Assembly (NCBI GenBank): GCA_001244265.2
Contig: CDLV01000005.1
Coordinates: 372,001 to 436,000 of the forward strand
Length of the DNA stretch: 64,000 nucleotides
From: Microbotryum violaceum
Taxonomy: Eukaryota
Direction of reading: 5' to 3'
Part shown: positions 1-64,000 of the stretch, in pieces
How the letters are laid out: the number at the start of each line of letters is the position of its first letter
How positions within the stretch are numbered: the first letter of the stretch is position 1
Notes under the pieces: model-generated
The model's input: only the letters and a program-made list of their open reading frames with translations
Told to the model about the DNA's origin: nothing
Database searches by the model: none
Made by a program: the position numbers and the translations under genes

Positions 1-1671
1 AGCGGGGGCAAGAGGATGTCGGAATGCATCGAAGTTTTGGAGAAGGAGAAGATGGGTGCGAGGATCCCCGGACGGAGGCCGGGCCATGCAGTAAAACCTG
101 TGAACGAGTGGATCGATGAGCATTAGAGCTACTAAGAGCGAAGGTGTCATACCGCCGACTGACCATGCATGTAACGCCATTCCGGGTTTTCGCACAAGTT
201 CATGGCTCGAAGATGATTTGAAATGTAGCTCGGCCCCAGAGGAAGTGTCGTCGTTTCGAGGCCCTCACCCATCCTGCGCAAGCGAGAGTTGTTGGCACAA
301 GCGAGCTCAAAGCCCCGGAGTCTGCGGCAAGAGAATCCAAAGATTTATTAAATGAAGTTCGGAACCTTGTTATCGAAGACAGAGCATACCCAGCGTCATC
401 ATCGACGTGATCCAGCTCCCATTCGCCCAAATCTGCAAGAACCGAGAACAAAAACCTCTTTAGCTGACGAGAGGCGTAGGGAGAAACTGACGTTTGACGT
501 TGAGCTCACAGACACCTTTCTTCGCAGCTTCCAGATGCTTCATCTTGGTTGTATAGTCCATGATCATGCTCGGCCCATCGTGCGCACTCATCATGATGTT
601 AACCTCGTCGACATAACTCGCCCATCGCTTCATCAAGCCAGCTTGATCTTTTGCACGACCATTTTTGGCGTGCGCTCCCATGATGTCGAGTTCGCCGCCC
701 TTGATCTGCATCGTAAAGGTCCACGATTCGTTTTGCAGGAGCATCGCTCGTTGGTTCAGCACCCGTGGCGGTAAAGCGTAGAACGGAAGAATGTCGGTGG
801 TAATTTGGTCAAATTCGTCAATCAGCTTGACGTTGTTCTCTCGCGCGAATTGATACCTGTCAAATTATGCGAGTCGGGTGATTGATTTCCGACTGTATGG
901 GGCCAGTTCGCACTAGAAATAGCGACATACCATCGATCGAACCCTTTCGGTGGATTCCTCCCGTGCCTCCACTTGTACTCCTTTACTGCCCCATAGAGGC
1001 TGGTACTTTGACGTGCCAGCTTGGCCTCCCACTCCCGCGTTGCGTTCTGGATGAGATCATGGACCGGATGGCGCTGTCCTTTCAGTCTTTTGGGTATCTG
1101 TTCCGGTGACAGGCTCGAGCTGACAGATGAAGGATCGAGAGCAGAAGGATGGAGGAAGACGAGTCCCGAGGAATGCTCCCTGAAACGAGGTGGGGGCATC
1201 TTGAGAGCATGCATTCCAAGTCTTTGGTTAACCCACGGGTATCTTCTCGCAGCTTTATCAGGAAAAATATACACTCACCTTTCCCCAGCTCCCCATTCCC
1301 AGACTAATCATGTTGGGTCCGAATGTTCCCATCATCGACAAAAAGATGCCGCACAAAAACGCCGGCAGCAGGAGTGTTGGCGGTATTCGTGGTCCAAAGT
1401 CTGCTCCTAACCATTTCGTCCATTTTGACCGGGTGGTTTTGCTATGATGTCCGAGATGAGGTGTCCCGAACGCGCTCGTCGCTCGTTCCCCATCCGAGAG
1501 TAGCGGTATACTCAGAGCGCTTCCACCGTTTCGCTCGGGGGTTGTAGAATGCTGTGCGCGGCGGCCAGAACCGAATAGATTCGCCTGCGTCTTCCACTGG
1601 TTTAGGTCGCCTTCCGGCGCTGTAAAAAAGTTTTGGTCGTGGGTCGACCCATCGTCGAGGCCCTGCATCAT
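1..1671 (-). CDS. Glycosyltransferase family 90 (CAP10-like) protein, spliced; 3' part runs off the window start
   Basis: An N-terminal TM segment (LLLPAFLCGIFLSMMG) is followed by HPVHDLIQNATREWEAKLARQSTSLYGAVKEYKWRHGRNPPKGFDRW and VNIMMSAHDGP, which are typical of fungal GT90 proteins. The start codon is uncertain; ATG at 1671 was chosen. Confidence 0.75.
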
Positions 1672-3412
1672 TGACTCGGTCGAAGAGGCCCGCCGAAGCG
1701 CGGATGGCCCTGGTGCCCGCGAGGGGCTCGGAGACGGGGATACGTTGAACGGCTGCGTGTACGTCAAAGACTGCCCCAGAAAAGGCGAAACTTTGTCGAC
1801 GACCTTTCCTTCTCGATTAATGTGGAACGTCGGGGTTTCTGGGCCATGCGCTGTCGGCGCCCGGCGATGTTGCAGCGGATTTGCAGGGACGGAGATGAGA
1901 CCCGGTGGTTCCGTTGGAAGTGAGGAGGTTCGGTCATTCTCGGGGGTGTCTGGGGGCCATTTAATGGGGGTGATCTTGGAACAGAAGAAGCGGAATGGTC
2001 TTCGAATGTGCTGTCGACCGAGAAGGGGAGCACGGGCTGCATGCGACTCGACAGACTGGTCGTTATGGAGGAGTCTCTCTGGTGCGAGTTAGGCTCGGCG
2101 GATGACGGGGAGAGCATCGGAGACCGCTCCGAAGCGTGTCCACCCGCACACGTCCAGTTCGCAGCAAAGGCGGCATTCGAAGGCGAAGTGGAGTTAGACG
2201 GCGTCGAGCAATGCCGTGCTTGGCTCATCCTGGCAGTATCCCGGCCGTCCCTGCTGTAGCCGCTTGGCAAAGCGGGTCCGGCCTCCCGAGCTGTCCTCGA
2301 CGTTACCCGACTCACGAGGTTTTGGTCAGCTCACGTGACGGCGTCTCCGGTTGGGAGGCTGCCAAGGCAAGGTCCAGCGGTCCTAAGCCGAGAGAATTTT
2401 GACCTGTAGAAGGCAGCGGAGTCGAACGGCTGACTCTGTGGAGACTGGCGGCCTAAGGGGTTGGCGGTGTCAGCGATTGACAAGCGTAAGCAAGGAATAG
2501 CCTCACGCGAGTCTGGCTGTGCCCCACGCGGCGCGCTTGGGCCAGCTCCAGCCAGCTCTGGCCGTGTGGGGGCTGCATGGCTATGACTTTACATGAGTCC
2601 AACCCCCCTTTTCAAGAAACATTGATTTTGCGTAGATAAACGAATATGTGAAATATAATCAGGCTTGATACAAAAAACAACAGCTGGAGCCGAGTCGGAC
2701 CGCGCAATCCGAATTGAGGATCCGCAGAAGTACACGCCCGGTTACGGCGCGAAGCGCGCCCCCCAAACCTCGCTTTTTACTGCGGGCCGGGTTTCCCGGC
2801 GGTTTTGGGTCCAGTACCATAGTTGGGAGCTTCCAGTCGAAGCCTCGGAGCAGTTGCCAAGAGAGATGAAAGACGTCACAATGGCCTTATGGCTTCATAC
2901 TGAAGTTCTCAGTATACACTCGCCTTTACATGACTGACATCTTTCGGACTTTTCTCTCTCGCATCTTGTTAATTATCAACACCAGTGGGAACCCGTAAAC
3001 TTAGCGGGAGGATAATATTCAAATAGTCGGAGAATTGGATTGAGCAGAGGTAAAAGAACGCCATACGAAGTACGGCAAAGAAACAATTAAATAAAAACAG
3101 AAAAAAGACAAGCGCCTGAGGAAAAATAAAAAAAAGGGAGGAGCTAAGCTAGATATAATAAGGATGAACGAAAGTGAACCTCCGTATTCACGCGTCGTTA
3201 GAACAGGTGTCCTGAGATCGGATGTTTAGTGTGGGGCGGACCGGAATCTTAATCGTACAAGGTCAGTACTATTCATAAGACCTAAAATAGGGTGAGATTT
3301 AAGTAAACGCATAATAATAAAAAATACCTAACAAATAATGTATAGAGGAAGAATAATCAATGATGTAAGCATAATAAAGAAGGTACCTTTTAAAAGGAAG
3401 AATATAGTTTTC

Positions 3413-3640
<228 letters not shown>

Positions 3641-4305
3641 TCACTCGACAAAAAGTAAAAACCGCAAAAAGGAGTCGGGCTAAAACTAGATCCTCAGAGA
3701 CTTTGCCGAAACAGCCGCCCCTACCTGCGCATGCCCTCGCATGCCCGAGGGTGTTCTCGGTTGCAGCTGCCACCCGCGTACCTTCCAAGGCTTCCTAGCA
3801 ATCAACGTCGCTTCTTTCTAATCTTCTACCTCAGTCTTGCGCTTCGACCGATCGCCCGTGTTAACCACTCGCCAGGATAGTCCCCAGTAAGTGCCCTAGC
3901 ATGCTTGCTGCCCTGCCGCGCCGCATCCCAAATACGTCTTAGCTGTGGACATCAATAGCGAGCTCTGGAAACTTTGACGCGTCCAGGTTGTTATTATGGA
4001 GGTACCCAGCGGACCGACCCAGTTCATTTTACTTCATCTTTGGCTTGTTCAGCTTCATGCTTTGGGAAAGCGACGTTCTCGACATTCACCTTCCTCAAGC
4101 GGTGTTACAGGGCGTGACCGACTAATATCGACTGATCCAGGCACTGGGTCGCGTTGCTCCTTCGCTGTGCTGTGTGGCATGTGCATACATCTCGACTGAT
4201 TGTTCAACGGCGATCAGTTCGACCCTAATTGCGATGGCTCATGCTAACTATGTCAATTGTTGTCCGAATTCTATTCCGTATAGTTCATCCTCCATGAACG
4301 ACTAA

Positions 4306-4605
4306 ATGCAGTTTTTGTTTGGTCCTGTCGTCCCCAACGCCCCGGCTGGCACTCCTCCCCCTCACCCGTCCCTACCTAGGCAGCATCCTGACTCCAGCTC
4401 ATCCTCGACCTTCGGTGAAAGATCGACAGCCAGCACCACCAGCCAGAAACGCCGTCGCAAGGCAACGATCCTGGCACCGAGAATCCCTCGAGGCTTGTTT
4501 GAGCGCGCGCACAGCAAGAAGACTAAACGCTCCGTCTCCTCAGCTGATGTCCAAAGATACCGCACGTTCGACCAAACCTTGTACATGAACACTCGACTAC
4601 TGTGA
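4306..4605 (+). other. Short ORF or gene fragment ending in a Cdc48/VCP C-terminal-like motif
   Basis: RIPRGLFERAHSKKTKRSVSSADVQRYRTFDQTL resembles the Cdc48 helix pattern (I.R.HFEEA....RRSVSD.DIRRYEMFAQ.L). No AAA domain is present. Confidence 0.4.
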
Positions 4606-5098
4606 TAAGAACGACATCCGCCCGTGTGCACATTAAGCTCGAGCCACTTAGCCCTCTGCGCCTGCACCTCGGAAGAGGACCGACTGGAACGCTTTCCAAT
4701 ACAGCAAATATGCTGACAGACTAGCTGCTAGCTGCAGAAAAAGGTAGAAAAAGGTATCGAGTGTGCGTCCCGATTTCAAGCGTTCGTGAGAAGTCTTTCA
4801 GGCCGGGTGGCACTGCAGAGTAGCAAATTTGATGTCAGGGCACTTCATCAAGGCACTTCCGAAGTTTACGAATGCTTGGAATAGGGACGCACACTCGAGA
4901 CGCACACTCGATACCTACCTCTGCAGCTAGTCTGTCAGCATATTTGCTGTATTGGAAAGCGTTCCAGTCGGTCCTCTTCCGAGGTGCAGGCGCAGAGGGC
5001 TAAGTGGCTCGAGCTTAATGTGCACACGGGCGGATGTCGTTGTTATCACAGTAGTCGAGTTTTTCAATGTACAAAGTTTGGTTGAACGCGCGGTGTTT
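4555..5098. repeat. Long inverted repeat (foldback): arms ~4555-4788 and ~4865-5098, spacer ~75 bp
   Basis: 4610-4728 is the exact reverse complement of 4923-5041. The flanks continue with a few mismatches and small duplications. Confidence 0.95.
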
Positions 5099-5832
5099 CT
5101 CACGGTTTGTTAGGGTTCTACACGAGTTTGGACGGGATCCCACTTAATCTCAGCCTGCTCTGACGGCGTTTGTTCGCCCGGAGCCTGACGTGCCCTTCAA
5201 TCGATTCACTGCCTCCTTGTTCCTGCCATGTCTCCCACAAGTATGACCGGGTCGGCGCGCTCCTGGCTCACCGGCTCGATCGGAGCCCCTCTCCAAGACC
5301 GAGCCAAGCAGGGGGCATGACAAGTAACCGGTCGTTCGGACTCAGAATAGTACGGGCAGACGCGTTGAGATCCAAATGTCATTTCACAACCACCAAGAAC
5401 CCTGTTTTGTTCATTTTGCTCTTACAGATTAGGTTGAAGCGGAATCGGGTCAGAGCGACTTTGGTGACCTCGGCCAGCAGCTCAACCACGTCGGGACAGA
5501 CCAGCCAAGCGTGTGGAAAATGGAGATGAAGTTGGGAGGTGTGAGGATATTCTGTGTTTGCTTTCTTGTTTTACGTGCACGTTCAGGCCGCGGCTCCGAC
5601 GGGTGCCTGTTCCTTAGTCTTTGTGTTGAACAGAGCCAGACAGAGCCCGACAATTGACCGTACTGGAATGCGAATTATTGAGCCGGGCTTTTTTAGTCAG
5701 ATCGTTCCTTCTCCTGTTCGGACTCGTCCGCTTTGCTATCCTCTCCACCCGTTATCTCCCCCATCTCATCTCGTCAGAATGGTCAGTCACACCTCACACT
5801 CAGGCTGGTTCCTTCCCATACCCAAGCTGACA

Positions 5833-7833
5833 ATGTCCCCGCGTCCCGCGTCCCGTATCCCCCATCTCGCTCCTCGGCTTGTGCAGCCCGCCGTCGTTCC
5901 TCCGTCCGATACGTTCGCGTGGGACAAGCTCGCATTTGCGCTGTACCCGACCTCGGGCTACGTCAGCTACACCTACAAGGACGGCGCGTGGGGTAAAGCA
6001 GAGTGGGTCAGCGAACCCTACCTCAAGCTTCACGTCGGAAGTGGTCGGTCTTCTTTGCTTTGTGCTCGCCTGCTCGCTGCTCTCGGCCTCTGACCGGCAT
6101 CGCACCGCATCTCTGATTCCCCGAGCTCGGGCTTGCTCACCGCGTGCTCACTGTCGCATCTTCCCTTCCCACAGTCGCTCTCAACTATGGTGCTTCGACT
6201 TTTGAAGGACTCAAGGCGTTCCGTCACCCCGACGGACAGGTGAGTTTTCTACGTTCCCCACTGAGCGAGACGAGACCGATGTCCAACGCCGAGGACGACC
6301 AATAGTGGTTTCATTCCGGAGCCTTTCCTCGCCTTGGAAACATCGAGCTAATCACGATACATGCTTTACGATCCTTCCCAGGTCCGCCTCTTCCGACCCA
6401 AGGACAATGCCGCTCGGATCCAAGTTCGTCCGGAGCCAGCTCGTCGCGGTTCGGGATCCAGCGAGATCTTTTTCTTGACCCGAACGCTGACACATTCGCC
6501 TCGTCTACGCGAATAGCACTCTGCAGAGGTTGTCTCGATGCCGCCCGTGCCCGAGGAACTCTTCCTTGAGGCTGTCTCCCTCGCCGTCGGTCGCAACTTG
6601 GATCTCGTGCCCCCTCATGCCCCACATGGCGCTTCGGGGTCGATGGTACGTTCGCAACGCTCCCATGTGCTCTTCATGTTCAAGCTACGTCCATCTAATC
6701 TCAAGCTGTACGCTTTTTATAGTACGTTCGTCCCTTGGCCTTCGCCTCGGGTGAGAACTTGATCCTCGCGCCCCCCTCCGAATTTCAATTCATCGTCTAC
6801 GTCACCCCGACTGGAAGTCTGTACGGTACCGCTGGACTCAAGGCCCCCGCCATCGATGCCTTCGTGCTCGAGACCTTTGACCGAGCCGCTCCTCGAGGTG
6901 TTGGGCATGCCAAATTGGCTGGTAATTACGCGTGAGTCAGGCAGGACAGTTGGAGATGGCGAGTAGGCGCTAAGGCATCTGAGATCATGTCGAAACACAG
7001 ACCTACTTTCCGACATGCTGCAGCTGCGAAGCAAGCTGGTTATGCTATTACCCTTCATCTTGATTCGGCCACTCGAACTGTAAGTTCCTGCTCGGTCAGG
7101 TTCACAAAGGAGGATGGGATCAACGCTGAGTTTGTCGCGCTCCCTCTTGTCTCATCAACAGCAAATCGACGAGTTCTCCACCTCCAACTTCCTCGCCATC
7201 AAGAAACGCTCTTCATCGGACGACGACAAAGTCACCTTGGTCGTGCCTACCTCGGAATCGATCTTGAAATCCGTCACGACCAAGGCCATCATCGGAATCG
7301 CTGAATCGTTCGGATGGACCGTCGACCGACGTATCGTCAAGTTCTCCGAGGTCATTGAGGGTGCGTTTGAGGAAGTTGCTGCTTGTGGAACTGCGGCTGC
7401 TGTGAGTCGTGCACCATTGATGCGGCTGGCGAGGACGGAATGGATTGCTCACTTTCGGAGGCTTTCTCTTCACACAGCTTACGCCTATCCGGTCCATCAC
7501 TTACCACGATACACCCGAAACGACGCAAAAGATGTCAGTATATTAGGGCATTATTTTTATGGTCACATTGACCACCTAGAACCTGACTTGAAACACTTGC
7601 TTCGCGTTTTGTCTATTCAGCTCGATCGGCGATGGTGTCAACGCCGGACCTCGCTTCCTCTCCAGTCAGTTTCTGGCTACGATGCAATGTCTCTTGGATG
7701 ATTGAACGCAACCCTGACCCCTACCAACTGTTTCTCATTAGTCCTCTCTGAGCTGACAGGTATCCAGAGCGGTACGATTCCGGACAAGTTCGACTGGACC
7801 TGGCCCAAGGAAGGGATCTATGGATCAAAGTAG
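5833..7833 (+). CDS. Branched-chain amino acid aminotransferase (class IV PLP enzyme), multi-exon
   Basis: Spliced motifs [42 protein letters not shown] and EVAACGTAA; stop TAG at 7831-7833. Confidence 0.9.
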
Positions 7834-8408
7834 AATCGAAAGCTATCCAAGAGCGTACACGGTTGACAAATCACCGGGACATATTTTTCGTCTTTTCGAG
7901 TCCCCGAGCTATCAGGGTCCAAAACCCTTACACTTGAAAATACCTCCCTTACTCGAAAGCCGTTCGCAATGAGAAGTTGCCGGGTACCTCGATTTCCCCA
8001 CGATGCGCCCGTTAGACCCGAAACGATCTTGAATTTGTAATTGTCGACTTGTGCGAAGAATCTAGGCAAAGGCATGCGGCACAGAGAATTCAATCTTTGT
8101 GGTGGGAACGGCGTAAGAACCATTTGTGATCCCAGCTGGCCGTTTGTTGGAGTGCAGCAGATCGAGCGTGAGGAAGCCGTATTTGTAATTGGATGCCTGG
8201 ATGCCAAGTTTTCTCTTCGTTTGGTGAGTCAAAGCAGCCAAAAAAAAAAAGTTGGGCGCTCGGCTGCGCCTGGAAAGGCCCGAGACGCGCGCGAAATCCG
8301 TCGGCGGGAGATAACTGACGGGGAGGGGAAAGAACACTGAGACGGATCACTCCCACTCCTGTTCCGCTCCCCTTCCCACCCCGTTCCCCTCTACCCTACA
8401 CTTGAACC

Positions 8409-10573
<2,165 letters not shown>

Positions 10574-11310
10574 AGGGATTGAAAGATTATGACAGCGAGC
10601 GACGAAAAAGCAGAAGAACGAAAAATGCCAGACGACTAGAATGGATTTTTGCCTTTTCTTGGACGACGCTACTCATTGCGCTTTTCCAATTTTTCCGGTC
10701 GCGTGTCTTTCGTTCTCATCTATTCGAAACCAGGACCGGATCCCATGTGATTTTCCCCTCATCGTTCGCGACAGTTTGATACATGTAATAGCATTGAGAA
10801 TTTGTTCATTCTTTGCAGCTTGGAGGGAGTGAGTTTAAAGCCTAGCGGACCGAGGTGCACAGGTGAAAAATGGGGCTCAGTTGGGGCAGTACGGATTCTA
10901 AAGTCTAAAAAGTCTACAACAGAGGGTTAGTAGGGAAGGCTGCTCACCTCCCTGCTGTGAAAGCTTTGATAAGTCGCGTTCAGTAAGAACGCGTGTTTTG
11001 GGCAGCTGTAGCTCTTCTCCGAATGTTGCCAACGGCGAAAGGGCGCACGGACCCCCTGTTCAATTTGGCGATTAGCAGGGCCTAATCACCGGTAAGCTCG
11101 GTGGCCGATTAGCAATCTTTTTCGTAAGCTGCCTCCTTCCCTTCACGCGAAATTCAAACGGCGCGCCGCGGTTTTCGACGGGCGCGGCCTTGCCTTTCGA
11201 TACACCCACCTCAAATCGTGAGTCTCGGAGGCGGCGGCGTGCCCACGAGTGCAGAAAGTGCCTTGGATCTAGTACTGACCCATCTACGGCTCCCCTTCAG
11301 TCCCTTTACA

Positions 11311-12531
11311 ATGGCTATTGGTGGTACGTTCCAACGAAGCACTGAGCGCGAAGGGCGTAGTCGTCGTCTTTTCTGAGGCGGGCGGGGTGGGTTCAGGCGG
11401 GGGAAAGAGTGTGTGTGTGTGGGCGCGCCAATTCGTCGGTCGCAAAGGGGGAGCCGGGAGCGACAACGAGCGAACCGACACCGCCAGCCATGGCTTTTTG
11501 CCTCGCCTCGGTTCAGGGGGGTCTTGCACATCCTGGACGATGGAATCCATCTCGCTGTGATGGAGGAAAGGGCCCGATCGAATGGATTGGATAATTACTG
11601 CGGTCTCAGAGGGGGGCCGAACAGCACGTTTGGACGGGGTGGCAATTGGCGATGGGCCGGGCCTGGCTGCTCGCTCGCTGGCGGTGGGCTGCGAGGACGC
11701 AATTGGCCCTGGGCTTGGGCTCGGGGGCTCAGTCGTATGGGCAGGGCAGAGGGGGACTCTCGGGTCGGCACACGGCAGTGCACAATGGGGGAGACAACCA
11801 CCCGACGATGATCTGAACATCACCAACATCAACAGTGCGACCAAGAGCGCTGACCACGTGCTTGCTGTGTGTGTGTTGCAGACGTTTCCCGATCGCGCCG
11901 TACGCTCCGAAAGGCCCAGCTCGATGCGCCTTCGTCGGTGTGAGTACACCCTTTTCGCACCGACTTCACTTTCACTCGTTACATCAACTGAACCTCTACT
12001 GATCCATGCAGCCGACGGACGATCATGTCCGCCTCGTTGAGCAAGGAGTTGCGCGCAAAGTACAACGTCAGTCTCATCTTACAGCCTCACATACGGATGC
12101 CCAAGTACATTGAACTGATTCTCTACTCCTCATTCCCCACACCCTCCTTTTACAACAGACCCGCTCGATCCCCGTTCGCAAGGACGACGAGGTCATGATC
12201 GTCCGAGGCACCTACAAGGGGCGTGAGGGCAAAGTCGCGCAGGTGTACCGCAAGAAGTGGGTCATCCACGTCAACGGCGTCCACCGCGAGAAGGGTTCGG
12301 GCGCGACGGTCCCGATCGGCGTCAACCCTTCGAAATGCGTCATCACCAACCTCAAGCTCGACAAGGACCGCAAGAACTTGCTGAAGCGCAAGGACCGCAA
12401 GGCCGGCGAGACGAAAGAGGAGGACGTTGAGATGAAGGCTGTTAGTTCGATTTCTACCTACACCTTCTTGGGTCAAGTCACTAGCGCATGGAAACTGACC
12501 TTTACCGAGTTGTCCCCACCACTCGCAGTAA
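11311..12531 (+). CDS. RPL26: 60S ribosomal protein L26 (uL24), five coding exons plus a 5'UTR intron at 11218-11300
   Basis: Spliced [80 protein letters not shown]. Confidence 0.93.
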
Positions 12532-13165
12532 ACGAAACAATCGTGCGATCGGTCGTTTCGGTTTTGGGCTGTAGTGTGACAAAAATATTTGGCAATGAAG
12601 GTTCCAGACCATGCTTTTCAGTCAGATGAATAAACCCACTTAGTGTGACTAGGCAGAAACAAGAAGAGCGTGGAAAGAACGAGCATCCGTCGGCTGCTAC
12701 ACGCAATTATTCGTGAAGACCGAGTAGCGAGGAGCAGCGCCGATTAGGTACCGAAAGCCTGACATTGAACGATGTCATTGGTGAAACCCGACGGCCTCAA
12801 TTCTTCTTGAGGCTGGACCGTGCTTTCGGGCCCATACGTACTTCTGACGCGGAATGATAGAATCAATTAAGGTTGGTTTGACCCATTTCCAGTATACGAG
12901 ACAAAAAGGAGGGCTATAAAGAAAAGAGACACACAAAATTAATAGAAAACCAAATGGCAAAACAGGAACAGTAAAGGTGAACAGAACGGCGAGGGGAAGG
13001 AGGAGAATAGCACACAACTTCGGCTCGGAAGGGAGGTTCGAGCGGGCAAATCGAGAGAACGTTGTGGACACAGGGAGGAAGAAGGGGGGAAATCTTGTGA
13101 CGGAAAGAGGGATATTCCATTGTGAAGAGATGGTGTAAGGCTGTACCAGTATTCTGAGATGACCA

Positions 13166-15613
13166 TTACTCCTCGGCCTTGGGCGACGACTTGGACCCGC
13201 CCAACAACCTCTTCAAGAAACTCGGCTTGCGCGTCTTGGACGCCGTCGACGAAGGCGTACCGGGGGCATCACCGTGGCCCACTCCAGATTGTCCCTTGGA
13301 CGGGGTAGCGGGTGCGGACTTGAGCGGCGTCGAAGGGGCGGTCGAGTACCCATCGCTTTTGGAAGCGGGGCTCGCAGGGGAAAGCGAAGCAGGGGCAGGG
13401 GCGGGTGTCGGTGCAACCGCGACCTTGGGAGCAGCGGGGTCGGTGACGGCGGTCGTGGAGCCGAGGGTCTGGTTCAACAGCTTGTTATCGGGAGCAGCGG
13501 GGTCCGGAACAGCCTCGACCTTGGGCAAAGCCGCGGGCGAGGTCGTTGTCGAAGGCGTCGAAGCCTTCTTGTCGAGTCCGAGGGCGTGCATCGTCGAAGC
13601 ACCGAACGACGTCGCCGCGACCTTCTCGTAAGCATCACCGGCCATCTTCTCGCCTTCGGTGAATCGCTTGCTGCCTTCGGCCTTGGCCTGGGCGAGGTAT
13701 TCATCAGCCTTGACGGCGATGTCGTGCAATTCCTTCTCCTTGCCATGCTTGGCAGCAAAGCTCTCTGTGAGCCACCAAAGTGGGAGAATGATTATTTAGT
13801 CTGCCGGCCCTTGAAGACCCCGGACGCAGACACCAAAATGAACCCACTCAAGTACTTCTCGCCTTGTTGGAAAGTCGACGATTCGGCGGTGTGGACACCG
13901 GCTGTCTCGCCCGCCTTGGTCGCCAAAGCGGTCGTTTCAGCACCCGCAGCAGCGGCAACTCCCACACCAGCAACGGCCACAACGGGCTTGACGTCCGACT
14001 CGGTCTTGACGTGCTCGTTCTTCTCGACCGCGGTCGAAATGGTCGCAGCGCTCGGGACGGTCGGCAAGCTCGTGGTAGGGGGAGCGGTCGTAGGGGTGTG
14101 AGTGGGTTCAGCCGGGACCTCGGTCTTGGTCGCAAGGTTCTTGTTAGGGGTGGGGTCGATTCCGACGGGGTCCGAGCCGGTGACCTTGTGAATGGCGGCA
14201 CCGGCTAATCCAGCGGCACCGAGAGCGATTGCGGCAACACCAGCAGCTGCAAAGTTTGCGATCAAAGACACGGTCAGAAGAGATTCCCTTATGGGCATCA
14301 GCAGCCCGAACTCACTAGCAGCCGAAACCAAATCGGGCTTCTCCTCCATCTTCTTGGGCTCCTCGGTCGCAGCAGGGGCGGCGGCAGGGGTCGCGACGAC
14401 GGCAGCGGCAACGGGGGTGGGTTGAGCGACAGAGTCGACGGTCGAGGTCGTCTCGTTGATGGAAGCGGGGACGGGCAAGACGGGTTGTTGCTGGCTCAGT
14501 TCGGTTAGGGGGATCACAACGGCCTCGGTTTGTGCTGCCGCAGGGGTCTCGACGACAGCCGGTGCGGCGGGAGCTGATAAGGTTCGAGCGGTTGTTGAAG
14601 TGAGCATCACAGTCTGGATTTGGAAGATAGATACCGAGTGAAGCCACTGACCGGTGAAGACGTTGTTGACGTTGCCCGAAGCATCGGTCTCGTGGGGCTC
14701 GTTGGGGTTGAATTGCCAGTTGCCATCAACGACGTACTGCAATGTACGCGAGACAGGTGGACAAAATGAAGGGAAGAAAACGTATCCAAGTCTTGTGAGC
14801 CATGGACTCGCGCGGTCGAGGATCAAGAACGAAAGCATTCGCTCACCTTGAACGTGATCTTCTCGCCGTAAGGGATCTGGACAGTAGCGGATTGTTTGCC
14901 ATCGGCACCTTTTGTGAGGAAAAGGGTGCTAAACGGAACATTGATGGATGAGTACGTCAGTAAGCAAGCACGGGTAATGTGGAAGCGAAAGGCGTCCCGT
15001 CCCAAAGCGTCGGACACCGAAGAGGAGATGGCAGAAGTGCGATCTGCCGAGCATTGATGAACCGGCGCGCCTGGGTTTCGGTTCGATCACGTTCGATCTG
15101 CCAGAGGATGAGGAGGCTTACGATTTCCACTATTGCGGTAATACACAGAGCGCAGAACGTCAGTATTGCGTCACACAGAGAGTACCATCGCAAGGCAGTG
15201 GCTGTACTGACGTCGTCGAAGGATCCGGTCGCCTATTGGGTCAGCCGTAACCGCGCATTCCAGCCAGCAGGGAAGCAACCGCCATTCAATCAGCATTCCT
15301 GAAGTTTCCCACCACCGACTGCACCAACACCGCACCGACACCCACTCCCACTCACAATGACATGTCCAGCCTCTCCGGACCTGAAAGAAGTAGCAAGATG
15401 TTGTTGAAAGTGTCAGCATCGGGTGTTCAATTGGGTCTGTCCCTCCCGCCTGCCGTTGTTGGCGGGTTTCGTCACTGCGATTGGGTGGATTCCTGTCCCA
15501 AACGATAGACCCACAACCCGCTTTCCTTGGTCTATCATCCTCGATCTCATTCCCTGTGGCAGTTGGTTATGAACTGACCATGTGAATTCGTGGGTGAAAG
15601 TAGAGGAGCTCAT
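13166..15613 (-). CDS. CBM48/AMPK-beta glycogen-binding domain protein with a long Ala/Pro/Thr-rich tail (Crp1/Mdg1-like)
   Basis: MSSSTFTHEFTW, VQIPYGEKITFK and YVVDGNWQFNPNEPHETDASGNVNNVF, followed by a low-complexity C-terminus. Confidence 0.8.
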
Positions 15614-16746
15614 AATTGAGAGAGAGTGGGCGGATGGGTTCGGTTGGGATATCTGTGTGTGAGCGATTCAAGAGCGTGAGCAGAGCGGCGGCGAGCACCT
15701 CGCACCATCAAACGGGGACGTGCGCGCCCGACGAGCGCAGACGAGCGCCCGCCTCAGCAGGCCTCAGACCGCCAAAGCCCGCCTCTGCAAAAAGGTTCGA
15801 GATCCTTGTTGAGCCGAGCCGTCGGATTCATTCGTTCTTGTCCCCGCGAGCTCCATTTTGGGTCAGATCATGGACGGGAGAGGTAAAAGCAAAGTGTTTT
15901 TTCTCACCGCACTAGTCACAGAGTCCCGTCTGAACAAACCCACAGAAGCGATTATTCTGGGCGCCGACCGCCGCTCATCGACCCGATCGCGATCGGTCAA
16001 ATCCGAGGATTAGGCGCTGTGCACGCACACCGCCTGATAAAATCACCGTGTCCCCCATCGAGCTACTCTCAGCACAGTCTTGCTCGCATGCAAGACTCTG
16101 TATTGACATCACCGCTTATTGCACCCAAGACAGCGAGGGTCGAAGCCGCTTTTCAGCCACAAGGGAAGAAAGAGAAAGTTCCAGTGTTCGAAGTGCGGAT
16201 GATTGAATGATCAGGCGGAGAAGCAAATGTACACAAGGTGTGCGGGGTTCGTGGGTGTAGGAGGAAGTCCGCAAGCAAGAAAGAAGGGGTGTCTGCGAAA
16301 AGAAAGGGAAGAGAAAAAGCATCGAGAGGGCATAGCTGAAATGAGATCTATGACGACTGCACCAGCCCCTTTCAAAGAGACGGGATAGTTTCTCTTCCAT
16401 GAGTCGACGGTAGGGTAGGGAGAAGAAAACAGAATGAAAGTGTCTGGGAAACGAAATACGATGACGACGCAATGACGGCAGCAGTGCAACTGGGACAGAA
16501 TAAACGAAGTGACGGGCGAGTTAAAGGGGGCCGGCGAGGTCGAAAGGGCACACAACGTGTCATGGTCCAAAGCGAAGAAAGCAAAAATCGTGGTGCAGGG
16601 GTAATCGATGCCGGAGATTGTCGGAGAGAGAGGATTGTTCTGAGTTTGCGAGTGGAAAGTGAGGATCATATATAGGCGTGGGGAAGGGAGTGAGATCGGC
16701 GAGGAGAGAGGTGCCGTTCCTGTTTTGAACGAGTCGATGAATTGAA

Positions 16747-19408
16747 TTACTGTGGAGAGATGATAAGGGTTAAATCAAGGTTCGTCGGGTAAGCAGTTTT
16801 GAGATCAGAGACTGACCATAACGATCGAGGGCTCGGTGATGGAAGCGCTGATGCTCTTGTGGGGAAGGACCGAAGCGCCGCTGTGAAATTTGTACGAACA
16901 GAATCAACAAGGAGAGCTCAACCTCATCATACGGAGTGCGTTCTTGACGACTTACTTGACCAAAAGCTCATCCTTGACGTTGACGTCATCACCGAGGACT
17001 GATGGGAGGATGACGAACGGAGAAGGTCAGACTCTTGCAGGTCGCGCTCACACACCAGGAAGCTCACCCAAGACTCACCGGTGCAGTTGTCAATGCGAGT
17101 CCATCGACCGCAAGTGCTGTTCCACCCGATGATGGACGATCGAATGAAGGCGTGCTCCTTGACGACCGCGTTCTGTGGAGGGACGAAATGTTTGCAAGAA
17201 CAAAGTGTGGAGATCAACTTTCTGTCCACGACTAGTCTCTGCGGATGATATCGAAAAAAAACGGACCTCCATGATGACACATCGTTGCAGCCTGGCGCCA
17301 GCGCCGATCACGCACCCAGGGCCGACGACAACGTTGGGTCCGATGACGGCGGTCGGGTCGATCTTGGCCGAAGGGTCGACGAGCACGTTGCCCGAGTTGA
17401 CCCACTTGTTTTCGGTCGGGTACGAGAGCAACTTGGACTTTTGCGAGGTCAGGTAGGTGAGGTACAAGCACATGCCGATCAGGTAGTCTGGGGAAGCGTG
17501 AATGTCAACGGATCAATCTACTTGAACAGGAGGTGGGGTGCAGAAGATCGCCGGGTCAAAAACTCACCCTTGGGCTGTCCAACATCCATCCAGAAGCCAG
17601 TGAGGTCCATCAAATGCAGTTGTGCGTCTTCGACCATCCGGGGGAAGATCTCGCTCTCGATTGAAGTAGGCTTGGGCTGTAACCACAGATAGAGGCGTCG
17701 AGATCGCAATTAGCGTGCAGTCGCGAGAGCCACGACCTCTCAAAAGCAACGAGATTGCTCACCTCGATTCGCTTGAGGATGGACGGGTTAAAAATATAGA
17801 TACCGGCATTGATGCGGTTGCCGACGTAATCCTTGGGCTTCTCGACGAAGCGGTCGATGCGGCTCGTCCCCGGGACCGAAAGCACGACACCGTATTTGGA
17901 CGGCTCCTCGACTTTGGTGACCATGATCGTACCTTCTCCACCGTGGGCGACGTGGAATGCGTGCAATCTGTCGCGATCGGCGGCGTAGGGTGGGAATTTG
18001 GTCAGTCTACGGAATGGATGACCCGGCGCGTTGAGACACTTTGAGAATGTAGAAGCGCGGACTCACTCCTTGAAGGGAAATTCGCAAGTGCAGTCAGAGT
18101 TCAAGACAAAGAATGGAGCGTCATCTTGGCCGAGGATTTGGCTCGCGAGCGCGAGAGGTCCAGCTGATAGACAGCCACGTAAAGACGGTCAGCGCAGCGC
18201 TCGATTTGCCGTCACGTGAAGGGGACGCGTTGCAGAATGGGTTCGACTGACCTGTTCCGAGGGGCTCGGTCTCGACCGAAAAGGTGATCTTGATGCCGTA
18301 CTGCTCCTCGCACTTGCTCAACAAGGCGACCATGACTTCGGGGCGGCTGTGCGATGGTGAACGCGAACGGGTGCAAAAGGTGGTCAGCTAAGTGCGCTGC
18401 GAGCATGAATGCTGGAACACGTCGACGGAAAGAGGACTTGCTAGTTGACCTGTGAGCAGAGCGGAAATTGAGATGGACAGAGGGTCAGAATAAAGGCAGA
18501 GCGGAGTCAAAGCGTGGAAACTCGAATAAACTGACGGCGAGAACGATGTGCTTGACTCCGCATGCGACCAAGGCCTCGATTTGGTGCAAGATCATCGGCT
18601 AACGGAACAGAATGCGCCCGATCGCGGTAGTTAGTGTCCGATCTCCTCGGGAGTCGCGCTCAAGTGGGTGAGCCTTACCTTGTTGGCCTGTTTGGCATCG
18701 AGGGAATCGACAGAGCTTGGGTGTTAGTTCAGACAACTTGAACTTGTGCTCAGGACGCGCTTTGTACTTACGAACTCGACCAAAGGCTTGGGGAGCGTCA
18801 ACGTCAAGGGGCGCAAGCGCGTACCGAAACCTGCTCATCGGACACGCATCGAGGCACGACAGAGCAGATTAGCTTCCTTCGGGTGATTCCCAAAAAAGCA
18901 AGGGGTGATGTTGAATGTCGTGACCCAAAGAACACGCGCTGGGATGCGTGTGTGACGCGTTTACACCGATCGTGTTCTCTCGTCGTGCGTGGCCCGACGC
19001 GTTACCTCGATGCGATGCGTAACTCAACCAACCACCCACACCCCACCAGCGCAGTGCGAGCAGCCGGCCGGGGCGAGGCCAGCCAGCCCGTCGCAAGCGA
19101 GTGGGTACCAGCGGCGCGCATTCCGCGGCCCAGCGTTGGCGGAGAGCATAGGCGGTTGGCGGGCACACCCAGTCGATCGAGCTGGTGGTGGAGACCTCCA
19201 AATTGATGCGTTCATTCGAAAGTGTGTAGGTTGGACGTCTTTCACGTCCTCTTGAGATTGGTGGTCGAGTCGGGTCTGCGTGGCTGAACCAGATCGCGCG
19301 CCGCGACGACGACAACGCCCTTGACCGCCGCCGGCCCTAGAGCGAGAACACGCGCGAAACGACAGACTCACCGCCGACGAGAATGAGAGCTTTCAAAGAT
19401 CCAGACAT
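16747..19408 (-). CDS. PSA1: Mannose-1-phosphate guanylyltransferase (GDP-mannose pyrophosphorylase), many exons
   Basis: Spliced [77 protein letters not shown] and a C-terminal left-handed beta-helix ending [18 protein letters not shown]. Confidence 0.96.
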
Positions 19409-20682
19409 GGTAAGATGTTCGGAGAGTGGTGTGGGAGGATAGTCCGTGAGAAAGGGAAAAAGTGTGTCCAAGACGGGTGGAGAGGGTCAAAGAGAAGTGA
19501 GAGAGAGGACAAGGAAGAGAGCCCGGCGCGCGGAGCTTGCTCTCGACCAATTGCGACCAACACCAAATAAGACCAAGTCCCCGAGTGCCTTGATCATTTC
19601 CGATCCCACAGCCCTTGTCTGCCTAAATTACTTCACTCTGCCCGACTCGATACCCAAAAGTGATGATCTCAATCCGCTGGACAAAATGCTCGATGTAATG
19701 CAATTCAGCAGATTTTCCTCTCCCCCCGCAAATCGGACAAATCGGACATAGCCCGTCAGCCGTTGCAAGCGGCGCAAACTCCAAATAAGGCTCGCCCATC
19801 GAGTCGCGCCGCGGCGGGCGTGGAAAGGAGTCAATTTTCCGTTGAGGGTCTCAGTAGTCGCCCACGATGGAACGTCATTCAACAGAGCTCCAACCCATGC
19901 TCAAAGAACTCCAACACGTGTCCCTGAACGAACCGCCAGTGCAGAAGAAACCCGGTCTCCACCAGGACCTGCCAACACACGTTTTCCAAACCCCGTTGGA
20001 GATATCTGGTTGAACCCGTAGGCAAGCCATTATTGAGATTACCCCGCCTGCAGCAAGGCGCGTGGGGTGCGCCGTTTGCGAAAATTAGAATTCGGGGTGA
20101 CCAACCCTCGATCGCCGGTGGAACTCGCGCGAACGTGACAACCCTAAACCCGACGGTCGATCCACTCAACACAATCTGGCGGCCCGCACAAGCGCCCTAT
20201 GTAGCGGGTATGGCCACGGGTTATCCGACTCAGGAGCCTCGTTCCTAGATGCAATCCTTTGCCGCTCGGTCGTAGCCCCTTGACATGCATCCATTCTATG
20301 GAGTACACAACTTGCCAGATCTTAATGAGGCACTTGTAATAGCCCTACTTCGAGAATGATGTCAATTCGGCCACCTGCTGCGGTCTTTCGCATGGAGGCA
20401 AGGGGAATGTCTCCAGTCGCTGAGCCATGTTTCAAACATTGACGGCGCCGTCGGCGCTCCCCGACCGCGATCTCAAGCGCTGAAATCTGAGAACAGGTGT
20501 CATCGATGATGACGAGAAACCCACGATTGATGATCTCCACAAGATCTGGCGAAGCCTGCCAAGCCCAACTCCTGTCTCTTCGAAATTTTATCCGAGGATC
20601 ACACTCAGACCCATTACAGGACGTGGTACGGATTTTCAAAGGGATATCACTCGGACAGAACGCTACGCTGGCAAGGTACATA

Positions 20683-22066
20683 TCAAGCTAACAGCCGACT
20701 CCTTTCCGTACTGCCACCACCGGCAGAATTGGGTATGAGATCTTCTCTATCGGGGTCATCGATATCGTTTGTATCACTCGAGCTCGCCTCCAAGAGAGAT
20801 TGTGACGAATGTCGGTACCAGACGTAGTGCTGCAGGAGGAAGAGAATGTCGAATCCGATCGAGAGGAAACTCAAGCCCCTGGATCGAGACGAGAGCGATT
20901 GCTGTGAGCAAAGTGACGCTGGCCGAAGAGATACGAGTGAAACGCACAGTTTTCCAGGATTACCAGTGATGGCTCGCCAATCCGATTCGAGCCACGAGTC
21001 GAGCACGAGTTGGGTTCTGGTACGCACGGAAAACATTTGCAGGCGGTGTCAGCCAACACTGCGATATACTTGCGCCCACGTCCAGACAGCTTACAAAGAC
21101 AAGAATCCCCCAGTAAAATCAAGTAGAATGTTCTCAATCGACCATCCGACCGTCGACTTGCGTTTGTAATTCAGATACGCCTGGAGATGCGAGTCAGTAG
21201 AAAGAGATTTTCGGTCGAGACGAAATCTGAGGGTCAGCGTTTCGGCACAAGTCAGAAGAGCAAGATTTGGAGGCCGTACCTGAGGGATGTATTTGGCAGT
21301 ACTTATATACAGTTTGATGTAGGAAAGGAAGTAAAGTAGGTCGAGCCAAGCGAACGAGGAGGTTGTCGTGGCCGCGAAGAGACCAACGACCAGGATCGAG
21401 CTTAGAGCGAGCCCGATGAAGGCTCGGTTGTAGGTCGAGATGGTTTGAGTCATCGTTTTCTGGAGGAACAAGGTTGTATTTTTCAGCTCAGCTGCGGTGC
21501 AAAGGCATGCCTCAAGCTGGCCGTACTCTATAAATGATAGCCTGCAACAAAGTCGCCGAGGAAATGACGAGCGCGTGGACCGCGAAGGCGACATCGTTCG
21601 GTCTGATCAACGGCTTGTGCCCATCATGGCGTCGCCGGTATTGATCCCGGACAGTCTTGGAGGAGAAGAGAACGATGTTGTAGGTCGCGTACGAGGCGAA
21701 ACCCAGTGGGTTTAAAGCGAGGAAGTCGACCGAAAGCCCTTGAATGCTGCGCCGCTTGAGGTTGAGGAGGAATTGAGGGTAAAAGGATGCGGACCAGGCG
21801 AAGGTGTACACCCACCCTAACGTGCTGCGCGATACGACGAATGTGGGCTTCAGCTCAGGCGTGCAGGCGAAGTTGCAGCTTGGTGCGGTTAGCGATGGCG
21901 GCACCGTGGGCCCCACCCCGGAAGGCGTGATTCAGGGGCGCCCACAGCAGGAGCGATGCAGGTGCGCAGGAGCGAGAGCGTATGTGGGGGTATACGGACG
22001 GCCCACATAACGCAAAACATTCGGGACTGACTGTGATAACGCTACGAAGAAGCCTATCCGAACCAT
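20683..22066 (-). CDS. Cystinosin/Ers1-like PQ-loop vacuolar cystine transporter
   Basis: LGWVYTFAWSASFYPQFLLNLKRRSIQGLSVDF and [33 protein letters not shown]. The start was inferred from a short first exon MVRIGFFVALS. Confidence 0.9.
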
Positions 22067-22452
22067 CTTGTGATGGCACGTTGCAGAGGAGAGAAAGAGA
22101 GCGAGCGAGCTGCGTGTATGCGTTAAGCCGGTTCCATTCGATTAGGTTTACCCGGAGACGTTGATTAGTAATCCACTTTGGCGCTCCGCACGCGCGCGAA
22201 CGAGCCGGGTTGCGAAGCTGGATTGCAGCTGGACTTTGTCGACGAGAGCTGAGCGACTGAGCTGAGCTGAGCGCTGAACCACCGCCGTCGAGCTCAGGTC
22301 TTGCAACTTCCTAGCGCGATTTGAACCAATAATCCCCATTCGCATCACCCACAAACTTCGAGGTTCTTCCCTGCCAACGTACTCCCGCGCTACACTTGCA
22401 AAGCGGCGCCGATTCCAGCTCAGCTCGCGGTCGCGGTCGTCGGATCCAAGTC

Positions 22453-25125
22453 ATGGTCGTCTCGCTCGCTTCGGCTGGCGGTGCCGCACGCGTGTACTGC
22501 ATCAACGGCAGTGGAAACAACAGCAAGAACGCAGCCGCATGGTTGGAGGCCAAGATCGGAAAGCAGAATGCTGGAAAACGGAGGAAGCAAGGCGGTCAAG
22601 GTGGGACCGGTGGCGAAGGCGAGATCCGATTGATCCAGGTGAGCAGGCAGTGGTCAACTGTGTAGTCCATCCGACGTGTAATGACTCACACACCCACAAT
22701 TTATATTTATACTGCAGGACTTTGAATTCCCCGAGGCGTCCAACAAGATCAAGACGACGAGCGACGGCCAATACGTCGTCGCGACGGGCACCTACAAACC
22801 CCGGATGAAGGTCTTTGACCTGCAGGAACTGTCGCTCAAGACCGAACGAGTCACCGACAGCGAGAATGTCGACTTTTGCGTGGGTTCTACACTGGATGTT
22901 CTCTCAATCAAGCCTCGTCCGAAGCTAATGACTGTCTCTTGGACCCGCAGATCCTTTCCTCGGACTGGACCAAAACCCTTCACCTCCAAGCCGACCGATC
23001 CTTGGACTTACACACCCAAGCCTCGTCCCACTACCGCGTACGCATGCCCAAACACGGTCGAGCTGTCGCCTATCATTTCCCCTCTTGCGACGCCTTGGTC
23101 GGCGGACAAGGGAACCAGGTCTGGCGTTTGAACCTCGAAGTTGGACGCTTCATGAAGCCGTACGGTTTGGAAGGGTGTACCTCCGAGCTCGACGGTGGCG
23201 AAGGGGGGGTGTCGGGAGACGGGTTGGACACCGTTCTCGGCGTTAATGCGATCGACATCAACCCTGCGCACCAGTTGCTCTCGTTCGGAACCGAGACCGA
23301 GTTGGGGCGAGGCACGGTTGAGATGTGGGATCCTCGATCGAGGGCACGTGCGGGGATCCTGCGCTTGCCGTATGCGAAATTGATGGCCGCCTCGGGATCG
23401 AGCGCCGCACTGTTACAACCTGCGTTACCTGGGGTCGACGATCCGAGCACGGGTGGGAGACGAGGTGTCGCCGTTACGGCCTTGTCAAGCAAATCTGATG
23501 GACTCAATCTCGCCGTTGGGACGTCGACGGGTCACATCTTGTTGTACGATCTTCGAGCGCAACGAGAATACACGATGAAAGACCAAGGCTACGGATTGCC
23601 GATAAAAAAGGCACAGTGGGTCGACGAGGGTGTTGGACGAGGCAACGCCGAAGGAGGCTACGTCGCTTCGGTCGATGAAAAAGTCGTCAAGATCTGGGGT
23701 CGCGAAACGGGAACGAACTTGATTTCGATCAATCCCCCTGTGCCCATCAACGACATGCACGTCTACCCTTCCAGTGGTCTCGTCTTCCTCGCGAACGAAA
23801 CCAGTCCCATGACGGGCTACTACATCCCTCAATTGGGTCCCGCACCCAAGTGGTGCCGCTTCTTGGACAACATGACCGAGGAGATGGAGCAGGACCAAGA
23901 GGCGCTCCTCTACGATGACTACAAGTTCGTCGATCGACAAGAACTTGACGCGCTCAACCTCTCCCATCTCATCGGTTCGAACCAACTCAAACCTTATATG
24001 CACGGTTACTTCCTCGACTTGCGTCTCTACACCAAAGCCAAAGCGATCGCGAACCCGTTCGCTTACGCCGAGCATCGCGATCGACTCGTTCGGGAACGAC
24101 TCGAGCAAGAACAAGAATCGCGTATTCGTGGGGCCAAGAAGGTTTCGGGTGCCAACGGTGGTGCTGGTGCCTTGCCCTCTAGCGTCAAGGTCAACAAGGC
24201 TTTGGCCAAGAAGGCGCAAGAGGCGGAGAGGAAACGCGAGCCCATCGCGGAGGGTGAGGACATCGAGATGGAAGATGGTGAGAGGAGGAAGAAGAAAAAG
24301 AAGAAAGTTCAGGCTGAGACGCCGAGTCTGCTCAAGGACGATCGATTCGGCGATCTCTTTGTCAACCCAGACTTTGAGATTGACGAGCAATCGCGCGAGT
24401 TCGCTTTGCTTAACCCTTCGACCAAGCCTACGGTGCGAAGACAGGAGGATGACGAAGACGAGGACAGCGATGATGATGATGAGGAAGAGGATGACGATGA
24501 GGACAAAGGTGAGGATGGCGATTCCGACAGCAGTGATGAAGGTAATCTTGGATTCGACGCCCCGCGCAGAGGAGCCAAAGCTCTCCCCACCTCGCGGGTC
24601 TCGACCAAGGACATCCAACCCGTACGGAGAGGGATGCCCGAGACGCAATCGAAACCCTCCCTCGTCGTGGCCGATGAGTCCGACGACGAAACCCCCTCCG
24701 GATCGACTCGATCGGGTCCCCAAACCTTGTCGTCCCATCAGGCCAAGCAATCCCGGACGTTCGGCCAGCGCGCCCGGGAAGAACTCTCCTCCAAGGCCAC
24801 TGGTAAAGGACGCGAGGTCGCTACGTCTCGCGACGACTCGTTCGAGGTCATTCGTTCCGCCCCGGGTGGCGGTATGGAGATGTCCTTCATCCCTCATGCC
24901 AAGACCAAGGAGGAGCAACTGATCGAGAAGAAGGAGAAGAAGCACAAGATCGAGAAGGAGCGCAAGGCTAAGGCTTCGTTCGGTATGGGGATGGAGACGA
25001 GTTCGGGGCCCGAGAGGATCCAGGAGGAATTGGAGGGCGAGCAGGAGAGTGGAAGAACACGGATGCGAAAACCGATGCGGTCGGCGAGCAAGGGCAAGAT
25101 TCGGTCCGTGGAAGGCAGGTCATGA
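22453..25125 (+). CDS. ENP2: Ribosome biogenesis protein Enp2/NOL10 (WD40 plus NUC153 region)
   Basis: IRLIQDFEFPEASNKIKTT, ATGTYKP, YYIPQLGPAPKWCRFLDNMTEEME, LKPYMHGYF and DDRFGDLFVNPDFEIDE. It has two introns near the 5' end. Confidence 0.95.
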
Positions 25126-25254
25126 GTCGGCGGGTAGAGCCTTCGTTGTGTCATCTTTGTTCTTTTGCATTTCCCAGTTACGTTGTCCCGGTCTCCTGCA
25201 TTGGTCCGATATTATGAACAGAGACACAGCAGCTACATTAGACTTCCAGAGAGA

Positions 25255-27280
25255 TCAAGCTTGCTTGGCCTTGTCCTCCATCGCCTTGGCTGCCTGAGCA
25301 CACAGCGCAGCGCCAACACCACTGCCATCCTTGGCGAGATCGATCACCACGCGCCTCTCTACGTCCTCGCCGAGCAACTCCTTCAGTGCTTGCCTCACAC
25401 GTTGCTCGAACCTCGGGTAGAACTCGACCAGCGACCCATCCAGCCCGAACCTCGCCTTCTCCGAATTGCTCGACTGATCGTACCCCGTCTGCTTGACGAC
25501 AGCGGCGATCGCACAAGCCGATAACCTCGCTCCCCTCGTCCCGACAATTTCCGACACTCGAGCTACTGCAATGCAGTCGGCGTCGCTGACGAGCGAATTC
25601 TCCATCCCGAGGTCTTTGGTCAGACATTGACGAATTGTGCCGAGCGTGTCCTTGGCTGCGTCGCCGCCGAGTGACGGTGCTTCCAGTGCCGACATGATGG
25701 CGGTGTCGAGACCGTAATGGGCGTTGAGATTCTTGGAAGAGTAGCCGTTGAAGATGACCTGCGAGTCCACGAGATGCAGAACGACGTTGCGGGTGACCTC
25801 GCCGAGGTCTGTGGAGTGAATGAAACAAGTTTATGGTGAGCGACGAGATCAAACCCACCAAAAATCACTTCTATCGCGCTGCTTACACATCCCCGAAATC
25901 ATCTGGAGCAAAAGAAGAATTTCACTATCAGCTGCCGTAAGCATCTGTCGTAGTATCGAGCTTGCATTTACCTTCTCAAAGGCCTGTTTCCGCGGGTTGA
26001 TCGAGATGCGGTCCACTCGGCTATCAAAGACCGTAAATGGCATGACGATACGCTGTTGCAATGAGGAGATGGAAACGGTCAGTCGACTAGCCGCGTTTCT
26101 CGACTCGCCATAATCCAGCGCACCTCGTTGTCAAAAGCTCCCCCTACAGAAAAGAGAGAGAGACGAGATGGAGTAAAAGTTAGCTGCCATCGCTCCGAGC
26201 TGGTCAATCTTCACCAGCTTTAGCCTGCTCACATTCGGTGTTGACGACCATCTTGTGCAGGCCCGTCTTTTTAGCGTCGTCGATGTCCTTTTTACTGTGC
26301 TTCATCTTTGTGATCTTCTCCATCTCCTCGACATAGGCGCCGTTGGTTCCCGTACCAAAGATAGCCCCACAGAGACAATCACCCCTCTCGTAAGCTGCGG
26401 CCATGAGTGTGCCGCAGGTATCGTTGACGAGCGCGGATACCCTAACGTGAATGTGCTTGCGATCGAGGGCATCTTGCAGCAGTTGAGCGACGTCCTTGCC
26501 GACGGCGTTCTTGCATTCGAATCCCTGTCCAAAACCGGGTAGGTGATCGCTTCAACTCCCGGCTTCAACTTTATACTTGCAGCGCGAACAGAATGCTGCC
26601 TACCTTGGTCCAGTTGATGAGTGTCCCCTTGGCGAGAGCTGTCTGAGCAACAGGGAAACTAAAGGTGAACCCCAAGTAGAGCTTCTCGTCCTGGGCTCCA
26701 CTCGTGCCAATCTCGGTCAAGAATTGATCGACACTGGTCGCGATGTAATCGAACAAATGCGTGACCTCGCCCGTCTTGAGCGCGTCCGAGACCTTGTACT
26801 TTTGTTGGCGCATCGTCCATCTGGAATCACCGAGGAGGTTGACCTCGCATACGCGCAGGTTGGTGCCGCCGAGGTCGAGCGCGAGGAAAGTACCCTGCTC
26901 TTTGCCCGAGGGAATTGACTGGATATAGGACGGGATCATGGGCCTGTGGTACATCGCGCGTGACTGTCAGCTCTGTCTACCCCTAAGCGTGTTCCGGAAG
27001 AGCTGCTCGGAATTAGCGAGAAGCCAGCCCCTCCAAAGAGGAGAGGCCCTCTCACGCCCTGTCTGGCGCAGAGTGGGACCCACATGAACGTATCCTTGTT
27101 CTCGGCGGTTGCGAACTGGGTCAGCCCCTGTTCGAACTCCCACAACATCTGCTTGACGATCTCCTGGAGTTTGTCGGTTGGGAGGTCGAACTGTTGCTCG
27201 AGTTCTGCCAGGGCGTGTTGGTGCTTTTCGGGTAGATCTCCGGCATCTTGCGGGAGGGGGAGTAGGTACGACGGCGACAT
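25255..27280 (-). CDS. Hexokinase, multi-exon
   Basis: FLALDLGGTNLRVC, LGFTFSFPV, LINWTK, IFGTGTNGAY, QAFEKMISGM and DGSGVGAAL. Confidence 0.96.
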
Positions 27281-28247
27281 GGTGGGGGAGAGAGGGAGGG
27301 AGGGGATCTGGGGATAGGAATCGAGATTAGGTTCAGAGTATGGTCCCAGGTTGTGTCCGAGTGGGTCGGAGGGTAGTCTGCGCCCAAGTCTCGGACAGAT
27401 GTGCTTCACGGTGCTCTACGGTGGGTCACGCTCACCCGCTCGCTTCAACTGGTGCTGCCCGACCCCAGCTGCAACCCGTACGCGGGCTCAGATTGCGAGG
27501 CGGATAGCCCGAGCAGCAGCTACGACACGCACCTGAATTGACGCAACCCTTGTGGCACACAGAGTGAGTGAGTGTGTGATGTGGTGAGTGGGTTGACAGC
27601 GCCGAGGCGTGGGAGCGGGAGTCGCAAGGGTTGAGTAGATCGACAACCGCGTCGGATCTCGATGACGCTATCCAGCGGTGGTGGTCTTTGACCGAGTTGC
27701 GCGGCGCCGGCGAGGGGGCGGCGACGACCGACGACGGCGATGACGGCGAGTCGCAGACGAAGTTTTCGATCGAGAGAAAGAAAGCAGAGGCGGGCACTGG
27801 AACAAACCAAATCAAGCAAGAGCAACCACCTGGTAACAGCTCAAAAGTACCAAGTTCAGCGAGCCCAAACAGATGAATCGGAGAGAGAGAAAAAGCGACG
27901 ACGAGCCGAAGTTCACCTTGAGAGCGGCGGCCCCAGTGTTCGACCCCTAAAAGTGCGCCGATGCGGAGAGAGGAGAGGGTGGTATTGCCTCCTGAATTAC
28001 GCCTTGGTGCATCTTGAACAGCATCACACTTATTCTCACGGCTACGTGCGGCGATCTTGCCCCCATCTGCGTGTCATTCTGCTTCTGTGGAACCGAGCAC
28101 TTCGCTCGAGAGTTTTTTCCCGACAAAGCTCTGGGCAGCCTCCCGTCCTTTCTTGCACAGGTGAGAAAAGCTTTCGTTTCCATAAGTAGAACAACATTTT
28201 GTCTGAAATAACTAAATTCCTATCACCTTATCATCCCTATCGCTCGT

Positions 28248-30579
28248 TCAAGGCTGGAACTTGTAGCGTTCTCTAAGCCTCTGACCGTACATGAACAGAA
28301 CGAAAGGAGCAGGCACGGCGGGCTGTAAGGGATCAATCCGATCAGTCGCTGTGGTAGAACAGAAATAATGGCGTTTATCAGACACTTACAAGTGACACCA
28401 AAGCCAGCAACGTCCCACCCCATCCGTAACCGAGGTTGATGAAGAGCGAATCGCTGAAGACGGGCAGGATCGCACCACTGATGGATCGCACGATCGTCGC
28501 TCCTGCCATGGCGGCAGCGCTATAAGGTGACTGTGATACGGAGGATCGAGATGATGCATCAGGCATTGCTGACCATAAAGACACGGGAGCGAATGTCATT
28601 GTACTCACGAAAGCATCGACGATCCAGTTTTGAATCGAGCTGAGGTTTACCGTGAAGATCCGGCGGCATCAGCACTTAAACCCCCGCCCCAGAGGTAGAG
28701 ATCGAAAAATATCTACTTGAAGCACAACATCAATCCATAAGCGAGTATGAAACTTCCAGTAATGGGCCCCATCCAATGCGTTTGAGCTTGAGCGGTCCAT
28801 CCCCAAATCAGTAGCCCGATTGGGAAGATGATCATGCCAACCTTTGATCGTTTTTTTTTTTACAGCGTCAGCTTTGAAGTCAAACATACCTATCGTCACT
28901 CACCTGCGTAATACAAAGCCTATACTCGGGCTGTCCATCATTCTTGTACCGTCTCGAACAATACCCGTAAATCCGATCTTGCAAGCTTGCTGCCGTGAAG
29001 GCCGATGAAAAGAACCCACATCCCAGCCCGAGATAACTCAACCCAGTGATCTTCGGCTTCCAATTGTACGTGAACAGGGCGTCGGGTGGGTTATGGCGGG
29101 AGTAAAGCAGAGGTAGGGAAACGAGGAAGACGTAAATGATGGAGTAGACGTAGGCGTAGTAGACAACGAAGAGGCCGCAGGCTGGGTTGACGAGCATCCG
29201 TGGGGGCCGAGTGAAGGTGCGGATCATGATGGCTTTGGCTTCGGGTTTGGGTCGAAATAGTTGTCTAAGTCGAGCGAGTCGGGAGATGGCGACACCATCT
29301 TCTTCTTCGAGGGTTTTGCGAAGCACGCTAACAAGGGCAAGAACCAGCGAAAGAGGGACGGACTGTATTAGATGCGATGCGACGGAGAATGGATGCAATC
29401 CAGGACAAAGGTAAGCTTACGGCGCATAGGTCTCGTCCATCAAGAAGATGATGGCGAGTGTGTTGAGTCCGACGAGAATGGCGAGCAATCGGAAGCACCA
29501 CCTCCACTGTCCCGGCGAACAAATGTGTGTGAGCTTCGGCGTTCATTTTACGAACTCTGGGAACATTGGACTTGCATCGACGAGAGCCAAGTAACTGCCC
29601 ATCACACCTCCCAAAGTCGGACCGGCCATGGGTCCAAGAGCGTAGCTGTTGAGAAGCTCAGAATCTTCGGCCGTCAGTTTTACCGCAACGAAGCTAGACA
29701 ACAGGATGCAGTACTGACTAGGACAGCGGCTTCCCCCTTTCTTTAGGCGCAAACAGATCCGACAGTGTCGCCACACCCAACGAAGGACCGGACGATCCAA
29801 AGATGCCAGTCAGGAGCCTCAACACGAGGATTGACGAAAAGCTTGGTGCGAAACAAAGGACGAGGTTGAGGATCATGAACAAGATCATGGACGAGCTGTA
29901 GGCGATTTGCCGACCGTATAATTCGGAAATAGGCGCAAAGAGGAAAGGACCGCATCCCAATCCGGCGACGTATATGGATGTGGTCAGGGTGACGACCTCG
30001 CGGGACCTGCCGAATTGCTCGCGGAGAATCGAGGAGGAGGCGACGAGGATCGAGGAGGCGAGGGTGGCGAGGAATCCGGTGAGGGAGATGATGACGGTGT
30101 TTTTGATCCTTCTGGATTGGGTCCAGTTGCGAGGATTTTCGGTTCTGCGATGTTATAGAGGTTCCGTTATGGAGATTTCAACGACAGAGAAAACGGAGGC
30201 GGACCAAATCGGACGTCCGGCCCGGGGGTTGGAATTCGGAGAAAGGCCACGCGTCAGCTGCGCTCACGCGACCCATGGCCCCGTAGAGACATGACCATAC
30301 GCAAGACGTGTATTTCTCACACATACCTCCGCTCCCACTCTTGATCAGTGATCATGACTCGTGGTGGTTCGTGTCGTGAAGCGTGCGATATCCAACCCGT
30401 CAATGACGTGAAGCGCGGAGCCGGGGCAGCCTGCGCGATGGCCGCCGTCGGCAGCAGCGGAGCCGCTTCAGGAACGGCGTGACTTGTGGGGGGGCATCTT
30501 TGAGAGGTGCTGGAGAAGGTGTGGACGAGCGTGAGGACAAAGCCTTTTCTGCGTCACCAAACGCCTCGTATTCCTTCAT
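28248..30579 (-). CDS. MFS transporter (DHA1 drug:H+ antiporter-like), multi-exon
   Basis: GCGPFLFAPISELYGRQ, GVATLSDLFAPKERG, GPMAGPTLGG, GQPEYRL, YSAAAMAGATIVRS and YGQRLRERYKF. Confidence 0.9.
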
Positions 30580-31232
30580 GTCTTGTCGAAGGTCGACCAC
30601 TGGAATCGGTCGGTACCCGGTCGTGCAAGACCATACAGCGTGGTCCGCCGACGGCCCGACTGATTGATTGATCCCGTCAACTGCCGGCCCCTTACGGCAA
30701 ATTTCGGCCGCGCCAAAACTCGGGATGAGTAATTCGCCACTTTGGCGAGGTCTCCCCGGCAGTGTCCCCAGAATCATACCGTCGGTCGCTGGCCATGGCG
30801 TGGTGCTCGAGTCATCGAAGCCCGGTATGTAGTCTACTGCATCTTTGATATTTGGAACTTACTAATAGTTGATTGGGTAACCGCCCTCCCCTGCTTCAAG
30901 CAAGCACGCCGGCGACGCTTCACTCGACTCTGCAAGTTGCAGCCCCCACCCCCACTCGCGAGGTCTATTTCGTTGCGAGATCCCCCGTGAGCCCGTGTCG
31001 AGCCGAGGCGGAGTTGGAGCAGGGCGAGCACCATGATCCACGAGAAGTGATCAACGGGACAGCATGCGGTATCAATCAGATGACCCATGAGACCCGAACG
31101 CACAGTGATGTAGGGTGCATGGGGTACTCAGAAAAGAGCGTAATGCTGTGACTCCATACCGTGTGTACGGGCTGGATCGGACATACTCGTGATCATGAAT
31201 GGTATTACAACAAGAATATTTTCTCCTACTCG

Positions 31233-33426
31233 TCATACTTTAGACTCAGCTGCTGTTCGTGGTTTCCTAACTGCATATTTCTCCAACATCTCGGAAGGCA
31301 AAGTCGTCAAGCACGGGGCACTGAAGAGCGTGCCCCGAACGGCCCCGAACAAGGTAGGGATAAAGACGGAGATCCAGCTGCGTGCAAAGTGAAGGCATGT
31401 TCCAAAAAAGTCAGCCTTTGCCCGGGTACGTCATCGGCAATTGATTCGGCCCGGAGCCTTCAAGTGTTCGGATCGATCAGGGTAGAAGCCGGAACGTTGC
31501 CTCGTTGAAGGCTCGGGAGGAATAGGAGGAAGGTGACGGCCCTCGGGAAGTCGACTCTGAAAAGTGAGCAAGAGCAAGGTCGGCTTACAAACATGTGACC
31601 GCAAAGGTCATGATGGCCGAGAGCACACTATATTCATGCCGGATGTTATGTTTTTGGGTCAGTCATTGGTGATGTGACTTGTTGACCCGAGACTCACGAG
31701 AAGAAATTCGAGTCAAAAAGTCTCGCCAATGAAAAAGTTGCCAGTGTCATCGAACCCAAGGGGAAAGTCAAACCCCTGCGCAACGTATTCAACTTCATTA
31801 AGAACACCCTGGTGCCCCATGCGGTAGTCATTGTTCACTCACCAAAAGCCCATATTGAATGCTATCCGTCGCTTGAACAAATCGGTGCCGACGCTGATAA
31901 AAGCATTGAACGCCCACCAAACGCCCAGACTGCATCATAAACAAAACATATAAAACCATGTTAATTCCGCAGAGAGACTCTAGGATTTATCCCCTCTGTG
32001 TGAGATAAGACTCACCCCCACAATACGAGCGCCGTCAACAGCCCGACACCGAGCAGCGGCGCTCCCAGCAACGCGAGCTGTTGCAATCCCTCCCGATCTG
32101 GATACATGCTCGCTATCCTCGGGAGCATGTCGATCGCATCTCGACCCTGAAGGAAAGCGTAACCAAGAGTCAGTGGCTAAATATGTATGAGAAGACACCG
32201 CAGAAATACAACTTCAATAAAATAACTTACCAATTCGATCAAAGCGAACCCGGCTTGTCCACAGGGTCCCAACGGCAAAAAGGTTGAAATGATGACCTCC
32301 CTCGGCGGCAACCGATGCAGCACCAATCGCTGCAAGTACAAGACCAGCAGTCCCATCGCCAAGAGCGTTCCAATTCCTGTCATGATGTACGAGATGATCC
32401 ATATTGTGAAGGCATAGTCGAGGCGGTTATCCTCCAAGAGGAGGCGACACAACGACGAGCCCACGGCGCCTTGGGTAATTGTCGGCACGACGGGCAGTAG
32501 CCATGCGGCGGTCAAGGTCTCTGTTGCGTGCTTTTGCTTCGTGAACATGACCCCTGTGTTGTTAGAAGACAAAGCATCAGTTTTATCGCTCTGTTGAGAG
32601 TGTGAAGTTGAGTAAACTTGCATGGTACACCAAAGGCCGTAGCAATGCTCATAACTGCGAGGGGATCGGCAGACTGCGTGAGTTGATTGCCCAGGACGTT
32701 CAAGATGTTTTGCACTGACCATTTGCAATCCACCACAGAACGATGCCAATGTTGAGTGAGTGCGCGACCCCATACTCGGACCCTGTCCTAGCAATTCCAC
32801 TTGCGATCGTGACGAGCCCCATGGGAATGGTGCCGAGGAAAAGCGAATGGGTTTCGTGCGTGACCATGGCGGTGAAGAATCTCGGGTACATGATGTAGCG
32901 CGAGACGGTGAGGACCAAAAATACGACCCAGAGGATGATATCCAACACGAGGAAGGCGGCACCGATCGCGCGGAATACGGCGTGGGTCTCGTCCCAGGGT
33001 AGGTCAAAGAGCAGAGTATTGACGATGCCCGTACCCTGGGGAAAAAGGGAGGCGGCGAGGCACATTCAGCACGTCTTCAGACCATACTACAGGGTAGTAT
33101 ATTCATCTTTATTTACTGACCATGGTTACAGAAAACCAACTCGGTGTGAAGCGCATGATCCTGATCTTGAGTCCTCTGGCGCGAGGCGACAATAGGGGGT
33201 GCGTGGAGAGCGAGCGCATGACTGGAGCTCCGCCGAGTTCAGTCTTTGGCTCGTCGATCGCGGTCGACGTGTTTGAGTCCTGATCCTGACCATTGTTCTC
33301 CTTGGTCGTTGCAGCGCTCGTGGGGACCATGATGGGAGCGGGATCTTGTACAATGTCGTCGATCCGTGGCTCAGTAGACGGGGACGGTGTAGCTGAGCTT
33401 GCTGATGGCGTGCTTGCAAGCGTCAT
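31233..33426 (-). CDS. TDT/SLAC1-family transporter (Ssu1/Mae1-like sulfite or dicarboxylate efflux)
   Basis: RIMRFTPSWFSVTMGTGI, SLFLGTIPMGL, TAAWLLPVVP, STFLPLGPCGQ and C-terminal LFSAPCL. Confidence 0.92.
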
Positions 33427-34042
33427 TGAAGGCTGGAACGAGGTAGAACGTAGTCTTGAGGCCAAGCAGGGGGGCAGACCGGGTAGGTTACTGCTGTTGG
33501 AGTGTCCAGAACGTGGTCAATCGCAGTCAAGACGGGTGGTTGCACGCGCAAACGAGAATGGAAGCTCCAGTCACGAGTCAGAAAGGTGCGACCCGGGTAC
33601 TGCTCAAGCTCTCAAGCCTGACTAGCCTGACTCGCCTTGGACGAATTCGCCCAAAGCGTCCGACCGCGCCGCTGCCGCGCGCCGAATGGGCCGGCGACTT
33701 GTTCATATTCCCCGCGCAAATTGACCTCCACATGTCCAAACCGTCCTGCATGCAGTCTGCTCGGTTCCGGTGAGCACTGCAGCGCCACAAGGGGGTGCAA
33801 AGGAGTTTCGTCCCCGCGCGTGATACCCAGTCAACATTTAGAAAGGGAAGAATGAGCTCGCACCACCGAAGAAATGGGCTTCCCTTTACAAACGTCCAGA
33901 GGCCGACACTGGCAGTCTACTCGACCTCGCGGACAGGCTAAGCTGGACTGAGGGTGTCCATCCAAACTGCCCCGCCAGGGGTCCGGGGACCGCTCAGCTC
34001 AGCTCCACCCCACATGACCTGGAGCATCGAGCTGCGGCAGCG

Positions 34043-36201
34043 ATGTGGTCCACATGGCCCGGGTACAATCCCAACCACCGATGGGTCAAGGAAGCTATTT
34101 CTACGTCAAAGCTGGAAAATAACTCGGAGGTCGTTCCTACCAACGGACTGCCGTCCATCGACCTCGACTCTGTCACCTTGACCTCCTCCGCACCGTCGTC
34201 TGAGGCATGGACTCGACCCCTGGGGCTTATTGAAACCAAATTCGACCTCGCTGCCCAAAACGATGGGCAAGGTGACGTGTTCGTCCGAATGACGACTCGA
34301 GTACCCGCCCAAGAGGTGGACGTCCTGCAACGTCGCGTGTTGCTGGCTTGGACGAGGCTTCGCACGCTGCACCCCTCTCTCGCTTATACCGTCCACGACG
34401 GACCTCAGGGGGAAGCGCAACATGTACCAGGAGTCAGAAACCGCATGTTTCGATATTATGTACCTCAAAATGACCGCGATGCGATCGAACAAGCTTGGAG
34501 GACGGTGCACGTTCAGCACTCGAGCGATCCCGGGAAAGCTGCCCGTGAGCTTCAACAGCAGCAAGTCCTGAACGGGCCAAGGTCCCAGTTGCAACAGTCA
34601 TCGTGTCTGGCACGACTGGTTATGATCATCAACGACGCGCAGTCAAGTGACGCCGATTCGCATTTGGACCCGGTGTTCATGCTGGCTCTGTCGCATGTGG
34701 TATGTCATCATTTTCCTCGGGTAGCAAGGTCTCCTATCTCCACTCCCTCGGAATTTGGAAATGGCTCGGTCTGTACAAGAGCTTATTCCCTCGTGCTATC
34801 GCTGCCATAGATCTCGGACGGTATCTCCATCGTCAATGCCATGCGGGACTTCTTTGAGCTGTTGACGTCACCTTGGCCCCCAACGCCTCCGACGTCGCCT
34901 CCGTACACTCGATGCTTGGACGAACTGGGTCCAAACTCTGTGCTGTCGTGGGACGTCGCTCCGGGTGTGCTCTCCGCTTGGAACCTTACCGCACTTGTGG
35001 CCGAACAAGTATCACAGCTCACCCTTGCGACTGAAGATCTTTGGCCGTCGCTACCCCTCGATTCGCCGAATTCGGCCTCCGTAGCTCGCAAGAGATGGTT
35101 TTGGGCGATCACTCGTACAATCATGGTGAACCGACACAGACGAGCACCTGAGATGTTCGCTTTCCCTCGCTTGTCATTCGTCGAAGTAGGCCGCGATCTT
35201 CCCAGAACGGAGTGGCTGACGCTCAAACTGGACCTCGAGACGAGTCAACGTACCGTTGGGGTGTGTCGTAGGGAACGGATCAGTCCGAGTAAGTCCGCAG
35301 TCTAAGAGTGACGGTTCATTCTTCAGTATTTCTCATTATTGCTCGATGCAATTTCCTAGGCATGCTGCTCTATTCGATCCTGTCCATTGTCGTATCGCGG
35401 TTCTTTGCCTCTGCGACCAGCTCACTCGGCTACCGCCCTCTCAAGATTGGATTTCCATCCTCGATACGACCCTTTCTCGACCCCTCCCTCAGAGCCAAAG
35501 GGTCTAACTTTACTACCGATCTCGCCATCCGTCTCACATTCGGCCACATCACCCTCCCATTTTACGATACCGAAGCACAAGAATTGTGTGGCGAGCGTCT
35601 CAAGTGGAGGATCTTCAAAGGCGCAAGGTTGGCCAAGAGACAATTCGACACGAGATTTCGGGAACAGGAGAGGGGGTTATTCCTCGCTGATAATTATCAT
35701 AGGATGTTGTTTCGAGTACTGTGAGTTTGGCGGTGCGGATGAGGCTGATTTTTCCCTCTCTGTCGGCGGAGGCTGATTGGGTTTTCACTTGAGCAGATCC
35801 GCGGCAGGTCAAGATCCCGTCCCGATTGAGGAGCCTAGCACTGTCATTAATGCATCGAGTAAGTTCAGGGTCATTTTCTTGTCGGAAAGAAAGATTAGCT
35901 GATTTGACGATGTATCGCATTGGCAGTGATTGGGGACCTCGATCGCCTGTTGCCGAGCTCGTTCCCTCTACTTGCAACAATAGAGAACAAAGCCTTGAAC
36001 ACGCCACCCCCCACCGTCGACATCACTGACCTGTCCATCGGTACCCGCCTCCACCGTGGCGAAGGGTTGTTCACCGAAGTATACACGTTCGGTCGACGGT
36101 TGTACGTCTCGGTCGGGTTCGACGAGCAGATTTATGAGAAGGGTTTCATTGAGTCTTCGATTCTAGGAGCGATTGAAAGTGTGTTGTTGAAGGTCGATTG
36201 A
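34043..36201 (+). CDS. Putative CoA-dependent acyltransferase (CAT/condensation-like fold)
   Basis: Splicing across the 34700-34810 intron reconstitutes SHVISDGIS (HxxxDG catalytic motif). The N-terminal WTRPLGLIE and AWTRLRTLHPSLA pattern is seen in fungal alcohol-acetyltransferase-like proteins. Confidence 0.65.
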
Positions 36202-36518
36202 GAGAGGAGAATGTTGTAGAAGATATTTTTGAATGTATCGTGACATTCCTTTTGGAACGGTGGCAATTTGGCAAGTGAAGAATTGGGGGGTGGTTGAATT
36301 GTACATGTGGGTTAGAAGTCAGTATTACCGATCGACAAAATGTGCGCGTTTTGGAAAACCAAAGGCGGGAAAAAGCGGGCATTCCCCGCGCCAAAGCTCA
36401 CGCCAGACTGCCCAAAGCGGGCCAGAGCGGGCCACGCTCACCAGGCCAGTCATTACCAGGCCGCCCCTTGTTTCGACTCGCTCATCTCCGCCCGCCTTCC
36501 CTCCCCTCCACCCTGCTC

Positions 36519-36545
36519 ACCGCACCGCACCGCACCGCACCGCAA
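36519..36545 (+). repeat. (CCGCA)5 microsatellite just upstream of the SUB2 start
   Basis: Directly visible. Confidence 0.9.
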
Positions 36546-36559
36546 ACACCTAGACCACC

Positions 36560-39381
<2,822 letters not shown>

Positions 39382-39688
39382 AAGCGCATCGTCAAGACCA
39401 GAAAAGGATTCCTCATTTTGACCACACCGCGTTCACTTTTGTCACAACTCCCCTCTCTTTGTCTTCCCCTTTGTGATGTAATTGCCGGAAAGGGAATCTC
39501 TTCTTCTCTCATCTTGTGTCATCCGGTCTTCTCCTCCACCACCTCACGTATCTAAAGCTGAAAACGCCTAGCCCTTCATGTAACATCTGCACGGGGGGCG
39601 GGTCGTTGTATACTCTCTCCTTTCTCTGACTGTGCCATAGGCGAGAGATACGAGAGTGAATGCATTGCCACCAAGAGCCAGAAAATAT

Positions 39689-42069
39689 TTACAACCGCGC
39701 TTTCGAAACCACACTCTGAAGCAAACCCTTTACACCAGCGACGAAACCACCTCCGCTCGGTGCGACAAGTCCCGACGGTGAAGCATATTCCTCCTTGGAA
39801 ATGACATCCACCTCCAATGCCCTGGCATTCACCATGGAAGGTACAATCTCGTCGATCTTGATCGCGCCCAAGAGGCGCATGTTAAGGATAATTTCGTCGC
39901 GGAGGATGGTGACAACTTTTTCGACGCCCAACTCGCCGAAGGCGAGGGAGAAGAGGACTGGCGGTGTGGCAGACCTCTAGGATCAGCTGCCGGCCCAGGC
40001 CGTTGCAACATTCGGAAGAATGACTTATTGAACTTACAAGGTCTTCCCAACCCACACGCCTTGGCCCCCAACGCCAAAGCCTTCAACACGTCCGTCCCTC
40101 TCTTTACCCCCCCATCCAAATACACTTCACACTTGTCCAAAACGTGCGGTTCGTGCGCCCTAATCTCCAACAAAGTTTCCACCCCCGCTGGAGAACCTTC
40201 CAATTGCCTGCCGCCGTGATTACTGAGGTAGATCGCCTCGACCCCGTGATGGACGCACAGCGCCGCATCTTCAGCGGATTGGATCCCTTTGACGATCAAG
40301 GGCAAACCCCCTGTGACGCGTTTGATCCATGCCAAATCGGACCAGTTCAAATCGGCATCAAAGGTACTCGTCAGGATCTGACCGATCCCCGTCGATGAAC
40401 CCCGGTTAGATGCGGGTAGCGCGACACCTTGTTTGGAGGAAGCGGTATCGGCGGCGGATTCGGCGTCGAGCTTCGCTCGTTCGTCCCGCTCGCGTTTGCC
40501 CGAGACGGGGGTATCAACTGTAAGGCAGATGGCGGAGTAACCTGCCGCGACGACTTTGCGTAGTATTTCCTCGGTACGTTGGCGATCCTTGTGGACGTAT
40601 AGCTGAAGGTGAAAGGGATAGGATAAGTCATGCCAGATCGTGAAAACGAGAAAAAAATGATTCTGACTTGTACAAAGGCGATCGCGGTGTGATAAATGAC
40701 GCACCTGATAGATCAACAACTGCCCCGGTAGTTTGAGGCTTGCAATTTCCTCAAACGAAACGGACGCGATCGCAGAGACCATATAAGGGATCTTGTAAAT
40801 CCCCGCGACTTTGACGAGCAAGCGTTCGCCTTCGGGATGGGCGAGCCGACCCATGGCGGCTGGGGCGATGAAAATGGGTAAGGAGATGGGGTGACCGAGC
40901 ATCATTGTCGTAGGGTCGATGTCGGTCACGTTGCGTAACGTTCTGGGTCGCATTCTAATTTCAGCTATTGATAATGGGCAGGTTAAGAGCACGCGTCAGT
41001 GGGCTGATAAAGGGGCCGAATCCGAAAATCCGCAGAAACGCACTGAAAGCTTCATGGTTCCAAACTTTGGTTCGCTCGTCATCCGCGGCACTTGCATAGA
41101 ATGCTGTGACCAGCCGTGACCTAGATCAGAATAAATCATCCCGATGCTACGAGACCTGAGGAGCAACTTGTTCTCACCAAAGGCCTTGGCCTTCAATTTT
41201 GCCTCGGCGGCGCGCTATGAAGAAAGCGAAAGTCAAAGAATCAGCAAATCCGGCTCAAAGGCCCTCAGCATCCAATAGAAGGGTTACTCACCTCGATTTC
41301 AAATAAATTGAGGCATTCACCCAACGAGATCAACTGCTTGGTCGGATCGAACGCAGCGGCGGTTTGGATGACTACTTTTTCGACCGTGGTCATGTCCACG
41401 GGACCGAGGTGCTTTTCAGGGGAGAGTGTGTCTTCGATCGTACCTGAGGAACGAATGAAAGAAGCATGAGAGTATGTCCTGGAGCCAGTCGCCTTTCACC
41501 TCCCGTGTCTACATTAGCTTACCCGGTGGATGAATCGGTTCCTGCGTGGCGAATCAAGAAAGGGGTTCGAGGAATTGAGTAAATCTTTCAAACGAGTCCA
41601 GGAGATTAACTAGTAGGGCTCGCAGTTGACTGACATATTCTTCCGTCGCATCCTTCCCCGCGTACTTGAGCAAGATGCGCATTCCACCTGCACACAAGCC
41701 CAAGAACCAAGTCAGAAAGTTCGCCAATTCCTGATTGCGGTGGGGCCACGTCACGTGCTCGGCTCGAAGCGCTCGCCCGATCGGCCGAGGGTGCGGGGAT
41801 GCGGGGAAGTGCCATGAATGGATGATCGCTCGATTGTAACGACGTGGTAAGAGTGCGACGCCAGGTCGAAGCTTCGTTTTACGTACCGGGATGATTAGGA
41901 GCAAAGTCGGTCAAGTCGTACACTGCTGGCAAGCAAGACGACGTGTGCGTCAGCACTGTACGTCGGCAGGCGACACGGCCGGGCCTACACGACACTTACC
42001 TTTGCCGTTGATGATCATCCACAAATCAGCGGCCTGCGCATGCTTGAGCACCTCTTGGCCCGTCAACAT
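39689..42069 (-). CDS. Flavocytochrome b2-like L-lactate/alpha-hydroxy acid dehydrogenase (cytochrome b5 plus FMN domains)
   Basis: VYDLTDFAPNHPGG heme motif, IFIAPAAM, LTVDTP, IVKGIQS, LSNHGGRQL and DGGVKRGTDVLKALALGA. Confidence 0.92.
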
Positions 42070-42595
42070 CCTGTCGTCTGTACGAATGCTGAGGGGCGTA
42101 GGGAATAGCGGATGAGAGACCTAAATGAAGAGCCGCGGAGACGTTACAATGAGAGGCTCAACTTGATCCAGCAACCGGCGGGCCGTCGTCCTCCCGCGCG
42201 GGTTAAGCAGACCTCGCAATTGCGACAGAGGAGTGAAGAGGACGTCAAGTGAATCGAGATTGCGAAGTAAGGAGAAAAAGTGGAAACAATTTGGTACCCA
42301 ACAAGTAAAGAAAGGAGAAGAGAAAGCCTGCGAAACAAACAAGAAATAGAAGGGAGGATGTAAAGGTAAGACGAGGAAGTACATCCTGCGAAGGCTGTAT
42401 GGCAGGAGAAGTGGAGAATGAACGAATGATGTATGCGAGCGGGATAAATGAACTAAGGGTAGGTAGATGCGTGTTGTGATATGCTGGTTAAGAAAGGGAC
42501 ATGAGAAGAGCGAAAACAGGATGCGGGAACTTCGAGCATGAGACAGGCGTCGAAAAGCTTAGGCAGCTCGGGTGATAAGGGAGGGAGGGAGGGAA

Positions 42596-45500
42596 TTAAT
42601 GGCCCGGGACCTCCTCGACCGAAGGCGTGACCGTACCGCTCGGAGAAAAGCCTTCTGACGCTGACTCGGGCCAAGGAAGCCACGCTTGACCCTGGCCCTC
42701 GAGATCGAGCGACTTGGAATCGCGCATCTGGCGGAAGTTGATGGCGTCGTGGCCGTTGCTGTGCGCAAGAAGCAACCATATATCGATCAACATGCGGTAG
42801 AGGGAAAACACGCTTCCACCGAGAGTAAACTCACGAGATGGTCGGGATGATGGGCGGCTTTTGATGCCTCAACAGACCCCAGTTGATTGATGCGAACCAC
42901 TTGGCCTGCTTGACCTCGCTCGCTCCACTCTGACTGCCCAAACGCTTGTGTTCGTCTTTGAGCAGGCCCTTCTTGATGAAGCTTCGGCAGTGCGTCGTCG
43001 TGGCGGGGCTATCGGGGAAGACGACCTCGTTGCGAAGGATGTTGGAAAAGGTCGCGTGGCGGTTCGCGCCTTTGAAGGGCGTGCAGCCGAACAACTAAGA
43101 GTTCGTATATCAGCCCCTAATCCCCTGCAAAGTCTAATCCGGCGGCTGACTGTTGTCACTCACCATTTCGTAAGAGAGAACAGAAAGGCACCACCAGTCG
43201 ACGGCCATGGAGTGACCACACCCTTTGATGACTTCGGGGGCGATGCTGTGAAATGGCGGTGGCAACAATCAGTGTCCGACTCTTATCGATACAAGCAGAC
43301 CATTCGAATGACTCACTACTCCTCTGTTCCCACGAAACTGTGCGCCCGCCAGGAGACATTCCACCAGATCAGCACATTCCCCGGTCTGTTATAACCCCAA
43401 TTTGGCGACTCACGAGTTGGTCCTGAAATCGGCGACGCAGGCTTTGGTGTCGATCAAGGGAGCACCGTTTTGAGTATGTCGGATTCCAGCCGGGGTGACA
43501 CTTCCAACATCGGATTGTTTGGAAAGGTCAAAGTCGGATAACATGATGTGGCCGCTCGAGTGCAGCAGGATGTCTGCAAGAAAAGAAGGATCAGCGTATG
43601 AAATATCAAAGATGGCGCAGGTCGTAGTACGTACTCTCGGGCTTGAGATCCCGATAAATGAAGCCCATCAGATGTAGGTATTCGAGAGCGGCGACGACCT
43701 CGGCGGCATAAAACTTGGCGTCGTCCTCGGCAAGGCACTTGCCAGGTCGGGTCTGTAAAGCGCGGAAAAACTCTCCGCCTGAACAGTATTCCATGCCTGA
43801 GGAAGGAAGCGAAGCATGAGCATCGGAGCAAAGACTCAGCGTAGCTTCTGCGAAAGTGCGTACAGAGGTAGAGGTAATCGTCCGACTGGAAAGAATGGTA
43901 GAGCGTGACGATAAAAGGGTGATTCGAGCCAGCGAGAATTTCCTGCGACAGTACGGTAAAGGGCTTTAAATAAGTCCTCGGTCACCAAACCGCTTAAAAG
44001 AACCCTTTCCTTACCTGCTCGGCCAGCGCACGCTTGACCTTGTTCCTCTTGATCATCTCCTTCTTGCTTAAGACCTTCATCGCGAACAGCTTGTCGGTCT
44101 TCTTCTCCCGGACGAGGTACACCTTGCCGACGTCCCCTTTGCCCAATAGCTTGATCTTGTGGAAACTGCTGGGCCCGATCTCGGCACTGCGGTTGCGAAT
44201 CGAAGAGGACGAATACGTCCGTCGGAACGCGGCGCGAGGCGAACCGGGCGTGATCGAGGGGCTGGGTGAAGGTGGGACCAGGAGGGCGGATGAAGACATG
44301 GAAGGCGAGGTTGCGATCGCGGGCGAAGAACGTGATCGAGTGGGGGACGGAGAGGGAGACGAGACATGGAAGCCGTTGGAGAGGGCTGCTACACCGCCGT
44401 TCGACGAGGATCGGGCCGAGGAGGACGACTTCGTCGCATCCGAGAGCGACGACTTTGATCGCTTGTCTCCGTTGCTCGATCCAGGCCCGGTGCTCAGCGA
44501 CACGCCCGAGTCGTGCACGTCGCCGACACGGATGACGCCTGTCGGTAGTGGAGGTACCGGTAGGGTTGGCGAGAGGTAGTTGGGTTTCGAGGAGAAAAGC
44601 GAGCCATTGAAGAGGGCTTTAGCGTTGGGGGCCGAAGCGACGCGCCGCAGGAAGCGAGCCGCCGACGAGCCAGAAGTAGGCGAGGTTTCACGCGTTGATG
44701 TCTTCAGCGGTGGGGACGTCGAGGCCGTTTGGGATCGCGACGACTTGGATGGGCGTGAAGTTTTAGCCGAGCGAGCGGAGGTGCCGTCCGAGCCCCTGAT
44801 TATGGCCGGAGTCGAAGGCAACGAAGAGGATGGCAAGGACGAGGACACCAGCACGGATGACTGGGCTGCAGAAATTTGCTTTTGAGAGGTCGAGAGTCCG
44901 TTCTTGGACCGGCTTGATCCGCGCAGATTCTCCTTGCCGATCGGTGGGGTGCGGTTCAGCGACGACGAGGACGAGTTGGGGTGATCGTTCCTGAAGCTCG
45001 CACTCTTGCTGCTAGGTGCGGGCGAGTTGTCGTTCAATGAGGTCGTGTCATAATTGGCGTGGGTTGCTGTGCCCAAGCTGTTCTCCGGACCCGTGCCCGA
45101 ACTCGTCCCGGCCGCTGCTGCTGCGGTGGTGGTGATGGTAGCGGCACGCGTCGAATGAACAACGTAGCCGCTGTCTTCGGAAGTCTGCGGATGGCCGAGC
45201 GAGGACGACTTAAGCGGGGTCGTAGGGCCCGAGACCATCGAAAGCGTTGAGGTAGAACAGATCGCCTGGTGCTGCTGGTGGGGTGAGCCGGGCGAAGCTG
45301 GCGAGTCGAGTGGGTGGTGATCGTGGCCGGTGCCGCTGCCCTGAGCGCCGCCCGCGCCGAGGTGGTGCTGCTGGGGCGATTGGGGCGTGCTGCTGCTGCC
45401 CGGCGTCGCACCACTCATCCCAGTCGAGATGGCCGACGGTTTCCGACTGAGCTTGTGTCGAAGCCTCTTCCACGACCCACCACTGGGCGTCGGAGAAGCA

Positions 45501-45637
45501 GGCGGAACAACGTCGAACTCCCCGCCGGAATGATCACGACGCGGTGCGGGGTGACCGTGTGTGGTCGGACCCTGTGCCACGCCCGCCGGCGCCGCGCTGG
45601 GGCACGAAGCGATCACTGACAAGTCGGAGCGAGCCAT
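42596..45637 (-). CDS. AGC Ser/Thr kinase, Fpk1/Kin82/Nrc-2 (flippase kinase) family
   Basis: A long Ser-rich N-terminus with RRVASAPN and [11 protein letters not shown], then [21 protein letters not shown] and [12 protein letters not shown]. Confidence 0.93.
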
Positions 45638-46404
45638 GGTCCTCGTCGTCGTCGTCGTCGTCGTCGCGACTGAGCCCGGTCCGCGTTGCTGTAGATCAAT
45701 CGAGCTGGCCAGCTGCGCAATCCTGCGAAAGCTTTTAAAACTCTGAGTTTGCTGTCGTCCCCAACAGCCAAGAAGCGAACAAGGGGCGTTCTTTGACAAG
45801 TCGCCTCCGTGCGACCCGAGTGTGCCTTGCTGAGGCAAGAGTGGGTCGAGGCTCAAGAGAGGACCGGCACCGCGCCAGCGAGGGCGCTAGCTGCTGCAAT
45901 TCCGGCGTCAATTTGGGCCCATTTTTTTAGTGCATCAAAGTGGTTTGTGATGTCCCGCGACTTTGCTGCTATCCCCCCGATCTCCTCAAACTCAGAAACA
46001 ATATGCCTCGTCGGTTCAGGAAGAACACACCAAATTCTAGTGGCAATATATCTCGGAAGTCATCCGGGAAACCGCCAAGCGTGCCGCGCGGCCGGACTCG
46101 CAGAATTTCTACTTCAGATCTGGCAGTGACAAGTTTTCCGAAGGCCAAGCAAATGCCCCAGCTCAATTTTGAGCTTGTTTGCGCAAATGGCATTGATCGC
46201 ACATAGATGCATAGAACTACAACATCAGACATCTCCGATTAGCCCCTGTTGCTCCTAGCCTATTCCGCCAAGCACCGCACTGAAGAAGATTAGCCAGCCC
46301 AAGTCCAAGTCCAAAAAGGATCCCGGACATCACCACATCATCATATATCGCACGGTGCGTCGTCGCTCATCCGTGTGAACGGGACGAGCAAACTCCTCCT
46401 CATC

Positions 46405-49340
46405 CTAGCCTGACGTAGCGAACAGTCTTGTCGCCGTTGCCAGTTCGTCCTGCATCAACTTGGCGAGCTATCGGTAGCAAACGAAGTTCAGTCAGCAATT
46501 CCTTGCCCACCCACGCCTGAACTCAGGAAGAACCATGCACTCACCCTAGTCGTGACCTTCTTTTTCTCCAACACCTGCACGCATCTCTCCGCCTCTCTCC
46601 CGATTCTCCGTTCCCACTCATCCTTCCTACCTCTCTCTCCCCCCTCCCCCTCCCCTTCTTCGATCCCCTCCACCTCCCTCCTCACCTCCTTCAACTCATC
46701 CACTAACTCCTTTCTCACCGAATACGGTCTATGATGTAACTCGTGATACGTCTGCGACCTCGAAGCGCAAAACTTGCCGAGATTAAAATCGAGCGTTTGG
46801 GAAGCATCGACGAGCAACTTGAGTGCCTTCTCGCTGTGGTTGTCATTTTCCAATGCGAGTTGGTGCACGAGTTGTTTCCGCGCTTTGCGGTTCAAGGGAG
46901 AGAGTGTTTTGTGGTCGTAGGCTTCACCTGAGAGTTCGGCACGGAAGATGGACGCGCGATGACGACCCATCACACAAGCATCGCAAGACGTCGCTCGTAA
47001 AGCATCGTCAATCTCGTGCAGGATGAAGGTGGGGCGAACCTTGATCGCTGCGCGGAAAACGGGGGTCCATGCCGAGGACCCGAGAAGGGAGTTGAGGTGG
47101 TCGCGATATATCTCGTGCACTTTGTTGTGCGCCTCGAGCATCTCCTCGTCGGCGAGCCAATCGATCTCGGGGGCGATGATGGATCGTACGATCCATGACA
47201 GAAAAACCTTATTAGTATATTAGGCTGGAGCGGGTCAGCTCGATCAAACAACAGACCCCACACGCCATCAAGGTGGACCCACCTTGAAATGATACATCGG
47301 ACCCTGGGACTTGCCAAGCGTTCGGCGTCGAATGTCTTGCACGAGCGCTCGGTCCGTCTCACTTTGGTCGTCCTCGTCTTCGTCGACGATGAAGCCGGGG
47401 ATATCCGCATCCAGGTCCGTGGTCTGACCGTTCTGAGTAGAATAATCCTCGCCTTCGTCCGTGTCTTCGTCTTTATCTTGAGCATCTTCCTCCTCAGAAG
47501 CTCCCAGGTAAGATCGTGCGACATGGTGCGTCGACGCCGGCTCGTCATTGTCCGAGTCGACGACCCTGCGTTTTCGCCGCATACTCTCGTACCGTTTCTC
47601 TGTTGTCAATCCAACGTTAGCCGTCAGCTAGGTAATCTCAAAACATCATCCTGGAGGACTCACGCTCTCGCTCCATTCTCAATTTGGCAAATTTGCTGAT
47701 CTTGTTACTTCCTCGTCGTGCATCGTCCGGAAGCATCGTTTCTTCACCACTGAGCTCGAGATCGTCCTCGTCTCCCGAATTGGTCCCGTCGTCGTCTTGT
47801 TGCTGTGAGCCGCCGTTGTTGCCGTCACCCTCCGATTCACTCTCAGAACCCGACGAAGGGGTCGGGGTTCGTATGGATCCCTTCTTCGCTTTTTCCCTCT
47901 TTGGAGAGCCTCGACCACTCTTCTTCCCAGACGAAGACCGAACAGGCTCGTCATCGTCATCGTCATCTTCATTGACGATAAACGCTTCATCACTCTCATT
48001 CTCACTCTCTTCGTCGTCGGACCGCTTCCTCTCCCTCTTCTTGGCCACCTCCTTGACGCTCTTGCGTTTAGAGGATGGAGTAGTCGAAGGAAACCGACGA
48101 CGAGGCGGAGACCTGGTAGAGAGCACTTTCTGCTTCTTGGGTTGAGGGACCGAGGTGATGATGCGTCGATGACCCACGGACTCTTCACTGATCTCTGACG
48201 AGCTTGTTGACGCCGGGCGTTTGCGAGACGACGCCGTAGCCTTGGTTTGAGTACGACGAGCACTTCTGGTAGAAGATCGGGGCAAGACGTCCTCTTCCTC
48301 CGTTTTTGATTCAGTGCCGGACTCGGATTCGACGACCCTCTTCCTGCTTGACGACAACTGCGAACGAGCTGTGGGCGTAGGTCGACTCTTGAGCACCGCT
48401 TCCGAGCTTCCAGAAGAACTCTCGCTCGCTTCCTCGGCCTCAGAGTCAAAGAGGTACGCATCGCACTTGGATTGGGATCGTCTTGGATTGTGTCCCTCTT
48501 CTTCCTCGTCGTCGTCGTCTTCTTCCGGATCCTCGGTACCCGATCCCGAACTGGATAGCACCAAAGTCTCAAGCGGCGGAACCTTTTTGCTCGGCGAGGC
48601 CATGACCGATCTCGGCGTTTTCGTGGGTGACGAAGCAACACTGGATTTTTTGGTCGGCGACGAGAAGCGAGAGTTGTCGACCCATACGCAGTCGAAGAGG
48701 GAAGTGCTTCGTGATCGTCCTCTACTACCCTCCGCACCGAGGTCGGCTTTTCGGGGGGAGCTATGTGGTCGTTGTGTCGTTGAAGGGAGAGGTGTTGGAT
48801 CCGACTGGTTATCGTCGTCGTCTCCGTCGTAGGGCAATTCGATGACTCGTTTCCGGCGTTGAGGACTTGGTCTTGACGGTGGAGTCTGCTTCGAGCCGAG
48901 TCAGGAGATGAGCCCCTGGACCCTCGACGCTTCAGCCATTCCCCCAAGTCATGACGTACCTCTGCCTTTCCCTTGCCCTTCTTCCGCGACCTCGCAGTAT
49001 CTACCTCGCTGTCATTCGACTCCTCTCCACTCTGACGGCCTTCCAAGAGCTTTGGCCCTTCATCGTCGCTCGCGGAAGAGGCAACGCTCTCTGCCGTTCT
49101 TGACGCCACGAGATCCGTACCATCGACTAGACCCCTGGCATCACGATAAACGATACGGGAGGCAATCTGCCGCCCGGTCTGAGTCGAGGGAGCCTTAGGG
49201 AAGCCCCAGACGTCGAAAGAGCGTGAGGAGGAGGATGGATTGCCCACGCGGTTGGGAGTGGTGGATAAGCTGGGGGAGCTGTAGGAGAGGGAGTGGTCGT
49301 CTTGGATATTGAGCTGCATTTGGCGAGATGGGCCTCCCAT
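46405..49340 (-). CDS. Low-complexity acidic/Ser-rich protein with a C-terminal DUF4211-like Cys/His domain
   Basis: The ORFs are joined by plausible GT-AG introns (for example 48887-48959). The C-terminus reads SSAWTPVFRAAI, CDAC, LSGEAYD and LGKFCASRSQTYHELHH. Confidence 0.7.
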
Positions 49341-50367
49341 CCCTGCGGGACTGTTGTCGGTAGCTTGGAGGAAAGGAGGAAGGGGTCGAGACCGTCACCA
49401 CCACGACCAGCCCGAAAGGGGCCCGTGCGCGCCCGTTAGCTTCCGTTCGACTGCTGATGCATGCTGACGTGCTGACATGCTGACAGCTGCCGCTCGGCCC
49501 CGCTCGGCGAGCGGCGCGCCACGTGCTGTGCAGAGTCGCCGATTTTCAGTCGCTGCGGTCGCTGCGCATGCGGAGGAACGTCATCAATTCGGATTATGAC
49601 TTGCGACGGACTAGCCTACGCAAACTATACGCGGGAATTTGTCAAAATCTCCACGCTGAATGGCAGTTTTTTGGGTAGGTCCTACATCCCGTTCAGGCCG
49701 AATACTTAAACATGCCGCACGGATGGCAATGCAAGGCCCACTGCACCGAGCGGCGATCAAAGCCGCGCCAAGATGGAATAGTACAAGATGTGTAGGCGGT
49801 CCAGCAAACGGGTCCAGTACCAGACGAACCTTCTCAACCCACCGCATTCTTGCCATGAATCTAGCAACCCCAACCCCTGAGCTCGCCTTCGCCGGAACTT
49901 GAAGGGCTAGTACGACCAATGGCTTAGCTCGAAAGGACCGCCGAGCGGTGAGTGAGGCAATGAGAAACAGACAAAACGACAGCTAGTCTACCGCACCGCG
50001 TAGACCGAGGTTGTCTCAGTGAAAGAGGAACGGCTTGGGGCCTAAGGCTTTGGTGAGTTCCATTCGGGTCCTATTTTCGGGCCCTCGTTTCCACTCATTG
50101 GCAGGAGTTGGCGTCGACGCGCCGGCACTAGTGGTTGCTGCAGGTACCGTGTGCGATCTTCTGGCATAATTATCTTGCATCTCCTTCTCAACGAGCTCGA
50201 TCCGCCATCTCTGTAAGCTCTCTTTGAGACATTCCGTATTCTAGAAATCCTCTGCCTGGCCGACACAGCGCTAGTGATAGACGCTAGCTTGTCTGCACTG
50301 ACTGCAGCCCCTGACTTGGCGGCAGTAGTGGCCGGTCGTTACGCGGAAATCGAACCCACTGCAGCCT

Positions 50368-50772
50368 CTACTGCCTTCGACGCCCGCCTCTTGCTCCTCC
50401 CACCCTCAACTTCATCCTCTCCTCCAGTACCACCCTCCTTCTTTCCAGGCTTTCCAACCTCGTCCCGAGCTTCTGCATCCTCCATCTCCCACTGCTGATC
50501 GCATCCAAGACCATCCCCGTGAAGATCTCCATTGTCCTGCCCGCCCCTTCCTGATCGCTGAGTTTGGCCTTGAGCTTGGGGAAGCCAAAGAGTCGTTGCA
50601 GTGTCGTGTAGTGGGCGTCCTCGATCGTGTCACACCGGAGTGCGTCGCACAGCACTCCCCTCGCCGCGATCCAGACGTTTCGCGAGTCGAAGCAGGCGTT
50701 TCGCAGACGAGGCACGCGGGAGAAGTGTCGTGCTTTTGCTCGTGCTGGAGCTTGCGCGTCGGGGTGAAGCAG
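50368..50772 (-). mobile_element. Degenerate 3' remnant of a related LINE ORF2 (zinc-finger region)
   Basis: FTPTRKLQHEQKHDTSPACLVC aligns by eye with VTPTRKRQHTQGHASSPTCLFC of the larger element. The similarity continues in another frame. Confidence 0.75.
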
Positions 50773-50999
50773 TTTTTTTTGGTATGAAACTCATCGCTAA
50801 TTTGCAAGACGAAAAAAAACCTTACGGAACTAAAGGAGATGCTGCCCAGTATTGCTGCCCAGTATGCACGATGATGACCACAACCGCCGCTCGATACGTT
50901 GTAACTAGCAGAACAGACCAACCCGATACCTCCGAGTTCAAGTCCCCCCACCCACGGTTGGAATGAAAGGACGACTGAAAATAATACACAAGGATTCGG

Positions 51000-53900
51000 A
51001 AGCCTTTTTTTCTGTGTCGACATTTGTTATTCTATTTTTTGGATTTTTTTTTGGACATTTTTTTTTTCTTTCATATATATATATATATTGTAGAAAACGT
51101 TCATTATATCGCCCCCAGTTCCTGTTCCCCCTGTTTTGGCCTACGAAAAACTAGATGGAAGACTACGATGATAACACAAACCGCCCGCAAAAGTGCGAGA
51201 AACGAGCCAAGTCCACTTTTTTTTTTTTGTTTTGACTGGGGCTCATAAATTGCAATCCTTCGGGTTGGCTGGGACCGCTACAAAAAGAGCTAAAGGAGGT
51301 TATAAAGCAACGACGGCAAGCAGTTGGGTGAAAGTCAAACCCCTGCGCGCAAAGAGCGCTGCGCAGGTCAAAACCCGCCGAGCACCTAACGCGGACTCCA
51401 ACGGGCGGTGAGTACTGCTGCCGCTTCACGTCCCAAGAGCGGGAGCAAAGACACTCGAAAACCAGGCAAGAGCGCCTAGAGAAAGAAGGGGGAGAGTATA
51501 CAGAAAGTCACAACTGGGGATACGGAGAACCAGGAATACTAAGACAGAGAGGAGGGGAACACACCCGAGGGGCCAAGGGAGGGGGTCGAAGCCGGAGGTA
51601 GAGGTCCCCAGGGACTAACAGGCCGCAGCCAAGCCCCAGCTACTCGTCACCCCGACAGCGCCTGATGTCCTCCCTTGGCTAAATCTCGAGTGCTGGCTGT
51701 TGAGCCGTCGGGGCCGAGAGAAAAGCGATCCAGTACAACGAAACGAGCCTCGCCTTGACGCGAGGATATTGACCAGAAACGAGCGACCTTCCTTCCCGAG
51801 CCATGCCGTAGATCTTGACCGACGCGAACGAACGAACCATTCAACGGAATCCAACACACGGCTTAGGAGTAAAAGGAGAAGTGGCTGAAGCGTAGTCAAC
51901 AACCGAGCAACAGGAACGAGAAGAGGAAGGGAAGGGAAAAAGGGGGGGAAAGGAGAGGGAAAAACTTCACAAAGCCTCCAACGCAAAGACAATCGACCTG
52001 GCTTGCCGATCCATCCAAGAACAAAAAACCGCTACTGCGCAAAGTAGAGAGAGAGAGGGAGAGGTGCGCAGCCTTCCACTGCGCAACAAGTTCCAAGACA
52101 GTCAGCTCACAAAAGAGGAGTCGACCTCCGAAAAAGAAGGGAGGAAAGGAGGGGAGGAAAATGGGAAGGAAGGACTTAATCGGTCATCACACCTCCCAAT
52201 CTCGAGCCCCAGGCACAAAACCCGCTCGAGAGAGAAAATCTCGCTCGAACGCTCTGAGTGCACTGGGGAGCGAGGGAGGGGCCACGACCTTGTCCAGCTC
52301 GAACCGCTGATGAACGCGCCAGCGGAGCAGGTGCAGCCGCTGGAAGCCGATCGCGCAGGCCAGCCGAACCCACATCCATCTCGAGGTCGTTCTCCCACGA
52401 CCCCGCAAAAGGGGGAGCCCCATAGTCAGCTGCTCCGGAGTGAACGTCGACGGATCGACGTCGGTATCCTCGATGCCCAGCTTGTCGAACAGAATGCGAA
52501 GCACCCCACCCCAGAAGCTGGTCGAGTACGCGCACTCGAAGAAGTAGTGCGACACCGTCTCGATGACCGCTGCATCGTTGCCGCAGAACAGACACGTCGG
52601 CGAAGAGGCATGACCCTGAGTATGCTGCCTCTTGCGCGTCGGCGTCACGTCGTACATGAGCCGCCAGTGGGTGTCCTGCTCCACAGCAGACGCAAACCGG
52701 TCATGAAGCCATCTCCAGAAGCGCTTCCTATCGCTCTGAGAAGTCCCATCACGGAAACGCTTGACACGATCCTCCCTCCCTGGGAACCGAACCACGTTCA
52801 CAAGCCGACGAAGCTTGCGAATAGTGAACGGTCGGGTGAGCCCAAAGAAGTTGAAGCACCGAGGACGGGGAGCCTCCTTGAGAGGTATCCGAGCAGGTCG
52901 CAACGCGGTCTTGGGCAGCAAGGCTTTCGCCTTGAGCAACTGACCCACGCGCGACCACACGTGCTCGTGCTGTAGGGCGGGTTCCTTAGAGTGTTGCCAG
53001 AACCCGCATCGATGACCAACCAGAGCCCAGCCCTTCCCTTCGTCCCTCCAGTACAGGTCCGCGATCTGCGCAAACTTCGCCACTGCGTCCGCATCGTCAT
53101 ATGCGTGCTTGGCACCTTCAGCATAGAGTGAAGGGAGGCGAGGCGGAAGCGAGAGCAATTCGGGGAGCGTAAGGAGTTCGGACTTGATGGTTGGAACTGT
53201 GACCCTGGCAGCTGCAACGACTGCCCCCCAGCGCGTCGAGTCGCGATACAGCTTCTCGACCCGAGCCGTGCTGCTGAAGAACCCCCACGGACTGAAATCG
53301 CGGGTCGCAGCGACGAGGGACCTCCAGCTCTCGCGAGCTAGGGGCGCCCAGATCGCCTCGTTCGAGCCCGCCACAGCATCCCAAAATCGAAGCGCCACCG
53401 AATGAACGATGTCGCCGATTGAAATCAAGCCCAAGCCACCGTCCTCCCGAGCCTGGAACACGAAATCGCGAGCGACGGTATTTCGCCCTGCTCCTCCCCA
53501 AACAAAATCCGTAAGTGCTGTCTCCGCCGCCTTAATGAACCATTGAGGCGGTATGTCGAAGGACAGCACGTGGAGGACCGTCGAGATGATGTGAGCGTTG
53601 GCATAGAAGACCTTCCCACTCGGCGAAAGTGTCCGGTCTCCAGCGGCGCGGGTCTTGGCCTTGATCCTGTCAAGAACATGGGTCCAAAACAGTTTCGAGT
53701 CACCGTGGCGAAAGAAGGCATAGCCGCACCACTTGAAGCTCTCCCCCTCCTGCACCGTTGGCAGCGCCTGCGCAGTCTCGTCCCGAAGCCAGTTCGGTCC
53801 GAGTGGTAGCACCAGCGTCTTGTCCGTGTTGGTCTTCCCGTTGGTTGCCTCGTACCACGTCTGCGACAGCGTTTCCAGCTTCGACAATGCCGCCGGTGAC

Positions 53901-55440
53901 TCCACTACCACCACAGCATCGTCGGCAAACGCCAGATGCGTAAGCTGCGCACGCGGCCCCCTGGCCACACCTTCTGCAGGTCGAGCGCGATCCCACGCCG
54001 AACGAGGGCGTCGAGGAAGGGCTGGAACGTGATGTTCCAAACCGGGCACGAGAGGGGATCCCCCTGACCGAGACCACACAGCAACCGCACCAACTCCGTG
54101 GGGAACCCATTGATGAGGTAGCGCACCCCCAGAGTCTCGGGATCGTACAGAGCGCGCAGCAGGGAAATGAAACGCTCACCAAAGCCAAAGGCCTCGAAGA
54201 CGTCGAAGATCCATGCGTGATCGACCCGATCGTACGCGCTCTGCTGATCCAAGGACAAGAGGGCGCCCTCTGGGAAAACATCAGTACCGAGTGATCGGAG
54301 TTTTTCGAGAAGGAGAGTGAGATGACTTCCCGCGTCCGCTGAACGTCTTGATGGCATGAACCCGTGTTGCGCCGGCGGCAAAAGCTCGCCGAGCACCCCA
54401 TTGAGTCGCGCCACCAAGACCTTGCTGAGGACCTTGTAGGTTGTCTCGCGCAGTGTGATCGGTCGATATGCCCCCAGTGATTTCAGATTGGCCCCCGGTT
54501 TGTTCTTGGGCAAAAGCCGCACCAGCCCCTCTGCCAAGGACGCCGTCATTTTACCCCCCTCCCAAATCGAGTTGAACAAATCCAACAGCTTGGGAGCAAA
54601 GTAGGTTGGCAGCGCCTTGAAAAGCTCATACGGAATGCCCGAAGGCCCCGGTGATCGCCCTGAATCCGTCTTCTTCAACGCCGCTTCGACCTCGGAAAGG
54701 TTGAAGGGATCGTCAAGCGCCACTCTGGCTTGAAGGGGCAGCCGACGACCGAACGTAGGGTCCGAGCGGTCGTCATCGTAGCATTTCGCCGCGCGAATAG
54801 GGTCGAGCAGGGACCGACGTGGGTTCGTCGGGTCGCCACGAGCTGGGTCCGGCGTGAAGAGCGACTGTGCGTGCCGTGAAGCAATGCCCAGCGCCTCCTG
54901 CATGTCAACGGTCTCGGTGCCATCCACATCCTCCAGCGAGACGATGCTCGTCTGGCGACTCCGGCGGTTGAGACGCGTGCGAATGCTTGCCGATTGACCT
55001 TCCCTCGAGTCGACTGACGGCACATGCGCACGAATGCGCAGCCACTGAGCCTCCTTTACCGCCAACTGGTCCAACCGCGACTTGGCAAAAGCATACGCAT
55101 CGCGCTCGGCCTCATTCATGTGCTCACCGCGTGCCTCCAAAGCCTCCATGACGGATTGGCTCTCGGCCCGCAGTCGGCGCATGTCGGCACGAGTCGAGCG
55201 GTATCGTGCATGGCCAGCGACTGCAACCGCCCGCAGAGCGGCGTCATAGACGTCGCCGAGCGGAGCGGTCCCCTCGAGCCTTCGATAGACCTCGTCGACG
55301 ACCCCGGGAATCGATGCGACAAAGTCTTGATCGTCAAAGACCGTTGGGTTGAGCCTCGAAATGAAATCGCTCGTAGAGGGAAGAGAAAGGCTACGCGGAG
55401 CGCGGCAGTGATCGCGGGGACTGCGATGCGGTGTGTCCAC
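51000..55440 (-). mobile_element. 5'-truncated non-LTR retrotransposon (L1/Tx1-like LINE) with ~1 kb 3'UTR; 3' boundary approximate
   Basis: ORF2 with RT and zinc-finger motifs. T-rich runs at 51005-51070 and 51216-51233 are candidate tails. Confidence 0.88.
52187..55440 (-). pseudogene. LINE ORF2 (end of endonuclease, RT, CCHC zinc finger) with one frameshift near 53960 and no N-terminus
   Basis: RSPGPSGIPYE, YRPITL, QHGFMPSR, LDQQSAYDRVDH, GLGQGDPLS, AFADD and CLFC..ETVSHYFFEC. Confidence 0.9.
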
Positions 55441-55526
55441 AATTTTTTTTTTGTATGAAAGTCACGTGACCTGTCAATGGTGATATGTAGTCACATACAC
55501 TACGGGTCAATACGCATTCTAGCGTA

Positions 55527-55598
55527 GTGGCGGGGGCGGGACGGTACCGCGGGCGCCTGCAGAGCGTCAGATCATGGGTTCGACTCCCATTCGCCACT
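55527..55598 (+). tRNA. tRNA-Cys(GCA), intronless, with an atypical D-arm
   Basis: Cloverleaf: acceptor GTGGCGG/TCGCCAC, D stem GCGG/CCGC, anticodon stem GGCGC/GCGTC with loop CT-GCA-GA, T arm ATGGG-TTCGACT-CCCAT, and U discriminator. Confidence 0.8.
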
Positions 55599-55606
55599 TT
55601 TTTTTT
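55598..55606 (+). terminator. RNA polymerase III oligo-T terminator
   Basis: A T9 run immediately follows the tRNA 3' end. Confidence 0.8.
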
Positions 55607-55951
55607 GAGGCTCGACCCGATCTTTTCGCCTGACGTCAAATGCACAAAAAACGAAGCACGGGGTCTTCCTGACTATAGCAACAGAGCGGGTGTTTTTTTC
55701 TTACTGGACAGATGGCCCTTTGTGGCACATCCGAGCCGTCCGAAAAAGCTCTTTTGCAGATGCAACGGAGGAAAGCAGGTGCCAGTTGAATTCCTACGGA
55801 CCACTACGGACTGGAAGCGCCGCTCCACATTACGCCGTCTCTTGCCTCGTGCCCCCTCAGTCTCACCCGCTCCGCCTCGCACACTCTTCTCCCAGTCTCT
55901 CCAAAGCGAACGCACCCTCGGAACACGAGTCAACGAAGGAACAAGGACCAA

Positions 55952-58263
55952 ATGAGTCAAGGTCAGCCTTGCCCCTTCTGTGCGAGACTGACTGGGCAAT
56001 CCCGGGGAAGGCTGACTTTCCCGAACGAGCTTCATTAATTCGATTTAGACGAATCCGCCTCCGAGGCCCATCGGCTGTACCGTGCTGTGCCAGGTCAGTC
56101 CACCTTCCTACCACAACAGCGGTGAATCCCATCGTATTCAAGCCGTCTTGCCTCTCTACCCCTCTATCCTCTGCTCTTGGACCTCGGCGACAGGCCACGA
56201 ACCACGTCATGGAGCAATGCAGACCGACTCGGCCCGATCTGACGACCGTCATCCCGTAAATGGCGTCGTCGCACCCGCCTCGACGGGGGTCATGTACGTC
56301 TCAGAGCGTGCAGCTGCTAATGGGTGGTCACCCTTGAACGAAGGTGTGAGTACTGGGCGATCTCTCACGACTAGCAGAAGCAAGACCGAGGACCTGACTC
56401 TTTGGAGATGGGGTTGCTCCTTTCTCGTTCGTTTCTTCACAAGTGGGCCAACTTCGTCAGTAAAATACACACAAGGTCTTTTTCAGCAGACGGGGACCCA
56501 ACCTCTGACCACGGTTTGGGTCGAGTTCTTACAGGGTCAGGGAGCTCCAGAAGTCGGAGATTTGCCCGGCGCACCTCCTCGACCCCAGGTCATCGACATG
56601 TCCAAGATGGCGAGTTTCCCATCTCCACGGCGGACCAGTCATCACGTCCATTAAACCTAACGGATGTCTTCATCTCGACACTACCAGGGAGCCGACGTCC
56701 ACGAATACGCGCCTACGACCGGTGTGCGAGAACTGCGCGCCGCCGTCGCTCACCTCTACAACGAAACGCACCGAAAAGGCAAAACAAGCCAGTACACTGC
56801 CGACAACGTTGCGATCGTACCCGGTGGTCGAGCAGGATTGACCCGCGTCGCTAGTATCATTGGAGAGGTCTACGTTTCTTACCGTGAGTTACTAAGGAAA
56901 GGCAGATTCGAGAGCGAGAGAGAGAGAATGATTGAGTGCGGTCAACTAACGAGTGCTTCCCTTCGTAGAGGTCCCCGAGTACACTGCGTACGATCAAATG
57001 CTGTCGTCATTCCGCAAACTCGTGCCCATCCCGAGCATGCTCGATGTGGAAGATGCCTACCACCTTAGTGAGCCCGGGCAGGCCCAAACTTTCGAGCCTT
57101 GAGTTGAGGATGGCACCTCTTTAATGCGTAGACATCGATAAGCTCAAAAAGAACATCAAAAACCAAGGCCTGAGCGTCGTCGTCGCTTCGAACCCGCGCA
57201 ACCCGACGGGGCAGGTCATCCATAGCGAGGAGCTTGAGCAGCTCGTTGACCTCGGACGTCAAGGGACGACGATTATTCTTGATGAGGTGGGTCTGACGGA
57301 GGGAGAGACGCCTGCAATCCGATCACAGTGGGGACGACTAATATTCCTTGTGTGTGGAGCCCGCAGTTCTACTCAATGTACCAGTACGAGTTAGGAGAAG
57401 GCGCCGTTGTCTCGGCCGCCAAATACGTCGAGGACGTTGAAAAGGACTCGGTCATCATCGTGCGAGCCAACTAACTCACGGCTGTAGGGAGCGCTCCGAG
57501 TTTGATCCTTCAAGTTCTTTGAGCGCACAGATTGACGGTCTCACCAAGAACTGGCGTCTTCCTGGATGGCGTGTCGCCTGGGTTATCGGACCCAAAGCGC
57601 TCGTCACCGCCCTCGGTTCAGTCGGAGGTTACCTCGATGGTGGGGCGAACCACGTCTTGCAAGTGGCCGCGATACCTTTGATGGAGCCTTCTCGGGTCGA
57701 ACAAGATCGTTTGGCCTTACAAAGACATTTCAAAGCCAAGAGGGACCATGTGCTCGAGCGACTCGAACGTATGGGCTTGCCGGTCAAACACAAGCCGACG
57801 TCGACATTTTATGTGAGTTGTCCGCAGTCGCCTCGCATCAGATTAGCTTGAAGCGCGAAACTGACAGCGTGTCCCATGTTCCTTTCATAGATCTGGCTCG
57901 ATCTCTCTTGTCTCCCCGCACCATTGGATGGTGGTCTTGTCTTCTTCGAAGAGTGCCTCAAAGAACGCGTCATCGTCACTCCAGGAATCTTCTTCGACCT
58001 CAACCCGGCCGTAAGACGAAACCTCCACGATTCACCCTGTCATCATTTTGGTAAGTCCTCTCGAGACCTCCAACTGTCTCTAGAATTCAATGAGGTACTG
58101 AGGCCTGCGAATCTATCCTGCAGTCCGACTCTCGTACGGCCCGCCCTTGGAAGAGATCGATCGAGGTTTGGACGCGATCGAAAGGTTGCTAAATCGCGTT
58201 CGAAAGGCCATCAAGGGTGGGGACAGTTTGTTCGATCATGTCGATAAGGATCTGAAGCAATGA
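55952..58263 (+). CDS. PLP-dependent aminotransferase class I/II, multi-exon
   Basis: STGVMYVSERA, GQGAPEVG, YAPTTGVRELRAAVA, VPGGRAGLTR, SNPRNPTG and DGLTKNWRLPGWRVAW (PLP lysine). The start was inferred from short 5' exons. Confidence 0.9.
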
Positions 58264-58963
58264 TCCGGATGGGTTTGTTTGTGGTTTGTGAGAATGTAAT
58301 GGTATCAGAAGGGCGTGCTTGGCCATTCTGTCTAAGTTTCAGAGCCAGGCTCGACTCATCCATGAAAGGAAAAGTCAAACTGTACGAGGATTAGCATAGC
58401 AGCGTTTCGTTGAGATTGAGTAGACAAGTTAGTCCTAGATTACTTTCGCATATCGCAAGGTGCGGCGTACCGCCGGGCCGTCGGCTCGGGTCGTGATCCG
58501 AAATAGGGGCGACAATGGTTGAGCTTTTACTAGGGGAACGTGACCTTTCGAGACGGACAGTACATACTTGATGATGTTTCTCCAGTTGCAGGGTCCTCAT
58601 TCTTCATTGCGGGGAATCAATGTCTTACATTGACAGGATTGCCGGAAAAAGTGAGTTGTGGTAATGTACCTCCTATAAAAAGGAGACATGTTCAATCACG
58701 CGGCTGCTTCCCCGGAAAATGCCGTCTCTTGCCCGAGCTTTCCTTTGGCCCCGCGAGTACCACCGCGTTGCTGACTTGCTGCATGCTGCGCTCCCAGCGC
58801 CTCCACACTGCCTCCACTGCGCCTCCCTCGGCCAATCCGATCAGTCTTCGCGAGCTTTCGCGAGAAGCGGCTCTCTCTTTACGGTCTCGCTCTCCCCGTC
58901 CACCTATCTGGGTTTCCTTCTTCTTCTATTGTCGTTCTCTTCACCGGACCCAAGCCCACCACT

Positions 58964-61900
58964 ATGTCATCGATCCTGGCTTCGGTCGGGTCCAACTACG
59001 TGCCCCCCTTCGCGCAAACGACCCATCATGGCGGTGCTAGCGCGTCCTCGGCCGCTAGCGCAGCGGCTTCGGCCGGCGCGACTGGCACGAGCATCTCCTT
59101 CGCCAAGATCGCGACGGGCACGGCCACGGCTTCGAGCGCTGCGGTCAAGCCGACGCATACATCCATCATCAGCACCGATGGCGGGATCGACTCGACGTCG
59201 TTATTGGAATATTTCACCAAGGTTAGTATTTGTCCGTCGAGTCGCGCGCTGCGGTCCTCTGCACGCGCGTTGCTAGCAGTCTTCGGTCATCGCGGCGCAT
59301 GCCGTATACGGCCGACTAGCATCGGAGATGTTCTTTACGCGCAGAGAGAGAGATTGACTGGTGATCGATTGCATCCCCCTCTTCGCACAGCCCTACATTG
59401 ATGCGCATTCCCTCTCGGTGCCAACCTGGCGCTACGCCTACATCCTCTGGTTCGCAATTGCCGGTGTGCTCATACTGTGGTCGCTCGTATACCAGCTGAG
59501 CGGGGCGAGTAGAGGGTCAGCGCTCAGCGCGCTCTTTCGCAAGTATTCAATTAAACGCTTCGTCATTCAGACCAAGAAACCGAAGAAGGCCCAAAAGGGG
59601 ACAGAGGAAGAGGCCAGACCTGTACCCGTCGTGTCGAGGAGTCGAGTCAGACTCGCTTCACCGACCTATGCTCAGATCATCGTCTTGCTCGCACTGGTCG
59701 CCTTGTCGTGTTGTCTCAGCTTCCTCGGCGTGAGCTACATCAATCCTCGCACCTGCACCTTTGGAGGAACGTGCCCGTACCAGAGCGTCTATTCGCAGCT
59801 GCCACCGAGGATGTTGCGTCGCGCCGCGACATCGAATCCAGGAGGTTAGTCCCGCCCCATGCGAAGAAGTCTTTCTGCTCTCGGGGTCCGAGGGGAGAGC
59901 TGACCCCTGAGCCCGGCCCTCCTCGACAAAATCTGTTCCCCGCCCCCAGGTTGGGTCGCGTATACGGATCCCCTCCTCTCAGCTTCGAACACCGACATTG
60001 ACAAGAACTGGTGGACCTCGGCCGCTCGACTTGGTTTGATCGCTTACGCCCTACTCCCGCTCTGTGTTACGCTCGCATTGAAGCAGGTGAGTGCGCATTC
60101 GATGGGGCCTGAGCAGATCATCTTGCTTAATCTGACGATCGTCAATCCAAACCGACAGTGGCCTTTCAACATCTGGGCTACACCTTTTCTGACGGACTAC
60201 CACTACGACAAGGTAAGGGAGGGGGCGCAAGAATCTTATACCAGGCGCATGGTGACATAGCGCACGAGGCTTATCTGACGCTGTTTCTCGGCACAGACGG
60301 CCATCTTGCACCGCTGGTCTGGACGAATCATCTGGCTATTCACGTCCGGTCATGTCGCAGCCTGGTTCTACCAGTCCGCCGTCGACAAGGACCCCTTTGG
60401 ACGACCAGTACTCATCTCGCTGCTCGGCTACTGGCGTTTTCTCGCCGGCATCGTCGGTTATGGCTTGTTGACGCTCTTGACCCTCGTCTCATTCCGACCG
60501 ATCCGCGATCGTCATTACGAGCTCTTCTACTGGTCACATATCGTCATGGTCTTCACGCTCCTCGCGACATGCATCATCCATCATCGACCTCTGATGTGGT
60601 GGCCCATCATCGCTGCGATCGTGTGGGGTGCCGAACGGCTGTGCCGCCTCCTCGTGCAACTCCATGTCAATGGGGTGACAAAAGGCATCGGACTTCGACC
60701 CAAACCCTCTAAAACGGGCACTTTGCGCTTTTCGGTCATTGGGGCAGAAAAGATCGATGGCTATACTGACGGCAAGGGAAGACTGTTTGGTCCTGACGCC
60801 GTGAACGAGGCGAGCATGCCTCTTGCCAATTCGGGTACTCCGCACGCCTCGACGACGAACTACCACGTGTACCCACCCGCTGCTCAAACCCAACATCTAC
60901 CCTACCTCCCTTGCCCCGCTCCGAGTTATCCGGCCCACAACTACAACATACCCAACGCCCGCGCGCGTCAGCTCCCTCCCCCCGGGTTCGCCTCGGCGCA
61001 GATCCTTCCCGGTCGGATGATTCGCTTGACGATCCACACGCCTCGAGCCGTGCGCTGGAAGCCCGGGCAACACGTCTTCCTCACACTGCCGATCCTGCGC
61101 CTGTTCCAAGCGCACCCGTACACGATCGCATGTTGCGACGAGAGGGCGAAGGGCATCGCGCCGATCGGAGGCGCGTCGACAATCGAAGGTAGCGAGATCA
61201 CCATGCTCATCCGAGCCCAGCGCGGGTTTTCCAAGACCTTGTGGGACCACGTCGTGAAGGAGCGGAAGGAAAAGGAGGCGTCGGGTTTGCCCGCCGCTGA
61301 GTGCTTTAAGGGCGTCGAGTTGCGAGCCCTGATCGGCTGGCCCCTCGGATCCTCGTGTCGCACGTCGTGGGGACAGTACGAGAGTATCTTGATCATCTGT
61401 GGTGGCACGGGTGTCACTTTTGGGATCAGTGTGCTCGAATATACATGCCGACGCCTTGCTCGCCATGATGCCAACGATCGCAAGTACAAGACGAGCCGCG
61501 TGCGCTTCGTGTGGATCCTGCGCGAGTTTGCGCATCTCACGTGGGTCGCGCCTACGCTGTGTCGGTGCCTTGACATGGTCGATCCTTCTGAATTGCAAGT
61601 CGAGGTCTTTGTCAGTCGTGATCCTCCCTCGCTCAAGTACCGACAACCTTCGACGACCTACTTGCCGGGCGAGAACTATGAGTTCGCGCCCCCGAGCCCA
61701 CCGTTCGCTCGCTCCCACGGAGCGACTTCCCCAGGTCACGGCGACAGTGGTGACGAGAGCGATTTCGAGGAGGAAGGGTCGATGCGAACCCGATTGTTCC
61801 AGCGCGCTTACCCGAGTGCGATGTACGGCGAAGCGGTCGAGTCCGTCACCGACCTGGTCCTGTTCGATGGCGAGGATGACTACCGTACCCCTGGCGAAGC

Positions 61901-62555
61901 CGAGATGTCTAGTAAGGTCAAAAAGGTCGGCAAGATCCGTCGAGCCTTGTCGAGGAGGAACAGATCGGAACCGACGGAATCGACGATACCGTACACCGCT
62001 ACTACGGCGCCATCGCCTTACCGCAGCGAAGCACGTGACCCCTTCACTGCCCTTGAATACAATCGATCGTACTCGGAAGAAGTTGCTTTGGGCACCGATA
62101 AAAGACATGTTGGCCCATCGGACTCGCCAGCGTCCAAGGGCGCGTACGAAGATACGCCCGACCAGTCGTTCGGAGTCGAAGAGGAGAGCTCGTATCGCCT
62201 CGGTTCCAGTCAAACCAGATCGACGAGCTTGCATCGACTCGTCGATTCGAGGCGCAGCTCGTTCCAACCCACCACCACAGCAGACGAGGACGGTCTGCTC
62301 GACGTCTCAGCCGAGGACCAAGCAGACCTCGATATTGTCGCCGAATTCGCCAAACCGGGCTACCCCAAGTTGGCGGAGATCTTGGATGCCGAAGTCAACA
62401 CGTCCAAGGGGAAGACGATGGTCGCTTGTTGTGGCCCGAACGGGCTCAACACCCTCGTCAGGCACCTCGTGTCGTCCCGCATCGAGATCAAGAAGTTGCT
62501 GAAGGGCGACCCGAGGGCCCAGATCAGTCTGGTTTGCGAAGACTTTTCTTTCTAG
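58964..62555 (+). CDS. Ferric reductase-like transmembrane flavoprotein (FRE family)
   Basis: TM heme histidines (LHRWSGR, YELFYWSH), WKPGQHVFL, QAHPYTI, ICGGTGVTF, VRFVWILR, ACCGP and C-terminal EDFSF. Confidence 0.9.
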
Positions 62556-63231
62556 GGAGTACCTAAGCTCCATTACCGGTCCTCTCTCCGTAATTTCTCG
62601 CTGTTGTATACCCAGACCACCTCTTATTTTCGGGTCGAAGGAATTTCTCCTCTGCACTGAAACTTTCCCACCCACTTTTTCTCTTCGTTGTGCCTAGCGA
62701 TACATGTTTCAGCATCGCGTTCCTCCCTTCATTCTGATTAATGCTGGAGTCTGTTCATCACCTTTAGCTTATCGAGCATCGTCTTCGATTATGATCACGC
62801 TTCCTTACGACCCTCGATGCGGCCAGCCCGGAAAGGCTGCGCTTGTGACAGTGCGACGACCATATGTATGACAAGTCAAGAAAGTTGGTTCAGCATGGGA
62901 AAGCCGAAGAATGGTGCGAATGATGATATATGGAAATAATGAGGGCCCAAGAAAATACGAAGCAAAAGAAAGGACGTGAAGAACACAGACGAGGATCTAA
63001 GCACGCCGAACCACCCTACAACTAGAAAACCCGTGAATACAGAACAGTGGTACAGGAAGGAGGCGGATGCGATTTTGAGCCTCTTGAATTCAAATAACGG
63101 ATGCGTAGGACGGTGGTAGGGAGGAGGGATCAGTTGGGGTCGTAGTGGGTCGACATCGCCAGCTGAGCATGGGGTAGATAGGGACCCGCATGTACCAGGC
63201 CCGACGAGCGACGCGGGGAGGTCGAACTCTG

Positions 63232-64000
63232 TCAGTTGTACGGGGGGAGATAGTAATCCGGCGGGGTAGGCAGTGCCGCCGAAGAGAGGGAGGGTTGAGA
63301 GTCGACTTGTCCCCATCGGGCGGCGTCGAAGGCCATGTAGCGCTCGTGTTGAGATGGGTAGTAGGCTTCTGCTTGGAGGTTCGACGAAGAGGCGTGCTTG
63401 CCCTCGTTCGGATAGTAATAGCTCGACATGGGAGCCGTCATTCCTCGCGCTGCGGCACCGAACGTGTAGGAGAAAATATTTTCTCCAGGAGGCATGCGGT
63501 CTGAACCGGCTGGCATTGTTGCGTAAGGGGAGCCTTGGGCCAGGGGCGAGTGTTCGTGCGTCCAGTAAGGAGTCACGGCAGATGGCGAGAGCGGCGAGGG
63601 GTACACGGGCAGGGTCGAGACGGCTTGCTCGTGGACCGACGCGTTGAGGTTGATAAACGATGGCTTCTGCGCATTAGATGGAAATGCAGCGAGGGACGTT
63701 TGAGGTGTGACGTAGTCGCTGCTCATCGAATGTCGGCCGTGCGAGTCGATCGAAGCGACCGAGCCGCGGCGGCCCGAGTCGCCAGAGTGGGTCGGCGACA
63801 AGGCGCCATCATCGGCGCTGTCAGAGTAGGAGGTGCTGCAGTTGGAGGTGACGCTGGCCCTGTCTTTTCGCTTGCGACTTTTGCGAATCATCACCGCGAA
63901 GGCTTTTCCGGCGTTGCCTGTCCAAAAATCGCGTGCGGGGTGCCTGAGAGTGGGTCAGGCGTATCCGACCGTGGGTGGAAGAGGGGCAGTGGCAGTGGGG
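63232..64000 (-). CDS. 3' part of a hypothetical Ser/Pro-rich protein with a basic RKSRKRK patch; gene starts beyond the window end
   Basis: A 220-aa open frame preceded by a likely intron. No family was recognised and the 3' end is uncertain. Confidence 0.5.

Follow-up and report, generated by a model that had tools for sequence, protein, structure and literature searches.

A stretch of 64,000 bases of the Microbotryum violaceum genome, here called the window, contains a nest of at least five retroelement pieces of about three families, all on the minus strand, whose head stands 62 nt from a tRNA gene. We lean, with somewhat better than even confidence, towards the view that this nest of LINEs grew by insertion at A-rich tails and that its closeness to the tRNA gene is incidental or the result of a weak bias.

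The tRNA gene and its surroundings

A single tRNA gene, tRNA-Cys(GCA), is reported by ARAGORN in the 64,000 bases (55526-55599, plus strand), and RF00005 is the sole Rfam match in the whole window at gathering thresholds (55527-55598; score 48.6 bits, cut-off 29). Both results agree with the preliminary description, which had named this gene as the only tRNA gene in 64 kb. Other Pol III RNAs (5S, U6, 7SL or others) are absent from the 64-kb window in the same Rfam search. The gene extends from G1 at 55527 to the discriminator U73 at 55598, the G1-C72 pair is present in the sequence, and a T9 tract at its 3' end (55598-55606) fits a Pol III terminator. As the Rfam match shows, the gene is intact and the LINE insertions lie outside it. 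A second, degenerate tRNA had been suspected at ~50890-50965 from a T-arm-like word; it was rejected after Rfam gave no tRNA match there at E<=10.

The spacer between the gene and the first retroelement-derived bases (Table 1) is single-copy, and by arithmetic the contig depth in the bin 55348-55681 is accounted for by the 88 nt of LINE within that bin. The window is otherwise densely packed with housekeeping genes and holds one transposon nest and one tRNA. A/T runs of at least 8 nt are scarce in it, with 17 in the 64 kb, seven of them in the nest or the tRNA terminator, six in a T-rich block at 3415-3631 and four elsewhere.

Table 1 The tRNA gene, the spacer and the pieces of the nest, ordered by distance from the gene (positions in the window)
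Feature	Position	Strand	Basis or remark
tRNA-Cys(GCA) gene	55527..55598	+	ARAGORN; Rfam RF00005; sequence; T run
Single-copy spacer between tRNA and first retroelement-derived bases, 62 nt	55465..55526	.	Single-copy contigs cover the spacer
Piece E: 12 nt (TGACTTTCATAC) + A10	55443..55464	-	19/21 match to 50793-50773
Head of fragment C (family 2): TTGTGGAC	55435..55442	-	LINE-A duplication: its 5' copy forms the last 6 nt (55440-55435)
LINE-A, 5'-truncated family-1 L1-like LINE, 4,218 nt	51217..55434	-	Pfam; tblastn to P0033/P0036; contig depth; T12 run
Rest of piece C: terminal ~150 nt of family-2 3'UTR	51058..51216	-	L001 match; shared peptide
Repeated DNA, unclassified: A-rich remnants, then body of piece D	50794..51057	-	Contig depth; loose ends
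Tail of piece D: TGAGTTTCATACC + A8	50773..50793	-	Immediately 5' of LINE-B, CTG spacer between
LINE-B, family-2 fragment: last ~140 ORF2 codons + ~50 nt 3'UTR	50345..50770	-	

A truncated L1-like element facing the tRNA gene

The largest piece, LINE-A, retains an ORF2 remnant (55419..52190) that corresponds to residues ~257-1333 of 1333 and includes the reverse transcriptase (RVT_1, E 5e-15) and zf-RVT domains found by Pfam. The copy begins at ~residue 257 and has neither ORF1 nor the APE endonuclease; from that residue on it is 96-99% identical in tblastn to the full-length Microbotryum ORF2 proteins P0033 and P0036. These data bear out the earlier description of an L1/Tx1-like element head-to-head with the tRNA, and the element lies on the minus strand. 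The reading frame is broken by a 1-base deletion at ~53956, where other copies read one more C after 53956 (in run X1, at a depth of 1606 out of 1655). A 3'UTR (52186..51229) and an A12 tail (51228..51217) follow. Summed contig depth over LINE-A is ~18-160 times single copy and climbs toward the 3' end, as a prolific LINE family does whose copies are truncated at the 5' end. LINE-A is a dead-on-arrival copy from a young, abundant, multi-copy L1-like family of Microbotryum.

The endonuclease and ORF1, named earlier as something to look for in a full-length copy, are seen in proteins of full-length relatives. Full-length members of family 1 combine an ORF1 carrying a CCHC knuckle with an ORF2 that has APE endonuclease, reverse transcriptase and zf-RVT. 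In P0033 and P0036 the endonuclease (Exo_endo_phos) occupies residues 8-247, and in the ORF1 protein P0034 the CCHC knuckle is visible without a further Pfam match. The best PDB match of the reverse transcriptase is human L1 ORF2p (1e-28), with R2 behind at 1e-18. Family 1 resembles human L1 ORF2p as well as plant L1-like proteins, which points to an APE-type non-LTR retrotransposon of the L1 group, and hallmarks of that group are present: the poly(A) tail (A12), a 6-bp target-site duplication and 5' truncation that varies across gene models.

The 5' junction of LINE-A is sharp. Single-copy contigs from the tRNA flank (runs X5 and X17) enter the repeat by exactly 30 nt (k-1), to 55406, so that the edge of the repeat lies at 55435/55436. 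The target-site duplication, GTGGAC, has its copies at 55440-55435 and 51216-51211, and the direct repeat that flanks the element matches at 18/20. The 5' end placed earlier at 55440, 86 bp from the tRNA, holds for the tRNA-side end of this duplication; the LINE body itself starts at 55434, 92 nt from G1. The nest edges are bridged by contigs in runs X1, X5 and X17, under two organism labels, and run X8 has no listed piece that bridges 55391-55693. No contig from the four runs on 48000-58000 (80% likeness) joins across the nest as an empty-site allele would.

LINE-A landed 8 nt inside the older family-2 fragment C, beside the A10 tract of piece E. The family-2 3'UTR contains ...GGATTGGTGGAC... 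both in L001, a full-length family-2 element from another locus, and in a further copy that this genome carries (the loose end at 51216), and GTGGAC is part of it in both. The duplication stands 2 nt beside the A tract and not within it, so a textbook TTTT/AA nick is not a clean fit, which counts against a role of the A tract.

The older pieces

On the far side of LINE-A, piece C resumes with the second GTGGAC and ends in (TA)n-GAAAG-A10 (A10 at 51067-51058). It is 89% identical over 117 nt to L001 (8900-9014), a stretch that likewise ends in A10, and its peptide GNRNWG..FLQ is common to P0014, P0043 and P0030. The repeated DNA beyond it has a summed k-mer depth of 40-100 times single copy, with loose ends at 50960 and 51145; outside piece C it has no match among the 144 collected proteins and no tRNA-like Rfam match at E<=10. 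LINE-B is truncated at both ends (loose end at 50770), carries one frameshift, and is 86-88% identical in amino acids to P0068 (residues 1941-2070) and 80% identical in nucleotides to L001 (7937-8373). The LINE debris described earlier behind the element is therefore real, and consists of the family-2 C-terminus in LINE-B and of the terminal ~150 nt with tail in piece C.

A shared 12-nt terminus with an A8-A10 run stands 3-8 nt ahead of each of the two truncated LINEs in the window. A 16-mer of this E/D terminus, at up to 2 mismatches, occurs twice in the window against 0.01 expected, and none of 100 shuffles reaches two. Since it shares its terminus with piece D, we read piece E from its sequence as a probable retroelement tail with extreme 5' truncation; alternatively it may be a template-switch add-on. 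A target duplication for E was sought in the block 50340-51100, which shares no word of at least 7 nt with its 5' flank. Piece D gave chance-level matches only against 56 loci. Homology between segments C and D was considered and dropped as not significant (the local alignment scores 47, while shuffles average 34.7 with sd 6.3 and reach 58), and only the 21-nt repeat was kept. The 'TTTCATAC-poly(A)' element is named here alongside LINE families 1 and 2.

Family copies at other loci

The same kind of join recurs elsewhere. More than 12 residues precede the first family-1 match in 31 family-1 gene models, six of which merely start at the ORF2 N-terminus. In six of the remaining 25 (P0008, P0010, P0014, P0030, P0043 and P0051) the family-2 terminal peptide and a K-run, that is poly(A), stand directly before the family-1 sequence, with six different family-1 truncation points and in two species. 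The upstream partner in P0030 is a near-complete family-2 ORF2. The same family-2 start without a K-run precedes family 1 in P0062, another LINE lies upstream in P0025 and P0087, and copia sequence does so in three of the 25, with copia reverse transcriptase in P0059 and P0118. As the flanks of other family-1 copies vary (family-2 tails, copia, others), a single conserved target sequence is absent. These gene-model stacks carry no information on what adjoins the stack heads.

The sole further usable genomic locus recovered was that of L001 (85-89% amino acid identity), which ends in ...TTCTAC-A10 and is adjoined upstream by copia on the opposite strand. Neither ARAGORN nor Rfam finds a tRNA in its 12,388 bases, which include ~2.9 kb upstream of the element, a result that speaks for family 2 only. 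Metagenomes yielded 55 loci, of which 54 hold distant LINEs at 22-28% identity (two short matches are higher) and say little on family 1; any tRNA is present at two of the 55, in neither case head-to-head at the LINE 5' end. A scan of genome contigs gave one irrelevant match in a bacterial MAG (31% over 67 residues), and viral contigs gave no locus.

How the nest may have grown

Under the reading we favour, LINE-A would have entered by target-primed reverse transcription, leaving the A12 tail and the 6-bp duplication, at a site 8 nt into the older fragment C and right after the A10 of the shorter tail E. The older pieces D and then LINE-B show the same join, a tail with poly(A) followed by a 5'-truncated LINE. 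These L1-like endonucleases and reverse transcriptases may prefer A/T tracts, which are scarce in this genome of 55% GC and would come mostly from earlier LINE tails, so that insertions would breed more insertions in the same orientation. The seed event beside the tRNA could have occurred by chance or because open, non-coding DNA that tolerates insertions is mildly favoured, and LINE-A would not recognise the Pol III machinery. The anatomy of the nest, its families and junctions and the recurrence of stacks elsewhere are observed, whereas we infer the order of these events, the tract preference and the incidental part of the tRNA gene.

The account put forward in the preliminary description, which we consider unlikely, yet the most serious of the rivals, has one or more of the LINE families recognise the tRNA transcription complex, perhaps by an ORF1-TFIIIB contact like that of TRE5-A, and integrate ~60-90 nt upstream in fixed orientation, each new copy landing between the tRNA and the previous one. 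It would explain the head-to-head layout, with the stack head at 62 nt and LINE-A at 86-92 nt from G1, as well as the single strand shared by all of the at least five pieces at this one locus, with their 5' ends toward the tRNA. The lone transposon nest adjoins the lone tRNA in 64 kb; for one nest edge to fall within 100 bp of that gene, on the right side, we put the chance at ~0.3-1%. With 141 tRNAs, 392 LINE copies and 26.1 Mb, values given for a related Microbotryum species in the available text of PMC4469406, we estimate that ~0.1-0.4 such LINE-tRNA adjacencies are expected per genome, which counts against the pile-up at tails. TRE5-A forms the same TRE-TRE tandems under the same orientation rule, and tRNA targeting arose repeatedly in compact genomes. 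If E is the youngest piece and not the oldest, the entry points of C, LINE-A and E all fall within the same 8 nt, at 62-70 nt from the tRNA, exactly what a position-specific, integrase-like rule predicts. Against such targeting, LINE-A, the youngest of the pieces with a date, went into an older LINE fragment and not into free spacer, no copy of the spacer sequence separates the stacked pieces, and distances of 62-92 nt are unlike any described system. Full-length family 2 (L001) lacks a tRNA within ~2.9 kb upstream, family-1 copies with copia or other flanks exist, and the distant metagenome relatives point the same way. Tandems are also built by elements aimed at tRNA genes, so this counter-evidence leaves room for targeting. 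That at least one Microbotryum L1-like family is truly Pol III-directed, 60-90 nt upstream, 5' end to the gene and in same-strand tandems, as an independently evolved fungal counterpart of TRE5 and the first non-LTR element of any fungus to target tRNA genes, seems to us a shade less probable still. A literature search found no report of a tRNA association of Microbotryum LINEs, and in the available content of the 24 supplements of Perlin 2015 'tRNA' appears only in protein annotations.

Two further explanations were weighed. Unaimed insertions near the tRNA may simply persist or be favoured, because the DNA there is free of coding sequence, poor in nucleosomes and tolerated by a haploid genome crowded with genes. 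The dense housekeeping genes of the window suit this idea, as does a nest that is fixed in three of four runs, and LINEs and LTR elements are described as lying farther from genes than DNA transposons (Perlin 2015, PMC4469406, in the text available). Taken alone, such a haven leaves the strict single orientation and the nucleotide-level reuse of one junction unexplained, and at one locus it is inseparable from the pile-up at A tails; we regard it as improbable. Lower still we rank chimeras of the U6/L1 kind, made in a single event: with the cDNA not yet linked to the chromosome, the reverse transcriptase would have left its LINE template and continued on the poly(A) end of a second LINE RNA. 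LINE-1 chimeras with other RNAs are on record (PMC11838501, in the part available), piece E with just 12 nt and A10 would be remarkably short if it had inserted by itself, and the spacers at the joins measure 0-8 nt in the window and in the six gene models. The A10 tract is, however, separated from the LINE-A body by the 6-bp duplication, which puts E outside the duplicated unit, and the near-complete upstream partner in P0030 is long for a switch product.

Comparison with known elements

The closest solved structure is that of human LINE-1 (ORF2p, E 1e-28). That element shows 5' truncation, a poly(A) tail and a short target duplication, and inserts at A/T-rich nick sites. The Microbotryum family differs in its ORF1 (P0034), which has a CCHC knuckle and not the mammalian ORF1p fold, and in an ORF2 that ends in a zf-RVT of the plant L1 and Tx1-like type. 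Tx1-group LINEs (Keno, Mutsu, Dewa), which Kojima and Fujiwara are said to have described in 2004, reportedly share the APE type, CCHC ORF1 and zf-RVT, and some target Pol III-transcribed genes. Tx1-group LINEs enter their target gene or repeat at one set sequence; in the Microbotryum nest, by contrast, the tRNA-Cys gene is intact and no target is conserved beyond the A tract.

Copies of the algal element Zepp reportedly abut one another at poly(A) tails and share a single orientation, as Higashiyama is said to have found in 1997. Zepp of Chlorella and Coccomyxa is likewise an L1-group LINE that occurs in clusters of nested, truncated copies and is not dispersed (PMC3446292, in the portion available). 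Zepp forms one cluster per chromosome at putative centromeres or telomeres, whereas the Microbotryum nest, of about three families, lies in a gene-dense arm by a tRNA.

The dictyostelid elements TRE5-A (DRE), TRE3 and NLTR-A/B share the two ORFs, with APE, reverse transcriptase and zinc finger in ORF2 (PMC5391098 and PMC5006619, in their available portions). [quoted passage not shown] In the accounts available TRE5 lies ~44-54 bp upstream, with essentially every copy next to a tRNA gene, in contrast to the 62-92 nt of the nest at the one locus seen. TRE tandems are described in the available part of PMC5391098 as not integrating into each other, whereas the LINE-A duplication lies 8 nt inside fragment C. 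A full-length relative without a tRNA nearby (L001) is a further difference from TRE5, and the likeness is one of layout and domains. Spaller et al., in the text available, describe TRE targeting as unique to dictyostelids.

L1-clade elements of M. violaceum go back to Hood 2005, as cited in the accessible part of PMC3956500, and REPET LINE families make up 0.93% of the M. lychnidis-dioicae assembly with 392 copies (Perlin 2015, PMC4469406). The elements of both studies belong to the same genus and clade, and the portions of text available give neither tRNA placement nor tail-to-head stacking for them.

Implications

Were tRNA proximity the rule, an APE-type LINE of a basidiomycete would have arrived independently at Pol III safe-harbour targeting and would add one more origin to those known. 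The host can be transformed and many of its relatives have been sequenced, which would make it useful for asking how an endonuclease and reverse transcriptase machine, and not an integrase, reads a transcription complex. Were it not the rule, the nest would offer a clean example of an L1-like tail-to-head pile-up at scarce A tracts in a GC-rich, compact genome. The stacks bear on how repeat growth on the non-recombining mating-type chromosomes is read, and also on transposon annotation: in Microbotryum, many of the annotated 'genes' with 1,800-2,500 residues arise by reading through stacks of this kind.

The tRNA gene and its neighbourhood

The only tRNA gene in the 64 kb is a tRNA-Cys(GCA), found by ARAGORN in the whole window and also the sole Rfam match there at gathering thresholds. 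On manual reading its acceptor stem starts with G1-C72 from 55527 and U73 lies at 55598, and the 3' end of the gene directly enters a T9 tract. On the opposite strand, two overlapping open frames bear RVT_1 and zf-RVT, and behind this LINE a third, weaker match marks another LINE fragment. These results bear out the preliminary description, which had placed a LINE 5' end about 86 nt upstream of this gene, head-to-head with it and with LINE debris behind. The layout is confirmed; its interpretation leans towards an ordinary one and away from targeting.

Outside the nest, 51 frames of at least 170 aa matched housekeeping families only (among others homocitrate synthase, RPL26, NOL10, hexokinase, FMN dehydrogenase and ferric reductase) or nothing. 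A blastx comparison of the whole window with 144 collected LINE and copia proteins confined the signal to 50461-50792 and 51621-55461, so the sole transposon nest of the window adjoins its sole tRNA gene.

Coordinates of features in the window and in the metagenome contig L001
Feature	Position	Strand	Detail
tRNA-Cys(GCA)	55526-55599	+	ARAGORN
Rfam match	55527-55598		RF00005, 48.6 bits
Open frames	55461..53905 and 54175..52187	-	RVT_1 and zf-RVT
LINE-A (family 1)	51217..55434	-	5'-truncated
Candidate duplication	55440-55435 and 51216-51211		GTGGAC
Replaced stretch	53789-53852		inside ORF2
Repeated UTR segment	51643-51809	-	~170 nt, LINE-A 3'UTR
Piece C (family 2)	51203..51088	-	3'UTR end
Tandem duplication	50840-50865		13 bp, perfect
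Recurring motif with A8	50793-50773	-	immediately 5' of LINE-B
LINE-B (family 2)	50770..50345	-	ORF2 end
Weaker LINE match	50765..50448	-	
T-rich block	3415-3631	+	
L001, copia	5-2355	-	
L001, family-2 ORF1	from ~3055		
L001, family-2 ORF2	5259-8319		
L001, A10	9013-9022		
L001, flank match	12007-12170	-	to P0016

Identity of LINE-A

In its workings the element is an ordinary L1-group LINE. Human L1 ORF2p is the top solved-structure match (E 1e-28), ahead of R2, and the available part of a review names Microbotryum violaceum among the sources of L1-clade elements (PMC3956500). A Microbotryum silenes-dioicae protein model encoded on a contig of 1.03 Mb has 100% identity to the C-terminal frame of LINE-A, and dozens of paralogues are present across M. 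silenes-dioicae, M. saponariae and M. intermedium (29 matches; 129 in a longer search). Full-length ORF2 models (P0033, 1,333 aa, and P0036) comprise an APE endonuclease (residues 8-247), RVT_1 and zf-RVT, while about 570 further residues in the fused model P0034 represent an ORF1 with a CX2CX4HX4C knuckle. The alignment of LINE-A to ORF2 begins at residue 257 and continues to the end with 96-99% identity, so that both ORF1 and the endonuclease are missing. A single frameshift is present, where nearly all other copies in 4/4 sequencing runs carry an extra C behind 53956 (depth 1606/1655 in run X1). Summed contig depth over 50338-55347, which is not a copy number and was taken only as 'tens of copies', reaches about 16-160x single-copy and climbs toward the 3' end, a profile in keeping with a prolific family whose copies suffer 5' truncation.

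The replaced stretch, with 64 or 94 different letters in other copies versus 32 or 62 in the window copy, marks a subfamily difference. Many family-1 gene models include the translated repeated UTR segment at their C-termini, and P0034, P0032 and P0104 have it at their N-termini, immediately ahead of ORF1. It reflects either elements arrayed head-to-tail, with predicted introns bridging them, or the same module in the family's 5' and 3' UTRs, an arrangement reminiscent of the TRE5-A B-module. Depth peaks in the adjacent bin, 51340-51673 (~160x single copy).

Junctions and composition of the nest

In minus-strand order, the 5' side of LINE-A reads TGACTTTCATAC-A10-TT-GTGGAC, then LINE, and the 3' side ...CAGTCAAAAC-A12-GTGGAC-TTGGCTCG, with 18 of 20 bases common to the two. 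The simplest reading of these letters is an A12 tail and a 6-bp duplication. Single-copy contigs with the tRNA flank end at 55406 in runs X5 and X17. Since this lies 30 bases (k-1) beyond 55436, the edge of the repeat is fixed at 55436.

The host of this insertion can be recognized through L001 (Ga0224731_1115, JGI metagenome), a 12,388-base contig with a full-length family-2 LINE whose protein is 85-89% identical to M. silenes-dioicae models. Its 3'UTR contains ...GGATTGGTGGAC..., and a further copy in this genome, seen as a loose end in the runs, has this same context ahead of GTGGAC. GTGGAC is therefore family-2 sequence, and LINE-A landed about 8 nt into a family-2 fragment, piece C, that was already present and 5'-truncated. 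This piece matches the last 115 bases of the L001 LINE, ending ...TTCTAC-A10, at 89%, and LINE-B matches its ORF2 end (80% nt) and is 86-88% identical to the model P0068.

Piece C lies directly behind the A10 tract. The 12 bases before this tract recur with one change before the A8 tract next to LINE-B (2 in the window versus 0.01 expected; 0/100 shuffles reach 2). We read this motif as the putative terminus and poly(A) of a third, unclassified retroelement. Piece D retains about 200 nt of a repeated body, and piece E no more than the 12 nt. Outward from the tRNA gene, the order is a 62-nt unique spacer, E, the head of C (8 nt), LINE-A, the rest of C with its tail, the unclassified repeat and D, LINE-B and unique DNA, and all pieces of the nest share the minus-strand orientation. 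In X1, X5 and X17, both outer edges are spanned by contigs at single-copy depth, so that the nest is common to two organism labels; no empty-site contig was seen in the compared runs. The 13-bp tandem duplication (TGCTGCCCAGTAT twice) is absent from nearly all other copies of the repeat (13 bases left out, depth 1773/1824 in X1).

Stacking in other copies

Three indirect sources bear on the role of the tRNA gene: read-through gene models, L001 and distant metagenome relatives. Among 31 family-1 models with more than 12 residues before the first family-1 match, 6 merely begin at the ORF2 N-terminus, leaving 25. Six of the 25 (P0008, P0010, P0014, P0030, P0043 and P0051, from two species) have the family-2 terminal peptide, then a lysine run (poly(A)), then family 1 truncated at six different positions; such models are possibly spliced, and the head of each stack is not visible in them. 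P0062 opens with the same family-2 start and lacks the lysine run; another LINE precedes family 1 in P0025 and P0087, and a copia RT does so in P0059 and P0118, P0029 being similar to P0059 there. The read-through models thus point to 'tail, then truncated LINE' as a general habit of these families.

Many public Microbotryum 'proteins' of 1,800-2,500 residues (P0030, P0034, P0039, P0068 and others) are read-throughs, either of ORF1 and ORF2 or of a stack in which LINEs from two families are joined, as in P0030 (family-2 RT and C-terminus, poly(A), truncated family 1).

ARAGORN and Rfam found no tRNA in the whole of L001, where a copia sequence on the opposite strand lies upstream of its LINE. 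The contig is Microbotryum-like DNA, part of it matching the upstream flank of the M. saponariae family-1 model P0016. Any tRNA occurs in 2/55 metagenome loci (L007, 1.5 kb downstream; L012, 4.7 kb upstream, same strand), and none of the 55 has one head-to-head at the LINE 5' end.

Target choice

Joins with spacers of 0-8 nt next to A tracts are what would be expected if the poly(A) tails of earlier LINEs served as landing targets for later ones, and A/T runs of at least 8 nt are scarce outside transposon tails (4/17 in the window). Both argue against Pol III-directed integration upstream of the tRNA gene, and we lean, by a little, towards a tail-directed nest with the tRNA gene incidental. 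Moreover, LINE-A, the sole piece datable as young, entered an older LINE rather than the spacer, the stacked pieces have no duplication of spacer sequence between them, L001 is without tRNA, and copia-flanked copies exist. We regard Pol III-directed integration as unlikely, even though by our own estimates such adjacency has a chance of about 0.3-1% for the window, with about 0.1-0.4 cases expected per genome, a figure built on M. lychnidis-dioicae values (141 tRNAs, 392 LINE copies, 26.1 Mb) from the available part of Perlin 2015 (PMC4469406). Orientation, too, is that of TRE5-A, and were E the youngest piece, three insertions would fall inside 8 nt, 62-70 nt from the tRNA gene. What probability remains is divided between insertions retained passively near a tolerated site and chimeras produced by template switching.

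Among known systems, Zepp copies are reportedly joined at poly(A), as Higashiyama is said to have described in 1997. As far as the available text describes them, the Zepp clusters of green algae resemble the pile (PMC3446292). The layout likewise resembles TRE5-A in the accessible parts of its sources (PMC5391098, PMC5006619), the former of which has it forming tandems upstream of tRNA genes; unlike TRE5-A, LINE-A did not enter free spacer at this locus. No report that LINEs of Microbotryum or of any other fungus are associated with tRNA genes was found in the openly available literature, including the accessible text of Perlin 2015 and its 24 supplements, which were searched by word.

A T-rich block elsewhere in the window

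Within 1-9000 of the window, where no LINE or copia protein similarity was found, an uninterrupted 153-base T run is followed by five T runs of 8-17 bases split by A/AG/AGG, in a block of 14-15% GC flanked by DNA of 40% GC. This block could be a giant minus-strand retroelement tail or a homopolymer expansion.
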